Positions 1 through 64,000 of a DNA stretch of 64,000 nt are shown piece by piece. The DNA is taken from positions 7,331 through 71,330 of the forward strand of contig CAZKCV010000004.1 of assembly GCA_964551605.1 (NCBI GenBank), given 5' to 3'. The stretch comes from an uncultured Gammaproteobacteria bacterium (GTDB lineage: Bacteria; Patescibacteriota; Microgenomatia; Daviesbacterales; UBA10151). A program made the translations under genes and the position numbers. Position 1 is the stretch's first letter. Every line of letters begins with the position of its first letter. The notes under the pieces are model-generated. The model was not told the origin of the DNA. It did not search any database and was given only the letters and a program-made list of their open reading frames with translations.

Positions 1-626
1 TTGGGATTATGGCAGTCTTAGCCCCGGGATTTTTGGAAAAATCGTTGCAAATTAAGGCTGCTGATGCCTCATACGTCCTGATTATTCCTTTAGGACTGGG
101 GATTGTCACAGGAGGGATCATTTTGGGTAGGTTCGGCAGCAGCTTGATTAAAAGAAAATTAGTGGCCCGGGCCATTCTTTTTATCGGGTTGCTGCTTTTT
201 CTGGTTGGTTTAGCCCCGCTGATTTCCCCGGCTATCCGTTATTTCCAGTCCCCTAAGCCGGTACCATTTTTATACCAACCGCCGCTTTCCAAAGTATTAG
301 TCATAGGGTCGTTTTTAATAGGGATGGCAGTGGTTTCAATCCTGATTCCTTCCCAAACAGTGCTTCAGCAAAATACGCCCGAAGCAGACCGGGGTAAGGT
401 TTTTGCTGTCTTAGGGGTAGCTATGTCTGCACTCTCTTTAGTCCCAATTTTTCTGGTAGGTATTTTGGCTGATGTTTTCGGCACCACCCCTATTTTTATC
501 GGACTGGGGGCTTTAGTGATTGCGGTGGGGCTCTTTGGGCTTAATCCCAGTTTATTCTTTCGCAAGCACGAGTTATCTTACCGGGTCAGGGAATTTTTGG
601 GATTGGGGCATTGGGAAGGCAAGTGA
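1..626 (+). CDS. MFS-type transporter, C-terminal part (5' end lies outside the window)
   Basis: Open frame from the window edge; multiple hydrophobic helices and an MFS-like C-terminal half. The ORF track starts at 9 but the frame is open upstream. Confidence 0.55.
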   Translation, partial: GIMAVLAPGFLEKSLQIKAADASYVLIIPLGLGIVTGGIILGRFGSSLIKRKLVARAILFIGLLLFLVGLAPLISPAIRYFQSPKPVPFLYQPPLSKVLVIGSFLIGMAVVSILIPSQTVLQQNTPEADRGKVFAVLGVAMSALSLVPIFLVGILADVFGTTPIFIGLGALVIAVGLFGLNPSLFFRKHELSYRVREFLGLGHWEGK

Positions 627-1684
627 TGTTTCTGAAAAAGCTGAACTTAACTAATTTTCGAAATTATGCTAGTTTAGAGCTGGAATTTGATCACAGGCCG
701 ACTATTTTAGTTGGCAATAACGCGGCCGGCAAATCGAATATCCTGGAAGCAGTTTATCTTTTATCAACCTCTAAATCCTTAAGGGTAGAAACAGAAGATG
801 AGTTAATAAAGCAGGGAGAAAGTTTTGCTAGAGCGGAAGGTTTCTTGGAAAACGCAGGAGATCTGGCACTATTGGTCATGATCAACAGACCCAGCAAAGA
901 AGTACTTTTTAGGAAGAAAGTACTGGTAAATGGAGTTTCCCGAAGAGTGGTGGATTTTATCGGAAACTTACCGGCAGTTATCTTCTATCCGTCTGACATT
1001 AATCTGGTGACCGGCTCACCCAGCCTTCGCCGCTGGCACCTGGATTTGAGCCTGGCTCAAATTGATCCGCAATATAAAAAGGCGCTGACTTCGTATGAAC
1101 AATTCCTGACTGCCAGGAATAGGGTTTTGAAAAGGATTAGGGAAGGGCATGGCAGAAAGGATGAATTAGATTATTGGACCGGCGAGCTGGTAAAAAATGG
1201 CCAGGTTATTTCGGAAAAAAGAATGGTATTTTTTAGTTTCATCAATCCGGCGGTTGCCGGACCTTTAGGAGAATTTCGGTTTGGATACAAGCCCAGTGAG
1301 GTCACTGTTGAGAAGTTGACTGAAACAAATGGCAGGGAGGTGGCAGCAGCAGCTACATTAATTGGTCCGCATAGGGATGATTTTGATATATTACTAGAGA
1401 ATCGCAATATTGCTCATTTCGGCTCCCGGGGTGAACAGAGAACCGGCACTTTGGCTTTTAAATTAGCTCAGCTTGAATATATGGCTAAAATATTGGGGAA
1501 GCGGCCAATACTTTTACTGGATGATGTTTTTTCTGAATTGGATGCCGACCATCGCGCTCATGTAGTGGCAGTGGTCAGCAAACAGCAAACCATTATTGCT
1601 ACAGTAGAGTTGGAAAATATCCCCCAGGATTTTCTAAATGCAGCCAGAATCTTGAGAGTAGAGGATGGGAAGATCAGCGCTTAA
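611..1684 (+). CDS. recF: DNA replication and repair protein RecF
   Basis: N-terminus LNLTNFRNY..LEF with a Walker A GNNAAGKSNILEA; C-terminal LLLDDV..ELD signature of SMC-like RecF; 357 aa. Confidence 0.9.
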   Translation: MGRQVMFLKKLNLTNFRNYASLELEFDHRPTILVGNNAAGKSNILEAVYLLSTSKSLRVETEDELIKQGESFARAEGFLENAGDLALLVMINRPSKEVLFRKKVLVNGVSRRVVDFIGNLPAVIFYPSDINLVTGSPSLRRWHLDLSLAQIDPQYKKALTSYEQFLTARNRVLKRIREGHGRKDELDYWTGELVKNGQVISEKRMVFFSFINPAVAGPLGEFRFGYKPSEVTVEKLTETNGREVAAAATLIGPHRDDFDILLENRNIAHFGSRGEQRTGTLAFKLAQLEYMAKILGKRPILLLDDVFSELDADHRAHVVAVVSKQQTIIATVELENIPQDFLNAARILRVEDGKISA

Positions 1685-2003
1685 GTCCCCACCTTTGAGC
1701 TAATCGGGAAAGCTGGAAAGTCACCAGTACACCCAATAAGGTAACTAAGATCGCATAGATAAATCTTGATAATACTCCTGAGCCGGGTACAGTAGGTTCG
1801 ATGAAGTCTTTAACTGTTTGTTGGATTGTTTCATTCCAGGCTAAAGCTGCGGCAAAACCAAAAGCAGACGTTGATAGGGTGACCAGTTGAGCTGTAAACT
1901 CCTTATAAGGAGACCTTGAAAGCTTGCTTGAAAGGTTTCCTTTCAAGCTTCGCTTATAGAAAACTAATCCATTCTTTTTCTTCTTGGCCATATCTTGTAT
2001 CAT
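1674..2003 (-). CDS. Small hypothetical membrane protein containing an in-frame palindromic insertion (family B)
   Basis: 109-aa ORF. Its N-terminal region (YKRSLKGNLSSKLS) is encoded by the palindrome cttgaaaggtttcctttcaag flanked by aagcttcgctta. Confidence 0.35.
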   Translation of the reverse strand: MIQDMAKKKKNGLVFYKRSLKGNLSSKLSRSPYKEFTAQLVTLSTSAFGFAAALAWNETIQQTVKDFIEPTVPGSGVLSRFIYAILVTLLGVLVTFQLSRLAQRWGLKR

Positions 2004-2010
2004 ATAACAA

Positions 2011-3066
2011 ATGACGAACTTAGTTAAACTGCCCGGTTTAATTGATCCTCATGTTCATCTTCGCGAGCCGGGTGCTACCCAGAAGGAGGATTTTGAAACC
2101 GGCACCAAGGCCGCTATTGCGGGAGGCTACACTACAGTTTTAGATATGCCTAATAACCCGATAGCCACAGTATCCCCGGAAGCTTTACAGGAAAAAATAA
2201 ATTTAGCCAGTAATAAAATCTACTGTGATGTGGGGTTTCACTTTGGGGCCAGCGGTAAAAGTGTCCAGTATTTTCAGGAAGTTGCCCCTAAAGTTTTCGG
2301 ACTGAAGGTTTATATGAACCAGACCACCGGAGATTTGTTAATTGAAGACGATAATATTTTAGAGTCAATTTTTTCTGCCTGGCCTAAAAATATACCGGTC
2401 ATGGTGCATGCAGAAGGGGATACGCTGCAAAAAGCTATTTCTTTAGCCAAAAAATTTAGTAATCGATTACATGTTTGTCATGTTTCCTTAAGAAAGGAGA
2501 TTGCAGCTATTAAAGCGGCCAAAGAAGCTGGTATGGAAATAAGCTGTGAAGTGAGCTGCCATCACCTGTTTTTAACTGATGAAGATGCAAAAAGATTGGG
2601 TCCATACGGACTAATGAAGCCACCGCTTTCGAGTAAAGAAGATCAAGTTGCCTTGTGGGATGGGTTAAAAGACGGGACTATTGATATGATTGCCTCTGAC
2701 CATGCTCCGCATACCAAAGAGGAGAAGCAAGGGGAAAAACCACCCTTTGGTGTACCGGGATTGGAAACTACGCTATCATTGCTTCTGACAGCTGTAAATA
2801 ATGGCCGGTTGACTGTTGAAAGGTTGATTGAGTTAACTTCCGTAAGTCCCCGGAAAGTTTTTGGCATTCCTGAACAAAATGATACTTATGTTGAGGTGGA
2901 TATGGAGGAGAATTGGACAATTAATGATAAGAACTTGCAAACTAAATGCGGCTGGACCCCCTTTGCAGGAATGAAAGTCACAGGGAAAGTGAAAAAGGTG
3001 GTTTTAAGAGGGAAAATGGTATTTGATGGGCAGACTATCTTTGGTCCATACGGACAGATTCTCTGA
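2011..3066 (+). CDS. pyrC: Dihydroorotase (amidohydrolase family, type I signature)
   Basis: DPHVHLREPG metal-binding signature, a second His cluster (VHAEG) and SDHAPH; 351 aa. Confidence 0.75.
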   Translation: MTNLVKLPGLIDPHVHLREPGATQKEDFETGTKAAIAGGYTTVLDMPNNPIATVSPEALQEKINLASNKIYCDVGFHFGASGKSVQYFQEVAPKVFGLKVYMNQTTGDLLIEDDNILESIFSAWPKNIPVMVHAEGDTLQKAISLAKKFSNRLHVCHVSLRKEIAAIKAAKEAGMEISCEVSCHHLFLTDEDAKRLGPYGLMKPPLSSKEDQVALWDGLKDGTIDMIASDHAPHTKEEKQGEKPPFGVPGLETTLSLLLTAVNNGRLTVERLIELTSVSPRKVFGIPEQNDTYVEVDMEENWTINDKNLQTKCGWTPFAGMKVTGKVKKVVLRGKMVFDGQTIFGPYGQIL

Positions 3067-3067
3067 A

Positions 3068-3096
3068 TTGACACTTTGGTTTTTTTGTGCTATATT
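3068..3096 (+). promoter_or_regulatory. Sigma70-type promoter: TTGACA (3068-3073), 17-nt spacer, TATATT (3091-3096)
   Basis: Consensus -35 hexamer with a good -10 at canonical spacing, directly upstream of the structured leader. Confidence 0.5.
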
Positions 3097-3099
3097 TTA

Positions 3100-3362
3100 T
3101 AGTTAAATGCGTTTGTTTGCGTAAGCAACGATAAGTCCGCCGCAGCGGACGAGCAGCATACATCAGCCTTCGGGTAGAGTATGACAGAAATTGAACTGTA
3201 TAAATACAATAAGCGTGTCGGTAGCGGAGCGCTAATGAGGATTACCTCAAACAGTCTCCGCCGAAAGGCGGATTTTAAATGGGTAATCGAATACAAGGTG
3301 GCACCACGGAGATCCCGTCCTTGAGTTTAACTTTAATGTTAAAGTCAGAGACGGGATTTTTT
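3100..3362 (+). promoter_or_regulatory. T-box-riboswitch-like leader in front of the argHGF operon
   Basis: The sequence aatacaaGGTGGCACCACGGag resembles the T-box consensus AAUUAGGGUGGUACCGCGG. It is preceded by a small hairpin (ccgcc gaaa ggcgg) and followed by a terminator. Stem I and the specifier were not resolved by eye. Confidence 0.45.
3312..3362 (+). terminator. Intrinsic terminator (putative T-box terminator)
   Basis: Stem atcccgtc(3312-3319)/gacgggat(3350-3357) with an internal hairpin, then TTTTT (3358-3362). The argH ATG at 3363 follows immediately. Confidence 0.55.
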
Positions 3363-4565
3363 ATGAAAAAATTATGGCAGAAAAGTGAATATAAGTTAGA
3401 CCCGGTTGTGGAAGCCTTTGAAACCAAAGGAGATCTTTTGATGGATCAAAAACTGCTCAAATTTGATGTGCAGGGTTCATTAGCCCATGCCAAAATGCTT
3501 TTTAAGATCGGAATTTTATCTAAAAAAGAACTGGAAAAGATAGAAAAAGCTCTTAAGGAGATTTTGGATTTGGATAGAGCCGGGAAGTTTAATTTGGAAA
3601 TGGGGGATGAAGACATACACACCAAGATTGAAAACTATATTACCGAAAAATATGGTGAAGTGGGTCAAAAGCTGCATACCGGCAGGTCCAGAAATGACCA
3701 AGTACTAACTATGATCAGGCTTTATGGTAAAGACCAATTAGAGGCTATTGAGCTTGAATTAAATAACCTAATCAAGAGTTTTACTGTTTTTTCCCAAAAA
3801 TATGGTGCCATTAAAATGCCAGGTTATACCCATATGCAAAAAGCCATGCCTTCTTCAATTAAGATTTGGTGTGGTAGCTTTTTAAGCTCGTTACAGGATG
3901 ATATGGTTTTGCTTAAAAGTGCGATGGAGTTAAATAATCAGTCGCCTTTAGGATCAGGAGCAGGTTATGGTGTGCCGCTTGATCTGGACAAGAAATATTC
4001 TGCCAAGCTATTAGGATTTTCAAAAGTGCAGGAAAATCCGCTTTATTGTCAAAACTCCAAAGGTAAAACTGAGGCAGTAGTAATTGCCGGTTTAATTAGT
4101 ATTCTGCAAACTATAAATAAGTTTGCTTCAGATATGTTGTTGTTTACAACTGCTGAATTTGGTTTCTTTGTAATGTCTGACAAGGTGACTACCGGTTCCA
4201 GTATTATGCCGCAGAAAAAGAATGTGGATTTAGCAGAGTTACTAAGGGGTAAAGTTTCCCTGGTGTTAGGAAATTATGTTCAAATGGTCAGCCTTACGAC
4301 TAACTTAATCTCCGGTTATAACCGGGATTTGCAGGATATTAAAAAACCTTTAATAGAAAGCTTGGAAACCACTTTGGACAGCCTGAAAGTAACTAAGATT
4401 TTACTGGAGAATTCAACTCCTAATCAGGAAGTCCTGGAAAAAGCCATGACTCCGGAAATATTTGCTGCTGAAAAAGCTTTGGATTTAGTTAAAAAAGGAA
4501 TGCCGTTTAGAATAGCATATCAAAGAATCGGAGAGGAGGTGGATAACAGTGAAACAAACAACTAG
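3363..4565 (+). CDS. argH: Argininosuccinate lyase
   Basis: N-terminus MKKLWQ.. matches the conserved MKLWGGRF start of ArgH. Fumarase/lyase family features, the GSS..PQKKN region and ~400 aa length. The ORF-track start at 3279 lies inside the leader/terminator and was rejected. Confidence 0.85.
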   Translation: MKKLWQKSEYKLDPVVEAFETKGDLLMDQKLLKFDVQGSLAHAKMLFKIGILSKKELEKIEKALKEILDLDRAGKFNLEMGDEDIHTKIENYITEKYGEVGQKLHTGRSRNDQVLTMIRLYGKDQLEAIELELNNLIKSFTVFSQKYGAIKMPGYTHMQKAMPSSIKIWCGSFLSSLQDDMVLLKSAMELNNQSPLGSGAGYGVPLDLDKKYSAKLLGFSKVQENPLYCQNSKGKTEAVVIAGLISILQTINKFASDMLLFTTAEFGFFVMSDKVTTGSSIMPQKKNVDLAELLRGKVSLVLGNYVQMVSLTTNLISGYNRDLQDIKKPLIESLETTLDSLKVTKILLENSTPNQEVLEKAMTPEIFAAEKALDLVKKGMPFRIAYQRIGEEVDNSETNN

Positions 4566-5805
4566 TTATATTAAAGTTGCTTCTCATGAAGGTAAAGTCG
4601 GGGAAGTTAAAAAGGTGCTCCTGCTTTATTCCGGAGGATTGGATACCTCAGTCATGCTGAAATGGATCCAGGACCAGTATAAATGTCAGGTAGTAACCTT
4701 AACAGCGGATTTAGGTCAGCAACACGATGATTTGGAGGCGATTAAGCAAAAAGCACTCAAGTTCGGAGCAAAAGAAGCAGTAGTTTTGGATTTAAAAGAT
4801 GAGTTTGCTAATGAATATATTAGTAAGGGCATTAAAGCTAATGCTTCTTACCAGGGTAATTATTATTTATCAACTCCGATGGGCAGGGCGGTTTTAGGGA
4901 AAGAGGTGGTGAAGGTTGCTAAAAAATATGGTTGTGATGCGATTGCGCATGGCTGTACGGGTAAAGGAAATGACCAGGTTAGAATTGAGAGCTATATTTT
5001 AACCCATGATCCGAAAATGAAAATTGTTGCCCCTGTCAGGGAGTGGGCTATGGATAGAAATGAAGAAATCGCTTATGCGAAGAAACATGGAATACCAATT
5101 CCGGCGACAGTGGATTTTCCATACAGCGATGATGACAATATGTGGGGGATTACCTGGGAAGGCGGAGAGATAACTGACCCTAGTTTAATCGTATCTGAGG
5201 AAAAATTTCTAACAACTTATACTTTACCTAGAGATGCTTCTGATAAAGAGGAATTAGTAAAGCTTAAATTTGAAAAAGGAATTCCGGTTGCTTTAAATGG
5301 GGAAAAATTGAGTTTAGCTAAGTTAGTTATCAGACTGAATAAACTGGCAGGTAAACATGGTGTGGGAACATTTCAGATTCTGGAAGACAGGTTAATCGGA
5401 CTTAAAAACAGGGGAGTGTATGAACATCCTGGTGCCCATGTCATTATTGAAGCTCACAAAAACCTGGAAAAGTATGTTTCTACCCGGGTATTAAATGAGC
5501 TAAAAGCAATAATGGATATTAAATGGGGATATTTGTGTTACGGGGCATTGTGGTTTGATCCGGCAATGAAGGCAATAAATGCTTTCAATGACCAGGTTAA
5601 CGAAAAAGTTACCGGCGAAGTAATTATTAAATTATTTAAGGGTAGTACTACGGTAGTGGCTGTAAAGTCACCTTTTGCCTTAGATTATGCCTCATTTAAT
5701 AATACTGAGGGGTATGAGTTTAATGTCAACGCTGCTGCCGGGTTTATTGAGACTTACTCTTTGCAAATGAAGCTGGCTAATCAAGTAGGGAAAGGAAAAA
5801 AGTGA
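4549..5805 (+). CDS. argG: Argininosuccinate synthase
   Basis: VLLLYSGGLDTSV PP-loop motif, ~418 aa, ArgG-type C-terminus. GTG start behind a GGAGAGGAGGTGG SD. Confidence 0.9.
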   Translation: MKQTTSYIKVASHEGKVGEVKKVLLLYSGGLDTSVMLKWIQDQYKCQVVTLTADLGQQHDDLEAIKQKALKFGAKEAVVLDLKDEFANEYISKGIKANASYQGNYYLSTPMGRAVLGKEVVKVAKKYGCDAIAHGCTGKGNDQVRIESYILTHDPKMKIVAPVREWAMDRNEEIAYAKKHGIPIPATVDFPYSDDDNMWGITWEGGEITDPSLIVSEEKFLTTYTLPRDASDKEELVKLKFEKGIPVALNGEKLSLAKLVIRLNKLAGKHGVGTFQILEDRLIGLKNRGVYEHPGAHVIIEAHKNLEKYVSTRVLNELKAIMDIKWGYLCYGALWFDPAMKAINAFNDQVNEKVTGEVIIKLFKGSTTVVAVKSPFALDYASFNNTEGYEFNVNAAAGFIETYSLQMKLANQVGKGKK

Positions 5806-6740
5806 GCAAAGTACAGCATCTTTTGTCCATTACTGATTTATCAGCCAAAGAAATTTGGTCAGTTTTTAAACTGGCCAAAAAGCTCAAACAGGAGCTTAAA
5901 AGCAAGGGTAGTAATAAGCCTTTTCTTAAAGGTAAATCCTTAGTGCTTATTTTTGAAAAGCAGTCGCTTCGCACCAGGATATCCTTTGAGATCGGCATGG
6001 CTCAGTTCGGCGGTCATACTCTTTATCTTGACCCGCGGGATACCGGGATTGGGGTCAGGGAGTCAGAAGCAGATATTGCCAGAGTACTTTCCGGCATGGC
6101 AGATATCATCGCAGCCAGGACTTACTCGCATCAGACAATCGTGGACATTGCCCAAAATGCCACGATTCCGGTAATTAACGCCTTGTCAGATATAGAACAC
6201 CCGTGTCAGGCATTAACAGACCTGTTTACTATTTGGGAAGTTAAAAATTATAAGAATTTATCCGGATTAACTGTTAGTTATGTGGGGGATGGAGATAATA
6301 ATGTGGCCCATTCTTTATGTCTGGGTACCGCAATGTTGGGGATGAATTTTAGGTGTGGATCACCAAAGGGTTATTCTTTGAATTCAGAAATAGTTAAAAG
6401 AGCCAGAAAATATCAGGCAAATATTTTGCAAACCGAAGATCCCAAAGAGGCAGTTTCAGGAGCCGATATAGTAGTGACTGATACTTGGATTAGTATGGGT
6501 GATACGGATAAAGAGGGTAGGATTAAAAAATTCAAAAAGTATCAGGTGACTCAGGCTTTAATGAGATATGCCAAGAAGGATGCCATTTTTATGCATTGTC
6601 TGCCAGCCTACAGGGGGAAGGAAGTGACTGCTGAAGTAATTGACGGTCCGCAGTCAGTGGTTTTCCAGGAAGCAGAAAATAGGCTTCATGTCCAGAAGGC
6701 TTTGATATTTTTCCTTTTAGGGAATAGAGCGAATCATTAA
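5802..6740 (+). CDS. argF: Ornithine carbamoyltransferase
   Basis: SLRTRISFE (STRTR-type carbamoyl-phosphate motif), DTWISMG and HCLPA, which distinguish OTC from ATCase. Confidence 0.85.
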   Translation: MSKVQHLLSITDLSAKEIWSVFKLAKKLKQELKSKGSNKPFLKGKSLVLIFEKQSLRTRISFEIGMAQFGGHTLYLDPRDTGIGVRESEADIARVLSGMADIIAARTYSHQTIVDIAQNATIPVINALSDIEHPCQALTDLFTIWEVKNYKNLSGLTVSYVGDGDNNVAHSLCLGTAMLGMNFRCGSPKGYSLNSEIVKRARKYQANILQTEDPKEAVSGADIVVTDTWISMGDTDKEGRIKKFKKYQVTQALMRYAKKDAIFMHCLPAYRGKEVTAEVIDGPQSVVFQEAENRLHVQKALIFFLLGNRANH

Positions 6741-6762
6741 TATGATAAAAGAAAAAGAAAGT

Positions 6763-7737
6763 TTATTTAACTAACTTATTACTAAAGACTTCAGCCAGCA
6801 TGCAACGGGCACTGCCGCCGCCGATTGTCTCTATGGTAGGAATGCTAACAGGGACAAGGTCACCATGATCTAGTAGTTGTTTTCTTTGATCTTTAGTAAA
6901 CGCATCATACGCCGTAACAGACATTATGATTTTATTCTTTCCTAAAATGGATCTTACCTGTAAGATGTTGCCGCAAAAAGAATGTAGTTGATCTAAGGTA
7001 ATCGGTATAGTTTCTAATCCCAATGTAGTCAGTTCCTTTTTAACAGTTTCGCGTTCTCTAACGTCTTTCATTGCCTCAAAACACACAGTAGAAAAATCTT
7101 CACCAATGGTCATTACTACATTCGTGTGATAAATTGGTTTTTTGTTTTTATCATATGCATGAAATTTGACTGGTCGGTAACCAGTTTTGTTGCAGAAATC
7201 ATCTAAAACTGAACAAGATGTTCTAGCAGATTCATGAGCAAAAGCTACTTTTCTTCTGCGATCAAGAATGAGGCTTCCGGTACCTTCAAGAAAAGACTCT
7301 GTTGCTTCATAATGAGTAAGATCCAAGATGGCTGAATGATCAATTTGAAGTCCCAGAGCCCGGCTGACATTGTCCAATTGTCTTTCAGCTCTCCTATTTG
7401 GAGCAAGCATAGGATACAGGATGATATTCGTGCTGCTTAATTCATTATGGAAGGAAATCCAGTTATTAGGAAAAACTGCATCAGGCGTGATTACATCTTC
7501 TCTGCTAGGACAGATTAAGACTCTGATATTATTCTTACGTAACGAAGCTACTGCGGCATTAAATTCTAACACAGCCTTATTACGGATTTCTTCGGAGTTA
7601 TGCGGTAAATTATTTTGGAAAGTATTAGTAGTGGCGGTTTGATTATTGAAACCAAATTGATCGGGGCTAATCATTAAGAGGGTATCTGTTAATTGGGCAG
7701 ACTTAGACGACAAGAGTGCTTCTGTTGTAGTAGTCAT
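6763..7737 (-). CDS. Amidinotransferase-superfamily hydrolase (CtlX/DDAH/arginine-deiminase-related), C-terminal catalytic Cys
   Basis: 324 aa; C-terminus GGGSARCMLAEVF is typical of the catalytic Cys of guanidino-group-modifying enzymes. Confidence 0.5.
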   Translation of the reverse strand: MTTTTEALLSSKSAQLTDTLLMISPDQFGFNNQTATTNTFQNNLPHNSEEIRNKAVLEFNAAVASLRKNNIRVLICPSREDVITPDAVFPNNWISFHNELSSTNIILYPMLAPNRRAERQLDNVSRALGLQIDHSAILDLTHYEATESFLEGTGSLILDRRRKVAFAHESARTSCSVLDDFCNKTGYRPVKFHAYDKNKKPIYHTNVVMTIGEDFSTVCFEAMKDVRERETVKKELTTLGLETIPITLDQLHSFCGNILQVRSILGKNKIIMSVTAYDAFTKDQRKQLLDHGDLVPVSIPTIETIGGGSARCMLAEVFSNKLVK

Positions 7738-7798
7738 AAGATTTAGGCAATGTATAGGATCTTATACCTCGGATTTAAGGTTGTCAATAATTCGCAAC

Positions 7799-8299
7799 TT
7801 AAAAAGTTGGTGTAGGATGGGTGGGGAAAGGACTGAGCGGATAAGGGAGAATAGTTACCCTTAGTCCGGTTGCCTGATCCACATGATCAGTGCCGCGCTT
7901 TGCGCCCAGCTTGATCATGGTCATAGATTTTAATATTTCTGGTGGGTATCTATTGTCGTTTCCGACAGCACATTTAACAGCTTCTGCAAGGGAAAAAGGA
8001 TCCTGATCTATAACCAAATATAGTCCTTCGCCGCATTGTTTTCTGCGTGAGTTGCACACCTGTAATATTTGTTCCGCTCTTTCCTGATCTGAATCGCATA
8101 CGACGAGAGGAGAGGGGTCTGGTATTCCGGCCTCAGTTAATAATTTGCCCGCTTCTTCTTTGATTATTGTATCAGGCAAGCCTTCTTTGCGACTAAGGAA
8201 ACTTCCGCCATACGAACAGTGGACTGTTTTTACAAAAGGACAAATATCTTGAATCCTTGTTTCTGTTGCATTACCAATTAAAATAATACGTTCAGCCAT
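7799..8299 (-). CDS. Hypothetical protein
   Basis: 166-aa ORF between argS and the amidinotransferase-like gene; no motif recognised. Confidence 0.3.
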   Translation of the reverse strand: MAERIILIGNATETRIQDICPFVKTVHCSYGGSFLSRKEGLPDTIIKEEAGKLLTEAGIPDPSPLVVCDSDQERAEQILQVCNSRRKQCGEGLYLVIDQDPFSLAEAVKCAVGNDNRYPPEILKSMTMIKLGAKRGTDHVDQATGLRVTILPYPLSPFPTHPTPTF

Positions 8300-8338
8300 A
8301 CAAGATTTCTATAACATATATGAAATATAATTTCAATA

Positions 8339-10246
8339 CTACATTCTATTAGGTGCCTCAATACATAGTAGGTTTAGACCTTTTTTGATAACTTGAGCAG
8401 CAGCCCTGGTTAGTCGGAGGCGAGTATTTCTTATATTTAAATCCGGTTCATTGAATACGCTGACTTGTTTATAAAAATCGCTGAATAAACCAGCGGTATG
8501 GTAAATATGATCCGCGATCACCTCCGGACTGTTTTTTGCTCCGGCTAACGCAACTATTTCGGGAAACTTACTTATTTGTTTAATCAATAGAAATTCTGAT
8601 TGGTCAGTTGTTTTAACGGGTATATCTGGCGCTAGTTTTATTGCTTCTTCTTCAGCGCGTCTTAGTAGTGCTGCCATTCTGGCGTGGGCATATTGGATAT
8701 AAGGAGCACTGTATCCGGTAAAAGATAAAGCTTTATCCCAGTCAAAACTGATTGATCTCTCTCTGTTTTGTCCAAGATCAAAAAAAGCCACCGCCCCAAC
8801 TCCTACTTGTTTTGCTATGATTTCTTTTTCCTCGGGAGGGAGGTTTTTATTAATCTCATTGATTTTTTGTCTGGCCCTATCAATAGCTTCATTTAGTACA
8901 TCCTCCAAAAATATCACTCTGCCGGCCCTGGTGGACATTTTGCCTTCCGGCAGCTTAATCATCCCAAAATGAAGATGTTCAAGATGCGGTCTTTTGCCGT
9001 CGGTCATTTTATCGAAAGTGGCAAAAACTTGCTGAAAGTAATCTTGTTGATCTTCGCCAACTACATAAAGGATGCGGTCCGGTTGAAACCAGGCGCACCG
9101 GGCAACCAGTGTAGCTAAATCACGGGTAGAATAGAGGCTTGTTCCGTCAGCCTTTTGAATGACTAAATTCTTAAGGTTCCTTTCCGATAAATCGACTATG
9201 GCAGCTCCTGTTTCATCGATAGTAGCAATACCCCGGTCTTTCGTATATTGCAAGACAGGAGGCAACATGCTGAAATAAAATGATTCGCCCAGCATGTATT
9301 CATACTTCGTTCCGAGCAAATCATAAACTTTCTGGAATTCGGTTAAACTTTGTTCAGTAGCCCACTTTAGTAGTTTTAATGCCTCTGTGTCACCTGCTTC
9401 TAGTCTTTGGAACCATTTTCTTCCTTCTCTCTCCAGAGGGGTTTCTACCTCGGCGTTAGGATCGCGCAATCTTGCTCTTTCTGCCGCTCTCTCTTTTTCA
9501 ACCTCATCATGTATACGGACGTACAGTTTGTATAAGCCTCTTACAGGGTCGGTATTATCGCGCAGTTCTTCGTAATCCTGACTCCAGAGTTCGTAAGCCC
9601 TTGTCAGCATGCCGAATTGGGTACCCCAATCTCCCAAGTGGTTATCACGGATAACGGTATAACCATTAGCACGATGTATCCGCGCAAGCGATTCCCCAAT
9701 GATAGTTGATCTGAGATGGCCAACACTCATATATTTGGCTACATTTGGAGAAGAGCAGTCAATAATAATTGTTTTACCGCCACCTGTTTTTTGCTCTCCA
9801 TACCGATCTTGATAGGTTTCAATTTCCGTAAGGACTTGGGAAGTAAACACCCCTGGATCAAGTTGAAAATTAAGGTATCCGCCTTCAGCATTGGCTTGTT
9901 TGATTGCTTGAGGGTGGGGTTCTTGATTAAAACCTGTAGCCAACTCTTGAGCAATTTGTGCTGGACTTTTTCTTAGAGTTTTTGCCATTCCGTGACAGAC
10001 TATAGTCAAGTCAGCTTGGATCCTGGAAGGTGGTTCGATTACTTGTATGCTTGTTTCTGTTAAAGCATGATTAAGACCTGTTAAATGAGTTTCTAATTCT
10101 TTCTGTAATTTTGCCCAGACATATTCGTTGTTTTCAGGTATTGTTGTCAGATTTGGTTCGACAACAGGAATCATGCTTTTTGGAAGGGGGGGGACAGGAA
10201 TTCCCAGATAGTGTAAATCAGATTCAGGATTTCCCTGTGTTTTCAT
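8339..10246 (-). CDS. argS: Arginine--tRNA ligase
   Basis: Class I HIGH-like SPNVAKYMSVGHLRS, a DALR anticodon-binding C-terminus and an Arg_tRNA_synt N-domain. The ORF track extends to 10279; the internal ATG at 10246-10244 gives a 4-nt overlap with the upstream gene, so the exact start is uncertain. Confidence 0.85.
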   Translation of the reverse strand: MKTQGNPESDLHYLGIPVPPLPKSMIPVVEPNLTTIPENNEYVWAKLQKELETHLTGLNHALTETSIQVIEPPSRIQADLTIVCHGMAKTLRKSPAQIAQELATGFNQEPHPQAIKQANAEGGYLNFQLDPGVFTSQVLTEIETYQDRYGEQKTGGGKTIIIDCSSPNVAKYMSVGHLRSTIIGESLARIHRANGYTVIRDNHLGDWGTQFGMLTRAYELWSQDYEELRDNTDPVRGLYKLYVRIHDEVEKERAAERARLRDPNAEVETPLEREGRKWFQRLEAGDTEALKLLKWATEQSLTEFQKVYDLLGTKYEYMLGESFYFSMLPPVLQYTKDRGIATIDETGAAIVDLSERNLKNLVIQKADGTSLYSTRDLATLVARCAWFQPDRILYVVGEDQQDYFQQVFATFDKMTDGKRPHLEHLHFGMIKLPEGKMSTRAGRVIFLEDVLNEAIDRARQKINEINKNLPPEEKEIIAKQVGVGAVAFFDLGQNRERSISFDWDKALSFTGYSAPYIQYAHARMAALLRRAEEEAIKLAPDIPVKTTDQSEFLLIKQISKFPEIVALAGAKNSPEVIADHIYHTAGLFSDFYKQVSVFNEPDLNIRNTRLRLTRAAAQVIKKGLNLLCIEAPNRM

Positions 10247-11472
10247 ATTTTTGATCTTCGCAATTGACCTGTCATGCAATGGGCTGCACCGTAGCCCTTG
10301 GTACTTTCGAATAGATCCGTATGAACTACTTTTTTACCTAACTTTTCCAACTGTTTAATCGTTTCGGTATTTCTAGATAGTGGCACGAATACAGAGCAGT
10401 CGCCGTTTGGCTCTTCTCCTTTGAGCAGAAAATTGCAGCCAAACCCTTTTTGCTCTTCTTGCGGGACGACTACGATATTGTCTTCTGTTTTCTCCAGATA
10501 AGCAATAAAAGTATCTGGGGTATCTTGTATAACCGTATCGCCGTTTACTGTGTTTAAAAATCTGACTCTTCTTTTTCTTGCCTCTTCTATGCAAACAGCA
10601 ATTTCGCTTTTGCCTATTGGATTCGAGAAGGTGTCGAGATGCATAGAGTCTTGTTGCTCGCTGAAGGATTTTTGAAAAGGATCCTCATCTTCGACGATGG
10701 CAAATTTTAGGCAGTATTGTTCTAGTTGTGGTTTGAGAGCTTGGTATACACTGATTACTGCACCCAAAGTAGTACGTGTTCCTACGCCGACAAATACAGT
10801 GCCGTTATGTATATAAGCGTCTCCGCCTTCAAAAGTTTCATTTGAAGGGATGATGATCGTATGGTGGGGCGCCAGATGTTGCTGATAGATGAGCTCATAA
10901 AGTCCGACTTCATGTTTTCTAATATCTTTAGCCATTCGTGAAACAACTCTTGCATCTAGCAAGACATTCATGTGATCTCTGCCGTAGAGACTATTGCCCA
11001 GAGGAAGTTGTGGGTCAACACTCAGTGCTTGATTTAATCTCAAAGCTTTTTCTTCTCCATATCGGACAACATCTTGTTCTACCAGTGTTGTTATTAAGTC
11101 ACTAGAATTTTGTACATGAGTATTATATTGACCTTGGATAGTTTTAGCTTTCCTATGCATAGCAGAAATTACATCGTCTTTTTTCAAATGTTTTTGGGGA
11201 CCTAGAGCATCCGCTAGAAGATCTCTTACCATAAGAACTCGGATGCCATGATCTTGTAAAGTCGCAGCATAGTTTAATCCTTCTTGTCGGGCTGTAACTG
11301 CGTCAAATGATTGGTGAAATAATGAGATTTGTATCGGATAGCATTGAGTTAAGATTGCTTCCGCTCCTATTGCACCCCAAGTGGCAACCGTTCTTAACGG
11401 TTCAGCTTCATCAAGAATCCCTATCTGCACAGATTTAAAAGGGAGGAGGGATTCAGGTGAATGTGAGGTCAT
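10243..11472 (-). CDS. arcA: Arginine deiminase-like enzyme (amidinotransferase superfamily)
   Basis: 409 aa; FEGGD, MHLDTF and a C-terminal GYGAAHCMTGQL catalytic-Cys motif, as in ADI. Confidence 0.6.
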   Translation of the reverse strand: MTSHSPESLLPFKSVQIGILDEAEPLRTVATWGAIGAEAILTQCYPIQISLFHQSFDAVTARQEGLNYAATLQDHGIRVLMVRDLLADALGPQKHLKKDDVISAMHRKAKTIQGQYNTHVQNSSDLITTLVEQDVVRYGEEKALRLNQALSVDPQLPLGNSLYGRDHMNVLLDARVVSRMAKDIRKHEVGLYELIYQQHLAPHHTIIIPSNETFEGGDAYIHNGTVFVGVGTRTTLGAVISVYQALKPQLEQYCLKFAIVEDEDPFQKSFSEQQDSMHLDTFSNPIGKSEIAVCIEEARKRRVRFLNTVNGDTVIQDTPDTFIAYLEKTEDNIVVVPQEEQKGFGCNFLLKGEEPNGDCSVFVPLSRNTETIKQLEKLGKKVVHTDLFESTKGYGAAHCMTGQLRRSKI

Positions 11473-11523
11473 CTTTTAGGATCAGTTATACTATCATTAA
11501 ATCAAGTTGTCAAATTTTAGGGG

Positions 11524-11552
11524 TTGACAGAAAATGGCTTCAGGATTAAACT
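11524..11552 (+). promoter_or_regulatory. Sigma70-type promoter: TTGACA (11524-11529), 17-nt spacer, TAAACT (11547-11552)
   Basis: Canonical -35 hexamer and spacing, upstream of the pyrB leader. Confidence 0.45.
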
Positions 11553-11563
11553 ATCTCAAGGTT

Positions 11564-11608
11564 ATGCTTAAGAAATGTTCTTATGAATTAGTTCTAGAAG
11601 TGTTCTGA
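11564..11608 (+). CDS. Putative 14-aa leader peptide (MLKKCSYELVLEVF) of a pyrB attenuator
   Basis: Short ORF starting ~5 nt after the predicted TSS. Its TGA (11606-11608) overlaps the base of the terminator hairpin. Confidence 0.3.
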   Translation: MLKKCSYELVLEVF

Positions 11609-11640
11609 TCCGCCAATGGGCGGATTTTTTTTAAAAAAAA
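11608..11640 (+). terminator. Intrinsic terminator/attenuator immediately upstream of pyrB
   Basis: Stem atccgcc/ggcggat with loop aatg, then T8 followed by A8 (11625-11640). The pyrB ATG is at 11642. Confidence 0.5.
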
Positions 11641-11641
11641 T

Positions 11642-12574
11642 ATGAACTTTAAAGGCAGGGACTTAATAGATATAAAAGATCTTTCCAAAGAGGAATTGTT
11701 ATATATCCTAAAAACTGCCAAAAGGTTTGATCCGGCTTTTGTCAAAAGAGATAGGTCAAATTACACTATTGCTCAAGGTAAGATTGCCGCTTTGCTTTTC
11801 TTTGAGCCATCTACCAGAACCCAGCAATCTTTTTCTTCAGCAGCTCAAAAGATAGGCATGGGTTTGATTGGATTTAATGATCCTGAGCTAACATCTATCC
11901 ATAAAGGCGAATCTTTTGCAGACACAATTAGAATAATGATGGCTTATGCAGATGTGATGATTATTAGACACCCGGAGCCTGGATCTGCCAGAAAAGCTGC
12001 AGATGTAGCTGATATACCGGTAATTAATGCCGGAGATGGTCCGAATAGCCACCCCACGCAAACACTTTTAGATATTTATACTATCTTAAAAGTTTTTAAG
12101 AGACTGGATAATTTAAAAATAGCTTTTGTGGGTGACCCTTTACACTACAGAACATTTCATGGACAGTTTGCAGCTTTATCAAAGTTTTCCGGTAATAAAT
12201 TTTATGGTGTTTCACCAAAAGGTTTGGAGATGCCTAAAGAATTTAGGAATAAAGATTATCATGATGTGGTGATCGATATGAAAAACCTAGATAAAACACT
12301 AGAGCAGCTTAAACCGGATATAGTTTCTGTTGGCAGAATTCCAAAAGAATATATTAAAGGAGATGCCACAAAATACAGTTTTCAAGTAACGATTAATACA
12401 GTTGAAAAATTACCTTCTCATTCAATTGTGATGCACCCGCTACCAAGGGTAAACGAGCTTGATCCGAAGATAGACAACAATCCAAAAGCTGTTTATTTTC
12501 AGCAAGCCAGAAACGGTTTATATATCAGGGAAGCATTGTTAGCTTTAGTATTAGGAAGAATTAATTCAAGGTAA
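11642..12574 (+). CDS. pyrB: Aspartate carbamoyltransferase catalytic chain
   Basis: STRTQ, HPTQ and HPLPR motifs (ATCase rather than OTC); 310 aa. Confidence 0.85.
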   Translation: MNFKGRDLIDIKDLSKEELLYILKTAKRFDPAFVKRDRSNYTIAQGKIAALLFFEPSTRTQQSFSSAAQKIGMGLIGFNDPELTSIHKGESFADTIRIMMAYADVMIIRHPEPGSARKAADVADIPVINAGDGPNSHPTQTLLDIYTILKVFKRLDNLKIAFVGDPLHYRTFHGQFAALSKFSGNKFYGVSPKGLEMPKEFRNKDYHDVVIDMKNLDKTLEQLKPDIVSVGRIPKEYIKGDATKYSFQVTINTVEKLPSHSIVMHPLPRVNELDPKIDNNPKAVYFQQARNGLYIREALLALVLGRINSR

Positions 12575-12588
12575 CAGGAAGGGAAATT

Positions 12589-12681
12589 ATGCAGGGTAAA
12601 TTAACTCTGTCCGATGGGACAGTTTTTTTAGGCGGACTGAAGCAAAAAACAATTAAAATAATGAAAAATTGTTTTTTGTAA
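12589..12681 (+). CDS. 30-aa upstream ORF mimicking the CarA N-terminus (MQGKLTLSDGTVFLGG..)
   Basis: Strong SD aggaaggga 5 nt upstream of the ATG. The peptide parallels the CarA start MIGKLILSDGTEFIGEG. Confidence 0.3.
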   Translation: MQGKLTLSDGTVFLGGLKQKTIKIMKNCFL

Positions 12682-12694
12682 AGGAGCCCGCTTG

Positions 12695-12721
12695 CAAAAA
12701 TTGTCTAAATGACAATTTTTG
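12695..12721. promoter_or_regulatory. Perfect 11-bp inverted repeat caaaaattgtc-taaat-gacaatttttg 13 nt upstream of the carA start
   Basis: Perfect palindrome between the uORF and carA; a candidate operator or pause hairpin. Confidence 0.35.
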
Positions 12722-12733
12722 ACAAGGGAAACT

Positions 12734-13822
12734 ATGATTGGCAAATTAATTTTATCAGATGGAACTGAATTTATAGGAGAGGGATTTGGTTTTCCCATTT
12801 CCACCTCAGGGGAGGTGGTTTTTAATACCGGCATGGTGGGTTACCCGGAATCTTTAACAGATCCGTCATATTTTGGCCAAATTTTGGTGTTAACTTATCC
12901 GCTGCAGGGAAACTACGGTGTGCCGGGGAAAGATTTTTGGGAATCCAAAAAAATACAGGTTAAGGGCCTGATTGTCCAAAACTATATAGATCATCCGTCT
13001 CACTTTGAAAGTCAGAAGACCTTAGGGAAGTGGCTGAAAGCGGAAGGAATTCCGGCACTACAGGGGATTGATACCAGGTCTTTAACTACTAAACTGAGAG
13101 AGCATGGGGTGATGCTTGGTCGGATTGAAACAGGTTACAGGCAACAGGTTACAGGCAACAGTATCTATGATCCTAACGGTGAGAATATTCTTCCTTATGT
13201 TAGCTGTAAAAAGGTGGAAGTTTATGGGGAAGGCAAGAAAAATATAGTTTTAATTGATTGCGGGGCTAAGGAAAATATCATCAGGAGTTTAGTTAAGAGG
13301 GGAGTTAAAGTAACCAGAGTGCCATGGGATTTTAATCCTTTGAAATTTATGGATTCCCGCCTGCGCGGGAATGACAAGGTAGAGAAGCTGGATTTTGACG
13401 GGGTATTAGTTTCCAATGGCCCGGGAGATCCTAAACAAGCTAAAGAAACTATAGAAACTGTCAGACAACTGCTGGCAGAGAGTATTCCCACCTTTGGTAT
13501 CTGTTTAGGCAGTCAGATTCTATCTTTAGCAGCCGGAGGCGAAACCTACAAATTAAAATTTGGCCACCGGGGTCAAAATCAACCGGTGCAGGATGTAATT
13601 ACCAAAAAAGCGGTAATTACTTCTCAAAACCACGGGTTTGCTGTAGATACTAAATCTTTAAGTAAAGACTGGACAGAGTGGTTTGTAAACTTAAATGACG
13701 GTACCAATGAGGGGATCAGACATAAAAAGAAGCCGTTTATGGCAGCACAGTTTCACCCGGAGGCCAACCCGGGTCCGACAGAGGGCGGCTATTTGTTTGA
13801 TGAATTTTTGGAATATGTCTAA
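12734..13822 (+). CDS. carA: Carbamoyl-phosphate synthase small (glutaminase) subunit
   Basis: N-terminus MIGKLILSDGT.., GATase catalytic triad region (ICLGSQ, HGF..); start moved to the ATG at 12734. Confidence 0.85.
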   Translation: MIGKLILSDGTEFIGEGFGFPISTSGEVVFNTGMVGYPESLTDPSYFGQILVLTYPLQGNYGVPGKDFWESKKIQVKGLIVQNYIDHPSHFESQKTLGKWLKAEGIPALQGIDTRSLTTKLREHGVMLGRIETGYRQQVTGNSIYDPNGENILPYVSCKKVEVYGEGKKNIVLIDCGAKENIIRSLVKRGVKVTRVPWDFNPLKFMDSRLRGNDKVEKLDFDGVLVSNGPGDPKQAKETIETVRQLLAESIPTFGICLGSQILSLAAGGETYKLKFGHRGQNQPVQDVITKKAVITSQNHGFAVDTKSLSKDWTEWFVNLNDGTNEGIRHKKKPFMAAQFHPEANPGPTEGGYLFDEFLEYV

Positions 13823-16800
13823 TAGGTCAAATCAGTCGGATAAGTCTAATATGCTTAGGAAAGTACTTGTTCTAGGTTCAGGAGCATTAAAGATCGGTGA
13901 GGCCGGTGAATTTGATTATTCCGGCTCACAAGCTTTAAAAGCCTTGAAAGAAGAAGGGATAAAGGCCGTTTTAATTAATCCTAATATTGCTACCATCCAA
14001 ACCTCAAAGGAATTAGCCGGTAAAATATATTTTTTGCCGGTGACCCCGTATTTTGTCCAAAAAGTCATTGAAAAAGAAAAGCCGGATGCGATCTTTTTAA
14101 GTTTTGGCGGGCAAACTGCCTTAAATTGCGGTTTAGCTCTTGATCACCAAGGTGTGTTTAAAAAAAATCAGGTAAAAGTTTTAGGGTCTCCTGTTAAAAG
14201 TATCCAGATTACGGAAGACCGGGAACTTTTTGCCAGGGAGCTGGAGAAGATTAATGTGAAAGTCCCCAAAGGTGGCTTTGCCCGCTCAATGGATGAGACT
14301 TTAAAGATTGCCAGTAAGTTGGGTTATCCGCTCCTGATCCGGAGTGGATTTTCTTTAGGTGGACTTGGTTCCGGAGTGATTCACAGTAAAGAGGAGTTGA
14401 TTAAAATGGTTGCCATTGCCTTAAAACAAACGCCGCAAATTGCCATTGAAGAATACTTAAAACACTGGAAAGAGGTGGAGTATGAAGTAGTCCGGGATAA
14501 TTTAGGCAACAAAATTACTGTTTGTAATATGGAAAATATGGATCCCTTAGGTATCCATACCGGAGAGAGCATTGTGGTTGCTCCTTCCCAAACCCTAAAC
14601 AATTACCAGTATCATTTCCTGCGTAGGATATCGCTACAGGTGATTGAACATTTGGGGATTGTCGGGGAATGTAATATCCAATTTGCCTTAAATCCTAAAA
14701 ACAATGATTACCGGGTAATTGAAGTAAATGCCCGGTTGTCCCGATCTTCAGCCTTGGCATCCAAAGCGACCGGTTATCCGTTGGCTTATATTGCGGCCAA
14801 AATTGGGTTAGGCTATAACCTGCCGGAACTTAAAAACAGTGTTACTTTATCTACTTCTGCCTTTTTTGAACCGGCCTTAGATTATATTGTTATTAAGATT
14901 CCCCGTTGGGATCTGCAGAAGTTTGTCGGGGCTAAAGAGGCGATTGGTTCAGAAATGAAAAGTGTCGGAGAAGTAATGGCAGTGGGGCGAAGTTTTCCGG
15001 AAGTGCTCCAGAAAGCGATCAGGATGTTAGAGACCGGTCAGGATGGGCTGCTTTCAAACGGCGCCGATGATACCCAGCTTTTACCGACTACAGAGCGGCT
15101 GTTTGCAGTAGCCAAAAGATTAGGTAAGGGTGAATCGGTGGAAGCAATTTATAAGGCTACTGGTATTGATCCCTGGTTTTTATACCAGATTCAGGAAATG
15201 GTGAAATTTGAAGGTAGTCTTCAGTCGTCAGCTTTCAGTCGACAGACAGTTTTTAGGGCGAAACAACTGGGTTTTTCAGATAAAATAATTGCCAAAGCCT
15301 TTAAGAAAACCGAACAGGAAGTGCGCGATTATCGCAAAAAGAATGACATAGTGCCTAAGGTAAAACATATTGATACTCTGGCAGCAGAGTACCCGGCCAA
15401 AACCAATTATCTTTATTTAACTTACCATGGGGAAGAGTCGGAAAGTCCAAAAGCCAAACAATTAAATAAAGAAAAGGCCATTGTTTTAGGTTCAGGGCCT
15501 TACCGGATTGGGTCATCAGTGGAATTTGATTGGTGTTCTGTTACAGCCGCCAAAACTTTAAGAGATAAAGGCTTGGAAACAATTATTATCAATTGTAATC
15601 CGGAAACAGTCTCTACTGATTTTGACTCGGCAGATAAATTATACTTTGAGCAATTAACCTTTGAGAGAGTCAGTGATATCTATGATATAGAATCAGAAAA
15701 TAAAGGGAATGTTTCGCTGGTATTAGGTTTTGGAGGGCAAGTTCCCAATAATTTGGCCATGAGCTGTTTCCGGGCCGGCTATAAAATCTTAGGCACTTCT
15801 CCGGAGAACATTGATCGGGCAGAGGATAGGAATAAATTCTCCAAGCTGTTGGATAAACTGGGGATTGAGCAGCCGGCTTGGCAAAGCTTGAAAACACCTA
15901 ATGAGGCAATAAGGTTTGCTGATAAAATCGGCTATCCGGTTTTAATCAGGCCTTCTTATGTATTATCAGGGTCAGCCATGAATGTGGCTTATTCAGCTGC
16001 TGATCTGAAGAAAGATTTAAAAAGTGCAACTGATGTATCAGCAGAACACCCGGTGGTAATTTCCAAATTTGTAGAAGGTGCCAAGGAGATCGAGGTAGAC
16101 GGGGTGGGACAGAAGGGGAAGCTATTGATTTATGCTATCTCAGAGCATGTAGAGAATGCCGGGGTCCATTCCGGAGATGCCACCATAGTTTTGCCGCCGC
16201 AGCGGTTATATCTGGAAACGGTCAGGAAAATTAAAGATGCCACCAGAAAGATTTTGGAATCCTTAAATATCAACGGGCCATTTAATATCCAGTTTTTGGC
16301 TAAAGATAATAAAATCCTGGTGATTGAGTTAAACCTGCGGGCTTCCCGGTCTTTTCCGTTTGTCTCTAAAGTAACCGGTTTTAACTTTGTAGAAATAGCT
16401 ACCCGGGCCATGTTTGGCGGAGAGCCATCCAGGCATTACAATACAGTTGGTCTAGATCATGTGGCTGTTAAAGCCCCTCAGTTTTCCTTTAGTAGGATCA
16501 AGGGTGCTGATCCAAGGCTTCGGGTGGAGATGTCTTCTACCGGAGAAGTAGCTTGTTTTGGAGATGACCTTCGGGAAGCCTACCTTAAAGCAATATTAGC
16601 TACCGGGTTTAAGATGCCTAAGAAGAGTGTATTCTTAACAATCGGCGGGGAAGAAAATAAATTAAACCTGCTTAATTCAGCAAAGGATTTGTCTTTATTA
16701 GGTTTTAAAATATATGCTACAGCCCAAACCCATGAATTTTTAAGCCAGAACGGAATTAAAAATACCAGAGCCTACAAAATTTCAGAAGAGGCTCATCCTT

Positions 16801-17030
16801 CGGTCTTGGATTTATTAATACAGGGAGCCATTGATTTGGTGATTAATATTTCGGAGCCGGGTTCTCAAAAAGGTGAGACAGACGGTTTTATTATCAGGAG
16901 AACCTGTGTAGATTTAGGTATTCCCTTAATTACCAATTTGCAGGCAGCAGAATTGTTGGTCTCTGCCCTGAAACTTAAAAAACTAGAGGACCTGGAAATT
17001 AAAAGCTGGGATGAATACGTAAGCAGTTGA
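13815..17030 (+). CDS. carB: Carbamoyl-phosphate synthase large subunit
   Basis: Two ATP-grasp halves (KVLVLGSGALKIGEAGEFDYSG and a second repeat) and an MGS-like C-terminus. Start is the ATG at 13815 (overlaps the carA stop) or 13851; the track start at 13695 was rejected. Confidence 0.85.
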   Translation: MSNRSNQSDKSNMLRKVLVLGSGALKIGEAGEFDYSGSQALKALKEEGIKAVLINPNIATIQTSKELAGKIYFLPVTPYFVQKVIEKEKPDAIFLSFGGQTALNCGLALDHQGVFKKNQVKVLGSPVKSIQITEDRELFARELEKINVKVPKGGFARSMDETLKIASKLGYPLLIRSGFSLGGLGSGVIHSKEELIKMVAIALKQTPQIAIEEYLKHWKEVEYEVVRDNLGNKITVCNMENMDPLGIHTGESIVVAPSQTLNNYQYHFLRRISLQVIEHLGIVGECNIQFALNPKNNDYRVIEVNARLSRSSALASKATGYPLAYIAAKIGLGYNLPELKNSVTLSTSAFFEPALDYIVIKIPRWDLQKFVGAKEAIGSEMKSVGEVMAVGRSFPEVLQKAIRMLETGQDGLLSNGADDTQLLPTTERLFAVAKRLGKGESVEAIYKATGIDPWFLYQIQEMVKFEGSLQSSAFSRQTVFRAKQLGFSDKIIAKAFKKTEQEVRDYRKKNDIVPKVKHIDTLAAEYPAKTNYLYLTYHGEESESPKAKQLNKEKAIVLGSGPYRIGSSVEFDWCSVTAAKTLRDKGLETIIINCNPETVSTDFDSADKLYFEQLTFERVSDIYDIESENKGNVSLVLGFGGQVPNNLAMSCFRAGYKILGTSPENIDRAEDRNKFSKLLDKLGIEQPAWQSLKTPNEAIRFADKIGYPVLIRPSYVLSGSAMNVAYSAADLKKDLKSATDVSAEHPVVISKFVEGAKEIEVDGVGQKGKLLIYAISEHVENAGVHSGDATIVLPPQRLYLETVRKIKDATRKILESLNINGPFNIQFLAKDNKILVIELNLRASRSFPFVSKVTGFNFVEIATRAMFGGEPSRHYNTVGLDHVAVKAPQFSFSRIKGADPRLRVEMSSTGEVACFGDDLREAYLKAILATGFKMPKKSVFLTIGGEENKLNLLNSAKDLSLLGFKIYATAQTHEFLSQNGIKNTRAYKISEEAHPSVLDLLIQGAIDLVINISEPGSQKGETDGFIIRRTCVDLGIPLITNLQAAELLVSALKLKKLEDLEIKSWDEYVSS

Positions 17031-17062
17031 CGTAGAATTTTTGCGGGAAATGTGCAAGAATA

Positions 17063-17130
17063 GGGGAAAGGGTGAAGGGTCAAGGGTGAAGTATTTATTT
17101 ACTTTTCCCTTTACGCTTTCCCCTTAACCC
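17063..17130. repeat. G-rich heptad repeat pair (family A): GGGGAAAGGGTGAAGGGTCAAGGGTGAAG, then a C-rich complement of the same heptad family (not an exact reverse complement)
   Basis: Four G3 tracts with 3-4-nt loops (a G-quadruplex-type motif) followed 12 nt later by the C-rich complement; lies between carB and the Fic gene. Confidence 0.5.
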
Positions 17131-17137
17131 TAACTTT

Positions 17138-18214
17138 ATGTTTATCCCCAAATACTCTATCACCAATAAAATTCTCAAAGATATCGGTACAGTTGAAGCA
17201 GCCCGGGAAGTGATTATGAATGCGCCTCTGGTACCGGCCTGGGAGGCCAAATTCCGCAAAGAGGCTATGGAGCGGACTGTCCATCACGGTACCCACCTGG
17301 AGGGTAATCCTCTATCACCCGAAGAAGTCAAGGATGTCTTGGAAGGGGAAGAAATAATTGCCCGGGACCGGGATGTCCAGGAGATTATCAATTACAGAAA
17401 TGTCTTAAAATTCATTGACGGCATTCACAGTCAGATTGGCTCTTCCGGCAGTTACAGCTTTACCATTGAAACTATACTGGAGATGCACAGGTTAACTACT
17501 GACAAAATTTTAGCGCCGGAATCTTCCGGCCAATTTAGAATTAGGCAGGTAGTGATCAAGAATACCAAAACCGGCCAGATTTCCTATACTCCGCCGCCGG
17601 CAGTGGAAGTGCCGTATTTGGTGGAAGATTTGGTCAATTGGATCAATTCCGATGAAGGCAGACAGGTCCATCCAATCATCAAGGCCGGGATTATCCATTA
17701 TGAACTGGCTAGGATCCATCCTTTTGTAGACGGTAACGGCCGGGTGGCGAGAGCCGTGGCTACCTTGATTTTGTTTTTAGACGGTTATGACATCCGGAAG
17801 TTTTTCTCTTTTGAAGAATACTTTGATGAAAACCCGATGCAGTATTACTTAACACTACAAGCCGTATCAAACCAGCTCGTTCTGGATACTCATGAGCGTG
17901 ATTTAACACCGTGGCTGGAATACTTTACGGAAGGGGTAGCTATTGAGCTAAACCGGGTGAAGGAAAAAGTACAGCGTATTTCGGTTGATGCCAGGATCAA
18001 GGATAAATTAGGCAAGCAACTGATGTTAAATGAGCGGCAAATGTTGATTATGGAATATATTCATCGGCACAAAGGCTTGTCTAATAAAGAGTTCCGTAAG
18101 ATTTTTCCGGATCATTCTGATGATACGGTTCTTAGAGAACTAAAATTCCTCCGCCAAAAAGGCCTGGTTAAAAAATCCGGCGGCACCAAAAAAGCGGTGT
18201 ATGTCTTAAAGTAA
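17138..18214 (+). CDS. Fic family protein (adenylyltransferase-type) with a C-terminal wHTH
   Basis: HPFVDGNGRVAR matches the Fic motif HPFx[DE]GNGR. Confidence 0.8.
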   Translation: MFIPKYSITNKILKDIGTVEAAREVIMNAPLVPAWEAKFRKEAMERTVHHGTHLEGNPLSPEEVKDVLEGEEIIARDRDVQEIINYRNVLKFIDGIHSQIGSSGSYSFTIETILEMHRLTTDKILAPESSGQFRIRQVVIKNTKTGQISYTPPPAVEVPYLVEDLVNWINSDEGRQVHPIIKAGIIHYELARIHPFVDGNGRVARAVATLILFLDGYDIRKFFSFEEYFDENPMQYYLTLQAVSNQLVLDTHERDLTPWLEYFTEGVAIELNRVKEKVQRISVDARIKDKLGKQLMLNERQMLIMEYIHRHKGLSNKEFRKIFPDHSDDTVLRELKFLRQKGLVKKSGGTKKAVYVLK

Positions 18215-18229
18215 GGAGTTGAGAAGATT

Positions 18230-18625
18230 GTGAGTTCTCATGCTGAACGACGACTAAGTGTATTGGTGGTTGAGGATGACGAGTCGATACGGGATTTGTT
18301 AAGAATAAGCTTAGAAGATGAGGGGTATGAAGTGACTGCTTTTGAAAGACCACCAGAGGTTGAGGCTTATTTATTGCAAGAAGCTGGTGATTCTCCCGAC
18401 ATCATACTGCATGATCTGGGACTGTGGAATTATGACGGAGTGAATTTGATGCAAAGGTTTAAGGAGAGACATCCAAACGCAATACTTATTGCCCTAACTG
18501 CAACTCCAGGTAATTTGCATTTGTCTTGTGATGGGGTAATTAAGAAGCCATTTGATCTTAATGGACTGCTTGATTCAATGAAGTATCTAGTACGGTTAAG
18601 ACTGCATGATCCGGGGTTTGAATAG
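18230..18625 (+). CDS. Stand-alone response-regulator receiver domain protein
   Basis: 131 aa; VLVVEDDESIRDLL..D..L; CheY-like fold with no output domain. Confidence 0.65.
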   Translation: MSSHAERRLSVLVVEDDESIRDLLRISLEDEGYEVTAFERPPEVEAYLLQEAGDSPDIILHDLGLWNYDGVNLMQRFKERHPNAILIALTATPGNLHLSCDGVIKKPFDLNGLLDSMKYLVRLRLHDPGFE

Positions 18626-18638
18626 TTTATAACCAAAT

Positions 18639-18974
18639 TTGCCATCTGGACAAAGCGCTTCTCATAGGGTATATATGTTTCTACGTAACCGGGTTTTTCT
18701 TGTAGGTTCTGTGGTAAATACTGATATGAGATTAGAAATTGAGTCGCATGATGGAGTATTTGCCCCAGCTGAGAAGAGAGCAAGAAGGGTTAAAGCTTAT
18801 AGAATAATAGCTAAGGTGCCCCGTTATGCACGTCTTTTCTTCAAGATCCAGAGGTTATTAGGTGCTTCTTCAGATGCGGATATTCAAGAACATTATCGTA
18901 GAACTGCAGATACGATTGAGAATGGTTATAGACAATATGAAGCAGAAAAAGCAAAAAGTGATGCAGGGGATTAG
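18639..18974 (+). CDS. Hypothetical protein
   Basis: 111-aa ORF with no recognised motif. Confidence 0.25.
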   Translation: MPSGQSASHRVYMFLRNRVFLVGSVVNTDMRLEIESHDGVFAPAEKRARRVKAYRIIAKVPRYARLFFKIQRLLGASSDADIQEHYRRTADTIENGYRQYEAEKAKSDAGD

Positions 18975-19092
18975 ACTGGAAAAGATATTAATGCTGGGTT
19001 AAGGAAATTTATATTCCTCATAAATTGACATTTTGATATTAAGCGCCTTGAGATTAATTGTCCAGTAATAGATTTGTAAGAGATTGCAGTAT

Positions 19093-19950
19093 TTATTTTG
19101 GTCTTGGTTGGAATGGAACCCGTTCCACAGTGATCTTCCCATTGTTTTGAGGACCTCTTTTTATAATACCTACTGTATTGCTGCCTTTTTCTTTAAAGGC
19201 GACCATATTTCTGCCGGCCTCTTTTGCTCCATACATAGCTGTGTCTGCCTCACGCATAATTCTTGTCGCTGTTTCCTGTACAACTTCATCGACTATTTGC
19301 CTATTTTTTGCATGGTCGTTTGGGTCTAAAGAAGCAAGCAGGGGGATCTCTCGAGGGTCAAAAGAGCTTACGCCTGAAGTGATTTCAATTTTAATATCCT
19401 CTCCACCAAAATGGGTAGTAGCTCCCTCTATATTTCTTCTTTGCCTTTCTGCTATACTAATTGCGGTATCTAAATCTACCGGTGTGATGGTTACGAATTC
19501 CTCTCCGCCATACCGAAAAACTCTATCGGACCCTCTTTTTGTACTATTTTCTAGAATTTTGGCAACATTTTTTAATACTGCATCCCCTGCTTGGTGATCA
19601 GTGTACTTATTATTAAAATCTCTAAAATGGTCTATATCATTCATAATGTAAGAAAATGGTCGGCCTGTACTAATTGAAGTTTCTATCGCTTTTACAATCT
19701 CTTCGTCATATGCTCTTTTGTTTCCTAATTCGGTTAAAGCATCAATTCGAGAGTTTTTTTCTGCTTCGGCTTTTTCTGCTTCTAGCTTTGCTTCTTTAGC
19801 ATCTCTTCTTTGTTCTTCTAAAGTAAGCTCTTCAGCCAGCTTTTCAGGAGGCGTAGTTCGGATCCTTTCCAAATAATGTTGCACCAGTTTAGGATCCGGT
19901 TTATTTTCAATAGCTTCTTCTGTGATTGTCCCTTTGTTTGTTTCAGGCAT
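19093..19950 (-). CDS. GGDEF-domain diguanylate cyclase with an N-terminal coiled coil
   Basis: RYGGEEF active-site motif with a DxLT region; the N-terminus is rich in E/K/A heptads. Confidence 0.8.
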   Translation of the reverse strand: MPETNKGTITEEAIENKPDPKLVQHYLERIRTTPPEKLAEELTLEEQRRDAKEAKLEAEKAEAEKNSRIDALTELGNKRAYDEEIVKAIETSISTGRPFSYIMNDIDHFRDFNNKYTDHQAGDAVLKNVAKILENSTKRGSDRVFRYGGEEFVTITPVDLDTAISIAERQRRNIEGATTHFGGEDIKIEITSGVSSFDPREIPLLASLDPNDHAKNRQIVDEVVQETATRIMREADTAMYGAKEAGRNMVAFKEKGSNTVGIIKRGPQNNGKITVERVPFQPRPK

Positions 19951-20107
19951 GCTTGTATTTTACAATATTCTCTGAATCTATTACAATCCAGATGCTGTCA
20001 TTGCGATCCGGCTCTGCCGGAGAAGCAATCTTGGTAGGATGATTTCCTGACCTAGATTGCCGCGTCGCTCACTTTGTTCGCTCCTCGCAATGACGAAATA
20101 AATCAAT

Positions 20108-21886
20108 ATGTTATTTTCTAAACTTGCACAGTATTTTGAAAAGTTGGAACAAACTTCCTCCCGTTTGGCTTTAATTGATATCTTGGCAGAATTGTTTGCA
20201 GAGGTGAATTTCAATGAGATTGGGCATGTGGCTTATTTAATTCAAGGCCGGGTAGCCCCGTTTTTTGAGCCCTTAGAAATAGGCATGAGCGAGAAGCTGG
20301 TAGCACACTCTATTGCCCGGGCTTATGAAGCGGAAAGAGCAGAAGTCTTAAAAGAGTACGGTAAAGTTGGGGATCTGGGGATAGTGGCTGAACGTCATTC
20401 TGGTAAGCGAAGCGCATCCAGAATCGATTCTGGACAAGTCCTTCGATCCCGAGGTCCTCAGGACCAAGGGGCCAGAATGACAGTTAATGAAGTTTTTGAA
20501 ACCTTAAGAGGGATAGCTAAGACAAGCGGTGAGGGCACAGTAGAAAAAAAGGTCTCTGCTTTAGCCGGGCTGCTTAAAAAGATGGATGATTTATCTGCCA
20601 AACACTTAGTCAGGATTCCTTTAGGGGTTTCCAGGTTAGGGGTAGGGGATCCGACTATTTTAGATGCTTTTGCCAAATTAAAACTGGGAGACAAAAGTAA
20701 AAGGAAGAGACTGGAAGGAGCATATAACCGGACTTCCGATCTAGGTTTAATCGGAGAAACTTTATGGAAAGGGGGGCTTCCCGGGGTAGAAAAACTAAAT
20801 GTGACAGTAGGCAGGCCAATCAGATCCCAGCTGGCAGAGCGGCTGCCGACTGCTGAAAAAGTGATTGAAAAGCTGGGAATGGTAAATTCTCAAAGGAAAT
20901 TGGATGGTTTCCGGGTTCAAGTGCACAAAGATGGGGACAGTGTCAGGCTATTTTCCCGGAATCTGGAAGAAACGACTCCGATGTTTCCGGAAATTGTGGA
21001 AGGGACCAAAAAACAAATTAAAGCCAAAACCGCCATTTTGGATTGCGAGGCAATTGGTTTTAACCCGGCTTCTGAGGAGTTTCTGCCTTTCCAGGAGACC
21101 ACCCAGCGGCGGCGAAAATACGGCATTGCAGAAATGGCAATAAAAATCCCTCTGAAGGCTTTTTGTTTTGATATTTTGTATAAGGATGGTAAATCTCTGA
21201 TTGAGTTGGAGCTTAAAGAAAGGTTGAAAATACTGGAGCAAACCATTAAGGCAGGGGATGTGTTGATGGTAGAAAAGGGGGAAATGGTAAGTGATGTCAA
21301 AAGATTACAAATCCTGCTTGATGATTCTATTTCCAAAGGGTTAGAGGGTTTGGTGGTTAAGCGGCCGGATTCAAAATATGAAGCCGGAGCCAGAAATTTT
21401 AATTGGGTAAAACTAAAAAGACATTCGGCAGGGGAGCTTAAAGATACGATTGATTGCGTGATTTTGGGATATATTTTCGGCCGGGGGAAGAGGGCGGAGT
21501 TTGGAGCAGGGTCTCTCTTGGTGGGAATTTATGACAGCGTGAAAGATGAGTTTGTGACAGTATCCAAGATTGGTACCGGTTTAACTGATGAGGAATGGAG
21601 GGAAATTCACAAGCGGGCGGATAAAATAAAGGTGGATCACAAACCGGCCAGGGTTAATTCAATTTTAAATCCCAGTGTTTGGATTAAGCCGGAGATTGTG
21701 ATTGAAGTTCTGGCAGACGAGATTACCCGGTCGCCAGTGCATACGGCCGGAAAAGAGGCTTCAGAGCCCGGCTATGCCCTCAGATTCCCCAGATTGGTTA
21801 AGTTCAGGGAAGCTGATAAGCAGGCAGAAGATGCTACGACTGTGAAAGAACTGGTCGAAATGTATAAGCTGCAGTATAAGAAATAA
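20108..21886 (+). CDS. lig: ATP-dependent DNA ligase (archaeal/eukaryotic type)
   Basis: KLDGFR adenylation motif I, EGLVVK motif and a DSKYEAG..W.KLK motif; 592 aa. Contains the in-frame palindromic insert GKRSASRIDSG. Confidence 0.8.
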   Translation: MLFSKLAQYFEKLEQTSSRLALIDILAELFAEVNFNEIGHVAYLIQGRVAPFFEPLEIGMSEKLVAHSIARAYEAERAEVLKEYGKVGDLGIVAERHSGKRSASRIDSGQVLRSRGPQDQGARMTVNEVFETLRGIAKTSGEGTVEKKVSALAGLLKKMDDLSAKHLVRIPLGVSRLGVGDPTILDAFAKLKLGDKSKRKRLEGAYNRTSDLGLIGETLWKGGLPGVEKLNVTVGRPIRSQLAERLPTAEKVIEKLGMVNSQRKLDGFRVQVHKDGDSVRLFSRNLEETTPMFPEIVEGTKKQIKAKTAILDCEAIGFNPASEEFLPFQETTQRRRKYGIAEMAIKIPLKAFCFDILYKDGKSLIELELKERLKILEQTIKAGDVLMVEKGEMVSDVKRLQILLDDSISKGLEGLVVKRPDSKYEAGARNFNWVKLKRHSAGELKDTIDCVILGYIFGRGKRAEFGAGSLLVGIYDSVKDEFVTVSKIGTGLTDEEWREIHKRADKIKVDHKPARVNSILNPSVWIKPEIVIEVLADEITRSPVHTAGKEASEPGYALRFPRLVKFREADKQAEDATTVKELVEMYKLQYKK

Positions 21887-22032
21887 AGCGGCTCGTCTGG
21901 CCGCAAAAAATCGCTCGCACGGTAGAGACTTGCTCGCTTGTGAGAATTTTGTGGATAGCTTAATACAGAATCATTAAGCCTGTCAGCACAAAATCCTCAA
22001 CATTTTTTGGCTGGCCTAAGACTTCGCCGCTT
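21886..22032 (+). ncRNA. Conserved ~147-nt structured intergenic element, copy 1 (candidate cis-regulatory or small RNA)
   Basis: Three nested helices: aagCggc/gccGctt, caaaaaat/attttttg and attttgtg/cacaaaat. Copy 2 has a compensatory change in the outer helix. Confidence 0.35.
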
Positions 22033-22057
22033 TTAGAGAATATGGTAGAATGCAGGC

Positions 22058-23389
22058 ATGGGCTATGTAGCTGATTTGCATATCCACTCCAGGTACTCCC
22101 GGGCCTGCTCACCGCAATTAAATGTGCCTAATCTGGTGGAATGGGGGAAACTTAAAGGGATTGATGTTTTGGGGACAGGGGACTGCTTGCACCCTCTTTG
22201 GTTTACCGAGCTAAAAAGCCAATTAAAAGAAAATGAGACAGGATTTTTAAGTTACGATAAAGACCCTGCAGTTAAATTTGTTTTGACAGTGGAAGTGGCC
22301 TCGATTTATTCGCATAAAGGGGCAGTCCGCAGGATCCATAATGTGATTATGCTGTCTTCGTTTGAATCAGTGGAGAAGTTACAAAAGGTCTTATTGGCCA
22401 GGCGGGCCAATCTTTCCTCTGACGGCCGGCCGATTGTAGGGATTCCCTCTAAAGAATTGCTCAGGATGTGCCTGGAAATAGATAAAAATGTGATCTTTAT
22501 GCCGGCCCATGCCTGGACGCCCTGGTTTGGCATTTTTGGTTCCCAATCAGGCTATGACAGCCTGCAGGATTGCTTTGAAGATTTAACAGAATATATTTAT
22601 GGTGTTGAAACCGGATTAAGCTCTGACCCGGCCATGAATTGGCGGATTAAGGAATTGGATAACCGCTCAATTATCTCTTGCTCTGATGCCCATTCTTTGC
22701 CTAATTTAGGCAGGGAGGCAACGGTTTTTGGGGGAAGTTTGGAAGATGGGTACGAAAGTTTATGGAAAGCTATTTCAAACAAGATTGCCACGTCGCCTTC
22801 GGCTCCTCGCAATGACGGAGTAGTGGGCACAATTGAGTTTTATCCGGAAGAGGGTAAATATCACTACACCGGCCACCGCAGTTGTAATGTGAAGTATTCG
22901 CCGGAAGATACAAAGGCTAAGGGAACTAAATGTCCGGTTTGCGGCAGGGGATTAACAGTGGGAGTAATGGAAAGAGTAGAAGAGATCGCTTCGCGATCGA
23001 GTGCAGAGTTAAGAGTTAAGAATGTGGAAGGAATGATAAAGAGCGACGAATTTTCTGACAGAGCAGGGTACAAAATGTTAGTGCCGCTTTTGCAGGTGAT
23101 TGCAGAAGCTTTGGGGACTGCCCCGACAACCCAAAAGGTTTTAACTGAATATAAAAAGTTAACAACTGCATTAGGCAGTGAAATTAAGATTTTAACTAAA
23201 GTTGATATTGGAGAGATTGCCAAAGTTTCCGGTTCAAGGGTGGCAGAAGGGGTAGATAAAGTGAGAAAGGGGGATTTGGTGATTGATCCTGGCTATGACG
23301 GGGTGTACGGGGTAGTAAAGATTTGGGATCATGGGAAGGAAACTGTCAAAGAGGCAGAGGAGGTTCCCCAGTTGGGGTTGTTTGATTAG
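22058..23389 (+). CDS. PHP-domain protein of the endonuclease Q-like (TIGR00375-like) family with a C-terminal Zn ribbon
   Basis: N-terminus ADLHIHSRYS..GTGD (PHP metal-binding) and C..CPVCGRG; 443 aa. Confidence 0.5.
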   Translation: MGYVADLHIHSRYSRACSPQLNVPNLVEWGKLKGIDVLGTGDCLHPLWFTELKSQLKENETGFLSYDKDPAVKFVLTVEVASIYSHKGAVRRIHNVIMLSSFESVEKLQKVLLARRANLSSDGRPIVGIPSKELLRMCLEIDKNVIFMPAHAWTPWFGIFGSQSGYDSLQDCFEDLTEYIYGVETGLSSDPAMNWRIKELDNRSIISCSDAHSLPNLGREATVFGGSLEDGYESLWKAISNKIATSPSAPRNDGVVGTIEFYPEEGKYHYTGHRSCNVKYSPEDTKAKGTKCPVCGRGLTVGVMERVEEIASRSSAELRVKNVEGMIKSDEFSDRAGYKMLVPLLQVIAEALGTAPTTQKVLTEYKKLTTALGSEIKILTKVDIGEIAKVSGSRVAEGVDKVRKGDLVIDPGYDGVYGVVKIWDHGKETVKEAEEVPQLGLFD

Positions 23390-23393
23390 TTTA

Positions 23394-23539
23394 AGTGGCT
23401 CGTCACAGTACAAAAAATCGCTCGCACGGTTGGGACTTGCTCTCTTGTGAGTATTTTGTGAATAGCAGTTGACTTTTATCATTAGGATATTCAGCACAAA
23501 ATCCTCAACATTTTTTGTTACTTTGTGACTTCGCCACTT
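23394..23539 (+). ncRNA. Conserved ~146-nt structured intergenic element, copy 2
   Basis: About 80% identical to copy 1. The outer helix aagTggc/gccActt covaries with copy 1; the inner helices are identical. Confidence 0.35.
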
Positions 23540-23552
23540 CTGAATCAATAGT

Positions 23553-24188
23553 ATGAAGATTTTTAGGGATCGTATTGCAGCCGGCGGATTGTTGGCCAAT
23601 AGACTAAAAGATATAAAAGCTGATTTAGTTCTGGGTATTCCCAGGGGTGGGGTAGTGGTGGCAGCGGCAGTGGCTAAAGAATTGAATCTACCTTTGGATA
23701 TTGTAGTGACCAGGAAAATCGGTGCCCCCGGCCAGGAAGAGCTGGCTTTGGGGGCAGTGGATCGGGATGGGGTGGTAGTGTGGGAGGAGAGGTTATTAGG
23801 AGAATTAGGGATAAAGATTGAGGATTTAAGAGAAAAGGTGGAAATAGAGCTGGCAGAGATAAAAAGAAGAGAGGAATTGTACCGGGGTAAGCGGGGAAAT
23901 CTGGAGGTTCTGGGGAAAACAGTGATTCTGGTAGATGACGGGATAGCCACCGGGGCCACTGCTTTAGCTGCCATTAACTTCTTAAGAAGGCATGGGGTCA
24001 GGAAGATGGTGGTTGCAGCCCCTGTGGCTAGCCAGGAGGCAGCCGGCAGGATAACCAGGGAATTAGGGGAAGTAGGGGAAATGATGGTTTTGGAAACACC
24101 GGGATATTTCCGGGCAGTAGGGCAATTTTACCATCAATTCGAGGTGGTAACGGATGAAGAGGTGGTACAATTGTTGGATGGAAGATGA
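23553..24188 (+). CDS. Phosphoribosyltransferase (type I PRTase fold)
   Basis: VILVDDGIATGAT PRPP-binding motif; 211 aa. Confidence 0.7.
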   Translation: MKIFRDRIAAGGLLANRLKDIKADLVLGIPRGGVVVAAAVAKELNLPLDIVVTRKIGAPGQEELALGAVDRDGVVVWEERLLGELGIKIEDLREKVEIELAEIKRREELYRGKRGNLEVLGKTVILVDDGIATGATALAAINFLRRHGVRKMVVAAPVASQEAAGRITRELGEVGEMMVLETPGYFRAVGQFYHQFEVVTDEEVVQLLDGR

Positions 24189-24957
24189 TTTCTTAAACAT
24201 AGCAAAGCAGGCAGCTTTAGAAGCCGGGGAAGTAATAAAAAAATATTCCGGCAAGTTAAGTCAGAAGAATATCAAACATGAAGATCCGGTCGATTATGCC
24301 ACTGAAGCAGATCTGGCCGCCGAAAAAGCCATTGTTAAAATCTTGACTGCTAATTTTCCGGACCATAATTTAATAGCCGAGGAAGCAGCCAGGATTGATA
24401 AAGAATCCGACTTTACCTGGTTAATAGATCCGATGGACGGCAGTATTTCTTTTGGTTCCGGCATCCCGTATTTTTCCGTTTCCATTGGTTTGTTGAAAAA
24501 AGGCGAGCCGTTGCTGGGAGTAGTATACAATGTCAGTTTCAACCAGTTGTATTGGGCAAAGAAAGGCGGGGGGGCATACTTAAACGGGAGGATGCTCCGT
24601 GTCAGTCAGAAAAAGACTTTGGCTGAATCAGTCGGAGTATTGGACTTCGGGCATAATGTCAAAAGGCAATATAAATTAGATCTTTATATCAATAAAGTCA
24701 TTACCAAAATTGGCTATATTTATTCTTTCGGGTCAGCAGCAGCTTCTTTAGGTTTAGTAGCAGACGGCACTCTGGATTTGTACCTCAACCATGCCTATCC
24801 TTGGGATTTTGCCGGAGGGCTGATTATTGTCAGGGAGGCCGGAGGGATGGTTACTGACTTTGAAGGTCAGGAGCCGGATTGGACTAAAGAGCGGATGAAT
24901 ATTTTAGCTTCAAACGGGTTGGTGCATGAAGAGATTCTGGGGGCGCTCAGGAAATGA
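24178..24957 (+). CDS. Inositol monophosphatase family protein
   Basis: WLIDPMDGS and WDFAGG motifs; start set at the internal ATG overlapping the PRTase stop. Confidence 0.7.
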   Translation: MEDDFLNIAKQAALEAGEVIKKYSGKLSQKNIKHEDPVDYATEADLAAEKAIVKILTANFPDHNLIAEEAARIDKESDFTWLIDPMDGSISFGSGIPYFSVSIGLLKKGEPLLGVVYNVSFNQLYWAKKGGGAYLNGRMLRVSQKKTLAESVGVLDFGHNVKRQYKLDLYINKVITKIGYIYSFGSAAASLGLVADGTLDLYLNHAYPWDFAGGLIIVREAGGMVTDFEGQEPDWTKERMNILASNGLVHEEILGALRK

Positions 24958-25544
24958 AATTGATAGTCGGGCTGGGAAATCCGGGAGATAAGCGAAGCTT
25001 GCGATCTGGCGATCTTAAATATGCCGGTACCAGGCATAATTTAGGGTTTGCTGTGGTGGACAAGTTAGGGGAAAGGGTTAAGAGGGAAGGGGGAAGCTGG
25101 AGAAATGAAGAAAAATTTAAGTCTGAGATTTTAGACTTTACCCTTAACGCTTCCCGCTTTACCCTTGTTAAGCCACAGACTTATATGAACAATTCCGGCA
25201 TGGCTGTTAAGTTGCTGGCTAATTATTATAAAATCGCACCGGAAGATATCATTATTATTCATGATGAGCTGGATTTGCCTTTAGGAAAAATTAAGGTTAG
25301 GAAGGGTGGGGCAGCGGCCGGACACCATGGAGTGGAATCAATTATTGCGTCTTTGGGAACAGATCAATTTTTAAGAGTGAGATTAGGTATTGGCCCGGCA
25401 GTCGGAATAGTGGAAAAATTTGTCCTGGAACCTTTCGGCTCAAAAGAAAAACCTGCAGTTAAACATCTGATCAAGCAGGCACTAAAAGCTATTGATTTAC
25501 TTTTGGAAAAAGGTTTAGAAAAAGCCCAAAATCAATATAACTGA
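24954..25544 (+). CDS. pth: Peptidyl-tRNA hydrolase
   Basis: LIVGLGNPG..Y..TRHN and HDELDLP motifs. The CDS carries a family-B palindrome (24989-25020) and a family-A G-rich inverted pair (25068-25167) in frame. Confidence 0.85.
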   Translation: MKLIVGLGNPGDKRSLRSGDLKYAGTRHNLGFAVVDKLGERVKREGGSWRNEEKFKSEILDFTLNASRFTLVKPQTYMNNSGMAVKLLANYYKIAPEDIIIIHDELDLPLGKIKVRKGGAAAGHHGVESIIASLGTDQFLRVRLGIGPAVGIVEKFVLEPFGSKEKPAVKHLIKQALKAIDLLLEKGLEKAQNQYN

Positions 25545-25583
25545 TGCTATTGACAGCGGGTTATTTTCTCTCTAGACTGTACA

Positions 25584-26339
25584 ATGATGGATCAAGCTAA
25601 CTCCTTTTTAACTATTCCCAGGGCGATTATTTTGGGATCAGTTATGATCTCTATTGCCATTTTGCTAAGCGGCGGGATTATTAAAATTGCCCCCAAGACA
25701 GCCGGTAATAAGGTAGCAGCGCCGGTTGCTTCACCGGCGGCTCTTCCAGCTCTCCAGCAGCCCACCACCGCTACAGTCTCGGTAGATGATGACCCGGTCT
25801 TAGGGAGCAAAGATGCGCCGGTAACTTTAATAGAGTTTTCCGATTATGAATGCCCGTTTTGCAAAAGGCATTTTGACCAGGTTTATCCGGACTTAAAGAA
25901 AGATTATATTGATACCGGTAAGGTCAAAATGGTGTTCCGGGATTATCCATTGCCTTTTCATGATCCGATGGCTACTTTTGAAGCTAAAGCTGCTAATTGC
26001 GCCGGAGAGCAGGGTGGAGATGAGGCTTACTTTAAATTCCATGATGCCATCTTTACCAAAACCAAATCAAATGGTAATGGTTTAACCAAGGATGAGGTTT
26101 ATCAGATGGCTGCTGATTTAGGCTTAAACCGAGCTAATCTCAAAGCCTGTGCAGATTCAGATAAATATGAGGAAGAGATTAAAAAAGACCTGGCTGACGG
26201 CGGCGCAGCCGGAGTTTCCGGTACTCCCACTTTCGTTATCGGCAAATCCGATCCTTCAGGTACTATTACCGGCAGTGTGGTAGTGGGTGCACAGCCTTAT
26301 TCTGCTTTCCCGGCTGTGCTAGATCCGCTTCTTAATTAA
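25584..26339 (+). CDS. DsbA-family thiol:disulfide oxidoreductase, membrane-anchored
   Basis: N-terminal TM helix; CPFC thioredoxin-fold active site in FSDYECPFCKRH. Confidence 0.65.
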   Translation: MMDQANSFLTIPRAIILGSVMISIAILLSGGIIKIAPKTAGNKVAAPVASPAALPALQQPTTATVSVDDDPVLGSKDAPVTLIEFSDYECPFCKRHFDQVYPDLKKDYIDTGKVKMVFRDYPLPFHDPMATFEAKAANCAGEQGGDEAYFKFHDAIFTKTKSNGNGLTKDEVYQMAADLGLNRANLKACADSDKYEEEIKKDLADGGAAGVSGTPTFVIGKSDPSGTITGSVVVGAQPYSAFPAVLDPLLN

Positions 26340-26421
26340 TTCTTACCAAATTCTCTTGTTTCTTTGACCATCATCACTAATACTTAAATAAGTTTTATTC
26401 CTTAAGAAGGGAGGTGAGAAG

Positions 26422-26844
26422 ATGAATAATAAAGTCTTAATTGCTATTATAGTCATTATTGCCCTTCTGGGATTAGGGTACTTTCTTTCCCAATCTGCCA
26501 ACCGGCAGCCAACGGTTCAAGTAGTCCCTTCCGCAAATCCGGAGCAAGTACAGGTATCGGAAGCTGTAAAAACCTTTGATGTAAAGGGGACGCCTTTTAA
26601 GTTTGAGCCGAATGAGATTAAGATCAAAAAGGGTGATCGGGTGAAGATCAATTTTAAGAACGAGCAAGGTATGCTGCATGACTTGACTATTGCAGACTTA
26701 AATGTCAGGACCAAACAAATTCCGGCCGGAGAGACGGATTCGATGGAGTTTGTAGCTGATAGAGCCGGAACATTTGACATGATCTGCAGCGTGCCAACAC
26801 ATGCTGATAAAGGGATGGTGGGGAAGTTTATTGTAGAAGAGTAA
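26422..26844 (+). CDS. Membrane-anchored cupredoxin-like (type-1 copper-like) protein
   Basis: N-terminal TM helix; H(MLHD)..C(ICSV)..H(THAD)..M(GMVG) ligand spacing. Its RBS AAGAAGGGAGGTGAGAAG is shared with the RiPP precursor ORF. Confidence 0.5.
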   Translation: MNNKVLIAIIVIIALLGLGYFLSQSANRQPTVQVVPSANPEQVQVSEAVKTFDVKGTPFKFEPNEIKIKKGDRVKINFKNEQGMLHDLTIADLNVRTKQIPAGETDSMEFVADRAGTFDMICSVPTHADKGMVGKFIVEE

Positions 26845-26847
26845 GTT

Positions 26848-27573
26848 TTACCGGATGTAAACTGCTTTGAAGTATTGTTTGAAGATATCCAGGGCTTCCT
26901 GGATATCTTCCTGTGTGGGCACAGGGCAATCTGCCAGGGGATTTTCTATACCCAGCTCTTTATACTTATAGAATCCGTAAGTATGGAAAGGTAAAATCTC
27001 CACTCTTTTAATGTTTCTATATTCAGTAAAGTACTTTCCCCATTTATGCAGAAACTCTGTCTGGTTGGTATATCCGGGTACCAGGACATAACGAAGCCAC
27101 ATGGGAATATTTTTTTCTTCTAAATATTTGGCAAACTGCAGCGTGGGTTCATTAGAAGCATTGGTGACTGTCTGATGCCAGACCGGGTCAATGTGTTTAA
27201 CATCAAGTAATACTAAATCTGTTACCTCTAAAAGTTTTTTGGCATCATCATCCAGAATAGAACCATTAGTATCTAAAGTAGTATTAAAGCCTAATTTTTT
27301 GGCTTTGGTAAAAAGGTCAAGTAATGGCTTTCTTTGCAGCAGTGATTCTCCGCCGGATACGGTCAGACCGCCTTTATCCTTAAAATAAGGCTCCTGTTTC
27401 TTAAGCAGTTCAATGATTTCTTCTGAGCGCATTAATTTACCGCCCTTGGTGGGCCTGGTATCCGGGTTGTGGCAATATAAACAGCGGAAATTACAGCCCT
27501 GCATAAAGACTACTAATCTGATGCCCGGTCCTTCATGGGTGCCGAGTGTCTCAATGGAGTGAACTTGGAGCAT
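26848..27573 (-). CDS. pflA: Pyruvate formate-lyase activating enzyme (radical SAM)
   Basis: GCNFRCLYCHN CX3CX2C motif near the N-terminus; 241 aa. Confidence 0.85.
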   Translation of the reverse strand: MLQVHSIETLGTHEGPGIRLVVFMQGCNFRCLYCHNPDTRPTKGGKLMRSEEIIELLKKQEPYFKDKGGLTVSGGESLLQRKPLLDLFTKAKKLGFNTTLDTNGSILDDDAKKLLEVTDLVLLDVKHIDPVWHQTVTNASNEPTLQFAKYLEEKNIPMWLRYVLVPGYTNQTEFLHKWGKYFTEYRNIKRVEILPFHTYGFYKYKELGIENPLADCPVPTQEDIQEALDIFKQYFKAVYIR

Positions 27574-27574
27574 A

Positions 27575-29800
27575 TTATTTCATTGACTCAAAGAAAGTTC
27601 TGGCTAAGACTTCCTGCTGGTGTTCCCGGGAAAGTTTGACAAAGTTCACGGCATAACCGGAAACCCTGATAGTTAATTGAGGGTATTCTTCCGGATGGGC
27701 CATAGCCAGAAGCAGCGTTTCCCGGTTTAGGACATTAACATTTAGATGTTGAGCCTTTTTATGAAAATAACCGTCAATTAAAGCCACCAGGTTATCAGTT
27801 TGTTCCTCTTTGCTTGCGCCTAAGGCCCGGGGGACAATGGAGAAGGTATTAGAAACGCCGTCCCTGGCGCTTTGATAATCAATTTTGGCTACGGAATTTA
27901 AGGAGGCGATAGCCCCCCGGCTGTCCCGGCCATGCATCGGGTTAGCCCCGGGAGCAAAAGGCTCACCGCCGGCTCTGCCGTCCGGAGTAGCGCCTGTTTT
28001 TTTGCCGTACATGACATTAGAAGTAATAGTTAAGATGGATAGGGTCGGAGTGGCATCCCGATAAATATAATGTTTCCGCAGTTCGTTATTAAAATCATCC
28101 ACCAGTTCCTTGGCGATTTTATCTACTTTATCATCATCATTGCCGTATTTAGGAAAATCACCTTCTATTCTAAAACCCTCAGTGATCCCGTTTTGATCGC
28201 GCAGGGGAGTGACTTTAGCATATTTGATGGCAGACAAAGAGTCAGCCGCCACTGATAAGCCGGCGATGCCAAAGGCCATGAGGCGGTCAAGGTCGCTGTC
28301 CAGAAGAGCCATCTGGACTCTTTCATAATAATATTTATCATGCATGTAATGGATAACATTCATGCTTTCTACATAAACTTTTACTACATGACTTAAGGTT
28401 TTTTTAAACTCCGTCATCACCTGGTTAAAGTCTAAGGCCCCATCATCAAGTCGCTTAATTACTTCGACCAAGGTTACACCGGTTTTTTCATCCTTACCCT
28501 CATTCAAAGCTAAAAGCAGGGTTTTAGGAAGGTTGCATCTGGCTCCAAAATACTGCATTTGGGAGCCGTTTTTTTGCTGGGAAACGCAGCAGGAGATGGC
28601 ATAATCATCGCAGTTGGCTATTTCCCTCATTAAATCGTCATTTTCATATTGAATGGCAGAGGTATCAATGGAGACTTTAGCTGCAAACTGCTTAAATTTT
28701 TCCGGCAGTTTCTCTGACCAGAGGACAGTGATATTAGGTTCTGGAGCCGGCCCCAGGTTATATAGAGATTGTAAAAAGCGGTAGGTGGTTTTAGTGACTT
28801 TGTGGCGGCCGTCTAAAAACATGCCGGCCAAGGATTCAGTCAGCCAGGTGGGGTCACCGGCAAAGATTTGGTCATAATCTTTGGTCCGAAGTTGCCTGAC
28901 TAATCTTAATTTAATAATGAATTGGTCCACTAATTCCTGGGCTTCTTCTTCAGTCAAGCGGCCCTCGCTAATATCTTTTTCGATATAAATATCAAAAAAG
29001 CTGCTGGTGTTACCTAAAGAAATGGCGGCGCCGTCCTGTTCTTTTAAGGCTGAGAGATACCCAAAATAAGTCCACTGGATTGCCTCTCTGGCAGTGGCAG
29101 CCGGTTGGCTGATATCAAAGCCGTAGGAGTCGGCTAATTCTTTGATTAAATGTAGGGCAGCAATTTGGTCACTGATTTCTTCCCGCTGCCTAATTGTCTC
29201 ATCAGTCATTGTGCCTGATTTTTGATCAAGATCTTTTTGTTTTGCTTCAATCAGCCGGTCAATACCATATAAAGCCACCCGGCGATAATCACCAATAATC
29301 CGGCCCCGGGCATAATTATCCGGCAGCCCGGTAATGACGCCAGTTGAGCGGTATTTTCTTACCTCTTCAGTATAAGCATCAAAAATGCCGTCGTTGTGGC
29401 TTTTGCGGTATTTGGAGAAGATTTCTTTAACTGCCGGATCAAGCTCAAAGCCATAATCTTTGCAGGCTTGTTCAACTACGCGGACTCCGCCAAAAGGTTT
29501 AATGGCCCGTTTTAGGGGTTCATCTGTTTGTAAACCGACAATTAGTTCCAAGTCTTTTTTGATATAGCCTGGTTTGTGACTGATGACAGTAGAAATGGTT
29601 TTAGTATCAATATCTAAAACTCCGCCTTTTGCTGCTTCTTTTTTAAGTAAAGTTTTGCAATAATCCCAGAGTTTTTCGGTTTTAGGGGAGGGACCCTTTA
29701 GAAACTCTGATCCGCCGTCATAAGGGGTTTGATTGTGGAATAAAAAATCCCGGACATCTATTACTTTCTCCCATTCGCCCTGTCTGAAGGGTTTATTCAT
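27575..29800 (-). CDS. pflB: Formate C-acetyltransferase (pyruvate formate-lyase; glycyl radical enzyme)
   Basis: 741 aa; C-terminal glycyl-radical motif [11 protein letters not shown]. Confidence 0.9.
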
Positions 29801-29881
29801 AGACTATTTATTATATCATTTTAAGAAACGGTAAACTCAAATTTTTACATTATTCTTACTTCTATTTGTTACAATAAATCC

Positions 29882-31051
29882 ATGATCCTTTATGAATATG
29901 AAGGCAAGAAGATGTTATCTGAGGCCGGAATTGCCGTTCCTAACGGACAAGTCATTGCATCTCCTGAACAAAAAGTACCATTAAATTACCCGATTGTATT
30001 AAAAGCTCAAGTTTTATCAGGGAAGCGGGCAGAAGCAGGCGGGATTGTAATGATTGAAAAACCCGGGGATTTAGAAAATAGCCTCAATAAATTACTTGGC
30101 AAGGTAGTTAATAGAGAAAAAGCAGAAAAAGTTTTAGCTGAGGAGAAAATAGATTTTGAAAAGGAATATTATGTTTCAATCTCTTATGATACTAATACCC
30201 GGGGACCAATCTTAACTATCTCCGAGCAGGGAGGAACGGGAGTAGAAAGTAGAGAGGTTAAAATTTACCCAATTGACCCCTTAGAACCCTTGAAAAACTT
30301 ATCTTTGAGCCTGGATCAGGAGCTTTTGAAGAAAATGCTAGATTTATTTTTTGCAGTAGACAGTTTGTTATTAGAAATTAATCCATTAGTGCTGACTAGG
30401 GCAGGGCTGTGGGTGGCACTGGATGCAAAAATCAAATTAGATGATGCGGCAGCCGGCCGCCACAGCGATTGGAATTTTCCCAGCCGCTCAGCCCCGGGCC
30501 ATACCCCGACTCAAAATGAAATTGAAGCCAAGAAAATAGATGAAGGTGATTACCGGGGAGTGGCCGGCTCAGCCTATTTTGATCTTCCCGGAGATATTGC
30601 CGTATTGGCTTCCGGCGGGGGAGCCTCTTTAGCTGCTATGGATGCATTAATTAAAGTTGGCGGCAAACCGGCTAATTACACTGAATACGGGGGCAACCCG
30701 CCCCGGGAGAAAGTGGCAAAGTTAACTAAAGTTGTCTTAGGTAAGCCAAACTTAAACGGTTTATGGGTGGTAGGGGCCTTGGCTAATTTTACCAATATTT
30801 ATGAAACTTTATCCGGGTTTATTGAGGGATTGCGGGAAGCAGAAAAACTCCTGGGTAAAAAATTTGATTTTCCGATTGTGATAAGAAGAGCCGGGCCGGA
30901 AGATCAAAAAGCCCGGCAGATGTTAAAAGAAGTCAAAGATTTTGACCTGCATGTTTACGGTGAAGAGACTTCCATTACTGAATCAGCAGTCATAATTGCC
31001 GGGTTAGCCAGGGAGTATGAAATGAGGAGGAAAAATGTTACTTCTTCCTGA
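29882..31051 (+). CDS. Succinyl-CoA synthetase beta-like ATP-grasp subunit (possible citryl-CoA synthetase large subunit)
   Basis: SucC-like N-terminus MILYEYEGKKML; ligase-CoA domain GDIAVLASGGGASLAAMDALIKVGGKPANYTEYGGN. Confidence 0.65.
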   Translation: MILYEYEGKKMLSEAGIAVPNGQVIASPEQKVPLNYPIVLKAQVLSGKRAEAGGIVMIEKPGDLENSLNKLLGKVVNREKAEKVLAEEKIDFEKEYYVSISYDTNTRGPILTISEQGGTGVESREVKIYPIDPLEPLKNLSLSLDQELLKKMLDLFFAVDSLLLEINPLVLTRAGLWVALDAKIKLDDAAAGRHSDWNFPSRSAPGHTPTQNEIEAKKIDEGDYRGVAGSAYFDLPGDIAVLASGGGASLAAMDALIKVGGKPANYTEYGGNPPREKVAKLTKVVLGKPNLNGLWVVGALANFTNIYETLSGFIEGLREAEKLLGKKFDFPIVIRRAGPEDQKARQMLKEVKDFDLHVYGEETSITESAVIIAGLAREYEMRRKNVTSS

Positions 31052-31928
31052 AAATGCCAAAATTATCGGCCAGGGGATTACCGGTGCAGAAGGATCGCAA
31101 GCCCTAGAATGGATGCAAAAATACGGCACTCAGGTGGTGGGCGGGGTGACGCCGGGTAAAGGCGGACAAGAGGTATTGGGAGTACCTATCTTTAATTCGG
31201 TTAAGGAATGCCTGGATCAGGTTAGCGGTGTAATAGGTTCAGTAATTTATGTGCCACCGCTTTTTGCCAAAAATGCCGTAATTGAGGCAATAGAGGCCGG
31301 TATAAAGTGGATTTTAATAGTAACGGAAAAAATTCCCACTGCTGATACAGCTTTTTTTTACAGGCTAGCCTGTAAAAATGGGGTCAGTATCATCGGTCCC
31401 AGCTCTGCCGGGATGATTTCACCGTCAAAGCGGATTAAGATAGGTTCTATCGGCGGACCACAGCCGCAAAGATCTTATGTACCGGGACATATTGCAGTGA
31501 TTTCCAAATCCGGCAGCATGACTTCAGAAATCAGTTTACATCTTAAAAACCATGGTTTAGGGGTTTCCTGGGCCACCTGTATTGGCGGAGACAGAATTAT
31601 TGGTACGGACTTTGCGGATTTACTGTTAGAGCTGGAAACAGATCCGGAAACTGTCGCCTCAGTTATTTTTGGAGAACTTGGGGGCACTTATGAGGAAAAA
31701 GTGGCAAAACTTAAAGCTTCAGGTAAACTTAAAAAACCGGTAGTTGCTTTTATCGGGGGGGAGTTTACCATGAGTTTGCCGTCTGAGATGCAATTTGGCC
31801 ATGCCGGTGCCATAATAGAAGGTAAGATAGGGCAGCCGGCTGAAAAAAGAAGGATTTTACGTGAGGCAGGTATTGCGGTAGCAGATAATCTGGATGATAT
31901 TGCCGGATTAGTGAAGGAGGCATTATGA
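31035..31928 (+). CDS. Succinyl-CoA synthetase alpha-like CoA-binding subunit with a phospho-His loop
   Basis: GQGITGAEGS..VGGVTPGKGG and the catalytic His in QFGHAGAIIEGK. Confidence 0.65.
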   Translation: MLLLPENAKIIGQGITGAEGSQALEWMQKYGTQVVGGVTPGKGGQEVLGVPIFNSVKECLDQVSGVIGSVIYVPPLFAKNAVIEAIEAGIKWILIVTEKIPTADTAFFYRLACKNGVSIIGPSSAGMISPSKRIKIGSIGGPQPQRSYVPGHIAVISKSGSMTSEISLHLKNHGLGVSWATCIGGDRIIGTDFADLLLELETDPETVASVIFGELGGTYEEKVAKLKASGKLKKPVVAFIGGEFTMSLPSEMQFGHAGAIIEGKIGQPAEKRRILREAGIAVADNLDDIAGLVKEAL

Positions 31929-32596
31929 GTAAAACAGTCATACATAATGAATCAGGAGAAGCTAAATTTGGGGAGCAGGATCATCTGCAGTTGGCTCGGA
32001 CAGTCAGTTTTTCTGCTTTAATTTTTGAACTGCTGTCAGAAAAATCTCCCACAAAAGAGGAGCTTAAGCTTTTTGATTTAATGCTTAATTTATCAATTGA
32101 TCACGGCCCGGATGCTCCGTCAGCAGCTGCTACCATTCAGGCAGCCAAAGAAGGTAAAGGCTTTGGTGAAGCAGTGGGAGAAGGAATTGCCCGGATAAAC
32201 GAGACTCATGGCGGGGCGATAGAACCATTGATGGAGATTTTGTATAGGCAACAGGAAACAGGCATCAGGATACAGGATTTGGTGAAGGAGTATATAGAAC
32301 AGGATAAAAAGATTCCGGGGTTAGGGCATAGATTGTATAAAGACAAAGACCCCCGGACTGAGATAATTTTTCAAACTGCCGGTAAGTTAAATATCGGGGA
32401 AGAATATATGCAAATTATCAAAGAAATCAGGGATGAATTTGAAAAACAGTCCGGAAAAAGTCTGGTGATAAATATTGACGGAGCGATAGCAGCAGTGTTG
32501 TGTGGTTTTGGCTGGCCAAGTAAATTAGGGAAAGCTGTATTCATTATTGCCCGGACTCCGGGTCTATGCGGCCACTTTCTGAACACTAAATCTTAG
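31925..32596 (+). CDS. Citrate synthase-like small protein (citryl-CoA lyase / ATP-citrate lyase C-domain-like)
   Basis: GLGHRLYKDKDPR resembles the citrate synthase GFGHRVYK His motif; 223 aa. Confidence 0.45.
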   Translation: MSKTVIHNESGEAKFGEQDHLQLARTVSFSALIFELLSEKSPTKEELKLFDLMLNLSIDHGPDAPSAAATIQAAKEGKGFGEAVGEGIARINETHGGAIEPLMEILYRQQETGIRIQDLVKEYIEQDKKIPGLGHRLYKDKDPRTEIIFQTAGKLNIGEEYMQIIKEIRDEFEKQSGKSLVINIDGAIAAVLCGFGWPSKLGKAVFIIARTPGLCGHFLNTKS

Positions 32597-32629
32597 CTTT
32601 TTGATACTCCAAGCGGTATAATTTGCAGA

Positions 32630-33364
32630 ATGAAAAACAGTTTGCAAATTAAGGGGTTGTCAGTGTCAGTGGAAGGAAAAACAGTAGTTGAAGGGGTAAA
32701 TTTAACAATTAATCCCGGGGAAGTACATGCCTTAATGGGGCCGAATGGCTCAGGCAAGTCCAGCTTAGCTTTATCCTTAATGGGTCATCCAGGTTACAAA
32801 ATAATAACCGGTCAGGCTACCATAGCGGGTGCTGACCTACTGGTTTTAGAACCAAACGAACGGGTCAAAAAAGGTTTATTCCTAACATTCCAAAATCCGG
32901 TTGCTGTGCCCGGAGTCACTTTAGGGCAGCTGACCTGGTCTGCATATCAAAATATTGCCGGTAAAAAGGCTATAGATTTAAGGGATTTTTATACGGAAGT
33001 TAAAAGGAAAGCTAAAGATTTAGGATTAAAAGAAGAAATTTTAGACAGATTTGTGAATGATGGTTTCTCCGGCGGGGAAAAGAAAAAGGCGGAAATACTC
33101 ATGCTTTTAAGTTTAACCCCGAAATTTGTGATTTTTGATGAAATAGATTCCGGTTTAGATATAGATAGCCTTAAAAGTATTACTACTGCTATTAGCAGAT
33201 TAATTAAAGATAATACCGGTATTTTACTGATTACCCATAATCAAAGAATCCTAAAACAGATAAAAGCTGACTTTGTACATGTTTTAAAAGCAGGAAGGAT
33301 TATCAAAAGTGGTAATCATCAGTTAGCAGTTCAGATTGAGGAAAAAGGTTATGCAAAAGTTTAA
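32630..33364 (+). CDS. sufC: Fe-S cluster assembly ATPase SufC
   Basis: Walker A GPNGSGKSS, ABC signature FSGGEKKK and Walker B FDEIDSGLD. Confidence 0.85.
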   Translation: MKNSLQIKGLSVSVEGKTVVEGVNLTINPGEVHALMGPNGSGKSSLALSLMGHPGYKIITGQATIAGADLLVLEPNERVKKGLFLTFQNPVAVPGVTLGQLTWSAYQNIAGKKAIDLRDFYTEVKRKAKDLGLKEEILDRFVNDGFSGGEKKKAEILMLLSLTPKFVIFDEIDSGLDIDSLKSITTAISRLIKDNTGILLITHNQRILKQIKADFVHVLKAGRIIKSGNHQLAVQIEEKGYAKV

Positions 33365-34679
33365 AGGTTTAAACAAACAAACTGTTAAAGATATTTCGGC
33401 TTACAAAAGCGAGCCGGAGTGGATGAAAAGCTTAAGATTGCAGGCTTTAGAGTATTTTGAAAAAATGCCCCTACTAACTTTTGGGGGAGATTTAAGTGGA
33501 TTGGATTTTGAAAAAATCCAGTATTTTGTTAAATCCACTGATGGAATTAAGCATTCCTGGAAGGATGTCCCCTCAGAGATTAAAAGGACTTATGAAAAAT
33601 TAGGCATCCCCAGGATCGAACAGAAGTTTTTGGCCGGGGTAAAAGCCCAATGGGACAGTGAAATGGTCTATGGATCGCTGTTGAAGGATCTGGAAGAGCA
33701 GGGGGTGGTATTTTTAAGTATGGATGAGGGGTTGCAGAAATATCCGGAACTGGTAAAACAATACTTTGGCACAGTTATAAAGCCTGATGAGCACAAGTTT
33801 GCTGCTTTAAATTCAGCTGTCTGGTCCGGCGGCTGTTTCATCTATGTGCCGCCTGAGGTTTCCATCAGCTTGCCGCTTCAGGCTTATTTCCGTCTGAGCG
33901 CCAAGAATATCGGCCAGTTTGAGCGGACTTTAATTATTGCCGATGAAGACAGTTTCATCCATTACATTGAAGGCTGCAGCAGCCCGGTTTATACCACGGA
34001 TAGCTTACATGCCGGTGTGGTAGAAATAATTGTTAAAAAAGGGGCCCGGGTGCGCTATACCACAGTTCAAAACTGGTCTAAAAATGTCTATAACCTGGTC
34101 AGTAAACGGGCTCTAGTGCAAGAGAATGGAATCATGGAATGGGTGGATTTTAACAGCGGGTCAAAACTCACCATGAAATACCCCTCAGCAGTGCTGGCCG
34201 GTAAAGGAGCCAGATTGGAAATGCTCTCTTTAGTCATGGCCGGACCTAAGCAATACTTAGATTGCGGCGGCAAAGCCATTCATCTGGCTTCAGATACTTC
34301 ATCCGTTATTAACTCTAAATCAGTCAGTTTCAAAGGAGGGATTACTTCATATCGGGGGTTGGTTAAAATAGCTTCAGGAGTCAAAGACGTCAGATCCAAA
34401 ACCGTTTGCCAGGCTTTGATTTTGGATGAAAAATCCAAATCTGAAACATATCCTGCTATTTCGGCTATTGGTCCAAACTCTGAAGTATCTCATGAAGCCA
34501 CAGTTTCCCGACTATCCGAAGAGCAGATTTTTTATCTGCAAAGCCGGGGGATTACTGAGAGTGAAGCCCAGGCGATGATTGTGAATGGTTTTATCAAGCC
34601 GCTGGTCAAAGAGTTGCCTTTTGAATATGCGGTGGAGTTAAACCAATTAATCAGGTTAGAAATGAAAGGAGCATTATGA
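33336..34679 (+). CDS. sufB: Fe-S cluster assembly protein SufB/SufD family
   Basis: SufB-like beta-helix region with conserved HxxxxxS..C motifs; 447 aa. Confidence 0.8.
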   Translation: MRKKVMQKFKGLNKQTVKDISAYKSEPEWMKSLRLQALEYFEKMPLLTFGGDLSGLDFEKIQYFVKSTDGIKHSWKDVPSEIKRTYEKLGIPRIEQKFLAGVKAQWDSEMVYGSLLKDLEEQGVVFLSMDEGLQKYPELVKQYFGTVIKPDEHKFAALNSAVWSGGCFIYVPPEVSISLPLQAYFRLSAKNIGQFERTLIIADEDSFIHYIEGCSSPVYTTDSLHAGVVEIIVKKGARVRYTTVQNWSKNVYNLVSKRALVQENGIMEWVDFNSGSKLTMKYPSAVLAGKGARLEMLSLVMAGPKQYLDCGGKAIHLASDTSSVINSKSVSFKGGITSYRGLVKIASGVKDVRSKTVCQALILDEKSKSETYPAISAIGPNSEVSHEATVSRLSEEQIFYLQSRGITESEAQAMIVNGFIKPLVKELPFEYAVELNQLIRLEMKGAL

Positions 34680-35851
34680 GAAAAGTTCAAAGTGATTTTC
34701 CAATACTTAATAAAAAAAGCAGAAAGCTTGTTTATTTGGATTCTGCTGCAACTTCTTTAAAACCAAAACAAGTGATTAAGTCTGTGACTGATTTTTATGA
34801 GAACTACTCAGCTAATGTGCATCGGGGTATATATCAGGAATCGGAAGAAGCGACAGAAAACTATGAAGGCGTCAGGGATAAAGTGGCTAAGTTAATAAAT
34901 TCAGACAGCAGTGAGGTGATTTTTACTAAAAATGCCACTGAAGCCATTAATCTGGTGGCTAAAACATGGGAAAGCGTAAAGCGTAAAGGGGAAAGGGGAA
35001 AGAAAATTTTAACTACAGTGATGGAGCATCACAGTAATTTAATTCCCTGGCAAAAGCTATTAGGTTCAAAATTAGTTTTCTTAGATATCAATAATAACGG
35101 AGAATTAGATTTATCTGATTTGGAAAATCAGCTAAAAGGAGTTTCTTTAGTAGCAGTTGCCCATGTGTCTAATGTTTTAGGAACCATTAATCCGGTAGAA
35201 AAGATTATTAAAGCAGCTCATGAGGATGGAGCTTTAGTCTTGATTGACGGCGCCCAGGCAGCCGGACATATGAGAGTGGATATTAAAAAATTAGGCTGTG
35301 ATTTTTATGTGTTTTCCGGCCATAAAATGTTAGGTCCAAGCGGGGTAGGGGTACTATGGATGAGAAAGGAAATTGCAGAGAGTCTGCCGCCATTTTTAAC
35401 CGGCGGGGGGATGGTGGGGCAGGACACACCATATAAGTTTGAAGCAGGTACCCCCAATATAGAAGGGGTAATCGGTTTGGGAGCAGCTATAGATTATTTA
35501 CGAAATGTAGGGATGGATAAAATCAGGGAGCATGAAAAAACATTAACTGAATATGCTCTGAAGAAGTTTTCCCGGGTAAGAGGTCTGACTGTATATGGCC
35601 CTTTGGATATAAATAAACGGGGAGGAGTAATTGCTTTTAATATTGAGGGTATTCACCCTCATGATCTGGCCAGTTTACTGGATAATGACGGTATTGCCAT
35701 CCGGGCCGGGCATCATTGCGCTATGCCATTGCATGAGAGATTGGGAATCAAAGCCTCTGCCCGGATCAGCTTTTATATCTATAACAGTATTAGAGACATA
35801 GACAGGTTGGTTGTTAGCCTGCAAAAGATCAAGCGCTTACTTAAAGTATAA
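34676..35851 (+). CDS. sufS: Cysteine desulfurase SufS
   Basis: PLP-Lys motif SGHKMLGPSG and class V aminotransferase fold. Contains an in-frame family-A G-rich insert (34968-35002, encoding KRKGERGKK). Confidence 0.85.
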   Translation: MRKVQSDFPILNKKSRKLVYLDSAATSLKPKQVIKSVTDFYENYSANVHRGIYQESEEATENYEGVRDKVAKLINSDSSEVIFTKNATEAINLVAKTWESVKRKGERGKKILTTVMEHHSNLIPWQKLLGSKLVFLDINNNGELDLSDLENQLKGVSLVAVAHVSNVLGTINPVEKIIKAAHEDGALVLIDGAQAAGHMRVDIKKLGCDFYVFSGHKMLGPSGVGVLWMRKEIAESLPPFLTGGGMVGQDTPYKFEAGTPNIEGVIGLGAAIDYLRNVGMDKIREHEKTLTEYALKKFSRVRGLTVYGPLDINKRGGVIAFNIEGIHPHDLASLLDNDGIAIRAGHHCAMPLHERLGIKASARISFYIYNSIRDIDRLVVSLQKIKRLLKV

Positions 35852-35853
35852 CT

Positions 35854-36249
35854 ATGGATTTAACACAGGAAATTATTTTGCAGCATGGAAGGCACTCTCC
35901 TTTTAAAGGGAAGCTTAAAAATCCTACTTTTAGTTCAAAGCTGGAAAATCCCCTGTGTGGTGATGAGATCAGGATTGAAATAAGGTTAGAAAAAGATCAG
36001 GTTGTAGAAATTGGTTTTACCGGGGACGGCTGTTTAATTTCTCAGGCAGCAGCCAGTTTATTAGTAGGGGAAGCAAAAAAGGTAAGAAACTTAAGTAAAA
36101 TTAAAAAATTTAATCAGGAAACAGTGCTTGAGCTTTTAGGTATTAAGTTAACTCTTTCCAGGATTCAATGCGCCATGTTGTCAGTAGAGGTTTTGCGAGA
36201 GATAGTTGGGTATTCATCTTCCAGCACCAAGTCAGCCAAGGTGGGTTGA
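35854..36249 (+). CDS. sufU: SufU/IscU-like Fe-S scaffold / sulfur acceptor
   Basis: CGDEI and GDGCLIS conserved Cys motifs; 131 aa. Confidence 0.7.
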   Translation: MDLTQEIILQHGRHSPFKGKLKNPTFSSKLENPLCGDEIRIEIRLEKDQVVEIGFTGDGCLISQAAASLLVGEAKKVRNLSKIKKFNQETVLELLGIKLTLSRIQCAMLSVEVLREIVGYSSSSTKSAKVG

Positions 36250-36438
36250 TGATCTGAGTCTGGTGGAACCTTTATAGCTTCCCAAGAGCTTTTAATCAGA
36301 CGCTTGAACCTCGAGCCAATACGAGGATCTTTTTCGCAACTTTTCATAATTGTTATTTTAACATACACTAATTAATGTATAATGTCAGGCTGTTGTGGGG
36401 TGTTAGTGTTTTTTTCGACTAACTAAAATAAGGGAGAT

Positions 36439-36960
36439 ATGGTAAACGGACAAATTATTTTAGCCTGTGATGAGGCAGGCGCATTTGAAGAATATATTCC
36501 CAAAGAAGTAGGTCATACCGGCGTAGGCAGGAGACATCAGGCAATTGCAGTATTGCTTCATAATGATAAAGCCGAGGTTTTGTTGCAAAGAAGAAAGCAC
36601 CAGGTATTTGATAATATCTGGGATATCACCGGAGCCACTCATCCGTTACACAAAGAAGACGGTAGAGATGAAACTTTAGAGGAAGCCACCAGGCGTTGTC
36701 TGAAAGATGAGTGGGATATTAAAGAAATAGGGGAACTTAGGGAAGTCGGAGTTTATAATTATTTTGCCAGATATAACGGATTTTGCGAGAACGAGTACTG
36801 CCACTTACTTACAGGAGAATATAATGGTGATTTTAAGTTAAATCCAGAGATCGGTTATGAATATAAATGGATAAAAAAAGGGGACTTTTTGGAAGACATT
36901 GGGAAAAATCCGCAAAAATATTCTCCCTGGGCTGTTAAAGCTGCAGAATTACTAGAATAA
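36439..36960 (+). CDS. Nudix hydrolase, type-1 IPP isomerase-like
   Basis: IDI-1-like HQAIAVLLHN..LLQRR..W.. and ENEYCHLL. The catalytic Cys position reads ITGATHP (Ala), so activity is uncertain. Confidence 0.5.
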   Translation: MVNGQIILACDEAGAFEEYIPKEVGHTGVGRRHQAIAVLLHNDKAEVLLQRRKHQVFDNIWDITGATHPLHKEDGRDETLEEATRRCLKDEWDIKEIGELREVGVYNYFARYNGFCENEYCHLLTGEYNGDFKLNPEIGYEYKWIKKGDFLEDIGKNPQKYSPWAVKAAELLE

Positions 36961-37968
36961 ATGTTCTTCAGAAAGCCTGGTGCCTTCTCCCGGAGTATTG
37001 ACGATAATATCTTTAACTTCTTCAAGTCCTTCTAATTTAGTTTTGACTTTATCAACATTTTCCTGCCCGCAGATTAAATGGACATCCTGGCCGGTATTGA
37101 TAGTAAAATAAACCGGAATGCCTTCATTCCGCCAGTGGCCGGTTAGTTTCATGATTCTAAGTGTCCCCGGAGTCCAGTAAATGAGCGGGGGAGTTTGGGT
37201 TAACATGATAGTATGAAGTTCCAGGGCTTCCTGTTCAATCAGTGGTCCCAGTTCCGCTAAGTTTTTCCCGGCAATCAGCTTTTTAACTTTTTCATTTTTT
37301 TCTTTCATCCGCGACATTCTAATGTCCATAAACGGGGAAGAGTGGGTAGCCTGCATGCCCCTGGAAGTGGGAACTTCTTTTTTACCCTCATTTACCACTG
37401 CCACTACATCTGCTATTGCCCAGTAATCAGCTGGGAAAAGTTGAGTAGCGTAAGACGTCTCGGAATTATCACCGTCCAGCCATTCCACAAAGCCGGAGGG
37501 GATGGAGCGACAAGCTGAGCCGGAGCCCTGCCTGGCTAGAATAGATAAATCTTTCTCGGATAGATTTAAGTCCGCAGCTTTTGAAGCAGCTAAACTAAGT
37601 GCTGCAAAGCCGGATGCAGAAGATGATAAACCGGTGCCGGAGGGGAAGTTATTATTAGAAACCACTTTAGCTTTTTGATCCATATTAGCCAGTTTTCTGA
37701 TCCGGTCCAGGTGTTTAATGATCCGTTCTGCTTCGCCTTCCTCCCCGCCTCGACTCGCACGCTCATCGGGCGAGGCGGGCAGGCCACCACCGTTAATAGT
37801 GATGTCGTCTTTGGAATAAGCGGGAGAGAATTCTACTGTGGTAGTGGTTAAGAGATTGCTTAAGCACATGGAGATGCTGCCGTTTTCCGGAAGCCTCAAT
37901 ATTTCATCTTTTTTACCCCAGTATTTGGTAAAAGCAATATTAGATGGTGCAATAGCGGTAGCTTTCAT
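36952..37968 (-). CDS. mvaD: Diphosphomevalonate decarboxylase
   Basis: NIAFTKYWGK, GLSSSASG and GSGSACRS (GHMP) motifs; 338 aa. Confidence 0.85.
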   Translation of the reverse strand: MKATAIAPSNIAFTKYWGKKDEILRLPENGSISMCLSNLLTTTTVEFSPAYSKDDITINGGGLPASPDERASRGGEEGEAERIIKHLDRIRKLANMDQKAKVVSNNNFPSGTGLSSSASGFAALSLAASKAADLNLSEKDLSILARQGSGSACRSIPSGFVEWLDGDNSETSYATQLFPADYWAIADVVAVVNEGKKEVPTSRGMQATHSSPFMDIRMSRMKEKNEKVKKLIAGKNLAELGPLIEQEALELHTIMLTQTPPLIYWTPGTLRIMKLTGHWRNEGIPVYFTINTGQDVHLICGQENVDKVKTKLEGLEEVKDIIVNTPGEGTRLSEEHLF

Positions 37969-38456
37969 AATATATTGATTTCTTTCAGGTTAGTAATCGC
38001 AAAAGGGGTCAGCTTCGATTGCATTTTCTTTAACTGGCTAATTGTAACAAATTTGACTCCGTCTGTTTCTTGTTTGTTGGGAGAAAACGGTCCATTGTAT
38101 GTAGCTTCGAAAAGGTAATTCATTTCAGTTTCAATATCTGTTTTAACAATAAATTTTTTCTTCTTAATAATAGAGAAGTTAATACCTAATTCCTCGAATA
38201 ATTCTCTTTTGGCAGTTTGTTGGTATGTTTCGCCTTTATCAACATGCCCAGCCACAGCTAAGGTATAAAGGCCTGGGTAGGTATCTTTATTCTTGCTTCT
38301 TTTTTGGAGTAATATTTCTCCTTTATCATTAAAGATAACTACTGAAATTGTTCTGTGAATGAGTTGTTTGTTGTGGTGGCAGTCAAAACGGGTGCGGTAG
38401 CCGATTATTTTATCATCTTGATCAACAACTACAAATAATTCATCTTGTTTATCCAT
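37965..38456 (-). CDS. Nudix hydrolase, type-1 IPP isomerase-like (second copy)
   Basis: HRTISVVIFNDKGEILLQKR...GHVDKGETYQQTAKRELFEELGI Nudix box; the IDI Cys position is again Ala. Confidence 0.5.
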   Translation of the reverse strand: MDKQDELFVVVDQDDKIIGYRTRFDCHHNKQLIHRTISVVIFNDKGEILLQKRSKNKDTYPGLYTLAVAGHVDKGETYQQTAKRELFEELGINFSIIKKKKFIVKTDIETEMNYLFEATYNGPFSPNKQETDGVKFVTISQLKKMQSKLTPFAITNLKEINIL

Positions 38457-39411
38457 CTATTCTGACCCCTTCTACATTAGCTTCAACATTTATGACTTGG
38501 CCTCCCGCAGAAGTAATTCCATCTTTAACAGCTTGAGTTTTATCATCTGGAGCTAGGGCTATCATGCAGTCTCCGCCGCCTGCGCCGGATAACTTTGTCC
38601 CGTATGCTCCGGCTTTTATAGCGCCTGAGATCATATCGTCAAGCTTTTGAATACTGACTCCGAGCTCTTTTAAGAGTTTTTGGTTGTCAGTCATGAGTAT
38701 TCCTAAGGCAGGCCAATCTTTGTTCAAAACAGCTGGTTTAGCCTGCTCTACTAATCTGCCAATTTCAGTATAAATTTGGTCAACAACAATTTGGTCTTTC
38801 TGTAATACCTGGTTCATTAAAGTAACAGTATCTGCTTTGACACCTGAATAACCCACGATTAAGGGGAGCGAGTCAATGTTCAAAGACTCAATTAGTTCAC
38901 CGCCTTTTTTAAAGTAAAGCGTGCCGCCGTAAACCGCGGCCGCTACATCAAAGCCGGAGCCTTTGCCCTGAATGTATAAGACAGTTTTGTAGGCAAGATC
39001 AAAAATGGCTTTGGTGTCTAGCTTGACCTCAGTTAATTCTGATAAAGCTTTAACTACACAAACAGTGGAAGCAGAGGAGGAACCAAAGCCAAATTGGGAA
39101 GAAAATTCTGAAGCGGTAGTAACATTTAATCCTCCTTGAATGGGATATTTTTCAATGAAATTTTTAACTGCAATTTCAACAAACTTGGCTCCTTTGGGAA
39201 TATCTCCTATTCCCAGCTGATCCATTGGTTTTTTGTAATCTGTAACAGCAACATCCGGGGCATTAAGAGAAAAAATAGGCTCATCAATCAGTTCTACAGT
39301 AGCTTTCATCCGTTGTCCGACAGCTGTAACAATACATGGCCGGCCGTATACCACAGCATGTTCTCCCAAAAGCATTAATTTTCCCGGCGCTGAAACAGTA
39401 ATTTTGCTCAT
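38449..39411 (-). CDS. mvk: Mevalonate kinase (GHMP kinase)
   Basis: APGKLMLLGEHAVVYG N-terminal motif and GFGSSSA ATP-binding motif; 320 aa. Confidence 0.75.
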   Translation of the reverse strand: MSKITVSAPGKLMLLGEHAVVYGRPCIVTAVGQRMKATVELIDEPIFSLNAPDVAVTDYKKPMDQLGIGDIPKGAKFVEIAVKNFIEKYPIQGGLNVTTASEFSSQFGFGSSSASTVCVVKALSELTEVKLDTKAIFDLAYKTVLYIQGKGSGFDVAAAVYGGTLYFKKGGELIESLNIDSLPLIVGYSGVKADTVTLMNQVLQKDQIVVDQIYTEIGRLVEQAKPAVLNKDWPALGILMTDNQKLLKELGVSIQKLDDMISGAIKAGAYGTKLSGAGGGDCMIALAPDDKTQAVKDGITSAGGQVINVEANVEGVRIDG

Positions 39412-40487
39412 ATTGTTTTTTGAGTCAATTCTGTTGTTATTTTATTAAACCATTTACCACTTATATATTCCATCATATCTGTTTGCCATTGTTTGGCAGT
39501 ATGATTTTGGGGTGTCCAGGTTTGAACAAGTTCTTCCAAAGATTTTTTATATTGGCTACTAAAATACGCTACAGCTTCTATTGCAGAGCGTGCCAAGTCT
39601 CCGTTTACAGCTTGAATTTTCTCATCAGATAACCCGCCTATTAAGTGAAGTCGTTTTGCCAGGTCAGCCCTGCTTAAAACAGGGAGATTCCTGGTTTGAA
39701 GATAATTGGGGTGATTTGGGTCTTCTATAAGCTTGGTTTCCAGTAATAATCTTGCCCCGCCGTCAAGATTCATTCCTGCCGCTGCGAATAATCCGTGCAG
39801 AAAGTCTCGCTGAGGATCATACATTCTGGAGGTTAAAGGTTTAAAAACAGGCGGGTAAATACCCTCAGGATTGATAAAAGCAATCCTGACTAGCCCTTCC
39901 AATAAAACTGCAGTATTTTCGTCTCTATTTGGTTGTAGGCCATATTTCGGCAAATCAGCACCATCCGCACGCAGTCTGGCACCGCCTACAAACTGCGATC
40001 TCCTGGCTATTACCCAGACACCATTTTGTTCCATCTTGTCCGCTACAAACAAGGCTGCAAGCACTTTCTCCTGTTGTGTCCATTGTTCCGGTAGGGGTCG
40101 ATCCCGGAAAAACTCCGGGGGACGGCCGTTTTTTAAAATGGAATCTTCCAGTGCTTTTCGTTCGCCATCCGTAGTGGAATAAAGTCCGGCTGAGTGCATA
40201 TGAATTGAAAAATCAGTTGAAGCTTCAGCGCTTTTGGCTTCGTCGCTTGTGGCATTTGTCTCATTCATAGATCTTTCAAAGTCATGAAACCAGCCGGCAA
40301 TTCGGGAAAGCTCAATATCTTTTGAGTCATAGCCTGCAGCCAGGCAGGCCAACGTGCTTAATTGAGCAACACTTCTTAAATGAGGTTCATCATGACCGGA
40401 GTAACTTTTATTAGGGTCGCGATGATCCCTAATATATTGGGTTGCGGATTTATCAATTAATTCAATATTTTCTAAATTTACAGACAT
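39408..40487 (-). CDS. Hypothetical protein (possible HD-type phosphohydrolase) within the mevalonate cluster
   Basis: H..HD-like WFHDFE motif; start placed at the internal Met to avoid overlap. Confidence 0.3.
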   Translation of the reverse strand: MSVNLENIELIDKSATQYIRDHRDPNKSYSGHDEPHLRSVAQLSTLACLAAGYDSKDIELSRIAGWFHDFERSMNETNATSDEAKSAEASTDFSIHMHSAGLYSTTDGERKALEDSILKNGRPPEFFRDRPLPEQWTQQEKVLAALFVADKMEQNGVWVIARRSQFVGGARLRADGADLPKYGLQPNRDENTAVLLEGLVRIAFINPEGIYPPVFKPLTSRMYDPQRDFLHGLFAAAGMNLDGGARLLLETKLIEDPNHPNYLQTRNLPVLSRADLAKRLHLIGGLSDEKIQAVNGDLARSAIEAVAYFSSQYKKSLEELVQTWTPQNHTAKQWQTDMMEYISGKWFNKITTELTQKTI

Positions 40488-40488
40488 A

Positions 40489-41535
40489 TTAACATGATAT
40501 ATGAAAGCGTTGACCAATTGTAACTTGCAATAGACTTGAGTTGTCTAAGAGAGGAAAGGGATTAGTGCGGATGTCCATTTCATCAAGCAGGGAGTTAATT
40601 CTGACAGTTTGGTTATGCAAGCCTGCCTCTCTCATTCCTTGTGAATATCGGTTTACGGGTCGGTGTCCTTCCAACGGCCAGATTGCATTTGGTCCTAAGT
40701 TTGCTCTGTCCGCGATATTTTTATATGCCAGCCAAAATCTGGTAATTTGTTTTCTGGCTCTTAGTTCCTCAGGGGTGATTTTAAGATTGCCATCCGGGTT
40801 ATTTCTAGTTTGTGGGTAAGCCTCTTTCCAGTTGGCAAGGCCCTCCTCTTTTTGTTCCCAATCGAATTTTTCAAGGAATCCCAGTACCCGGATAGGATGC
40901 TCCCAAAGATCGTGATGCCAGTCTGCAAAGATGGCAAAACCTCCTATTTTTAATACCCGCGCGTAATCTTTAAAAGGGATTCTTGCATGATGGTGGATGG
41001 AGGCAACGCCTGTTAGGATATCAATGGATTGTCTTCTTAATTCTCTTAGTACTTCTGTATCTGTGCCGATTAATACTTTATAGTTGACTTTCTGCTTTTC
41101 CATAAGCTGTGCTGCTGTTTTAAGGCTTTCTTTTGATGGGTCAACAAGAATCATTGTAGCTTTTTTTCTGATATTGTCTGGAAGCGTTTCAACTATGGCC
41201 AAGGCTGATGCTCCGGCACCTGCTCCAATATCTGCTATGACAGGAGATTTCAAAAAATAATTCCTTTCTATAATTCCTGCTACAATCTTAGCTGTTGCTT
41301 GTTGCAGTAGACAGTTAGCATTGGTCAGACCTGCTTCGTTTGAAGCTTGTAGCACTAAAGCCAGTTGCTCGGGTGTTCCATTTGCCCATTCTTTTTTGTA
41401 TGCTAGAGAAGCAGGAGTTTCATTAGTATACCCACCTAAGCCGTATTTGTTGTAAGCATAATCGGGAACACGGTAGGGGGAGCCCATGGTGATAGGCATT
41501 AATGCTTCATTGTGTGGTGTTAATAGCTCTGGCAT
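40489..41535 (-). CDS. Class I SAM-dependent methyltransferase
   Basis: Motif I VIADIGAGAGASA; 348 aa. Confidence 0.6.
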   Translation of the reverse strand: MPELLTPHNEALMPITMGSPYRVPDYAYNKYGLGGYTNETPASLAYKKEWANGTPEQLALVLQASNEAGLTNANCLLQQATAKIVAGIIERNYFLKSPVIADIGAGAGASALAIVETLPDNIRKKATMILVDPSKESLKTAAQLMEKQKVNYKVLIGTDTEVLRELRRQSIDILTGVASIHHHARIPFKDYARVLKIGGFAIFADWHHDLWEHPIRVLGFLEKFDWEQKEEGLANWKEAYPQTRNNPDGNLKITPEELRARKQITRFWLAYKNIADRANLGPNAIWPLEGHRPVNRYSQGMREAGLHNQTVRINSLLDEMDIRTNPFPLLDNSSLLQVTIGQRFHISC

Positions 41536-41586
41536 ACGCTTTTGGGCACTCGGTGATTATATTACTAAAGCTTATAATGCGCAAAT

Positions 41587-42657
41587 TCAGTGTTCTTGCC
41601 TTATTCCTTCAACTCCTAAAGCTGCGTTAAAATAGGGGAGCTTGTATGACTTAGCGATTTTTTCAATTTTAGTTTTATCCTGGTGATAAGCCAGCAATAT
41701 TCCGGTGGGGCCGATCGTGGAGCCGGCACCGCACATCTTGGCGGCTCCGCCGGTTTTTTCAATCTCCCTAATGATCTGTTGGGAAAATGCTGAAACCACT
41801 CCAATGTTTTCCAAATTTCTCTCTCCCTGTTTAATTATCCTCATAAACTCCCCGCTGTCTCCGTTTTTAACCACCGGTATTAGACTCTCTGCCAGTTGGC
41901 TTTGGCTTTGAAAAGCAGTATCAAAAAGTTTTGGATTTTCCTCACGGAGTTTCCTGACTAGACTGACCATCTCGCCGGTTGACTGCTGCGGGCTGCCGGT
42001 AGCAATTAAGACAAAGTTAGCGGCGAGTTTTTCCGGAATAGTAATTTTAAGTGGGGTAATGGTTTTGGGTTCCCTGATGAATTTAATAATTCCTCCGAAG
42101 GTGACTGTGGCATTATCAGCTCCTGACGGATTGCCGTGTCTTCTTTGCTCGCCGGCATAGGCAATTTCATTGATGGTTTTTTTGTCAAATTTCTTACCCA
42201 GGAAAAGAGCGGTAGCGGCAGCGATAGCTACGCTGGTGGCGGCAGAGGAGCCTAATCCGGCGTTAACCGGCACATCTGATTTTATTTCAAGGTTGAATCC
42301 GGATGAGGGTTTTTTACCAAAAAATTTAATGGTTTCACCAATGATAATGGCTGCAAAGTCCAATGGTTGGGCAGTCAGACTTTTAATTATGGCAATGTCA
42401 TTAGTTTTGGCAAATTTCTGCCAATTTGATTCGGCTTTGGCTCTTTTGGAGAGTAATTTATCTATTGTTAATCTGGCTTTTTTATTGAAATTTTCGGAGG
42501 AAATAACAATAGTTTTATCAGATCTGGGCACTAGTTTGACGACACATCTTAAGTTGACTGCTGCCAGTAGGGCCGGAGCCCCGTAAACTACAAAATGTTC
42601 TCCGAGCAGGTGGATTTTGCCGGGAGCAGATACTTTAATACTATTATGATTCTTCAT
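41587..42657 (-). CDS. GHMP kinase, second mevalonate-kinase-like copy (possibly phosphomevalonate kinase)
   Basis: APGKIHLLGEHFVVYG and PVNAGLGSSAA motifs; 356 aa. Confidence 0.7.
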   Translation of the reverse strand: MKNHNSIKVSAPGKIHLLGEHFVVYGAPALLAAVNLRCVVKLVPRSDKTIVISSENFNKKARLTIDKLLSKRAKAESNWQKFAKTNDIAIIKSLTAQPLDFAAIIIGETIKFFGKKPSSGFNLEIKSDVPVNAGLGSSAATSVAIAAATALFLGKKFDKKTINEIAYAGEQRRHGNPSGADNATVTFGGIIKFIREPKTITPLKITIPEKLAANFVLIATGSPQQSTGEMVSLVRKLREENPKLFDTAFQSQSQLAESLIPVVKNGDSGEFMRIIKQGERNLENIGVVSAFSQQIIREIEKTGGAAKMCGAGSTIGPTGILLAYHQDKTKIEKIAKSYKLPYFNAALGVEGIRQEH

Positions 42658-42664
42658 CTTCGTT

Positions 42665-42698
42665 CACCTCGAAGGAGTCAAAGCCCACCTTCGAGGTG
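42665..42698. repeat. Family-C 34-nt perfect palindromic element cacctcgaagg-agtcaaagccca-ccttcgaggtg (intergenic copy)
   Basis: Exact reverse complement of the copy at 46241-46274, which lies inside the HMG-CoA reductase CDS. Confidence 0.6.
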
Positions 42699-42701
42699 TT
42701 G

Positions 42702-43001
42702 CTAAATAGGTTTTGCTTTGATACCGTACTCAATTACTTCATCTAATTTAACTTTGCCTAATTTCCTGACTACAGTAATAATTTTCTGATTAGGCTTCAG
42801 ATGTTTTTCGGCGTATTCCACCAGTTGCAGAGGCATTCTCATGCCGTCTTTAAACTGCACAATAGCCACCGGGTAAGGGGCTTCATGCTCAAATCCGGCC
42901 GGAGCAATATAGACTTTAGTCCATACAATAATTTTACCTGTTTGTCCCAGGTAGTTTTTAATATTTTTATGATGTCTCCAAACTGTAACAGGACTACTCA
43001 T
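42702..43001 (-). CDS. DUF35-like OB-fold protein (partner of archaeal-type thiolase/HMG-CoA synthase)
   Basis: 99 aa. Gene order DUF35-thiolase-HMGCS is typical of the archaeal-type complex. Confidence 0.5.
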   Translation of the reverse strand: MSSPVTVWRHHKNIKNYLGQTGKIIVWTKVYIAPAGFEHEAPYPVAIVQFKDGMRMPLQLVEYAEKHLKPNQKIITVVRKLGKVKLDEVIEYGIKAKPI

Positions 43002-43018
43002 AGGTCGGTTTCGCCTCC

Positions 43019-43053
43019 AATGTAAAATGTAAAATGTAAAATTTAAAATTTAA
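43019..43053. repeat. Heptamer tandem repeat (AATGTAA)x3 (AATTTAA)x2
   Basis: Direct 7-nt periodicity in the intergenic region, followed by a family-B-like palindrome agcttgcgatctaaagatcttaa. Confidence 0.4.
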
Positions 43054-43105
43054 TTGTAAGCTGAGCTTGCGATCTAAAGATCTTAAATTGTACATTTGTA
43101 AATTG

Positions 43106-44257
43106 TTAATTTTGTAGTATGTGTACTACAACCGTGGCTCCGGTGCCTCCCACATTTTGGGTCAGGCCGATATTTGCATCTTTCACCTGTCGGCTGCCGG
43201 CATTTTTGCGCAGCTGTTCCGTAATTTCAATGATCTGTTTAACTCCGGTGGCGCCGACCGGATGCCCGCAGGCTTTCAAGCCGCCGGAGGTATTAACAGG
43301 AAGTTTTCCCCCTAATCTGGTATGGCCTTTGGTGATAAACTTGCCTCCTTCTCCTTCGGGACAAAAACCTAAATCTTCCATGGCCATAATTTCGGCTATA
43401 GTAAAGCAGTCATGAACCTCAGAGACTTTAATGTCTTTGATCTCTGCTCCGGCTTGTTTTAAAGCAAGCTTAGCTGCCAGCTGGGTAGCTTTTAATTCTG
43501 TTAAGCTGGATCTCTGCGCTAAGTCAATGGTATCCGAAGCCACAGCGCTGCCGGTAATATACACCTGCCTGCCGGCAGGCAGGCCCCTTGACGAGTCATC
43601 CCCGGAAAGTATAACTGCAGCGGCACCATCAGTAATAGGGGAGGAATCAAAAAGTGTAATCGGGTAAGAAATTAAACTACTGCTTAAAACTTTTTCGGCT
43701 GTTATCTCATACGGATAGTGGGCCTTTTTATTCAAAGAAGCATGGTAGTGATTTTTTACTGAGACATGGGCCAGATGTTCCCGGGTGGTGCCGTATTTTT
43801 GCATATGGGCCTGGGCCATTAATGCATACAGGGCGGGGAAAGTTAAGCCGGCTTTTCGCTCTTTAGAAGAGCTGGCCCCCATTAAAGCCCAGGTGATTTG
43901 ACTTGATGGGGCATCAGTCATTTTTTCCGCTCCCACTACCAGGACATTTTTATATGTCCCGGCTAAAATGCCCTGGATGGCTAAATGGACGGCCAGTCCT
44001 CCTGAGGCACAGGCACCTTCAATCCTAAAGGAGGCGCAGTTAAGTCCTAAAGAAGAGCTGATGACCGGTCCCAGGTGATCCTGACCGGCAATTTTACCAA
44101 TTAACATATTGCCGACAAAAACGGCATCGATTGTATTTTTATCAATTCCTGAATCTTTGATAGCATCAAGAGATGCTTCTAGCCCCAAATCAAGTAATGA
44201 TTTGTCCCAGAGTTCACCGAATTTTGTTAAACCTACTCCAGCTACCTTAATACGCAT
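43106..44257 (-). CDS. Acetyl-CoA C-acetyltransferase (archaeal-type thiolase)
   Basis: Thiolase fold with the catalytic Cys region ..GACASGG.. and a C-terminal GH/CG active site GGLKACGHPVGATG. Confidence 0.85.
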   Translation of the reverse strand: MRIKVAGVGLTKFGELWDKSLLDLGLEASLDAIKDSGIDKNTIDAVFVGNMLIGKIAGQDHLGPVISSSLGLNCASFRIEGACASGGLAVHLAIQGILAGTYKNVLVVGAEKMTDAPSSQITWALMGASSSKERKAGLTFPALYALMAQAHMQKYGTTREHLAHVSVKNHYHASLNKKAHYPYEITAEKVLSSSLISYPITLFDSSPITDGAAAVILSGDDSSRGLPAGRQVYITGSAVASDTIDLAQRSSLTELKATQLAAKLALKQAGAEIKDIKVSEVHDCFTIAEIMAMEDLGFCPEGEGGKFITKGHTRLGGKLPVNTSGGLKACGHPVGATGVKQIIEITEQLRKNAGSRQVKDANIGLTQNVGGTGATVVVHILQN

Positions 44258-44262
44258 AAATT

Positions 44263-45303
44263 TTATATCCTGTACTTATTTATTATGTTCCTGGCTACCA
44301 GTGAATAATCAATCATTTGTTTATTTTGTATTTGATTTTGGACATTTTTGCTGTTTTTCTTTTGGAATTGTTTTAACAGGGGAGTGGTTTCAAAGATAAA
44401 GGAATCAGAGCCGGCACCTGAGCCATAGGAGCACATAAAGATCTTTTGCTTAGGGTTAGCAATATCCAAAGTAGCTGCCAAGCCTATCATGGATGAGGCA
44501 GAATAAGGATTACCTATTTGAGAAACTATAAATCCGGGTTTTAATTGCTCATCTTTAAAGCCTAACCTTTTGGCTGCTTCTTTGGGGAACTTACCATTTG
44601 GCATATGGAAAACAGCAAACTTAAAGTCAGCCGGTTTTAGTTTCGCTTTTTCCAGTAACAGGTTGGAAGCACTAAGAACATGATTAAAGTAAGCCGGATC
44701 TCCGGTGAACCTGCCGCCGTGGGAGGGAAATTTTTCAGTATCCCTTCTCCAAAAGTCCGGAGTATCCGAACTGTAGGAAGTAAAATCTAAGATATTAGCA
44801 AGTGTATCCTTGTTGCCTAATATGAAACTGGCAGCAGCAGAGCCTGCAGTATATTCCAAAACATCAGATGGCTTGGATTGGGCTACATCAGAACCGATGG
44901 CTAAAACATATTTGGTATCTTTGCCAACTAAGCCTGATAATAGCTGCATTCCGGAGGTGCCGGCTTTGCAGGCAAATTCCAAGTCCACAGCCAGTAAATT
45001 CTCCGGCAGGCCTAAAATTCCGGCTACAGTGGTGGCAGTAGGTTTAACTGCATAAGGATGGGATTCTGAGCCTACTGTTATGGCGCCTATTTTACTGAGG
45101 TCAAAGTTAAGTGGCATAGCAGCATTAAGGGTAGCCTCAACTGCTAAAGTGACTGCATCTTCATCAACTGAGGCCACAGCTTTTTCAAAAACCCCTAAAG
45201 CTTTTTCTACTTCATTGACTTCCTTGCCCCAGGCATGAGCGATTTGAGAGGGCTTGATGCGGTATTTTGGAATATAAGTTCCGTATGAAACAATGCCTGT
45301 CAT
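44263..45303 (-). CDS. mvaS: Hydroxymethylglutaryl-CoA synthase
   Basis: N-terminus GIVSYGTYIPKYRI and catalytic Cys region EFACKAGTS; 346 aa. Confidence 0.85.
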   Translation of the reverse strand: MTGIVSYGTYIPKYRIKPSQIAHAWGKEVNEVEKALGVFEKAVASVDEDAVTLAVEATLNAAMPLNFDLSKIGAITVGSESHPYAVKPTATTVAGILGLPENLLAVDLEFACKAGTSGMQLLSGLVGKDTKYVLAIGSDVAQSKPSDVLEYTAGSAAASFILGNKDTLANILDFTSYSSDTPDFWRRDTEKFPSHGGRFTGDPAYFNHVLSASNLLLEKAKLKPADFKFAVFHMPNGKFPKEAAKRLGFKDEQLKPGFIVSQIGNPYSASSMIGLAATLDIANPKQKIFMCSYGSGAGSDSFIFETTPLLKQFQKKNSKNVQNQIQNKQMIDYSLVARNIINKYRI

Positions 45304-46469
45304 TTTTTTCTTCCAAGTTTTTGATGTGCTTTTGCCAAACTGCCTTCTGCTAAGCTGGCAATCAAAGATAGTTCACCGGCCAAGACCGTTGCGCCTAAAA
45401 CTTGAGCATATTCTAACACACCCTTCACATTCATAACCTTCAGAGCTTCCTGCTGGGTAGGAAGGTGTGTCCCGCCGCCGACAGTGCCAACTATTAAAGA
45501 GGGGAGATAGACAGAAAAATAAAGGCTATTGTTTTCCAATACCTCGGCGCTGGTTATTCCTAAACTGGCTTCTGTTACATGTGCTAAATCCTGACCGGTG
45601 GCAGCAAAAACCGCTGCCGCAATATTGGCAAAGTGGCTGTTATAGCCAAGGGAGCCTGACATTATTGAGCCCAGATGGCATTTCCGTTCAGTTACTTCGA
45701 CAACTTTCTCCGGGGTAGTTTTGAGGACATTGGTTACTACCTTTTTAGGTAATATGCATTCTGCCCAGACTTTTTTGCCGCGGCCTAAAATGAAATTTAG
45801 CCAGGAAGGTTTTTTATCTATATCAAAGTTACCTGCTAAAGAAATGCATTTGGCGGAGGTCTTTTCTTCAATGATTTTTACCATTGCTTCAGTGGCAATA
45901 GTGGCCATATTCATTCCCATGGCATCGCCGGTATCAAAATAGAACCTGACAAATAGGTTTCTGCCGACGATTCTATAATCTGCCTTTAATAATTTTAGAT
46001 GGGAAGAAGTGGCTTCAGCCGCCTTGGCCAAAGCTTTGAAGTTTTTTTCAATCCAGATTTTGGTTTTCATGGCTCTGCTTAAGTCTTTAAGTTTAAAAAC
46101 CGGCCCCCGGGTAATACCGACATTCTCTATAAAAACCATTATTCCACCGGATTCCTTGGTGGCTTTGCAGCCCCGGGAAACAGAAGCTACCAGAGCGCCT
46201 TCTGTTGTTGCTAACGGAATAAAATAATTTTTCTCTCTTACACCTCGAAGGTGGGCTTTGACTCCTTCGAGGTGGACTAATAATGGCCCGGCAATACCAA
46301 GGGGGATTTGGGCAGCGCCGATTAAATTTTCAATATTTCGGCCAACTGCAGCCTCTTCCGGAAAGCTGAAATCGCCAATATTATCCAGTTTAATATTTAG
46401 CTTTTTTTCTAGAAACTGCCGCCTTTTTTGTGCAGATGTAAAGCCACGAAGTGAGGTTTGATCTTTCAT
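45300..46469 (-). CDS. mvaA: HMG-CoA reductase
   Basis: ATTEGALVAS, the GTVGGGT region and DAMGMN motifs. Contains the family-C 34-nt palindrome in frame (VKAHLRGV). Confidence 0.85.
   Translation of the reverse strand: MKDQTSLRGFTSAQKRRQFLEKKLNIKLDNIGDFSFPEEAAVGRNIENLIGAAQIPLGIAGPLLVHLEGVKAHLRGVREKNYFIPLATTEGALVASVSRGCKATKESGGIMVFIENVGITRGPVFKLKDLSRAMKTKIWIEKNFKALAKAAEATSSHLKLLKADYRIVGRNLFVRFYFDTGDAMGMNMATIATEAMVKIIEEKTSAKCISLAGNFDIDKKPSWLNFILGRGKKVWAECILPKKVVTNVLKTTPEKVVEVTERKCHLGSIMSGSLGYNSHFANIAAAVFAATGQDLAHVTEASLGITSAEVLENNSLYFSVYLPSLIVGTVGGGTHLPTQQEALKVMNVKGVLEYAQVLGATVLAGELSLIASLAEGSLAKAHQKLGRKK
46241..46274. repeat. Family-C 34-nt palindromic element inside the HMG-CoA reductase CDS
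   Basis: cacctcgaaggtgggctttgactccttcgaggtg, reverse complement of 42665-42698; 11-bp arms with a 12-nt loop. Confidence 0.6.
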
Positions 46470-46619
46470 TGGTAGTCAATTCTACCAGAAACGACATTGG
46501 TAACCAAGTTGCTATTCGGCAGCACCTATGATAGATTTCTCCTATGGCTGAAAGAAGTTTTTCTGAGCATACTCTAATGGAGTATCGTAATCAAGGGCTT
46601 CATGAGGGCTGTAGGAGAA

Positions 46620-47174
46620 TTAAAATCTGGTTAAGGTAATTTTCTTTTGACCTAGAGGTGGATAAAAATTAAGTGATTCAAGTTTTAAAGTTTTACCGGT
46701 TAGCTTCTCCTGAAAATATTTTAAAATTTCGGTTGGATATCTATTATCCTGATTTTTAATGTAGCATAAAGCTAAATGAGGATCAAAAGGCAAAGATTCA
46801 GAAACAATCTCATTATTTTGTCTGACCCAGGAGTCAAACAAGAGAATATTCTGATCTATCTCCGGAATGGCAACAACAATATAATATTCCCCCTTGTATC
46901 CTAAATTGATTTGTATATTTTTAATTTTAATATTTTGTTGCCAGTTTAATTTTAACTTTGCAGCTTTAAATCTTTTTTCCAGGTCCAGATTTTTAATTCC
47001 GTAACAAATTGTCAAATGGCCTTTCAGGCTAACATTTCCATTAATATAAGTGTAGCCAGGATCGAATGATTGAAAATAATCTTTTCCCGGAATCTTCTGG
47101 GAGATGATGTCAAAAAGCATCTGCCTACTGGTACCGGAAAGGTCAATAACAACATAACCTAAATCATTACTCAT
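46620..47174 (-). CDS. 2H phosphoesterase family protein (LigT/ThpR-like)
   Basis: Two H-x-T/S-x motifs (GHLTI and PHLAL) at typical spacing; 184 aa. Confidence 0.5.
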   Translation of the reverse strand: MSNDLGYVVIDLSGTSRQMLFDIISQKIPGKDYFQSFDPGYTYINGNVSLKGHLTICYGIKNLDLEKRFKAAKLKLNWQQNIKIKNIQINLGYKGEYYIVVAIPEIDQNILLFDSWVRQNNEIVSESLPFDPHLALCYIKNQDNRYPTEILKYFQEKLTGKTLKLESLNFYPPLGQKKITLTRF

Positions 47175-47196
47175 ATATATAAGGATACTAGCATAA

Positions 47197-47814
47197 TTGC
47201 TTTGTATCTGGGTACCTATCAGAAAATTATATTCAGTGGGATTGACAACTGTACAAGGTTTTATTCCTTTTCACCCTTTGATGGACGAAGCGGAGTTAAG
47301 TGAAAATTTGAAATTTATCGAAAGACATCCCGAAGATATTACCCCTTCTCTTGATAATCCTTTAGGATTCTTAAGAGTTAACCCACGTACCGCGTATCTT
47401 GGTCATGTTTTAAAACAGCAAGAAGAGCGACATGTCCGTTTGATTAAAGAGTTCGATCCAAATACTCTAAGTTATCACTGTGGTTATCTTGATCCAAAGT
47501 TAGGTCTTCTAGCAAGTTTTTTATATTCGCTTAAGGCTCTTACACGATCGGAAATAAAACACATTCAATGGGATGACGACATAAACAGTCGACTTATTCG
47601 TATGAGATATATTAATTTTGATTTGCTTAGCTCCTCTTATCGGTATTTTACTGAATCAACATCTACTCATTCACTAGAAATACAACTTGTAACAGACCTT
47701 CTTCCTTGGTATCACAAAACTGTTGCTAAGGTTGGATTAGACGGAGTTGGAGAAGATTTTGAAGATCGCTTCGCTCATGAATTCGAGAGAAATAAATCAA
47801 TCCTCCTTGTTTAA
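47197..47814 (+). CDS. Hypothetical protein
   Basis: 205-aa ORF with no motif recognised. Confidence 0.25.
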   Translation: MLCIWVPIRKLYSVGLTTVQGFIPFHPLMDEAELSENLKFIERHPEDITPSLDNPLGFLRVNPRTAYLGHVLKQQEERHVRLIKEFDPNTLSYHCGYLDPKLGLLASFLYSLKALTRSEIKHIQWDDDINSRLIRMRYINFDLLSSSYRYFTESTSTHSLEIQLVTDLLPWYHKTVAKVGLDGVGEDFEDRFAHEFERNKSILLV

Positions 47815-47858
47815 CAACCTAATGTGCAAGAACTGGGATTATATGGTAAATTTAGGCA

Positions 47859-48806
47859 ATGGAATTTGAGGAATTTAGAAAAAGCGTCACTTTGCAGATT
47901 GAAAAGCAGTTAAAGAAGCTACTGAGAGACTGGAGGAGCGAGGTGGAAAAAATTGACACTAAGCTTTTGCCACTGGTAGATAAATTTATCGCCGGTTGTC
48001 AGGGAGGGAAGATGATCAGAGGTATATTGGTGGTGCTGGGGAATGAGATTGCGAGGGGTGGAGATCACCTCGGAGGAGTCATGGCTTCGCAAGCTCAGCC
48101 TGCCACCATCCGAGGAGATCTTGATAGGGAGATTTTTAAAGTTGCAGCGACTTATGAAATAATGCACAGCGCGATTTTGGCTCATGATGATATCATAGAC
48201 CAAAGCCCGGAAAGGCGGGGCCAGTCTTCTTTATTTAAAGCTATTGGCCAGGGTCATTATGGAATATCCCAGGCGATCAGTTTAGGGGACGCCGGTTTTT
48301 TCCTGGCAATGAAGATTATTTCTGGAGCTAATTTTCCCAAAGAAAGAAAAATTCCCGCCCTGAAACTGCTTTCTACAGTAATGTTGGATACAGCTTTGGG
48401 GGAAATATTGGATTTAGAGAAAGTTGATCCGTTGGTTGTGACAAAGCTTAAAACGGCGTACTATACGATCTCCGGGCCGCTGCAGTTGGGAGCAATTTTA
48501 GGGGGGGCCGAATCTCACCTCGGAGGAGTCAAAGCCCACCTAATACGTGCTCAAAGAGAGCAACGAGGTGTAAAACTACTTAACAATTTGGCAAAATTTG
48601 GAGAGGGCTTAGGGATTGCTTTTCAGATCCAGGATGATATTTTGGATTCTGAAGTAGATTTTTGGGGAGGGGCTGATAAGGCTAAAAAGGAAGCGGATAA
48701 GTTTAAAAATAAAGCATTGAAGATATTGCCGGAGATTACCAAAGATCCCCAAATGAGTAAATTGTTGGAACAGTTATCGAAATACTTAATCGAAAGAACA
48801 GAATGA
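47859..48806 (+). CDS. Polyprenyl diphosphate synthase (trans-isoprenyl diphosphate synthase)
   Basis: DDxxD motifs (AHDDIID and QIQDDILD). Carries two degenerate family-C-derived in-frame inserts (48066-48125 and 48514-48567). Confidence 0.8.
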   Translation: MEFEEFRKSVTLQIEKQLKKLLRDWRSEVEKIDTKLLPLVDKFIAGCQGGKMIRGILVVLGNEIARGGDHLGGVMASQAQPATIRGDLDREIFKVAATYEIMHSAILAHDDIIDQSPERRGQSSLFKAIGQGHYGISQAISLGDAGFFLAMKIISGANFPKERKIPALKLLSTVMLDTALGEILDLEKVDPLVVTKLKTAYYTISGPLQLGAILGGAESHLGGVKAHLIRAQREQRGVKLLNNLAKFGEGLGIAFQIQDDILDSEVDFWGGADKAKKEADKFKNKALKILPEITKDPQMSKLLEQLSKYLIERTE

Positions 48807-49492
48807 AAAATATTCCACAACATATTGCCATAATTATGGACGGAAACCGCCGTTGGGCCCGGTCAAAGGGTCTGCCGGATATTAGGGGCCACGAGAAGGG
48901 CACGGATATTCTGGAAGAGGTGGTGGAAGCTGCAGAGGGTTTAGGAGTAAAAGCCATCACAGTTTATGCTTTGTCTACAGAAAACATTAAAGAGCGGGCT
49001 AAAAGGGAGGTCTTGGGGCTGTTTAACCTGATCAGGAGGGGTTATCATATAAAGCTTAAGAAGATGATGCAAAGAGGGGTACGGATCAGTATTTTAGGGG
49101 AAATGCAGGGCCTGCCGGGAACCATAAAAAGACTGATTGAGCAGGTGAAAAAAACCTATATCAAAAATGAATCCATCAAGCTCAATATAGCCTTAAATTA
49201 TGGCGGGAAAAGAGAGCTGGTAGAGGCTGTAAAAGATCTGATTAAAGAAGGAATTGATGTAAGTAAATTAAATGAGAAAACAATAGAAAAATATCTTTAT
49301 ACTAATGGCCAGCCTGATCCGGAGCTGGTGATCAGAACCGGCGGCAGGTCCAGGTTATCTAACTTCCTGCTTTGGCAAACAGCTTATTCGGAATTTTATT
49401 TTACTAAAACATTATGGCCGGATTTTGATAAAAAGGAATTTAAAAAAGCTTTAGCCTGGTACCAGGAGCAGAAAAGAAATTTTGGTAAGTAG
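48803..49492 (+). CDS. uppS: Undecaprenyl diphosphate synthase (cis-prenyltransferase)
   Basis: HIAIIMDGNRRWA, E..YALSTEN and RTGG..RLS motifs; 229 aa. Confidence 0.85.
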   Translation: MKNIPQHIAIIMDGNRRWARSKGLPDIRGHEKGTDILEEVVEAAEGLGVKAITVYALSTENIKERAKREVLGLFNLIRRGYHIKLKKMMQRGVRISILGEMQGLPGTIKRLIEQVKKTYIKNESIKLNIALNYGGKRELVEAVKDLIKEGIDVSKLNEKTIEKYLYTNGQPDPELVIRTGGRSRLSNFLLWQTAYSEFYFTKTLWPDFDKKEFKKALAWYQEQKRNFGK

Positions 49493-49493
49493 C

Positions 49494-50294
49494 TTACTGA
49501 ACCTCTGACCAACGTTGAAGGGTATCGGCAAATAAATCCCTTAAAATCACCACATATTTCGGCTGGTGGACTATCTTTTCCGCAGCCACTGTATTATCAG
49601 TCAGGCTGCGGCAGAAAACTATTTTACCCGGGCTTAGACTGATTAAACTGCCATAAATAGTTAAAGTGTTGGCTACAGTGGAATTAGTAGTACAAGGATA
49701 ACCGGCAGTATAAATTTTATCTGAAGAAATGATCACCGAATATATTTGAGTCACAGTTTGAGTGATACTAACGTAGCCCTTAACGACAAAGACTATGCCG
49801 GAGCTTGCGTCTCCGAAATTACTGTTAAAGGTTAAATCTCCGTCTACAAAGATAACAGCAGCGGTTTTGGAGGGCCCACCTAGAGGGGAATTAATATCTA
49901 CATTTCCATTAACTAATACAATGTCATAACTGTTTAATAGGGACCTTAAAGTGCCTTGGTTGGCGGTGGCAGTTGATGTTTTAGCGGCTTTAGATTGGGT
50001 GTAATAGAGTGATTTTAGATCTTCATAAGTAGGGATTTTATAGGAGACAAAAGCAGCTTTTAAGTCAATCACGCAATTACCGGTGGTATTGCTGAATTTA
50101 GTAGAAACTGTCGGAGCACTAATTAAGCCGCCGGCCCGGGGATTGGTGGATTGGGTTGGGCAGGCATTTTGGGCATAAACGGTTGGTAGTATAAATAAAG
50201 CTACGACAATCAAATAAGCTGCCAAAATAACTGTACCCTGTAACCTAAGACCTTTAGGTCGCAAGCTTCGCTTATACCCTGTACCCTTTATCAT
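49494..50294 (-). CDS. Secreted/membrane-anchored hypothetical protein
   Basis: N-terminal hydrophobic segment after the family-B-encoded KRSLRPKGLRL; Thr/Ser/Asn-rich body. Confidence 0.4.
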   Translation of the reverse strand: MIKGTGYKRSLRPKGLRLQGTVILAAYLIVVALFILPTVYAQNACPTQSTNPRAGGLISAPTVSTKFSNTTGNCVIDLKAAFVSYKIPTYEDLKSLYYTQSKAAKTSTATANQGTLRSLLNSYDIVLVNGNVDINSPLGGPSKTAAVIFVDGDLTFNSNFGDASSGIVFVVKGYVSITQTVTQIYSVIISSDKIYTAGYPCTTNSTVANTLTIYGSLISLSPGKIVFCRSLTDNTVAAEKIVHQPKYVVILRDLFADTLQRWSEVQ

Positions 50295-51898
50295 TATGGT
50301 CCTCCCGGAGCCTGGATAGCTTTATTGGAGTGGACATCACCGCCCTCTGTTTGTACCCAAGGGGTGATGCAGGCCCTGAGGTTACAAGTTTGGGTTTCTC
50401 TCAAACCCCTGGTGCCGTCTGCTTTCAGGCACTGCAGCCCGCCGTAGGCCGGAACCGGACTAATGCAATTTCTGGTTTTGAAGCCAGGCCCGCAGGTTTC
50501 AGTACACATAGAATTCCAAACCGGCCCGTCCGGAAAGTCCCAGCCGCCATCAACAGGGCAACGCGGAATGTTACAAGTCACAGTCTGGGAAGAAGGGCCG
50601 GAACAGGGGGCGCCGTTGTTTGAAGGCGGAGTGCAGGTTCTGGTCCTGGTGGTTGTATCGGAACCGTCCCCGCAGGCCGGACAGGCACTCCAGGGGCTCC
50701 AGGCAGACCAGACACCATCCGTAGGACACAGCGGGAGTTTGATAATAGATACTGCGCTATGCCAGCCAAAATTGCCGTTAAACCAGTATGTGCTCCAGTT
50801 GGAGGAAGCATCATAGCCGAATAAACGGACGTAATAAGTATGGTCGGGTTGAATAGTCAGGGGGCCGGAAACTCCTGAGGCGCCATTAAAGCCGATAGGG
50901 GCATCCGTGTAAGTAGCGCCCGCAGGAACTCCTTTATTATAAAAAGTGGCAAAGTTAGGGTCTTCGCTGATATCCACCCAGTTGATTTGGCGTGCCGGAT
51001 TGGAGGTGGGGAAATAGATCCTGGCCAGGACAGAATTAGTGGCATTTGAAGTTAAGCAGGTGCCATAGTTAGTCAGAGTGTAATCATACTGGATATTCGG
51101 CGCCGGCATTTGGTATCTAAACCCGGAGGCGCAGGTATTGGCAAGCTCTGTTTCTACACTTTGGTTGTTCCAGTTAGTAGTCCTTTGTATAAGGCTATAT
51201 TTAGTGCCAATGGTATAGTAAGGGTTATTAAAGGCAATACTTTGGCTTGAGTATCCAGTTGACCAATTCCGGGTACATAATCCTGAGGATCCCCATCGGG
51301 TATCACAGACTGTCCAGTCCCAGTTGTTCCAGTTATCATGAGCCTTGACATAGAAGTTAGTTACTGTCCAGGGATAAACCCAATCATAAAGATTGATTGT
51401 GCAACGGTTATCCCACCAGTTCATCCAGCAGTACCCGCTGCTGGACCAGATATAGGCTTTATTCCAAGTGTAAGCGCCGCATTGGGGAGGGGCCGGAGGA
51501 GGCTGCGGAGGGTTATTCAGGGTAATATTAATGGAGGAACAACTACCGGTGTTGCCGGCGGCATTAGGCGAGACAATAGTGGCGGTTATATGATGAGGAG
51601 GAGTACCGGTAGATTGTCCGGTTGTATTCCAAGTTACACTGGGCTTGATAGCAGGTACAGTGTCCCCCGGGGCGGGCCAAATCCTGGTATTATCAACTAA
51701 AATAGCGGTTACTCCTTGAGTATTAGTGGTATCCACCGTAATAATAATTGATTCACCGATAGTGGCACTTGTTTTGGCAGTGATATTACAGGTGGGGGTA
51801 CTAAAGTCAGTATTCCAGTCAGCCAGGGCCGGGGAGATAAAGTATAGAGTATAAAGTATAAAGTATAGTGGGAAATAAAGCAGCAGGCGGCAGGGCAT
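50294..51898 (-). CDS. Secreted Trp/Cys-rich protein with two thrombospondin type-1-like repeats
   Basis: Signal-peptide-like N-terminus; WSAWSPWSACPACGDGSDTTTRTRTC and a second CxxTCGPG..R.C repeat; GC-rich relative to its surroundings. Confidence 0.5.
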   Translation of the reverse strand: MPCRLLLYFPLYFILYTLYFISPALADWNTDFSTPTCNITAKTSATIGESIIITVDTTNTQGVTAILVDNTRIWPAPGDTVPAIKPSVTWNTTGQSTGTPPHHITATIVSPNAAGNTGSCSSINITLNNPPQPPPAPPQCGAYTWNKAYIWSSSGYCWMNWWDNRCTINLYDWVYPWTVTNFYVKAHDNWNNWDWTVCDTRWGSSGLCTRNWSTGYSSQSIAFNNPYYTIGTKYSLIQRTTNWNNQSVETELANTCASGFRYQMPAPNIQYDYTLTNYGTCLTSNATNSVLARIYFPTSNPARQINWVDISEDPNFATFYNKGVPAGATYTDAPIGFNGASGVSGPLTIQPDHTYYVRLFGYDASSNWSTYWFNGNFGWHSAVSIIKLPLCPTDGVWSAWSPWSACPACGDGSDTTTRTRTCTPPSNNGAPCSGPSSQTVTCNIPRCPVDGGWDFPDGPVWNSMCTETCGPGFKTRNCISPVPAYGGLQCLKADGTRGLRETQTCNLRACITPWVQTEGGDVHSNKAIQAPGGP

Positions 51899-51958
51899 GA
51901 CTTATTATTGGCATATTAGAAAATGTTTTGCAAGGCGACAAGGTGGTATAATAAATTT

Positions 51959-52255
51959 ATGACACAATCACAAAAACGTCTGGAAAAAATCAAAACCAAA
52001 ATCCTTCCCATACTCAAACAGGCAGGAGTTAAAAGAAGCAGCCTGTTTGGTTCTTATGTCAGGGGAGAGGAAACAAAAGATAGTGATATTGATATTTTAG
52101 TAGAACTTCCTAAAGGAAAAAGTCTGTTTGATTTTGTAGACTTACAATTAAAATTAGAGGAAATGTTAAACAGGAAGGTTGATTTGGTGGAATACTCCAC
52201 AATTAAACCCCGCCTCAAACCTTATATTTTGGATAACCAGCTGCAGATCCTATGA
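51959..52255 (+). CDS. Nucleotidyltransferase antitoxin (MNT family)
   Basis: GSYVRGEETKDSDIDILV minimal nucleotidyltransferase motif. Confidence 0.65.
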   Translation: MTQSQKRLEKIKTKILPILKQAGVKRSSLFGSYVRGEETKDSDIDILVELPKGKSLFDFVDLQLKLEEMLNRKVDLVEYSTIKPRLKPYILDNQLQIL

Positions 52256-52608
52256 AAAAGCGGGATATTGGTGTTTTTCTTGAGGATATTTTAGAGAGCA
52301 TTGACAGGATAGAAGAATACACCAAAGATATCCCGGAAGAAGGATTTTACAGTACAGTTTCACTCCAAGATGCAGTCATCAGACGCTTTGAGATTATCGG
52401 AGAGGCAGTTAAACATATTCCCCAGAAAGTGAAGGACAAATACTCAGAGGTTCCATGGAAAGAAATCTCAGGCACCAGAGATATATTAATTCATGAATAT
52501 TTTGGAGTAAATTTAGAAAGAATCTGGAAAACCATCCAAAAAGATGTCCTGCCCTTTAAAAAGCAACTTCAACAGATGCTCCGCGATATTGATGAACAGG
52601 CTTCGTAA
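52252..52608 (+). CDS. HepT-like (DUF86) toxin
   Basis: R-x4-HxY-like RDILIHEYF motif; overlaps the MNT gene by 4 nt. Confidence 0.65.
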   Translation: MKKRDIGVFLEDILESIDRIEEYTKDIPEEGFYSTVSLQDAVIRRFEIIGEAVKHIPQKVKDKYSEVPWKEISGTRDILIHEYFGVNLERIWKTIQKDVLPFKKQLQQMLRDIDEQAS

Positions 52609-52777
52609 TTAATCTGTTAAGCTACATTTTGATCTATATTATATTTGGATCTATTTTCAGGATGGCAGATGCGATAGTGGGGAAGTGGTATAATTAGATT
52701 TGATTGACAAAGTTGCTTTTTCATGCATATAGTGGTACTATAGGATCATAAACTTTAGCTTTGAGCAGAGGCTAACT

Positions 52778-54370
52778 ATGAATACCATTGAAATGGATGG
52801 GGTAAAGGTTGAGAATCCATCAAGCTTAAATCCGTCCGACGGGCAACCGCCTGATTCCTCCGTGGTGTCACAACATCATCGACGGTCTCACCCTTGGGCT
52901 AAGAGACTGATACGGTGGGGTTTAGGGCTACTGACAGTGGCAGCCCCGGCAGCAGATACCGGTGTCAATATCTCTAAAACTGCAGCACAAGAATTTTCCC
53001 AGCCGCAGCCAGCCCCAACCCTGGAACTAAAGGCCTCCCCTCACGGCTCTATTGCTGAAGACATAGAAGCTGTTAAATCCCTGCAATATTCCAAGCCAGC
53101 CGAGCCTGCTTCTCAGGTTAAGATAGAAGCTTCAGGCTCCTTGACTGATACATTGAAAGCGCCATTGGTAGTGAGCAGGGAGTGGGTAGAAAGGAACCCC
53201 CAAAATATAGTGGCAGAAGTAGATGTAACGGATAATAACGGCGATTTAACTAAGCAGTTTACAGTGCTTGGTAGTAGTGTTCCCTATGAAACACATTTAG
53301 ACGGAAATGTTTTTACTGAGCGCAGAGCCCTGACTAAAATCCCCATGGGAAATGTTCAATCGCTTGGTGTGACTACAGACGGACAGACTTTAATAGCAGG
53401 CGGGACAGTAGCAAGAGACAATAATGCTGCTGGGATGGTTTTCCTGTCTTCTGACCAGGGGCAAACTTGGGTAGACAAGTCTTCAAAGTTCAATAATCTG
53501 GAAGGATTTACCAATCAGGTAAGGACTGCCGGGAATACTTTTATGGCAAATAATGCTAGATTTGAAGCTGGTTCTAATCAATTCCTTTATGACGTGGTAA
53601 ACGGGGATATAGTGAATGTGCGGGATATTACCTATCAAGACCAAAATGGTAACCCTGTGGCAGTAGGTTATGCAGGGGCTATGGGTAAGATGTCAGTGGA
53701 TAATGGTATTGCCACCATAGTTACGAATGGCTCTAATTTACTGGAGGATGGCTTGCTGGTATTAAGAGTAGATACTAATGCCGGATCTGGTACTGTACAA
53801 CACATCACACAAGTGAGGGTTGGTAATACATTGACTAACTTGGGCTACCTTTACGGTAAAGCTTTTTATACGGATCCAGCTGGTGACCCTCATGTTAAGG
53901 CTTTTAATTTTACGAGAAGGATAGTTTTTGATATAAATCTGAGAACGCTGAACGCTACAGAAACCAATGTGGCGGGCGTATTAAATGGTAAAGGTATCAA
54001 AGACTACCAGCTCAATACCTTTTATGCAAATGATCTCCGCGTTGATATAGATGCCCAACGTAATATTAGAACTCGTGTTGCAGGGGCTTACAGTACTACC
54101 AATGGTGACGCGCGGGCAGCCGTGGTAACTTTGGAAACAGGAGATGGGTTTAGCGATTTATTCCCAGCAACAAGATCTATTATAGGTGAAGGTGGCATGC
54201 AATTAAAACGGATCAATGGTCAACTGGTGGAGGACTTTACAATTATAGGAAGAGGTAAGGCTATCCTGCTTCCGGACGGGCAACTATTATTTACAGATGG
54301 CGGTTTTCCGGGCCAAATTACGGCCAGAGCTTATTTACCTCTAGTCACTAAATCTTCCTCGGGTTGGTAG
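52778..54370 (+). CDS. Secreted hypothetical protein (Thr/Gly/Asn-rich)
   Basis: N-terminal TM/signal segment LGLLTVAAPAA; 530 aa. Confidence 0.4.
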   Translation: MNTIEMDGVKVENPSSLNPSDGQPPDSSVVSQHHRRSHPWAKRLIRWGLGLLTVAAPAADTGVNISKTAAQEFSQPQPAPTLELKASPHGSIAEDIEAVKSLQYSKPAEPASQVKIEASGSLTDTLKAPLVVSREWVERNPQNIVAEVDVTDNNGDLTKQFTVLGSSVPYETHLDGNVFTERRALTKIPMGNVQSLGVTTDGQTLIAGGTVARDNNAAGMVFLSSDQGQTWVDKSSKFNNLEGFTNQVRTAGNTFMANNARFEAGSNQFLYDVVNGDIVNVRDITYQDQNGNPVAVGYAGAMGKMSVDNGIATIVTNGSNLLEDGLLVLRVDTNAGSGTVQHITQVRVGNTLTNLGYLYGKAFYTDPAGDPHVKAFNFTRRIVFDINLRTLNATETNVAGVLNGKGIKDYQLNTFYANDLRVDIDAQRNIRTRVAGAYSTTNGDARAAVVTLETGDGFSDLFPATRSIIGEGGMQLKRINGQLVEDFTIIGRGKAILLPDGQLLFTDGGFPGQITARAYLPLVTKSSSGW

Positions 54371-56470
54371 TTATTTAACTGGTTCTCTTGGGATGCTCCG
54401 TTCGCCGCCGGTCCAATTGATATAGCTGTAAGTTCCCCACCTACGATTACCTAAGGCATTGTAAAGCGTTACGGAAAATTGAGGAGGCGTAGATGGTAAA
54501 CTGACCCCCCTGTCTCGCGCAAGTGCCGTTATACCAATGGATTGATTCTCATGAGCTATTGTCCTGGTAAAATTATGCCAACCATCCTTTAAATAGATGT
54601 AGTACGTGTCAAAGCAGAAATTATAACCATTGCAGCCTGACTGGTTAGAACCAGTTCCTGGTGTCGGTCCTCCGGCATAAGAAGTATTTTTGTTGGCATA
54701 GATAAGTACAAACCCATTTGTATTGTTATTGTAGTTTGAACTTCGCATTAGCTCTGAGAGGGTATTGTTATTAGGGGCGGGGGGTGAAACCTGGCTGGTA
54801 AAGGCGGCTCCGACTAGTTTTATATCGCTGCCATTTGTATTATCTACATTGGGGATGATGGTAATAGCATTATAGTAATTACTACCTCCTTGATTTGAGT
54901 CGGACCTTAAACCGCTAATAGTATAAGTCCCTGCTTCTTGTGAGCCGGTGGCCGAGTCAGGTTTGATTTGTAGGGTTCCTGGAGTTGGAGCGGTACAGGT
55001 AACGGATTTGGGAGAACCGGGGAGAAGAGTATGGGTGCCGGAACCAATGTTAATGCCATAGGCATAGATATTATGGGATCTGCCGTCCCTGAGGGAGTTG
55101 GCAGGAATAGTAAAGGAAAAGCCATGATTGGGGTTGCCGCCGCACTGGTTAGCTACTGCTGTTTCCCTGGGCAGATTGGCAGTGGCAGAGCCTAAGCCTG
55201 TGCCAGTGCCGGCCGGGCCATCCGCATAGAAATCTACCCTTAGGGAAGCATTGTAATTATCCCCGTCACAGGTCCAGCCGGTGATGGCCGCGCAAGTCCC
55301 GCCTTCCAGATTCCCCACCGGATTATAGGTGGCTTCCCCGTAAATCTGCAGGTTGGCCATATCTCCGGTTGCTGCATTGTAGCCGGAGGTGGGAGGATAA
55401 CCCGGGGGAGAATAATAAAAAGTATTAAAGTAGGCCCGGCCAGAAGTATAGGCATTCCGGGTATTGATGCCGTTGATAAAGACATTGCCCTTGCCGCAGA
55501 AAGGATTATCCAGCCTGACCTGGGAGCCGGAGGTATTAGTGCCATACAGGTCAATCTGGCGGGGTTCATTGGGCCGGTCGCAGTTATATCTGCCTTGTTC
55601 CCAGTAACCGCCTTCTTCAGAGCCTCTGTTTTGATCCAGATGGGATTGTTGGATGGAGAGGAAATGTTGCCCGGGTTGCAATTGATGATTGGGGATTGTG
55701 ACGGTTAAGTTGCCTCCGTCAAAAGTCCAATTGGGTCCGGTGTATTTTGAGGGCACGTCACCTTTGTAGTATTGGTCGGCTTGCACTGTATTATAGGAGG
55801 CGGGAGCAGGGGTCCAGTCAAAGGTAGACTCGCCAAAGATCACACCGCTGCCATATGGCACGCCCCACTGTGACCATTCATCCCGGAGACCCTGTTGATT
55901 ATCGGATAACATCTGATATGCCCTGGTCCATTCGGAGGCCCGGGGGCAGGGCCGCTGGGGATCATTAATGATCATTCTTCTTAAGAATAAAGCTTCAATG
56001 GAGTTCTGGTCCACTCCGCAAAGGCTGGCCAAATCATTGGCTAACTCACCACCGATAAAAATCCGTTCCTCCCTGGCTAACATCGGCCCGGTAGGAGAAA
56101 TAACCGTGGTCCGGCCTTCATAGCCAAACGGGCTGGATTGTCCTTCGGGAGAAGTAGCCACTTGAGTAGAAGCAGTTGGTTCTCCGGCAAATACAGCCAC
56201 AGAAACTATCCCACCGGTGTTGCCTCCGGCATGGCCCAGTTTAAAGTCGGTTAACCTGATCCGGTTGACTTTGACCACTCCCGAAGGGGCGGCAAAGCTT
56301 TGGCCGGCCAGGTGGTTATCGGTCCAGCCTGCCTCAGTAGTATTGCTGCCGGCCGGACCATTGCCCGGGAAAATTTCAATTTCAGCGGCTGAGGCCGGGG
56401 AGGGAAGAATAAGTAATATAAGTAATAAGAATAAACATGTAATGCTGAATAAAGCTTTAAGTTTGCTCAT
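54371..56470 (-). CDS. Large secreted hypothetical protein (Gly/Asn/Thr/Pro-rich)
   Basis: Signal peptide MSKLKALFSITCLFLLLILLILPSPASA; 699 aa. Confidence 0.4.
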   Translation of the reverse strand: MSKLKALFSITCLFLLLILLILPSPASAAEIEIFPGNGPAGSNTTEAGWTDNHLAGQSFAAPSGVVKVNRIRLTDFKLGHAGGNTGGIVSVAVFAGEPTASTQVATSPEGQSSPFGYEGRTTVISPTGPMLAREERIFIGGELANDLASLCGVDQNSIEALFLRRMIINDPQRPCPRASEWTRAYQMLSDNQQGLRDEWSQWGVPYGSGVIFGESTFDWTPAPASYNTVQADQYYKGDVPSKYTGPNWTFDGGNLTVTIPNHQLQPGQHFLSIQQSHLDQNRGSEEGGYWEQGRYNCDRPNEPRQIDLYGTNTSGSQVRLDNPFCGKGNVFINGINTRNAYTSGRAYFNTFYYSPPGYPPTSGYNAATGDMANLQIYGEATYNPVGNLEGGTCAAITGWTCDGDNYNASLRVDFYADGPAGTGTGLGSATANLPRETAVANQCGGNPNHGFSFTIPANSLRDGRSHNIYAYGINIGSGTHTLLPGSPKSVTCTAPTPGTLQIKPDSATGSQEAGTYTISGLRSDSNQGGSNYYNAITIIPNVDNTNGSDIKLVGAAFTSQVSPPAPNNNTLSELMRSSNYNNNTNGFVLIYANKNTSYAGGPTPGTGSNQSGCNGYNFCFDTYYIYLKDGWHNFTRTIAHENQSIGITALARDRGVSLPSTPPQFSVTLYNALGNRRWGTYSYINWTGGERSIPREPVK

Positions 56471-56473
56471 AGT

Positions 56474-56911
56474 TTATTTAATCTCCGGATCCAGAATCAC
56501 TATCAGGTTTGTTTCCAGAAGGCCTTCTGTATTTGCGGCAGCAGAAATTGATACAGAACTGCCTATTTGGGCAGAAGAGGAAGCCGGTACTGTGCCAATG
56601 GAATTGGGGCCGAAACGCTGCTGTTTTAAGATAGCGGCGCCGGTAGCAATCCGGATGTCTATTTCCTGGTCATCACTTACTTTTACGGTTAATACATTGT
56701 CTTCAATCCGGCTGATTTCACCTTCCACCAGTTCAGAGGTGGGTAGCTCTGTATCTTCCGGTGCAGCAGTTTCTTCAGTAATGTTACTTTTCTGTTGGGT
56801 TAAAAAGTAAGTAGCAGCCAAACCCAGACCTGAAAGCAGGATGGCAGTAATAATAATTAAGCTGATCCGGTTTAAGAAGATATTTTTTAATAGATTAAGT
56901 TTAGAATCCAT
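56474..56911 (-). CDS. Membrane-anchored hypothetical protein
   Basis: Start placed at the internal Met MDSKLN..; one TM helix. The track's TTG start at 57001 was rejected. Confidence 0.35.
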   Translation of the reverse strand: MDSKLNLLKNIFLNRISLIIITAILLSGLGLAATYFLTQQKSNITEETAAPEDTELPTSELVEGEISRIEDNVLTVKVSDDQEIDIRIATGAAILKQQRFGPNSIGTVPASSSAQIGSSVSISAAANTEGLLETNLIVILDPEIK

Positions 56912-57000
56912 AAATTTATTATGGCTTTTTTTATGCAGGATATGCAAGTGTCTCTTGGCAGTTTTTTTCACCTTAACTTTATAATACAATATCTGCCGCA

Positions 57001-57165
57001 ATGGTCAAGTTGAATGCAAAGCAATTAAGGAAGGGTAAAGGGGAAAGCGTAAAGGGTGAAGTAAGAAAGAACAACATCTATATTATCCTGGATAATGTTT
57101 TAGATACCTATAATATTGGTTCTATCTTCAGGCTGGCAGATGCAACTTTGAAGATTTTACATTGA
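57001..57165 (+). pseudogene. Duplicated 5' fragment of the TrmH-family methyltransferase gene (48 codons + 6 novel codons)
   Basis: 57001-57143 matches 59764-59906. A 53-bp core is identical; a 42-nt G-rich heptad block differs. Confidence 0.5.
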
Positions 57166-57219
57166 CATATTGGTTAAGAATGAGGTATCTTGCAAATATT
57201 CCTGCCTGATAGAGGTTGA

Positions 57220-58551
57220 ATGACAAAACAAGAGATTTCTATTTCGGATCATCAAGAGCCTAATTTATTGAGATTACGCGGTGGAGTTTTTCTTGTTGAA
57301 GGATCTAAACGGGCAGCTCTATATGATACAAACAGCGGTAATGTCTATTCGCTTAACCAAGAAGCAACTCAAACAGTAAAAGGAGAAGCTAATTATCCCG
57401 AATTTTGGTCAAAACTTGCTTCTATGCAACTGGTTGTTGCCAGACAAGATTCCGCAACTGAGTTGATCATTTCAGAAGTTGAAATTCCGAAACCAACCTT
57501 GCAATTTGCATGGTTAGAACTTACTGAATTGTGTAATGAACGTTGTCTTCACTGCTATGGCAGTTTTTCTCCAGATAAGCAAGATAAAATTGCTAGATCT
57601 CTTGATCATACAGAATGGAAAGATACTATACAATCGTTGGCAGAAAATGGCTGTAAACAAATTCAATTTATCGGCGGAGAACCTTTTAGGTACCGCGGTG
57701 AGACAAAAACACAAACTGTTTTAGATTTGGCTGACTTTGCTAAAGAGCAGGATTTTAGTTTAGTTGAGATATTTACTAATGGAACGTTGATCTCGGCAGA
57801 AATTGTTAAAAGAATAAAAGATCTTGAAGTTTCAGTTGCTCTTTCGCTCTATTCATCAAACGCTGCGATTCATGACAATATAACACAAACCCCTGGAAGT
57901 TACAGAAAAACTCTTAGGGCAATTAATATGTTGAGAGAAGCAGATGTTTCGCTGAGAGCAGCTATTATTGTAATGAAACAAAATGAAGATACTATTGAAC
58001 AAACATTAGAGATGGCTCAAAATTTAGGCTTGAACGTTAGAGTCCCTGATGCAGTGCGCCCCAGTGGGAGGGCACAAGAAACAGATATAATTCCAAGTGT
58101 CGAAATGCTCATAAAATATGGGCTTATCACAAAACCGAATTTCTCAACCGATCCAGTTAGCTTTCAGCGAAACCACCTGTATCACAGTTGTTTAGCCGGT
58201 AAGGTTGCAATTACTAGGGATAGACAAGTCATCCCTTGTATTTTCTCAAGAGATAACACATTAGGTAATCTTAGAGATCAAAAATTGGCAGATGTACTTG
58301 AGTCTCCAGTTCTAAAAGAAACTTGGGAATTAACCAAAGATAAAGTTTTGGTTTGTAGAGACTGCGAATACCGTTACGCTTGTTCTGACTGCCGTCCGCT
58401 TGCTGAAGGTTCAAATTGCGGAAAAGGCTATTCAAGCGCTCCCTTTCCAAGATGTACCTATAATCCGTATACTGGTGAATGGGGATCCGGTGTGTGGAGG
58501 ATGAACAGTCAGGGAGAAATTGTTTATGAAGAATTGCCAATACAAAAGTAA
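57220..58551 (+). CDS. Radical SAM / SPASM-domain peptide-modifying enzyme with an N-terminal RRE-like extension
   Basis: ELCNERCLHCYG CX3CX2C motif; a C-terminal Cys-rich twitch/SPASM-like region (C..CRDCEYRYACSDCRP..CGKG..CTY); ~90 aa precede the rSAM core. Confidence 0.8.
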   Translation: MTKQEISISDHQEPNLLRLRGGVFLVEGSKRAALYDTNSGNVYSLNQEATQTVKGEANYPEFWSKLASMQLVVARQDSATELIISEVEIPKPTLQFAWLELTELCNERCLHCYGSFSPDKQDKIARSLDHTEWKDTIQSLAENGCKQIQFIGGEPFRYRGETKTQTVLDLADFAKEQDFSLVEIFTNGTLISAEIVKRIKDLEVSVALSLYSSNAAIHDNITQTPGSYRKTLRAINMLREADVSLRAAIIVMKQNEDTIEQTLEMAQNLGLNVRVPDAVRPSGRAQETDIIPSVEMLIKYGLITKPNFSTDPVSFQRNHLYHSCLAGKVAITRDRQVIPCIFSRDNTLGNLRDQKLADVLESPVLKETWELTKDKVLVCRDCEYRYACSDCRPLAEGSNCGKGYSSAPFPRCTYNPYTGEWGSGVWRMNSQGEIVYEELPIQK

Positions 58552-58572
58552 AAAGAAGGGAGGTGAAGAAAT

Positions 58573-58782
58573 ATAAAAGAAAATACCGAAATTTTAGCTC
58601 AACAAGCGGCTAGTAGGCAGGTTGGTTCTGGACCCACAATTGAATTGGTAACACCTAAAGCTGGAATGGGCATGGAACCAAGTGGAGTTTGTCCTCCAGA
58701 TTGTGCTCCAGGTGCAATTTGTCCTCCAAATTGCTTACCGAATTGTCAGCCGTCGTGTCCGCCGACAATATTTCCAAGATAG
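58573..58782 (+). CDS. Cys-rich candidate RiPP precursor peptide (core ..VCPPDCAPGAICPPNCLPNCQPSCPPTIFPR)
   Basis: Frame open from 58567 to TAG 58780-58782. A strong SD GGGAGGTGA lies directly after the rSAM stop. The codon at the canonical start position is ATA (58573); alternative starts are TTG 58645 and ATG 58666. Confidence 0.4.
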   Translation: MKENTEILAQQAASRQVGSGPTIELVTPKAGMGMEPSGVCPPDCAPGAICPPNCLPNCQPSCPPTIFPR

Positions 58783-58817
58783 CCTGAATCTTCCAAGCAG
58801 CCTAAACTACCGCCGAA

Positions 58818-59729
58818 CTAAGGCGGAATATGTAGCGTATTGGGGGTGGGGGCAATCAGGAATTGTGGCCAGGTTTTAGGGTATAGAGTCATGATAATTT
58901 TGCCGAAAACAAAGGCGAAATCGTGAGGGTATTTGCGTGGTTCTAATACAGAATCTACTTGGTCGAGATTATTTTCTTTTTCGACCTTTAGTAGGTATCC
59001 CATTGTATTGGCAGCAAAGATATCAAAGTTTCGTTTATGAGTCGGCCAAAAAATCATACTTGCCTGATATTCACAACAGAAAGCAAAGAGCTCGGTTATT
59101 CCTTCAACGGCGGGAAACCGAATTGGCAATTTTGCAAATTTTTCGCTCTTGGAGTGAGATGAATTTTTTACTTCGGAGTAGAGCTGTTTAACGGTTTTCA
59201 ACAGCAGGAGATTTTCCTTCTTATTTGAGTAATACCAAAGTTTGTGTTGGTGCCAGTAAGCGTGTCCGAATTCGTGGACAATAGTAGCCATGTAACTCTC
59301 GCGGGTGGTATAGGGGTTGTTTTTACGTCTTTTCATTTTCTTTTGGAGTTCAGTAAAAGGTATTAATAATCCTCCGGAGATAAAAGAAGTTATCAACTCA
59401 TTAGTTTTTAGTTTTGAGAGAAGTAACCGAGTTAGTTTCGGTAGTTTTAGACCTGCTCTCCACCAGTATTGATAATCATCGGAGATTTTAAGTTTATGGA
59501 GAATTTTGTAGGCAAAATATTGTTTCAGGCTGCATTTAATAGAGGTAAGCTTGGGAAATTTTGCCTGTGACCAAAGATAAATATTTTCGCAGTCATAACT
59601 GACAACAATTACCTTTTCAATTAACTTTTTGTTCTTAAACACAAAATTTAGTTTGGGATGCCAAACTGAATTTATTCCTTCTTCAATTGCCTCGAAGTCT
59701 TCTTTTACCGCTTTGTAGTTTTCAAACAT
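58818..59729 (-). CDS. Putative zinc metallopeptidase (HExxH)
   Basis: ATIVHEFGHAYWHQH motif; 303 aa; convergent with the precursor ORF. Confidence 0.5.
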   Translation of the reverse strand: MFENYKAVKEDFEAIEEGINSVWHPKLNFVFKNKKLIEKVIVVSYDCENIYLWSQAKFPKLTSIKCSLKQYFAYKILHKLKISDDYQYWWRAGLKLPKLTRLLLSKLKTNELITSFISGGLLIPFTELQKKMKRRKNNPYTTRESYMATIVHEFGHAYWHQHKLWYYSNKKENLLLLKTVKQLYSEVKNSSHSKSEKFAKLPIRFPAVEGITELFAFCCEYQASMIFWPTHKRNFDIFAANTMGYLLKVEKENNLDQVDSVLEPRKYPHDFAFVFGKIIMTLYPKTWPQFLIAPTPNTLHIPP

Positions 59730-59763
59730 AACGCAATTTTACCATTAATGATAAAATCATGGC

Positions 59764-60297
59764 ATGGTAAAACTTAATGCAAAGCAATTGAGAAAGGGTA
59801 CAGGGTACAGGGTACAGGGTACAGTTAAGCGCAATGAGATCTATATTGTTTTGGATAATGTTTTAGATACCTATAATATTGGTTCTATCTTCAGGCTGGC
59901 AGATGCGGTGGCAGCCAAAAAGATTTACCTTTGCGGGGGAACAGAGACTCCGCCCAATCACCGGATTAAGAAAGCTTCCATTAATACCACCGAAGTAGTG
60001 GAGTGGGAGTACTTCGAAACAGCCCTGGAAGCAGTTTCAAGGGTAAAGCGTGAAGCGAAAAGGGTAAAGATAATAGCGATAGAACAGAGCCCTAAATCAA
60101 TCCAATATAATACTTTTGAGTATAAATTGCCCATATGTTTGGTGGTAGGGCATGAAAGTAACGGGGTAAGCAGGGAAGTTTTGGAAATTTCTGATGCCAT
60201 TGTTGAAATTCCCATGTTCGGGGTTAATATTTCTTTAAATGTTGTGGTTTCTTTAGGGATAGTATTGTATGAAGTTATTAAGAAGAGTGATAATTAA
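59764..60297 (+). CDS. TrmH/SpoU-family RNA 2'-O-methyltransferase
   Basis: SpoU motifs NIGSIFR...GTE and a C-terminal LNV..S; contains the (GGGTACA)x4 in-frame repeat. Confidence 0.7.
   Translation: MVKLNAKQLRKGTGYRVQGTVKRNEIYIVLDNVLDTYNIGSIFRLADAVAAKKIYLCGGTETPPNHRIKKASINTTEVVEWEYFETALEAVSRVKREAKRVKIIAIEQSPKSIQYNTFEYKLPICLVVGHESNGVSREVLEISDAIVEIPMFGVNISLNVVVSLGIVLYEVIKKSDN
59796..59824. repeat. (GGGTACA)x4 heptamer tandem repeat (family A variant; G4 motif) in frame in the trmH-like CDS
   Basis: Perfect 7-nt repeats. The duplicated fragment at 57033-57061 carries GGGTAAAGGGGAAAGCGTAAAGGGTGAAG at the same place. Confidence 0.6.
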
Positions 60298-60301
60298 AAT
60301 T

Positions 60302-60955
60302 ATGTCGGGAGATTCTAGGATAAGTATTATGCAAGCTTCAGGTAGACTAGGGCCATACTTAAGCAGTATCCGCAAGAGTGCGCAAGAGGCGGTTTCCAAG
60401 ATTGAAGCAAAGATCCCCTTAACTGGTGTTGATGTTGTTATCTGTGATAATCCTAGAGCTACAATTCCACATTTGGGTATCGGTGGTCAAACTGTGACAT
60501 CTAATCTGGTGATAGTATCGCTAAACCCAAGCTCTAAATTCTTAATAAACAAAATTGAAGAGGCGATACTGAGAACCTTGGCCCACGAGCTAAACCATTG
60601 CGCAAGATGGGAATGCGTAGGATACGGAAAGACTCTCCTGGAGGCGATGATTTCAGAAGGATTAGCAGATCATTTTGATGAAGAGATTTCAAAGGGAGAA
60701 CCGCAATCCTGGAGTAAATCTCTAAGTCTCAGGCAGATAGAACGATTTTTAGGGCTGGCTAAGGAAGATTTACATAACAAGAACTATAATCATACGGATT
60801 GGTTTTTTGGGTCAAAAACCAAAAAAATCCCAAAATGGACAGGTTACAGCCTGGGATATTATCTGGTAGAGGAGTATCTGAAGAGGAATTCCGGTAAGCA
60901 GCCGTCCGACATTTACAATTTAACTGCATTACAGTTTATTAAATCAGATGATTGA
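60302..60955 (+). CDS. Putative Zn-dependent protease (DUF2268-like, HExxH)
   Basis: LAHELNHCARW motif; start placed at the internal Met after the trmH stop. Confidence 0.45.
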   Translation: MSGDSRISIMQASGRLGPYLSSIRKSAQEAVSKIEAKIPLTGVDVVICDNPRATIPHLGIGGQTVTSNLVIVSLNPSSKFLINKIEEAILRTLAHELNHCARWECVGYGKTLLEAMISEGLADHFDEEISKGEPQSWSKSLSLRQIERFLGLAKEDLHNKNYNHTDWFFGSKTKKIPKWTGYSLGYYLVEEYLKRNSGKQPSDIYNLTALQFIKSDD

Positions 60956-61199
60956 GATAGTTTTTGAATCACATTCAACAAGCATGGATAATGAGAATCA
61001 TCTTTCATCAGGATGGAATGATGTTGAACTCTCGCCATTAGGAATACAACAAGCAAAGGATTTAGGAAAACGAAGAAAAGATGAAAAATTTGATGCAATT
61101 TTTTGTTCAGATCTTCAAAGATCTTATAAAACAGCTGAGATTGCTTTTGGCAATAAATTTCCAATAATTCGTGATGAAAGATTAAGGGACTGCAGTTAG
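60948..61199 (+). CDS. Histidine-phosphatase (PGAM-like) family fragment, probably truncated
   Basis: Only 83 aa; N-terminal IVFESHSTS..GW.D..LS..G..QA..LG resembles the RHG region, but the motif is degenerate and the C-terminal half is absent. Confidence 0.3.
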   Translation: MIEIVFESHSTSMDNENHLSSGWNDVELSPLGIQQAKDLGKRRKDEKFDAIFCSDLQRSYKTAEIAFGNKFPIIRDERLRDCS

Positions 61200-61258
61200 A
61201 AGAAATTATTGCTGCTTCTTGGAAGTGGCAGCCCGGGTGGGAATATAGGCTGGAGTCA

Positions 61259-61852
61259 TTATAGTCTTATCTTTAATTCCTTGAGCTTCCTTGTAAGATC
61301 TAATGCAGATGTAAAAAGTATTGTTTTAAAGTCTAATCTTTCGGCAACTTCGATATTTTTTATATAATCATCAATGAATAGGCACTCTTGCGGTTTTAGT
61401 TGAAGTTTTTTTAAGACAAGCAGGAAAATTTCTTTATTTGGTTTTGTTAATCCTACCTGGAAAGAGTAAACAACATGTTTAAAAAGTTTATGGTATGAGT
61501 ATTTTTTTTCACAGTATTCTACCCATTCTTTACCATGATTTGATAGCAAAATGAGGGTATAATCCTCTTTTTTAAGTTTTTCTATAATTTCCCGTGTTCC
61601 TTTTATTTCTGTAAAGTTTTTTCTGGCTGCATTTTTCAGTTGGTCAACAGGAATATCCCATGAGTTTTCTTTAATAACAGATTTCCAGTAGTTATCTTCT
61701 GATATTTGTCCAGTCACAAACTTCTCATAATATTCGTTATAAAAATATTCCTCTGAAACAGTAGCACTCAATTCTTTTTCAAAATATTTATGACTTCCTA
61801 AAATCCCTTCCAAATACACATTAGAGAGATCAAATATTATTGTGGTAATCAT
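61259..61852 (-). CDS. HAD-superfamily hydrolase
   Basis: IIFDLSNV motif I-like, LLSN motif II and FIDD motif IV-like; 197 aa. Confidence 0.55.
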   Translation of the reverse strand: MITTIIFDLSNVYLEGILGSHKYFEKELSATVSEEYFYNEYYEKFVTGQISEDNYWKSVIKENSWDIPVDQLKNAARKNFTEIKGTREIIEKLKKEDYTLILLSNHGKEWVEYCEKKYSYHKLFKHVVYSFQVGLTKPNKEIFLLVLKKLQLKPQECLFIDDYIKNIEVAERLDFKTILFTSALDLTRKLKELKIRL

Positions 61853-61955
61853 TTTAAATTTGCGCCAATATGTTTAGATTACCAGAAAGACAAACTATAT
61901 TCATACTTCAACAGGTAGTATCAATACAGCCGTTGCAGTGTGGTAGTATAAATTT

Positions 61956-62402
61956 ATGGTAAATTCTATTATCTTTGATTGGAAAAGGACTTTGTATGAT
62001 CCGGATCGGAAGGTTCTAATTGATGGGGCCTTGGAACTTTTGGATTTGATTAAAGCTAAAAATATCCCTATGGTCTTAATCGGTAAAGGGGCGGAAGATA
62101 TGCAGCGGGAGGTAAAACGCCTGGGGGTAGATAAGTATTTCAGGCAGATTGTATTTGCTGAGGGAGATAAAGACCCGCAAGTTTTTATGCCATTTGTCTT
62201 AAAAGCTGATCCTGAAAGAACACTTTTTATTGGAGATCGGGTCAGATCTGAGCTAGAAATTGGTAAAAAACTGGGGGCTGTAACTGTCTGGGTCAGGCAG
62301 GGTAAATTTGCCTCAGAGACGCCTCAAAATCACGATCAGAAACCAGATTATGCCGTTTCATCATTAAGAGATTGCTTGAGTGTAATTTCAGGTCTGAATT
62401 AG
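61956..62402 (+). CDS. HAD-superfamily hydrolase (small)
   Basis: IIFDWKRTL N-terminus and FIGDR..E C-terminal motif; 148 aa. Confidence 0.5.
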   Translation: MVNSIIFDWKRTLYDPDRKVLIDGALELLDLIKAKNIPMVLIGKGAEDMQREVKRLGVDKYFRQIVFAEGDKDPQVFMPFVLKADPERTLFIGDRVRSELEIGKKLGAVTVWVRQGKFASETPQNHDQKPDYAVSSLRDCLSVISGLN

Positions 62403-63560
62403 GGTGTAGCCGATCTTTTTGTGGCTTTCAATAATGTAATTATTAGCCTGCATAAAGGGATGTTTCCGCAGGCGGTAGATAAGCGCATCCAGGGCCCAGT
62501 CTGTAGCACCTTCTCCGGCATCTGCCGGATCCCAAACTGCGGTAAAGATTTCATCTTTTGATACAGTCCGACCGATGTTATTTCTTAATAGTTTGAATAA
62601 CCTGGCTTCCTTAACTGGTAACTTAACCGGCATATTGGTTTTGATAAAGTCCCCTAACAGGGGAGTAAAAAGCTCAAATTTTACACCCCCGGGGTGTAAT
62701 CGCATTTTTTCCACCCCGGGGGTGAACTGTCTAACCATGCCGACTCCCAAAAGATAATCGTCAATTTCCCCAAAGTTATAACCCTGAGCTTGCCGAAGGG
62801 CTATCTTTTGCAGGGTCTTGCGCTGGTGGTAATCTAAATAATCAATTAGCTCTTTTATTTGCATTTTGACAAACCTATCCAAGAGCAGGTTTTGTTTAGG
62901 AGAAGCCAGAAGGAGATGCAAAAGCTGGTTATGGCCGCCGGAAAGCTCGATCAATTCATTCAAGGTTTGGGTAGAGCTCGTAGGTTCGGGATCAAGGTTG
63001 AGGAGTTTTTTTAGATCGCTTGCCGAGTAAGGCTTAAAATACAAATATTTGGAATAAAAAGTAAGGTTCCCGCCGCTGACAGCCTCCGGTGCCAAGTCAT
63101 GCAAAGGCTTAGTGGAAGTAAAAATGAGCACGATCCTACCCGATTGGATTGCGGTTAAGCTTTGCAAATTAGATAGAAAATTGGCATCAAACGCCTTCGC
63201 TAATTGATCAAACCGGCTAAAGATTATTACCACTTTTTCATGCTTGGCAGCTAAATTTTTTATGATTTCTTTAGTTTCGATAAAAACCTGCTCGTCTGAT
63301 TTGCCGTCAGGATTACCTTTTAAGTCCCTTAAAAACATTCTGTAAAACTCATGTTGGTTTAAAGTAGGCAAAGAGTAAAGGTCGACATGGACAAAATAGG
63401 CAAAGCTTTGGCAAGCCAGGTATTTTAGGAAATAAGATACTCCCACTCCCGGCATGGAAACGGTGACAAAAGACACTCCGGCATCAATCAAGGCTTTAAA
63501 TTCTTTGAGTTTGTCTGAGGCAAAGTTGGGTCCCAGTTCAGCTTCTTTAAAGTTATACAT
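62388..63560 (-). CDS. ATPase-like N-domain + OmpR/PhoB-type winged-helix transcriptional regulator
   Basis: C-terminal LFKLLRNNIGRTVSKDEIFTAVWD...ALDALIYRLRK matches the trans_reg_C wHTH; the N-terminus has a degenerate P-loop/Walker B (VVIIFSRFD). Confidence 0.5.
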   Translation of the reverse strand: MYNFKEAELGPNFASDKLKEFKALIDAGVSFVTVSMPGVGVSYFLKYLACQSFAYFVHVDLYSLPTLNQHEFYRMFLRDLKGNPDGKSDEQVFIETKEIIKNLAAKHEKVVIIFSRFDQLAKAFDANFLSNLQSLTAIQSGRIVLIFTSTKPLHDLAPEAVSGGNLTFYSKYLYFKPYSASDLKKLLNLDPEPTSSTQTLNELIELSGGHNQLLHLLLASPKQNLLLDRFVKMQIKELIDYLDYHQRKTLQKIALRQAQGYNFGEIDDYLLGVGMVRQFTPGVEKMRLHPGGVKFELFTPLLGDFIKTNMPVKLPVKEARLFKLLRNNIGRTVSKDEIFTAVWDPADAGEGATDWALDALIYRLRKHPFMQANNYIIESHKKIGYTLIQT

Positions 63561-63760
63561 GGTTTTTCAGAATGACTCAGAAAACTCAGATAACCAGAAT
63601 ATCCGATGATCAGAATTTCTGACACTCTGATTCTCTGGTACGCCGAGTCATCCCGAGTTTTCCGAACCTATTCTCATCAGGATTATATCAGTTTAATATC
63701 AAGCAGTCAAGCCAGATTTAGTTTAGAGTTATTAGTTGGTAGTTTGTAGTAAAGGAAAAA

Positions 63761-64000
63761 TATGGGTATTGAAGGTGGAGGAATAGGTGGAGCAGTTGGA
63801 GGAGTTGGCGGCGTTGGATTAGGTATATCTTCCGGAATAGAAGCCGGAGGTTTGGCGGCAGGAGTAGCTTCTGCTGCGGCTGGCTTGGAAACCAGATTTG
63901 GTCCGGTTATGGGGCCTGTTGATACCGGCCTAATCGGAAGTGAAGGAGTTTTTAAGGGATCGATGGCAGATTTTAATCCGATTACGCTGCCAGTTCCTGA
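63761..64000 (+). CDS. Gly-rich hypothetical protein (3' end outside the window)
   Basis: ATG behind an AAGGA SD; 80 codons open to the window end: MGIEGGGIGGAVGGVGGVGLG.. Confidence 0.35.

Follow-up and report, generated by a model that had tools for sequence, protein, structure and literature searches.

The segment from about position 57193 to 59729 of the window (the whole stretch of 64,000 nucleotides analysed, part of a Patescibacteria genome) is probably a self-contained three-gene RiPP cassette, inserted into the 5' end of the RNA-methylase gene trmH, in which a radical SAM/SPASM enzyme would locally modify the C-x-P units of a cysteine-rich peptide. We call such products C-x-P repeat peptides, a name given here to what appears to be an uncharacterised family; the peptide, the clade of the enzyme and the accompanying peptidase are covered by no NCBIfam or Pfam model, and we found no paper describing them. 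An earlier, sequence-only reading had nominated an undescribed radical SAM/SPASM RiPP-type locus at this place, a proposal upheld by the conservation of the peptide and by a PDB profile search in which the nearest solved enzyme is SkfB, a thioether-forming RiPP maturase. The features of the locus are:

57001-57143, plus strand: left direct repeat, a relic of trmH codons 1-48 (repeat comparison)
57144-57219, plus strand: junction segment from the repeat to the radical SAM gene (sequence)
57220-58551, plus strand: radical SAM/SPASM enzyme, putative peptide maturase, 443 aa (Pfam and motif)
58558-58566, plus strand: Shine-Dalgarno sequence GGGAGGTGA of the precursor gene, after the TAA stop of the radical SAM gene; conserved in relatives
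58573-58782, plus strand: precursor peptide frame, 69 codons and TAG; unannotated, with homologous ORFs in relatives
58818-59729, minus strand: cytoplasmic HExxH protein, 303 aa, convergent; predicted gluzincin-type leader peptidase
59764-59906, plus strand: right direct repeat, the 5' end of the intact trmH at 59764-60297 (repeat comparison)
60269-60955: DUF2268 HExxH protein (Pfam)

By its sequence, the product of 57220-58551 is a member of the radical SAM superfamily with a SPASM domain, scoring above the Pfam cutoffs for both Radical_SAM PF04055 (74.5 bits, cutoff 29.5) and SPASM PF13186 (28.4 bits, cutoff 21.5), in agreement with the CX3CX2C motif and SPASM-like, Cys-rich C-terminus first remarked upon. 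The cluster motif is C105-x3-C109-x2-C112 (ELCNERCLHCYG, 57532-57555). We recognised a SPASM domain by the pattern CX9-15GX4C...CX2CX5CX2-3C...C together with a PF13186 match; among the C-terminal cysteines at 324, 340, 379, 382, 388, 391, 400 and 412, the seven-Cys motif comprises C324, C340, C379, C382, C388, C391 and C412 (58189-58455), and in 25 homologues these seven and G335 are invariant or nearly so. Sequence-profile matches to the PDB at E <= 1e-3 include SkfB, TigE, CteB and SuiB. About 100 residues lie upstream of the radical SAM core, and the RRE-like character proposed for them survives in the predicted topology (beta-beta-beta-beta-alpha-alpha-alpha over residues 17-80, pLDDT 84-90 in an AF2 model) but not at the level of profiles, residues 1-95 giving no PF05402 or PDB sequence match even at E <= 5-10. 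The leader docking site is uncertain because some relatives have separate PqqD domains, bona fide examples being carried elsewhere in the distant C-x-P locus L090.

The strong Shine-Dalgarno sequence and the Cys-rich frame reported straight after the TAA stop of the enzyme gene are present as placed. The precursor frame ends in GMGMEPSGVCPPDCAPGAICPPNCLPNCQPSCPPTIFPR, with its stop at 58780-58782, and its last 30 residues contain six cysteines; the core CPPDCAPGAICPPNCLPNCQPSCPPTIFPR (58690-58779) has six C-x-P units, and 0 of 2000 composition-preserving shuffles of it reached the same 6/6. The leader motif occurs in the window precursor as GPTIELVTP (58630-58656). Compared with its counterpart in the nearest cassette (L083), the core shows the signature of purifying selection (pN = 0.058, pS = 0.236).

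The proposal of a RiPP-type locus had been tied to the conservation of a Cys-rich peptide ORF next to homologues of the enzyme, and such ORFs lie directly beside them in more than 25 loci, immediately 3' of the radical SAM gene in L080, L083, L084, L176, L178, L001-L004, L007, L008, L017, L020, L024 and L086. Cys/Pro-rich peptides also adjoin homologues in other phyla, down to about 28% identity, and the full trio of enzyme, peptide and HExxH protein was found in at least 12 Patescibacteria loci with unrelated genomic contexts, recurring across Microgenomates, WWE3 and Dojkabacteria. Across 33 peptides, 223 of the 235 core cysteines are followed by x-Pro (Pro at +2, 95%), a regularity that shuffles essentially never match, and the number of C-x-P units per precursor runs from 4 to over 20. 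The leaders retain the motif (E/Q)P(T/E)I(E/I/V)LVTP next to hypervariable cores; a conserved leader, a variable core and a position beside a modifying enzyme give the locus, on sequence grounds, the general features of a RiPP. The Asp or Asn next to Cys that had been taken as a ranthipeptide sign is unconserved (family-wide, +3 holds D in 14% of units, N in 13%, C in 15%, and S and T in 9% each), and the motif of the family is instead C-x-P. The peptides matched no NCBIfam model at E <= 10 and are uncalled as genes in most public records, which leaves the family largely invisible to annotation-based mining. Some distant C-x-P peptides have TAT-like signal leaders, and at the distant locus L013 such a peptide occurs with a GNAT protein and an ABC exporter.

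The convergent 303-aa protein carries HEFGH at residues 152-156 (59262-59276), and H152, E153, H156 and E213 (59091-59093) are invariant in 32 sequences. Gluzincins (clan MA(E)) are defined by HExxH, a downstream Glu as third zinc ligand and a thermolysin- or M1-like fold, and the protein, as modelled by AF2 (pLDDT 86), classes with them, although the similarity is remote: it has no significant Foldseek match, no Pfam or NCBIfam match of any kind, and a unique N-terminal beta domain. It co-occurs with the cassette in at least 12 loci, and its family comprises 132 representative clusters among 1.84 billion proteins. As a conserved cassette partner with a predicted gluzincin-like fold, it remains a good candidate for the leader peptidase, the role first suggested for it. 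A second HExxH protease had been pointed out beyond trmH; it is there, as the DUF2268 protein, but it sits beyond the repeats that bound the unit, does not accompany other cassettes and shares no homology with the 303-aa protein.

We interpret the cassette as an insertion because relatives have an intact trmH without it. In L166 and L167 a gene of 167-177 aa abuts intact trmH with no cassette, and the synteny comparison proposed at the outset gave the same neighbours around an uninterrupted trmH; these insert-free relatives agree with acquisition by insertion into the trmH 5' end. Direct repeats of that 5' end had been said to bracket the unit and are present at both sides, 143 nt long and 83% identical, with the last ~54 nt 100% identical in a mosaic pattern. 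The variable part of the left repeat resembles a different natural trmH allele (GKG..VKG type), the right repeat contains a (GGGTACA)x4 tract (59797-59824), and an ORF at 57001-57165, ending in RLADATLKILH, encodes 54 aa that weakly match SpoU_methylase. The junction holds a sigma-70-like TTGACA-18 nt-TATCTT (57162-57191), a consensus match only, and nucleotide homology to L083 starts at 57193. A second cassette, in L084, is flanked by 116-nt repeats in the same geometry. GC content ranges from 45 to 52% over 50000-56500 and from 36 to 43% over the cassette and trmH flank, a measured difference that bears out the compositionally distinct neighbouring island described before. Between the repeats there are only three ORFs, none of them for an exporter or for immunity; no tRNA lies near the cassette, it has no close viral or plasmid relatives, and homology between cassettes ends at gene ends. 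We rejected an integrase-borne element or transposon, since the repeat-bounded unit encodes no recombinase and has no conserved element ends, despite the flanking direct repeats.

We propose that the leader docks on the maturase as a beta-strand and that the radical SAM site would make 5'-deoxyadenosyl radicals and modify each C-x-P unit in turn. By analogy and by the logic of the motif, the most likely product would be a thioether link of the sactionine or ranthionine type. Our best guess is that this link is local to each unit, joining the Cys sulfur either to the residue +1 alpha-carbon or to the Pro ring, because units can be contiguous (CxPCxP occurs), Gly can occupy +1 and acceptors elsewhere are not conserved. 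Removal of the leader by the cytoplasmic gluzincin would then yield a compact, Pro-rich, multiply cross-linked peptide of ~30 residues, which might plausibly serve in antagonism or in interaction with a host. The cassette probably entered by recombining with the conserved block at the 5' end of trmH, an event that would have left a relic 5' fragment on the radical SAM side and an intact trmH on the peptidase side. It is possible, if rather doubtful, that all of this holds jointly and more widely, with C-x-P peptides forming a new RiPP class from Patescibacteria to Myxococcota, Bacillota and Latescibacterota, with an undescribed modification, a gluzincin peptidase and recombinase-free spread. 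Candidates for the modification would then be a thioether ring of three residues in each unit, either Cys-to-Pro or Cys-to-C-alpha(+1), or multiple formylglycines; for the leader peptidase in the Patescibacteria branch, a dedicated new gluzincin family; and for the spread, insertion-duplication of the module at conserved gene ends.

The same cassette might instead carry out chemistry like that of anSME, converting each C-x-P Cys to C-alpha-formylglycine and giving a poly-aldehyde peptide in place of thioether rings. anSME is a SPASM enzyme with the recognition motif (C/S)-x-(P/A)-x-R, of which C-x-P forms the first three positions; the 95% conserved Pro at +2 agrees with this, and modification of Cys only would fit contiguous units. 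Arg, however, shows no enrichment at +4, where it is absent from the eight commonest residues; anSME is not among the PDB profile matches at E <= 1e-3 that contain SkfB, TigE, CteB and SuiB, nor is an anSME model among the top NCBIfam matches; the enzyme family shows just the seven SPASM cysteines and lacks the additional upstream one by which auxiliary cluster I is completed in anSME; and anSMEs work on folded sulfatases without leaders. We set anSME membership aside on account of the +4 position, the leader-bearing substrate and the PDB profiles, and consider formylglycine products unlikely. More improbable again is a tailoring role for the 303-aa protein: RiPP clusters contain HExxH proteins, in some cases fused to radical SAM enzymes, that have been demonstrated to be alpha-KG-dependent hydroxylases or oxidative backbone cleavers, not hydrolases (PMC12636437), and an alpha-KG/Fe(II)-dependent enzyme here could hydroxylate or oxidatively cleave the peptide, but the protein has no NCBIfam or Pfam match to that family or any other and no sequence match to the IPR026337 type. 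That the small ORF is fortuitous, the enzyme acting on a non-peptide or protein cofactor substrate outside any RiPP locus, is already disfavoured and barely credible. The heme and d1-heme enzymes AhbD and NirJ are among the top NCBIfam scores of the radical SAM core, and the want of a gene call for the peptide would fit as well; against this stand the peptide ORF, Shine-Dalgarno sequence, leader motif and C-x-P core conserved beside the enzyme across phyla, the apparent purifying selection on the core, and the PqqD domains and ABC exporters in relatives' loci.

A different doubt, compatible with the cassette explanation for the family, concerns the window's own copy, which may be recently silenced and decaying so that its peptide is not made. 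Position 58573 reads ATA where seven relatives have ATG behind the same Shine-Dalgarno sequence, identically in two further independent assemblies besides the window's, three in all. The frame has no canonical start that would include the leader, AGA and AAT being the only codons that separate the ATA from the in-frame TGA upstream, and such cassettes do decay, as in L174, where the peptidase and half of the peptide gene persist and the radical SAM gene is lost. Because the precursor ATG is ATA in the window strain, production is probably weak or abolished there. Yet neither the enzyme (443 aa) nor the peptidase (303 aa) is truncated or lacks any invariant residue, the peptide frame has neither stop nor frameshift, the Shine-Dalgarno sequence and spacing are intact, and bacteria can initiate translation, if inefficiently, at ATA. 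Silencing is thus a real possibility, to which we give somewhat less than even chances.

The tiny genomes of Patescibacteria (CPR) are generally regarded as holding few natural-product pathways. The recurrence of the cassette in the three patescibacterial groups named above and its movement between unrelated loci point to a selected ecological role, which could be competition or host-cell interaction. The near-absolute C-x-P rule supplies a crisp substrate motif for a SPASM clade without a curated model and might lead to novel radical reactions at Cys or Pro, and the accompanying HExxH protein represents a small, so far uncharacterised family of peptidases.

Among known systems, no NCBIfam model of a sactipeptide or ranthipeptide maturase scores the window enzyme above its curated cutoff, and the shortfall is large for StsB (88 bits, cutoff 625), AlbA (69 bits, cutoff 850) and SkfB (55 bits, cutoff 300), so we do not assign it to the sactipeptides by equivalog model; unlike sactipeptides, the C-x-P precursor has no conserved distant acceptors and no hairpin-type arrangement of Cys and acceptor. 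The CXXX- and ACGX-repeat systems were rejected likewise, the peptides giving no match at E <= 10 and the enzyme scoring 56 bits against an rSAM_ACGX cutoff of 400. Ranthipeptides include freyrasin/PapB with its CX3D repeats, SCIFF/Tte1186 and thermocellin/CteB. As in these, one SPASM enzyme would iterate on a core of short repeated Cys motifs, and in the window peptide the motif is often followed by Asp or Asn (CPPD, CPPN, CLPN), but family-wide this holds for only ~27% of units against 95% for Pro at +2; with no acceptor conserved at a fixed spacing and no maturase or precursor model above cutoff, we do not place the family there. anSMEs have eight ligating Cys, whereas the window family has seven SPASM Cys, a leader and no Arg at +4, and the sequence similarity of its enzyme to anSME is weaker than to RiPP maturases. 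Leader peptidases of the M1/thermolysin gluzincin type are known, for example AplP of class III lanthipeptides; the window protein differs in its length of only 303 aa and in its N-terminal beta domain. The C-terminal 130 residues of the enzyme, including the post-SPASM tail AP.PRCTYNPY.GEWG, match the grasp-with-spasm model TIGR04193 (97.4 bits over residues 292-423 only, cutoff 175), membership being rejected since the score is under the cutoff and no ATP-grasp gene is adjacent in the window cassette; a single ATP-grasp was seen, beside the decayed cassette of L174. In triceptides (3-residue cyclophanes) and in TvgB/TigE poly-cyclopropylglycine peptides, a single radical SAM/SPASM enzyme iterates along a repeated short motif. 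TigE (PDB 8vpo) is the second-best PDB sequence match of the window enzyme, and the C-x-P peptides share with these systems a motif of three to six residues repeated many times and served by one radical SAM/SPASM enzyme, differing in a motif that opens with Cys rather than with an aromatic or aliphatic residue.

The locus in the window represents a genuine radical-SAM (rSAM) RiPP cassette family, which appears to be undescribed, and the window copy is a recent insertion into trmH. The rSAM gene, the Cys-rich peptide frame, the protein with an HEFGH motif and the 143-nt repeats that a sequence-only reading had described were all found in place, as follows.

Features of the cassette in the window (coordinates, strand, description)
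57220-58551, + strand: rSAM ORF, 443 aa (ORF reading and Pfam)
58558-58566, + strand: Shine-Dalgarno sequence of the precursor, GGGAGGTGA, after the TAA stop of the rSAM gene
58780-58782, + strand: TAG stop of the precursor frame, which ends ...EPSGVCPPDCAPGAICPPNCLPNCQPSCPPTIFPR (sequence reading)
58818-59729, - strand: convergent ORF for a 303-aa HExxH protein, with HEFGH at residues 152-156
57001-57143 and 59764-59906: direct repeats of 143 nt, 83% identical (sequence comparison)

The rSAM enzyme carries its C105-x3-C109-x2-C112 motif inside ELCNERCLHCYG, with ~100 residues N-terminal to the core and C-terminal Cys at positions 324, 340, 379, 382, 388, 391, 400 and 412. Pfam matches to Radical_SAM (74.5 bits) and SPASM (28.4 bits) both exceed their cutoffs, a homologue search returned hundreds of full-length relatives, and in an alignment of 25 homologues seven C-terminal Cys and G335 are invariant in the canonical SPASM pattern. 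No NCBIfam model reaches its curated cutoff on this protein: the core matches AhbD, NirJ, StsB, ScmE/F, AlbA, MftC and others at 50-105 bits, and the grasp-with-spasm maturase model aligns with the last 130 residues, scoring 97 bits where its cutoff is 175. When a profile of the family was searched against the PDB, SkfB stood far ahead of all other solved relatives (E = 3e-19); next came TigE, MoaA, BlsE, viperins, BtrN, CteB and SuiB. The earlier description of the N-terminus as RRE-like agrees with predicted topology only: with good confidence, residues 17-80 are modelled as four short strands and then three helices, the topology of a PqqD-like recognition element. Neither HMMs (with the single sequence or an 18-sequence set) nor a profile search of this region against the PDB detected a PqqD or RRE domain in the N-terminal 95 residues. 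By our own reading, the PqqD '..LN..A..I...G' signature is echoed in the segment YSLNQEATQTVKG.

Patescibacteria precursors have a common leader, MKE..E.LAQQ...(E/Q)P(T/E)I(E/I/V)LVTP, followed by a variable linker and a hypervariable core in which Cys obeys a simple rule. In 33 non-identical peptides, x-Pro follows 223 of the 235 Cys of the cores. The peptides were picked for at least three C-x-P units, which raises the percentage somewhat; this selection cannot account for the near-100% rule inside each core, and composition-preserving shuffles almost never match the observed count. No constraint is seen at +1, where Gly makes up 13%, Asn 11%, Pro 11% and Arg 10%, among others, so the action of the rSAM enzyme cannot rely on a side chain there, and +3 is a mix of C, D, N, S and T. 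C-x-P, and not the adjacency of Asp or Asn to Cys that the sequence-only reading had noted in the window peptide, is the rule across the family. Units can be contiguous, as in CSPCNPDSHCTPCSP of the Bacillota locus L013 (L-numbers denote fetched loci and contigs of relatives), and this, together with the C-x-P rule and the free +1 position, means that the modification has to fit into a single tripeptide or involve nothing but the Cys. Comparison of the window and L083 cores gives a pN of 0.058 and a pS of 0.236, small-number estimates that are consistent with purifying selection on the core. NCBIfam gave no match to the precursor peptides at E <= 10, nor did NCBIfam or Pfam at that threshold for the window precursor together with six related ones. 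The window and L083 peptides terminate early (…TIFPR*/…TIFPK*), while those of L080, L176 and L178 run on into Pro/Arg-rich tails. Such Pro/Arg/Lys-rich tails occur in many relatives (L080:7325-7552, L176:3954-4166, L178:5874-6155, L001, L084, L002), with endings such as …LPRPPKPPPPH, …RPPPPPRPRPN and …KPPPKPPGPH, and are reminiscent of proline-rich antimicrobial peptides; in the window and L083 the tail-coding DNA 3' of the early stop is degenerate.

The precursor ATG lies 5-9 nt after GGAGGTGA in seven relatives, and the window codon aligned with it is ATA, at 58573. Only two codons precede this ATA in frame before a TGA, and the next canonical starts (TTG 58645, ATG 58666 and ATG 58672) would each remove the conserved leader. 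Since the ATA is seen in three independent assemblies, it is a real allele; the rSAM and peptidase genes of this cassette are intact. Either ATA initiation is tolerated at low efficiency or the window copy was recently silenced, and this copy may be poorly expressed owing to its start codon.

Assemblies of Candidatus Daviesbacteria, Roizmanbacteria and other Microgenomates/Patescibacteria supply the nearest homologues of TrmH and of the three cassette proteins. Sequence identical to the window recurs on a 73.9-kb contig at NCBI and, in Logan, on two contigs that stem from different sequencing runs. In the relatives' loci, from genomes and metagenomes alike, a small Cys/Pro-rich ORF lies directly downstream of the rSAM gene, or upstream of it in a few distant lineages. 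It is present in Patescibacteria (L080, L083, L084, L176, L178, L001-L004, L006-L009, L017, L020, L024, L086), in Bacillota (L013), Latescibacterota and relatives (L014, L090, L091) and Krumholzibacteriota (L010), and, at 28-32% rSAM identity, on myxobacterial and proteobacterial contigs (L030, L036, L104, L105, L108, L122). The 303-aa HExxH protein is encoded by a convergent third gene in L080, L083, L084, L176, L177/L178, L001-L004, L007, L020 and L024, and by a gene co-oriented with the rSAM gene in L008. Because the flanking genes differ in every case, the trio of rSAM/SPASM enzyme, C-x-P precursor and HExxH protein behaves as a unit. Public gene calls omit the precursor in most assemblies and include it in a few (L080, L083 and L084 versus L176 and L178); most leave the gap between the rSAM and HExxH genes empty, the peptide being called in two assemblies, so annotation-based mining would largely miss the family. 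For the high-GC proteobacterial loci, simple ORF calling gave too much noise to define neighbourhoods.

Several loci vary this arrangement. Besides the N-terminal extension, L090 (1290-3648) encodes genuine PqqD domains, of which one stands alone and the other forms the C-terminus of an rSAM-SPASM-PqqD fusion, as well as an NTP_transf_5 protein, and one of its precursors contains 21 C-x-P units. In L013 (6611-9105) a GNAT is encoded in addition, along with an ABC-2 exporter pair. In the myxobacterial and proteobacterial precursors, which lie upstream of the rSAM match, a twin-arginine-like signal of the form RRRLL...hydrophobic...AxA (e.g. AQA) replaces the Patescibacteria leader, which implies that the product is modified in the cytoplasm and then exported; together with the GNAT and exporter genes of L013, these signals fit a modified, exported peptide. 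Cassette modules are also reshuffled: in L176 (3046-5633) the peptide core and peptidase share 78% DNA identity with the window, the rSAM is of a 483-aa type with only 42% identity, and the breakpoint falls within the peptide gene. L174 (1178-3993) is a decayed cassette, in which the peptidase gene survives along with the 3' half of the precursor gene (…NQICSPNCIPNCRPSCLPNIL…) while the leader and the rSAM gene have been lost; beside it lie a gene for an MvdD-like ATP-grasp protein and a possible precursor of 85 aa.

Two relatives carry the insertion site without the cassette: in L166 and L167 a divergently transcribed gene of 167-177 aa is followed ~40 nt on by an intact trmH (82-83% protein identity), and the HAD and Trans_reg_C genes downstream in L167 match those of the window. 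The same gene thus stands beside an intact trmH where the cassette is missing, which identifies the cassette as an insertion. Nucleotide homology between the window and its nearest cassettes covers 57193-59729 only (L083) or 57271-59730 only (L080), from the ribosome-binding region of the rSAM gene to the start codon of the peptidase. The repeats are sharp-edged and mosaic, with the first ~85 nt ~70% identical and the last ~54 nt, which encode the highly conserved LDNVLDTYNIGSIFRLADA, identical. The left repeat, a relic of the trmH 5' end, encodes GKGESVKGEV and the intact copy GTGYRVQGTV, both of which are found as natural trmH alleles. Uniform decay of a trmH duplicate would not yield such a mosaic, which points to recombination between two trmH alleles inside the conserved block: the incoming DNA would have comprised the cassette and a trmH 5' segment, and would have integrated via a single crossover or homology-facilitated illegitimate recombination. 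Long flanking duplications recur, and the cassette unit encodes no recombinase. In L084 (Roizmanbacteria) a 116-nt direct repeat, 91% identical (5815-5930 and 8569-8684), duplicates the 3' end of an alpha/beta-hydrolase gene with the geometry seen in the window (relic beside the rSAM gene, intact gene beside the peptidase, perfectly identical stretch at the same end), a weaker repeat, 32-47 nt long, flanks L024 (4822-4868, 7534-7580), and six other cassettes lack one. Neither a tRNA nor an Rfam element lies at the junctions, and no tRNA is close by. Carriage by phage or plasmid found no support, as viral contigs gave only 24-28% relatives and plasmids no match, and the Logan contig L081, considered as an excised circle, proved to be linear, an assembly fragment whose ends fall inside the repeats. 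Within trmH codons 12-21 lies a (GGGTACA)x4 tandem tract (59797-59824) at which two short-read contigs break exactly; the N-terminal segment of TrmH homologues is hypervariable, of GKG..VKG and GTGYR.QG types. Outside the repeat-bounded unit, positions 50000-56500 have 45-52% GC against 36-40% around them and contain ORFs at 52778-54370 (+) and 54371-56470 (-). These encode proteins of 530 and 699 aa, the latter with a signal-like segment at its N-terminus; Pfam matches neither protein.

The 303-aa protein matched no Pfam or NCBIfam model, its structure model gave nothing significant in a Foldseek search of the PDB, and an exhaustive profile search of 1.84 billion representatives placed only 132 clusters in its family, in which H152, E153, H156 and E213 are invariant. 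A signal peptide is absent, and we take the protein to be a divergent cytoplasmic gluzincin whose most plausible role is that of leader peptidase. Alpha-KG-dependent HExxH tailoring enzymes were recently described in RiPP pathways (PMC12636437), and the protein might instead be an enzyme of that type, though it has no sequence relationship with them. A DUF2268 HExxH protein (60269-60955) that the sequence-only reading had noted 3' of trmH drops out as a member of the system, being unrelated to the 303-aa protein (hhalign probability 2%, with the HExxH turn alone aligning) and missing from other cassette loci; among the loci compared, neither DUF2268, trmH nor the upstream 175-aa protein co-occurs with other cassettes. 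The DUF2268 zinc-protease-like gene overlaps the 3' end of trmH by 29 nt, and toxin-antitoxin modules take its position in relatives (AbiE in L166, BrnT/BrnA in L167). An ORF at 60948-61199, which matches His_Phos_1 over the first 80 of 194 positions only, is probably a truncated gene.

The data establish which genes the cassette holds, that the trio is conserved, that Cys obeys the C-x-P rule and that the cassette was inserted; beyond this, we propose that the leader would guide iterative modification of each C-x-P unit by the rSAM enzyme and would then be removed. By analogy, we favour a thioether confined to the C-x-P unit, because the nearest characterised relatives form Cys thioethers, because the rSAM family has the seven-Cys SPASM motif only, because Pro is the sole conserved partner of Cys, and because triceptides and TvgB/TigE substrates offer a precedent. 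In thioether synthases such as CteB, a seven-Cys SPASM leaves a site on auxiliary cluster I for a substrate Cys, and in triceptides and TvgB/TigE substrates a single SPASM enzyme processes repeated three-residue motifs. Chemically, the chief competing proposal is an anSME-like oxidation of Cys to formylglycine, suggested by the fact that the sulfatase motif begins with C-x-P; against it, the units lack Arg at +4, a residue with no enrichment there across the 33 peptides, and the similarity of the rSAM to anSME is weaker, anSME being absent from the PDB profile matches of the family at E <= 1e-3. We found no description of this cassette family in the literature open without subscription. Although the locus falls in none of the curated sactipeptide, ranthipeptide, grasp-with-spasm, CXXX and ACGX families, matching none of the defining models tested, it would work in like manner to the known rSAM/SPASM RiPP systems.

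Follow-up and report, generated by a model that had tools for sequence, protein, structure and literature searches.

The window (the whole 64,000-nucleotide stretch of DNA analyzed here) comes from a genome of Candidatus Daviesbacteria and contains a cassette of ~2.6 kb—a radical SAM (rSAM)/SPASM gene, a Cys/Pro-rich precursor ORF, and a gene for an HExxH protein—bracketed by direct repeats of the 5′ end of trmH (Table 1). The left repeat is a relic lying ~2.8 kb upstream of an intact trmH (start-to-start distance, 2763 nt). The intact gene, a member of the SpoU family, encodes a complete SpoU_methylase domain (111.6 bits against a cut-off of 29.7); none of the NCBIfam equivalog models reaches its cut-off for it, and tRNA G18 and rRNA are both candidate substrates of the predicted TrmH methyltransferase. 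The position of its extended −10 element predicts a leaderless mRNA, and a −10-close-to-ATG (leaderless-type) layout of this kind is found at 9 of the 57 gene starts in the window, compared with 2% of all ATGs.

The genes on either side are native to this locus in related genomes: those at 54371-56470 and 56474-57001 likewise lie upstream of trmH in loci L010 and L038, and the regulator gene at 62388-63560 lies downstream of it in both as well. Between trmH and this convergent regulator gene sit the 3′-side accessory genes, among them a histidine-phosphatase-like ORF of 83 aa that corresponds to the N-terminal part; in several relatives the regulator gene abuts trmH directly, and across 21 loci the spacing ranges from 0 to 6435 nt. 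No trmH 3′ fragment was found downstream of the gene in the window. An Rfam search (E<=1) of 56000-61000 returned no RNA element in the repeat or at the junctions and one sub-threshold match elsewhere, and exact look-ups with trmH and the left ORF matched no record.

Table 1. Features of the trmH locus and its surroundings (positions in the window)
Feature	Position	Strand	Details
Third, degenerate trmH motif-1 core remnant	52626..52673	+	Local alignment to trmH nt +99..+144
TATAAT −10 box of relic trmH copy	56980..56985	+	From sequence; 15 nt before ATG; putative function
Left copy, 5′ relic of a putative second trmH allele	57001..57143	+	48 TrmH codons
Left-copy heptanucleotide array	57031..57061	+	Imperfect, 4.4 units; AAGGGTAAAGGGGAAAGCGTAAAGGGTGAAG
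53-nt identical tract	57091..57143	+	Encodes LDNVLDTYNIGSIFRLADA (SpoU motif 1)
Decayed trmH tail, relic/cassette junction, rSAM upstream region	57144..57219	+	Junction common to L092 and L103; promoter scan
rSAM/SPASM peptide-maturase-like gene	57220..58551	+	443 aa; Pfam Radical_SAM 1.4e-20, SPASM 2.1e-6
Cys/Pro-rich precursor-like ORF	58567..58782	+	Leader …GSGPTIELVTP…, CPPxC core; reading frame checked
HExxH protein	58818..59729	−	303 aa; invariant H152, E153, H156, E213
Extended −10 of HExxH gene	59735..59745	−	ATGGTAAAATT; last conserved cassette bases; motif TATTTTACCAT conserved
Extended −10 of intact trmH	59749..59757	+	TGATAAAAT; 6 nt before ATG
Intact trmH, SpoU family	59764..60297	+	177 aa; Pfam SpoU_methylase 4.4e-32; orthologues; first 143 nt are the right repeat copy
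Right-copy perfect array	59795..59824	+	(AGGGTAC)x4.3, i.e. (G3N4)x4; G-quadruplex predicted in mRNA
Second heptamer array inside trmH	60039..60069	+	Encodes SRVKREAKRVK; site varies in orthologues too
3′-side accessory genes of trmH	60269..62402	.	DUF2268 protease-like, histidine-phosphatase-like ORF, two HAD hydrolases

Gene content of the cassette

Radical_SAM and SPASM domains lie beside a short precursor whose leader is conserved and whose core is rich in Cys, as in RiPP maturase clusters, and a putative metallopeptidase completes the set; by its gene content the cassette resembles a RiPP-like peptide-modification module. Unlike known rSAM/SPASM clusters, it has no transporter and reaches no curated family cut-off: all 70 NCBIfam matches to curated rSAM subfamilies (sactipeptide, ranthipeptide, grasp-with-spasm, etc.) fall below threshold, the best partial one being TIGR04193 (97 bits against a 175-bit cut-off). 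The precursor-like ORF has no canonical start codon before a TTG at 58645. It is conserved in L012, L083, and L091, and the four aligned precursors share 16 invariant columns, including an ICxPNC…C.P.C motif. The HExxH family matches no Pfam or NCBIfam model and is seen only in Microgenomates. An alignment-based AF2 model of the protein has a pLDDT of 85 (the single-sequence model, at 37, was useless); a Foldseek search with this fold gave no match in the PDB (best E = 0.66), and a PDB sequence search was also empty. A relationship to the downstream DUF2268 protease was rejected (BLASTP E = 0.57). At six other cassette loci, homology to the window stops at the HExxH −10 element, and since this element comprises the last conserved cassette bases, the right cassette boundary lies at ~59745/6.

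The two copies of the trmH 5′ end

A preliminary description of this DNA reported a 143-bp direct duplication of the trmH 5′ end, and an ungapped alignment of 57001-57143 with 59764-59906 bears this out: the copies, each opening with its ATG (57001 and 59764), agree at 118 of 143 positions (83%), with 25 mismatches and no gaps. The 53-bp stretch without any difference is likewise real (57091-57143 = 59854-59906). When the 25 mismatches were permuted over the 143 nt, a fraction of 7.5e-5 of the arrangements contained 53 or more consecutive identical positions. Because the window copies match at 53/53 positions, better than any of 84 orthologous cores (the closest, 47/53), the tract points to a crossover or gene conversion. 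Two details had to be revised. The mismatches are not limited to the heptanucleotide block and include 6 in nt 1-30 and ~12 in nt 62-90. Nor does the homology simply break off at 57143: as the related contig L092 shows, the stretch derived from trmH once extended ~17 nt further, a tail that has decayed or been deleted in the window.

The left copy had been taken for a pseudogene fragment, and we agree. It is a nonfunctional piece of 48 TrmH codons that scores 18.7 bits against the Pfam SpoU cut-off of 29.7, and, with a match spanning profile positions 2-25 only, it is not a SpoU member; its ORF continues through six unrelated codons to a TGA at 57163-57165. The TATAAT box before it exists, one base to the left of the 56981-56986 first assigned to it. 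Relatives' trmH 5′ fragments keep a TAnAAT box 6-15 nt before the ATG. That the relic's box drives the cassette is plausible, because no terminator-like site separates it from the rSAM start; a promoter scan also found a promoter-like sequence of the cassette's own (TTGACA-18-TATCTT) at 57162-57191.

Is the left copy a decayed duplicate of its neighbor or a piece of something else? Outside the heptanucleotide block the two copies differ by seven synonymous and four conservative codon changes, and in codons 2-10 all five differing sites are synonymous. Pooling ten fragment/gene pairs from ten loci gave 96 synonymous and 36 nonsynonymous codon differences (27% nonsynonymous; P = 4e-12 against the ~57% to be expected if an in-place copy drifted neutrally, and P = 2e-26 if 72% is expected). 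Because the differences are mainly synonymous or conservative, the left copy is, as judged from its codons, a piece of another functional trmH allele and not a decayed in-place copy. Furthermore, the upstream promoter regions of the two copies are unrelated, and the right one resembles that of locus L093.

The window holds three trmH 5′ pieces in total. The third is the degenerate core remnant at 52626-52673, whose alignment score was reached by 0 of 1000 shuffles; a MNT/HepT toxin–antitoxin pair (51923-52608; Pfam/NCBIfam) has its stop 18 nt before it. Locus L004, with MNT-HepT immediately before trmH, is the intact form of this arrangement.

The heptanucleotide blocks are present as described in both copies. 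As a mark of the duplication, however, they do not hold up: at least 10 heptanucleotide tandem arrays occur in the window, the slot in trmH is variable in all orthologues, and 37 of 50 orthologues carry period-7 arrays in it. We found no report of heptanucleotide arrays in this bacterial group. STRR heptanucleotide repeats are known from heterocystous cyanobacteria, and Rickettsia palindromic elements are in-frame selfish repeats. Borg elements contain tandem repeats (PMC9879509). The arrays here resemble these systems in being short arrays of 7-nt units scattered through the genome, some of them in-frame inside genes, with fast turnover; they differ in being ~30 nt long (4.3 units), which adds 10-12 codons, and in that units of unrelated sequence fill one slot across orthologues.

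Recurrence in related genomes

How widespread is this architecture? Fragments of a trmH end—5′ upstream of the gene, 3′ downstream, or both—were found in 9 of 80 species-level related genomes, and more than 12 unrelated assemblies show the bracketed arrangement. MNT/HEPN, MNT/HepT, Phd/ParE, AbiEii, and Fic genes (mostly toxin–antitoxin pairs) are enclosed by the 5′ fragments, and assorted other genes by the 3′ fragments; L096 (PIN/MazE) and L098-100 (acyl-CoA dehydrogenase plus MaoC) add to these cases. The cargo spans 0.7-4 kb, typically one to four genes, and the repeats measure from 28 to ~240 nt. Inner ends of the 5′ fragments fall at trmH +28, +143, ~+150, +155, ~+160, ~+170, and ~+190, and the 3′ fragments begin between codons 112 and 150. 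Although trmH accounts for 4% of the 1.0 Mb covered by the survey, 12 of the 43 repeats of at least 55 nt involve it. Short TrmH matches in L097 and L101 were rejected as duplications, each being a single frameshifted gene. Our literature search returned no description of such a pattern of insertion for this group.

An uninterrupted trmH was sought in relatives, as the preliminary description had proposed, and the closest ones (L093, L094, and L095) have a single trmH, 82-86% identical, that directly adjoins a divergent small gene. Relatives with two copies and no cassette, which would have pointed to an older duplication, were also looked for, and none were found.

The relic/rSAM junction of the window recurs in two further lineages. 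L092, from another metagenome, has a complete relic with its promoter before a related cassette, and L103 has the junction even though its cassette is not beside trmH; the L103 remnant matches the L092 relic (1 of 2000 shuffles), while its match to the window's own trmH is not significant (236 of 500 shuffles). Because this junction recurs, the trmH piece belongs to the left end of the cassette. The cassette itself is, by the evidence of its neighborhoods, mobile, because it occurs in at least five genomic settings and, in L083, lies between two copies of a different gene start (the −10 box and first 16 codons of tsaD), duplicated over 61 nt with 97% identity. Finally, in L102 the 5′ allele of the L098 right copy (100% over 202 nt) is continuous with the L098 left-copy tail and cargo start (1 SNP); read from its sequence, L102 is a product of recombination inside such repeats, with a hybrid repeat serving another cargo. 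In L036, L051, L031, and L096, fragment and gene have the same heptanucleotide type, so these events took place within a lineage.

Origin of the repeat and known systems

We consider the left copy to be, with high probability, what recombination left of a second functional allele at a hotspot of insertion. This second trmH would have diverged while still a working gene, and its 5′ end would have been left behind when the cassette joined the native locus through homologous recombination between diverged alleles. Whether this happened specifically by an integrase-independent, Campbell-type single crossover seems to us evenly balanced. An incoming circularized foreign segment would have carried the cassette, a trmH promoter, and the first ~160 nt of trmH, and would have recombined with the resident gene inside the strongly conserved stretch coding for SpoU motif 1, giving the order promoter–5′ relic–cassette–promoter–intact trmH with one complete gene remaining. 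The length of the repeat would then equal how much of trmH the incoming DNA contained. The 53-nt tract could represent the crossover, a heteroduplex, or a later conversion, and the sequence past it at the relic/cassette junction, never renewed by recombination, would have decayed. For incoming DNA that includes a gene end, insertion–duplication predicts both outcomes, the 5′ fragment upstream and the 3′ fragment downstream. Three points are inferred: that a circle was the intermediate, which way the transfer went, and which copy is resident. On the last point, the right copy and its promoter group with the closest relative, L093, and the 5′ part of the relic is nearest to the more distant L021 and L030 (segments of 29-30 nt). 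This grouping counts weakly against the simplest Campbell picture, because the relic, beside the native upstream genes, would be expected to be the resident allele. We also counted against a single crossover the within-lineage events in L036, L051, L031, and L096 and the inefficiency, in model bacteria, of homologous recombination on a handle of 60-160 nt. Neither a circular form nor an empty-site allele of this cassette was found, and the hybrid proteins predicted for its empty site and circle junction are absent from the protein collection, where short ORFs are rarely called.

What remains if the single crossover is set aside? An unlikely route in two steps would have placed a donor segment with a complete trmH and the cassette beside the resident gene; of the two full copies, the upstream one would then have lost everything past ~+160, and later gene conversion would have produced the 53-nt identity. 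Here the main exhibit is L012, in which a related cassette comes right after a full-length trmH (7 nt stop-to-start) in the order rSAM–precursor–HExxH and in the same orientation as the relic and cassette of the window, an arrangement that counts against the Campbell route and fits two steps equally well. The relic lies on the rSAM side in the window, L092, and L103 alike, the right copy groups with L093, and the synonymous excess fits as well as under Campbell integration. However, the L012 rSAM protein is 44% identical to that of the window and thus a different cassette subtype, and the 79 nt upstream of the rSAM gene have no significant similarity to the rest of trmH or its 3′ part (P = 0.19-0.94). 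Two full trmH copies flanking cargo were found at none of the 80 loci, and an unexplained first insertion plus a deletion would be needed in each lineage where Campbell integration takes one step.

Site-specific integration is, in our estimation, improbable. The cassette would be a remnant of an integrative element, or mobilized in trans by one, with an att site overlapping the trmH 5′ end and the 53-nt tract as its core, and the element would bring a replacement promoter and 5′ end. The architecture is like that of gene-end integrative elements (PMC4701971): an identical core within direct repeats is flanked by diverged gene-end sequence, the target remains whole (a 177-aa TrmH), and trmH is used repeatedly. 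Against this, neither a tyrosine nor a serine recombinase gene nor a fixed crossover position was found. The cassette, the 20 kb surrounding it, and the cargo of every relative lack an integrase; Pfam recombinase and transposase domains are absent from 41.5-64 kb of the window and from the relatives' cargo; and no tyrosine-recombinase motif occurs in the six frames of the whole window. Inner fragment ends vary between events (+28 to ~+190), identical stretches are differently placed in different genomes, both trmH ends are used, the same cassette family also uses tsaD, and the repeats exceed the 12-54 bp reported for such elements by a factor of 2-10. No cassette relatives were found in IMG/VR (viral/plasmid-like contigs).

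A doubling of the 143 nt in place upon cassette insertion (through widely staggered breaks or replication template switching), with the left copy decaying outside a converted tract, is very improbable. The copies are close (84-97%) and of the same heptanucleotide type in L083, L036, L051, and L096, and duplications begin at or just before the ATG or −10 box, as this would allow; the shortage of nonsynonymous differences, however, argues strongly against it, as do the unrelated promoter regions of the window copies and the lack of any known transposition mechanism yielding variable duplications of 60-240 nt. The original reading of the locus as a recombination scar bracketing an inserted accessory cassette stands, and its other half, a target duplication, falls: such a duplication would be much shorter, and the copies do not go back to a single original. 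Transposon target-site duplications are 2-15 bp long, initially identical, of fixed length, and abut the ends of the element. We rejected this class for a repeat of 143 nt and 83% identity with no transposase and no terminal inverted repeats (none pair the cassette ends). A diversity-generating retroelement was rejected as well; the mismatches affect every base, not adenines alone, and run both ways, the repeat occupies the 5′ and not the 3′ gene end, and the ORFs scanned from 41.5 to 64 kb contain no reverse-transcriptase domain. An integron cassette was also rejected, with no recombinase and with cargo-to-trmH gaps in relatives (5-20 nt) too small for attC.

Lastly, a misjoin of two strains at the 53-nt repeat is barely conceivable: the contig of the window was assembled from a metagenome, Logan unitigs end precisely at the repeat, and the join of the 56474-57001 gene, left 5′ part, and cassette is attested by this contig, but independent unitigs from two runs (L001 and L002) both link the last 30 nt of the core to the cassette, so that a trmH piece does precede it (L001 also contains the cassette-to-right-copy junction and ends within the GGGTACA array), the complete relic recurs in L092 from its separate metagenome, the repeat is shorter than ordinary reads, and the same architecture is found in the unrelated assemblies counted above.

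Little is understood of how bacteria of the Candidate Phyla Radiation, with their small genomes, acquire and swap accessory genes, and few classical mobile elements seem to be present in them. The trmH locus and its relatives offer a testable picture in which a housekeeping gene is a landing pad at both ends, cargo comes with a piece of trmH, and the scars are pieces of foreign functional alleles. A doubtful generalization is that small modules (toxin–antitoxin, RiPP-like, and metabolic pairs) spread across Daviesbacteria and neighboring Microgenomates lineages without a recombinase of their own, by means of a gene-end “handle,” a leaderless promoter, and host homologous recombination. The handle would be a short conserved housekeeping gene end (trmH 5′ or 3′, tsaD 5′), and the module would pop in and out of the gene, leaving xenologous gene-end relics and always restoring one intact gene. 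If true, gene flow in these small genomes would have a general route that sustains itself, which would explain the movement of toxin–antitoxin pairs and of a lineage-specific peptide-modification cassette; if it holds more widely, gene-end relics could serve as a simple computational marker of horizontal acquisitions in uncultured lineages. For this locus alone the outcome is more modest: a real recombination scar that is no transposon footprint.

How does this architecture compare with known systems? SXT/R391 integrates in the 5′ end of prfC, and e14/phage 21 integrate in the 3′ end of icd. Streptococcal ICEs integrate in the 5′ ends of ftsK, rbgA, and ebfC, and gene-end integrative elements in general insert at either end of housekeeping genes without altering the protein and have direct repeats of 12-54 bp (PMC4701971). 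The trmH insertions share with them gene-end direct repeats that bracket the insert, a target kept whole by a second gene-end copy (which at trmH has its own promoter), an identical core next to diverged gene-end sequence, and the reuse of a conserved housekeeping gene. They differ in having neither integrase nor excisionase, repeats of 60-240 nt, a variable inner boundary, the use of both gene ends and of another gene, and cargo of only 0.7-4 kb.

Flexible genomic islands include tRNA-linked islands and the tycheposons of Prochlorococcus. As in these, differing small cargo occupies one conserved anchor and partial anchor copies mark successive insertions; unlike in these, the anchor encodes a protein and takes insertions at both of its ends, and no element-encoded recombinase was found. 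Campbell-type insertion–duplication, the single-crossover integration of a circular molecule with a gene fragment, underlies laboratory insertion-duplication mutagenesis. All of its expected products—5′ relic–cargo–intact gene, intact gene–cargo–3′ relic, and hybrid repeats—are seen here, repeat length would equal the carried fragment, and host homologous recombination would suffice. Such integration is known mainly from the laboratory or from plasmids, whereas here, with a presumed circle, it would be natural and recurrent in an uncultured lineage with small genomes.

The trmH repeat and its native locus

How alike are the two trmH segments that flank the cassette (a radical-SAM/SPASM gene, a Cys/Pro-rich precursor-like ORF, and a gene for an HExxH protein)? 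The duplication of the trmH 5' end and the identical stretch given in the preliminary description are both present: The copies align over 143 nt, ungapped, with 25 mismatches and a start-to-start spacing of 2763 nt; each opens with an ATG; and their final 53 nt (the core) do not differ. The right copy begins an intact SpoU/TrmH methyltransferase of 177 aa (Pfam, 4.4e-32). In the left copy, or relic, 48 trmH codons give way to six unrelated ones before a stop, and its Pfam score stays under the family cut-off. When the 25 mismatches were permuted over the 143 positions, 53 or more consecutive nucleotides stayed identical in 7.5e-5 of permutations. Among 84 orthologous genes, the corresponding 53 nt agree with the window at 41–47 positions (maximum 47), so ordinary motif conservation does not account for this identity.

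By its trmH orthologues, the window belongs to Candidatus Daviesbacteria (Microgenomates, Candidate Phyla Radiation). The uninterrupted gene that the preliminary description proposed to seek in related genomes was found in the three closest relatives with context (loci L093-95; trmH 82–86% identical), where a single trmH lies 38–76 nt from a divergent small gene. Two window genes also stand upstream of trmH in related loci L010 and L038, as the regulator gene stands downstream of it in 21 loci. Given these conserved flanking genes and the single trmH of L093-95, the window holds the native locus plus additional DNA within it. Downstream of trmH, the gap to the convergent regulator gene is 2.1 kb in the window and varies between 0 and 6.4 kb in relatives.

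The TATAAT box described upstream of the left copy exists, one base further left than was given, and the intact trmH has its own TGATAAAAT box 6 nt 5' of the ATG. At 9 of 57 predicted gene starts in the window (16% vs. 2% of all ATGs), among them those at 59764, 59729 (minus strand), 22058, and 32630, the end of a TAnAAT box, often TGnTAnAAT, lies 4–10 nt 5' of the ATG, which suggests that leaderless transcripts are common in this genome.

Positions of features in the window and, where an L handle is given, in related loci
Feature	Position	Remark
Left, right trmH copies	57001-57143, 59764-59906	
TATAAT box	56980-56985	
Third, degenerate trmH core	52626-52673	immediately past MNT/HepT pair
Radical-SAM/SPASM gene	57220-58551	
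Precursor-like ORF	58567-58782	leader and CPPxC core common to three homologous cassettes
HExxH protein gene		minus strand, between repeats; 303 aa; invariant HExxH and Glu213
Genes upstream of trmH	54371-56470, 56474-57001	
Regulator gene	62388-63560	
83-aa ORF	60948-61199	matches only N-terminal third of histidine-phosphatase/phosphoglycerate-mutase family; probably a truncated gene in the variable stretch 3' of trmH
Period-7 arrays	13129-13161, 17062-17092, 25067-25096, 32246-32277, 34968-35003, 43015-43055, 51836-51871, 57031-57061, 59795-59824, 60039-60069	about 30 nt each
Heptamer hairpins	L011:4104-4175, 7094-7165; L016:1871-1953, 13337-13419; L042:11419-11484	
Long trmH orthologues	L038:6498-7232; L031:3081-3680; L042:5284-5898	
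Direct repeat, ~125 nt, 79%	21886-22009, 23393-23517	immediately 3' of stops of DNA-ligase ORF and 443-aa ORF
Direct repeat, 772 nt, 100% identical	L052:4482-5253, 6157-6928	in two adjacent large ORFs 5' of trmH
Precursor-like copies	L084:1259-1366, 3478-3585	84% identical, 2.2 kb apart, extra DNA separating (cassette relative)
Secreted 534-aa protein	50294-51898 (minus strand)	thrombospondin type-1 repeat (Pfam TSP_1, 4.4e-9), to our knowledge unusual in bacteria; signal-peptide region encoded by (ATAAAGT)n heptamer array
Raised G+C (0.44-0.58)	50294-51898; 52800-56400	
Mevalonate-pathway and isoprenoid cluster	41587-49492	upstream of variable region; GHMP kinase, thiolase, HMG-CoA synthase-like, HMG-CoA reductase, polyprenyl synthetase, UPP synthase

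Heptamer arrays in trmH and elsewhere

The heptad block had been described as a hypervariable part of the duplication. It is hypervariable, but it is independent of the duplication. Ten period-7 tandem arrays occur in the window vs. none in shuffles, and there are no period-8 arrays. Seven of the ten lie in frame within six ORFs (two in trmH), span 9–13 codons, and encode peptides such as ETGYRQQVTGNS, LGERVKREGGS, and WESVKRKGERGKK. At trmH codons 11–21, the best periodicity is 7 in 37 of 50 orthologues; the slot holds unrelated unit families (GGGNNNN, CAGNNNT, CGACTAC, GCCAAAA, and AACTTAA), and the codons flanking it are nearly invariant. (G3N4)x4 is found in 13 of the 50, with four G-runs kept and loop bases varying. 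In the right copy, (GGGTACA)x4 is a perfect G3N4 quadruplex motif 31 nt into an mRNA that is probably leaderless, and a G4 is predicted in the minimum-energy fold of this RNA (−22.6 vs. −18.5 kcal/mol; ViennaRNA with quadruplex energies). The left-copy array has lost one G-run. The relic of L004, a related locus, ends at the heptad block, in our view by chance. We found no description of such arrays in the literature searched.

Relatives also have hairpins of the same heptamer kind, e.g., (AGTCGTC)x4, a loop, and inverse heptamers. They lie mostly within or beside intergenic stretches and look like terminators made of heptamer arrays. Some trmH orthologues, 201–244 aa in length, have long insertions at the two heptamer slots; the second slot of L038 holds up to ~60 additional codons.

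The cassette and the recurrence of trmH fragments

What lies between the copies? Neither transposase nor recombinase genes turned up there in a Pfam scan, and a repeat search revealed no terminal inverted repeats. The HExxH protein has 106 homologues, every one from Microgenomates; neither Pfam nor NCBIfam has a model that it matches, and its structure model, although confident, corresponds to no fold in the PDB. In the precursor-like ORF (58552-58666 region), ATG, GTG, and TTG are missing at the homologues' start position; the homologous frame begins immediately past a TGA (58564-58566), and a GGAGGTG shortly 5' of it has its GTG off-frame by one base. Initiation at ATA/ATT, a frameshift, or a sequencing error is possible.

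The cassette apparently moves and carries a piece of trmH along. Homologous cassettes lie within a trmH 5' duplication in the window and L092, immediately 3' of a full trmH in L012, and, in L083, between two copies of the tsaD -10 box and first 16 codons that are 97% identical over 61 nt; others adjoin a membrane protein gene (L085, L086, L088, and L089), an XRE-like gene (L084 and L087), pilus genes (L090 and L091), or unrelated genes (L103). When these loci are compared, the right edge of the cassette falls at 59745/6, just past the extended -10 of the HExxH gene. At the other edge, homology had been said to end abruptly at 57144. In L092, however, a complete relic (promoter, open frame, ~160 nt) meets the rSAM upstream region at the window's junction, and the window has therefore lost or scrambled ~17 nt of trmH tail beyond 57143. 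L103, which is away from any trmH locus, keeps a ~40-nt remnant of the L092-type tail at the same junction (1/2000 shuffles); against the window's own trmH the remnant is without significance.

How widespread are such fragments? Partial trmH copies occur in 9 of 80 species-representative genomes, as 5' fragments upstream of the gene (L004, L031, L036, L042, and L051) or 3' fragments downstream (L006, L022, L025, L031, L051, and L055). Of the 43 repeats that are 55 nt or longer, 12 involve trmH, although it accounts for 4% of the 1.0 Mb surveyed. The cargo between 5' fragment and trmH is MNT/HEPN, MNT/HepT, Phd/ParE, an AbiEii pair, or Fic, and in 4/5 genomes with 5' fragments it ends 5–20 nt ahead of the trmH ATG. 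A relic-peptide search gave 24 clusters of short ORFs that match the TrmH N terminus. Two were rejected as frameshifted genes; real cases include L096, with the order fragment, PIN/MazE, trmH, and L098-100, with fragment, acyl-CoA dehydrogenase, MaoC, trmH. The third core in the window, located after an MNT/HepT pair, implies at least two nested events. Elsewhere in the window, the 443-aa gene sits between the repeats at 21886 and 23393, an arrangement similar to that of the cassette between the trmH copies.

In contig L102 (1-1529), the upstream region and 5' allele of the L098 right copy (100% over 202 nt) lead directly into the tail and junction of the L098 left copy and the first 45 nt of the L098 cargo (one SNP); unrelated OmpA-like genes follow. 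Two different 5' alleles are thus attached to one and the same cargo junction. The sequence that both copies in L098 have in common is too short for this to be an assembly chimera at k = 141. L102 could be an excision product, an amplification product, or a further rearrangement.

Origin of the duplication

Outside the heptad block, 11 codons differ between the copies, 7 synonymously and 4 conservatively (K/R, I/V, N/E); all five differences in codons 2–10 are synonymous. Pooled over every trmH fragment found beside an intact copy, with one tsaD case added, codon differences between fragment and gene come to 96 synonymous and 36 nonsynonymous, where a neutral in-place copy would have a nonsynonymous share of ~57% (P = 4e-12). 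The majority of these fragments cannot themselves be under selection: The 3' fragments have no start, and several of the 5' ones contain stops or indels. The differences must therefore have arisen when the fragments still belonged to functional genes. Rather than decayed duplicates of the resident gene, the relics thus appear to be pieces of other functional trmH alleles, joined to it by between-lineage recombination.

These observations fit integrase-independent insertion-duplication via circular DNA, a reading we hold with moderate confidence. A circle with cargo and a trmH piece that includes a gene end would recombine once with the resident gene. A piece with the 5' end and promoter would yield relic, cargo, and intact gene, and one with the 3' end would yield intact gene, cargo, and relic; insertion of an internal piece would destroy trmH, and no internal-piece insertions were seen. 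Repeat length would equal the length of the piece carried in, and the stretch identical in both copies would be the crossover or heteroduplex tract. The tail beside the illegitimate junction would never be refreshed and would decay, and recombination between the repeats could restore the circle.

Alternatively, a donor trmH with the cassette may have landed next to the resident one, followed by partial deletion of the redundant copy and later gene conversion. The L012 arrangement favors this two-step route, as does the fact that the right copy groups with L093, but we consider it unlikely, as neither a trmH 3' trace 5' of the rSAM gene nor a genome with two full trmH copies was found. A site-specific integrase supplied in trans is distinctly improbable given that fragment boundaries vary, both trmH ends and also tsaD are used, and a recombinase gene is absent. 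The preliminary description proposed a target duplication or a recombination scar; a long target duplication made in place is contradicted by the synonymous excess and is very doubtful. Assembly artefact is scarcely credible, since two Logan unitigs, independent and derived from different sequencing runs, start 30 nt inside the core and enter the cassette, one spanning it through to the right copy, and L092 also contradicts it.

Integrative elements at gene ends include SXT in prfC and e14 in icd. The closest architecture to that of trmH is found in integrative elements that insert in gene ends and leave the protein unaltered (PMC4701971). The trmH locus, however, lacks the features that define such elements, having no integrase and no fixed crossover site. 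It behaves like laboratory insertion-duplication, and its main interest would come if this "handle" mode of gene flow proves general.

Follow-up and report, generated by a model that had tools for sequence, protein, structure and literature searches.

Introduction

The closest described counterparts of the locus analysed here are the sactipeptide and ranthipeptide systems (SkfB/SkfA, AlbA/SboA, CteB/CteA and the PapB type). Their maturases and ours have a radical SAM core and a SPASM domain in common, our enzyme is modelled with an N-terminal strand-helix domain that may correspond to their leader-recognition element, and in both cases a small adjacent gene encodes a conserved leader and then a Cys-rich core. 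Our locus differs from these systems in that the precursor lies downstream of the enzyme, in that CxP units repeat regularly in the core, to which a polyproline tail is often attached, and in that the partner is an unclassified HExxH protein, with no transporter. To our knowledge, no sactipeptide or ranthipeptide family with a CxP-repeat core has been described. These comparisons suggest that the cassette works like a sactipeptide or ranthipeptide cassette while lying outside every curated family tested.

The anSME/AtsB enzymes, which convert Cys or Ser to formylglycine in the motif (C/S)-x-P-x-R, are SPASM radical SAM enzymes too. The likeness extends to the substrate, as Pro is found at +2 of 97% of the 380 Cys residues of 60 family cores, and anSMEcpe is among the fold matches of our enzyme, slightly lower in the ranking (rank 8, E 4.6e-10). 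Unlike anSME, the cassette enzyme has a putative leader-binding N-terminal domain and would act on a small peptide with a leader and many motifs, in which N or D is favoured at position +3. Position +4, the Arg of the anSME motif, is occupied in the six units of our peptide by C, A, C, C, C and I, with no Arg, and the best 25 of 83 NCBIfam matches of the enzyme include no anSME model; the similarity is one of generic fold only. We regard the resemblance of the CxP motif to the anSME motif as a lead and not as membership.

AUA is a poor start codon in model bacteria. Near-cognate AUA starts and start-loss mutations are both already known phenomena. The described near-cognate starts (the AUU of infC, the AUG-to-AUA mutant of T4 rIIB and the AUA reporters of E. 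coli) place an AUH codon at an SD-appropriate spacing, as does our locus. The AUU of infC is tied to IF3 autoregulation, whereas no such regulatory logic is evident at our ATA, which is sporadic in its precursor family (three of about 70 loci) and not conserved; in the E. coli systems AUA is 1-15% active. New here are the cassette family itself and the recurrence of an ATA start in otherwise intact ORFs, with one other case in a fully intact cassette. No description of the cassette family was found in searches of the literature on radical SAM RiPPs of CPR/Patescibacteria or in that on bacterial ATA starts.

Results

Organization of the cassette

The window, that is, the whole stretch of 64,000 nucleotides that was analysed, contains at 57220-59729 a conserved three-gene RiPP cassette of Patescibacteria (Microgenomates-like), made of a radical SAM/SPASM gene, a precursor gene and a convergent gene for an HExxH protein. 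The features of the cassette and of its borders are the following.

57001..57143, plus strand: partial second copy of a SpoU/TrmH methylase gene, limited to its 5' end, by which the cassette is bounded on the left
57162..57191, plus strand: promoter-like site TTGACA-18-TATCTT, a weak consensus-only match, the number of such sites in the region being not above chance
57220..58551, plus strand: radical SAM/SPASM peptide maturase, 443 aa (PF04055, PF13186)
58558..58566, plus strand: Shine-Dalgarno (SD) site GGGAGGTGA of the precursor gene, a perfect SD match, also from family comparison
58573..58575, plus strand: ATA where orthologues have an ATG start (G to A at 58575), from DNA alignment, homologues and contigs
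58573..58782, plus strand: precursor ORF, 69 codons and a TAG when counted from the ATA, a family member by HMM and jackhmmer
58633..58656, plus strand: leader motif PTIELVTP, invariant in 15 aligned relatives
58678..58733, plus strand: 30-nt in-frame tandem duplication (copies 58678-58703 and 58708-58733) that adds two CxP units
58690..58779, plus strand: core with six CxP units (CPPD, CAPG, CPPN, CLPN, CQPS, CPPT)
58780..58782, plus strand: TAG stop, premature relative to the closest relatives, aligned with a tail Pro codon of loci L165, L091 and L167
58783..58821, plus strand: relic proline-rich tail PESSKQPKLPPN with the ancestral TAA at 58819-21, now untranslated, homologous to L165
58818..59729, minus strand: convergent 303-aa HExxH protein, in which the HExxH and a Glu further downstream are invariant
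59764..60297, plus strand: intact SpoU/TrmH methylase gene (PF00588, E 4.4e-32), its first 143 nt being the right repeat copy

The maturase matched PF04055 with an E value of 1.4e-20 and PF13186 with 28.4 bits against a cut-off of 21.5. Its radical SAM CxxxCxxC motif (CNERCLHC, with C105, C109 and C112) and its SPASM cysteines (C324, C340, C379, C382, C388, C391 and C412) were invariant in 18 homologues. Daviesbacteria, Roizmanbacteria, Woesebacteria, other Patescibacteria and a few Chloroflexota are the sources of the nearest homologues. None of the curated NCBIfam cut-offs (StsB, AlbA, SkfB, grasp-with-SPASM maturase, ScmE/F and others) was reached among the best 25 of 83 matches, all of them scoring far lower, for example 97 against 175 for SPASM_w_grasp, 88 against 625 for StsB and 69 against 850 for AlbA. 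The AlphaFold model of the enzyme (pLDDT 73.6) had its best PDB matches in SkfB and SuiB, followed by BlsE, CteB and the sactipeptide-maturase entry 5why. The N-terminus of this AF2 model consists of strands (residues 17-45) and then helices (47-80), and almost all of the model is covered by its fold matches to SuiB and SkfB, while Pfam gave no PqqD match in the enzyme at E values up to 1. The modelled N-terminal strand-helix domain of about 95 aa may recognise the leader.

Residues H152, E153, H156 and E213 of the HExxH protein are invariant, and in at least 40 related loci tblastn placed its gene immediately behind the precursor, in convergent orientation. The protein gave weak zincin-like or DUF7844 matches only in Pfam and nothing in a PDB profile search, and its single-sequence AlphaFold model was unusable (pLDDT 36.5). 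We infer that it is the leader peptidase. Both partner genes of the window are full length and keep all invariant residues. Terminator and promoter scans around the peptide gave nothing above chance.

The two SpoU copies that border the cassette (57001-57143 and 59764-59906) are 83% identical over 144 nt, and the Pfam SpoU_methylase match in the left copy covers the N-terminal part only. Both Logan contigs that are identical to the window have their left end at 57114, within the left copy, and the right end of one of them (L001), at 59814, falls within the right copy. Other genes border related cassettes, a polyprenyl synthase in L165 and DAC in L167. Comparison of these loci suggests that the cassette is mobile between genomes. 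In L091 and L165, both the peptide and the HExxH gene are close to those of the window (75-78% identity), while the adjacent radical SAM gene of L091 is only 44% identical; recombination appears to reshuffle maturase and precursor modules. Directly upstream of the cassette, on the minus strand, are genes for a 699-aa protein with a signal-peptide-like N-terminus (54371-56470) and for a 175-aa protein (56474-57001), neither with a Pfam match. A gene for a DUF2268 predicted zinc protease (60269-60955) overlaps the end of the intact SpoU gene and is a second putative metalloprotease near the cassette.

The precursor frame and its ATA codon

An earlier reading, made from the sequence only, had described a frame open from 58567 to 58782, with an in-frame ATA (58573-75) placed 6 nt beyond GGAGGTGA, and with its first ATG at 58666. 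All of this was confirmed: an in-frame TGA at 58564-66 lies just before the frame, inside the SD, as the last in-frame stop before the ORF, and a TAG at 58780-82 ends it. The complete list of canonical starts in the frame is TTG 58645, ATG 58666 and ATG 58672, no ATG, GTG or TTG being found in frame from the upstream stop to the leader motif. The TTG, which had been overlooked, would open a 45-aa ORF; it is the Leu codon within PTIELVTP and has no SD. The size first proposed (70 aa with a 43-aa leader) needs correction, as a product begun at the ATA has 69 aa, of which 39 precede the first Cys. The attribution to RiPP-type precursors was right, since the ORF begins 21 nt after the stop codon of the radical SAM/SPASM gene (TAA 58549-51) and its product has a conserved leader ahead of a Cys-rich core.

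The radical SAM gene and the precursor ORF (57220-58782) are in the same frame, separated only by the TAA at 58549-51 and the TGA at 58564-66. This common reading frame is probably a coincidence, the arrangement being not conserved in L085. Read-through from the radical SAM gene into the precursor was rejected on the same ground and because two stops lie between them.

Comparison with orthologous loci, which had been proposed as a check, was run and showed that the relatives have an ATG at the position of the ATA, with a conserved leader. The DNA alignment reads GGAGGTGAAAAAAT-ATG-AAAGAAAAT in relatives and GGAGGTGAAGAAAT-ATA-AAAGAAAAT in the window. The nearest loci have GGAGGTGA-AAAAAT-ATG-AAA-GAA-AAT where the window has GGAGGTGA-AGAAAT-ATA-AAA-GAA-AAT, and L085 and L031 have GGGGAGGTGA-AAAAAT-ATG-AAA-GAA-AA where it has GGGAGGTGA-AGAAAT-ATA-AAA-GAA-AA. 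At the protein level, the N-terminus MKENSE[LMV]LAQQ...GSGPTIELVTP of the closest relatives corresponds to IKENTEILAQQ...GSGPTIELVTP in the window frame. The same SD motif precedes the start at the same spacing in L085, L031, L083, L091, L163, L164, L167 and L168, the 6 nt that follow GGAGGTGA in the window being the spacing of L085. Because the DNA contexts align, the ATA is the orthologue of the ATG start, altered by a G-to-A transition at 58575; on this alignment the start of the window precursor is a mutated ATG.

The argument from an equivalent position had originally been built on a cupredoxin gene of the window, a correct assignment (Pfam PF13473, E 3.5e-14), for which a spacing of 6 nt had been given. 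Its GGAGGTGA is at 26410-17 and its ATG at 26422, which makes 4 nt, so that the argument is inexact for the cupredoxin gene, although it is exact for the orthologues of the peptide itself. The idea of a special ribosome binding site common to the two genes also failed: GGAGGTGA is a plain consensus SD, which the precursor genes of related loci carry as well, and it occurs three times in the window against 1.28 expected, a count reached by 13 of 100 shuffles. A regulatory link between precursor and cupredoxin gene through the ribosome binding site was rejected, as GGAGGTGA is not enriched and the spacings are 4 nt and 6 nt.

Apart from a non-canonical start, the sequence-only reading had allowed for an assembly error, the true base at 58575 being G. 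Nothing speaks for such an error except the prior expectation of ATG starts. Contigs L001 (SRR4343428) and L002 (SRR4343430) of the Logan assemblies match the window without a difference over 2.7 and 2.0 kb and carry the ATA, and contig L169 (SRR12113384), 99.9% identical with one base different in 1126, also carries it; the A at 58575 is thus present in contigs from three other sequencing runs, of two accession series, one of these contigs coming from a strain that differs by one base elsewhere. The ATA is a real allele, and we hold the chance of a sequencing or assembly error to be negligible. The choice as it had been framed, between a non-canonical start and an error, therefore loses its second term, and it lacked a third, a start-loss mutation that silences the gene.

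Translation could also begin further downstream, at TTG 58645 (45 aa) or at ATG 58666 or 58672, giving a core with a short leader or none. These are the sole canonical starts in the frame, and the public gene caller chose an internal ATG in the related locus L163. However, none of them has an SD, the TTG lies inside the invariant PTIELVTP and the later starts would drop the one universal leader element of the family. Moreover, the stretch from the ATA to the canonical codons evolves as coding sequence (leader dN/dS 0.09-0.24), and homologues begin upstream, at the SD. We rejected TTG 58645 and ATG 58666 as unlikely starts, since both lack an SD and would cost the peptide its invariant leader motif, and consider a downstream start very improbable.

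The peptide family and the constraint on the window precursor

Our search for related peptides, with HMM and jackhmmer on stop-to-stop ORFs, covered about 160 loci and gave about 65 distinct peptides, nearly all of them 20-150 nt downstream of the radical SAM gene; a profile search of a protein database found 75 called peptides. In all members the leader motif (P/A)(T/E)IxLV(T/S)P comes before a core rich in Cys and Pro, and the peptides had no match among Pfam or NCBIfam models. PTIELVTP is probably the element recognised by the maturase. Cys-Cys spacings in the family cores are mostly 4-7 residues (for example in the window, 58690-58779, and in L003-L168). Many members end in a polyproline tail, PRPPKPPGPN or PPKPPPPRPN (L165 3090-3132, L091, L085 and P0121-P0175), the composition of which is like that of proline-rich antimicrobial peptides; the window copy has lost it. 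Some loci have two or three precursor genes (L083 at 1162-1371 and 3294-3656, three ORFs in L018 and two in L134), and in peptides P0186 and P0195 two leader-core modules are fused in one ORF, with PTIELVT twice.

In alignment A2 (15 sequences, including that of the window), the window peptide keeps all invariant columns except Met1. Its leader has an in-frame deletion of two codons, and its core contains the tandem duplication, with copies of 26 nt that are 85% identical and 30 nt apart, which is absent from relatives. There is no frameshift in the precursor; the start codon is lost and the TAG removes the tail. The relic beyond the TAG, 12 codons plus TAA, aligns in frame with the tail and stop of L165, L091 and L167 and matches the RPPEPPKPPPPRPN-TAA of L165, five Pro codons having changed to S, S, Q, K and L. 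Tail-less relatives occur naturally, namely peptide P0148 and the second copy in L083.

Pairwise dN/dS against relatives lay at 0.19-0.26 over the whole peptide and at 0.09-0.24 within its leader, similar to the values of the partner genes (0.12-0.23 for the radical SAM gene and 0.17-0.25 for the HExxH gene). At conserved sites, three synonymous and two conservative non-synonymous changes were found in the window lineage alone. The conservation before the old TAG, together with the decay after it, implies that the truncated ORF remained under selection once this older mutation had occurred.

Start codons across the family

We then tallied the start codons of about 70 DNA-verified homologous genes located just downstream of the same radical SAM/SPASM gene. 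The codons at the canonical start position were the following.

ATG: 61 loci
GTG: 2 loci (L095 and one of the two peptides in L134)
TTG: 2 loci (L004 and L164)
ACG: 2 loci (L160 and L166)
ATA: 3 loci (window, L163 and L167)

The ATA locus L167 has an intact 460-aa radical SAM gene and an intact 298-aa HExxH gene, and its ATA is independent of that of the window because the HExxH tree puts L167 in a clearly separate lineage. L163 is the nearest peptide relative of the window (81% identity, with the lowest dS, 0.45), but the HExxH-gene tree groups it with ATG-bearing loci (70% bootstrap) and not with the window. The ATA codons of the window and of L163 may be of shared or of separate origin, the two peptides being nearest neighbours and the HExxH-gene tree disagreeing. 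Both ACG loci are visibly decayed. In L160 (1-1007) the radical SAM gene lacks about 930 nt, corresponding to residues 70-364, and the SD is mutated, while L166 has no radical SAM gene upstream and its unique peptide changes are one synonymous and seven non-synonymous.

A scan of all GGAGG sites gave no other convincing ATA start, and the other genes of the window have no non-canonical starts. General use of ATA starts in this genome was rejected on the result of the GGAGG scan.

The three ATA loci are all wrong in the public gene calls. No gene is called at the window locus, an internal ATG is used in L163 (82-324), and the calls for L167 (1670-1900) and for the ACG locus L166 (532-768) begin at a GTG that lies within the SD. 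The called N-termini of L163, L166 and L167 are wrong because the true start position holds an ATA or an ACG.

Discussion

The reading that we favour, with a probability of about 0.5, is that weak initiation at the AUA gives the 69-aa precursor, the ATA being a hypomorphic (leaky) start and not a null one. Ribosomes would initiate at the AUA at a lowered rate by means of the retained SD of 8-9 nt and the 6-nt spacing typical of the family. The unstructured, A-rich initiation region and the AAA second codon would aid such a start, and ribosomes that terminate at the radical SAM stop 21 nt upstream may help. The product would be a 69-aa precursor with the N-terminus fMet-KENTEILAQQ, whose PTIELVTP leader would be bound by the maturase, through its N-terminal domain. 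The maturase would then act on the cysteines of the six CxP units, most likely to form thioether cross-links, and the HExxH protein would remove the leader. The steps that follow translation, from leader binding and CxP modification to leader removal, are proposed from family resemblance.

We prefer a leaky AUA start to a silenced precursor because the initiation region is near ideal except for the codon and because AUA can initiate. No structure was predicted in the initiation region (MFE -6.5 kcal/mol over 81 nt, z 0.39). An AUG-to-AUA mutant of T4 rIIB kept about 15% of residual translation, a phage murein hydrolase with AUA reached 7.5%, and AUA was AUG-like in vitro with an optimised initiation region (PMC5499595). 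The absence of internal decay, the intact partners and the recurrence of the ATA in the intact L167 cassette all point to the leaky start.

Several observations go against it. G-to-A is the easiest mutation in a genome of 42% GC, which makes ATG-to-ATA the likeliest neutral loss of a start; the nearest sampled relative is at a dS of about 0.45-0.8, so that a conserved ORF could mean a recent loss; the conserved proline-rich tail has already gone; and the ATA is found in only 3 of about 70 loci, the other genes of the window having no non-canonical start. The main rival reading is a start-loss pseudogene, in which the G-to-A change at 58575 ended useful translation of the precursor and the cassette is at an early stage of decay, with the ORF and its partners still looking intact. 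Cassettes of the family do decay with changes of the start, as L160 (ACG, with an internally deleted radical SAM gene) and L166 (ACG, with no adjacent radical SAM gene) show, and in the window the premature TAG had already removed the conserved tail. AUA is only 1-2% as active as AUG when measured with reporters in E. coli (bioRxiv 10.1101/063800), gene callers call no gene at the locus, the position of the cassette between diverged SpoU duplicate fragments suggests an acquired accessory element, and the comparative tests give no date for the start mutation.

However, the precursor shows no frameshift, no internal stop and no loss of an invariant residue, and its lineage has no excess of non-synonymous changes (three synonymous and two non-synonymous, against one and seven in the ACG orphan L166). 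The radical SAM and HExxH genes are intact and constrained (dN/dS 0.12-0.25), in contrast to L160. The same ATA is found in the independent intact cassette L167, the allele is present in runs of two accession series, and conservation before the old TAG is followed by decay after it. We consider loss of the gene to be a serious possibility, at somewhat less than even odds.

The leaky AUA start could also be a property of the family. The AUA would then be a tolerated or even favoured weak start in this RiPP family, in which ATG is replaced repeatedly in cassettes that are otherwise intact (window, L167 and possibly, as a separate event, L163) and the precursor is throttled relative to the maturase; we find this rather unlikely and put it forward only tentatively.

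Public gene callers skip or truncate precursors of this kind, and RiPP mining based on called ORFs consequently loses or shortens them. The cassette is widespread in Patescibacteria and in some Chloroflexota and offers enzymology a defined CxP substrate motif. The ORFs that carry the three ATA alleles are otherwise intact, and one of these ORFs lies in a second cassette that is itself fully intact; these alleles provide a cheap handle on AUA initiation beyond model bacteria. The translation apparatus of Patescibacteria is unusual. If AUA is indeed tolerated or favoured in this family, Patescibacteria would start at AUA well enough for a working pathway, and the ATA loci would be natural test cases of start-codon stringency in an uncultivated phylum.
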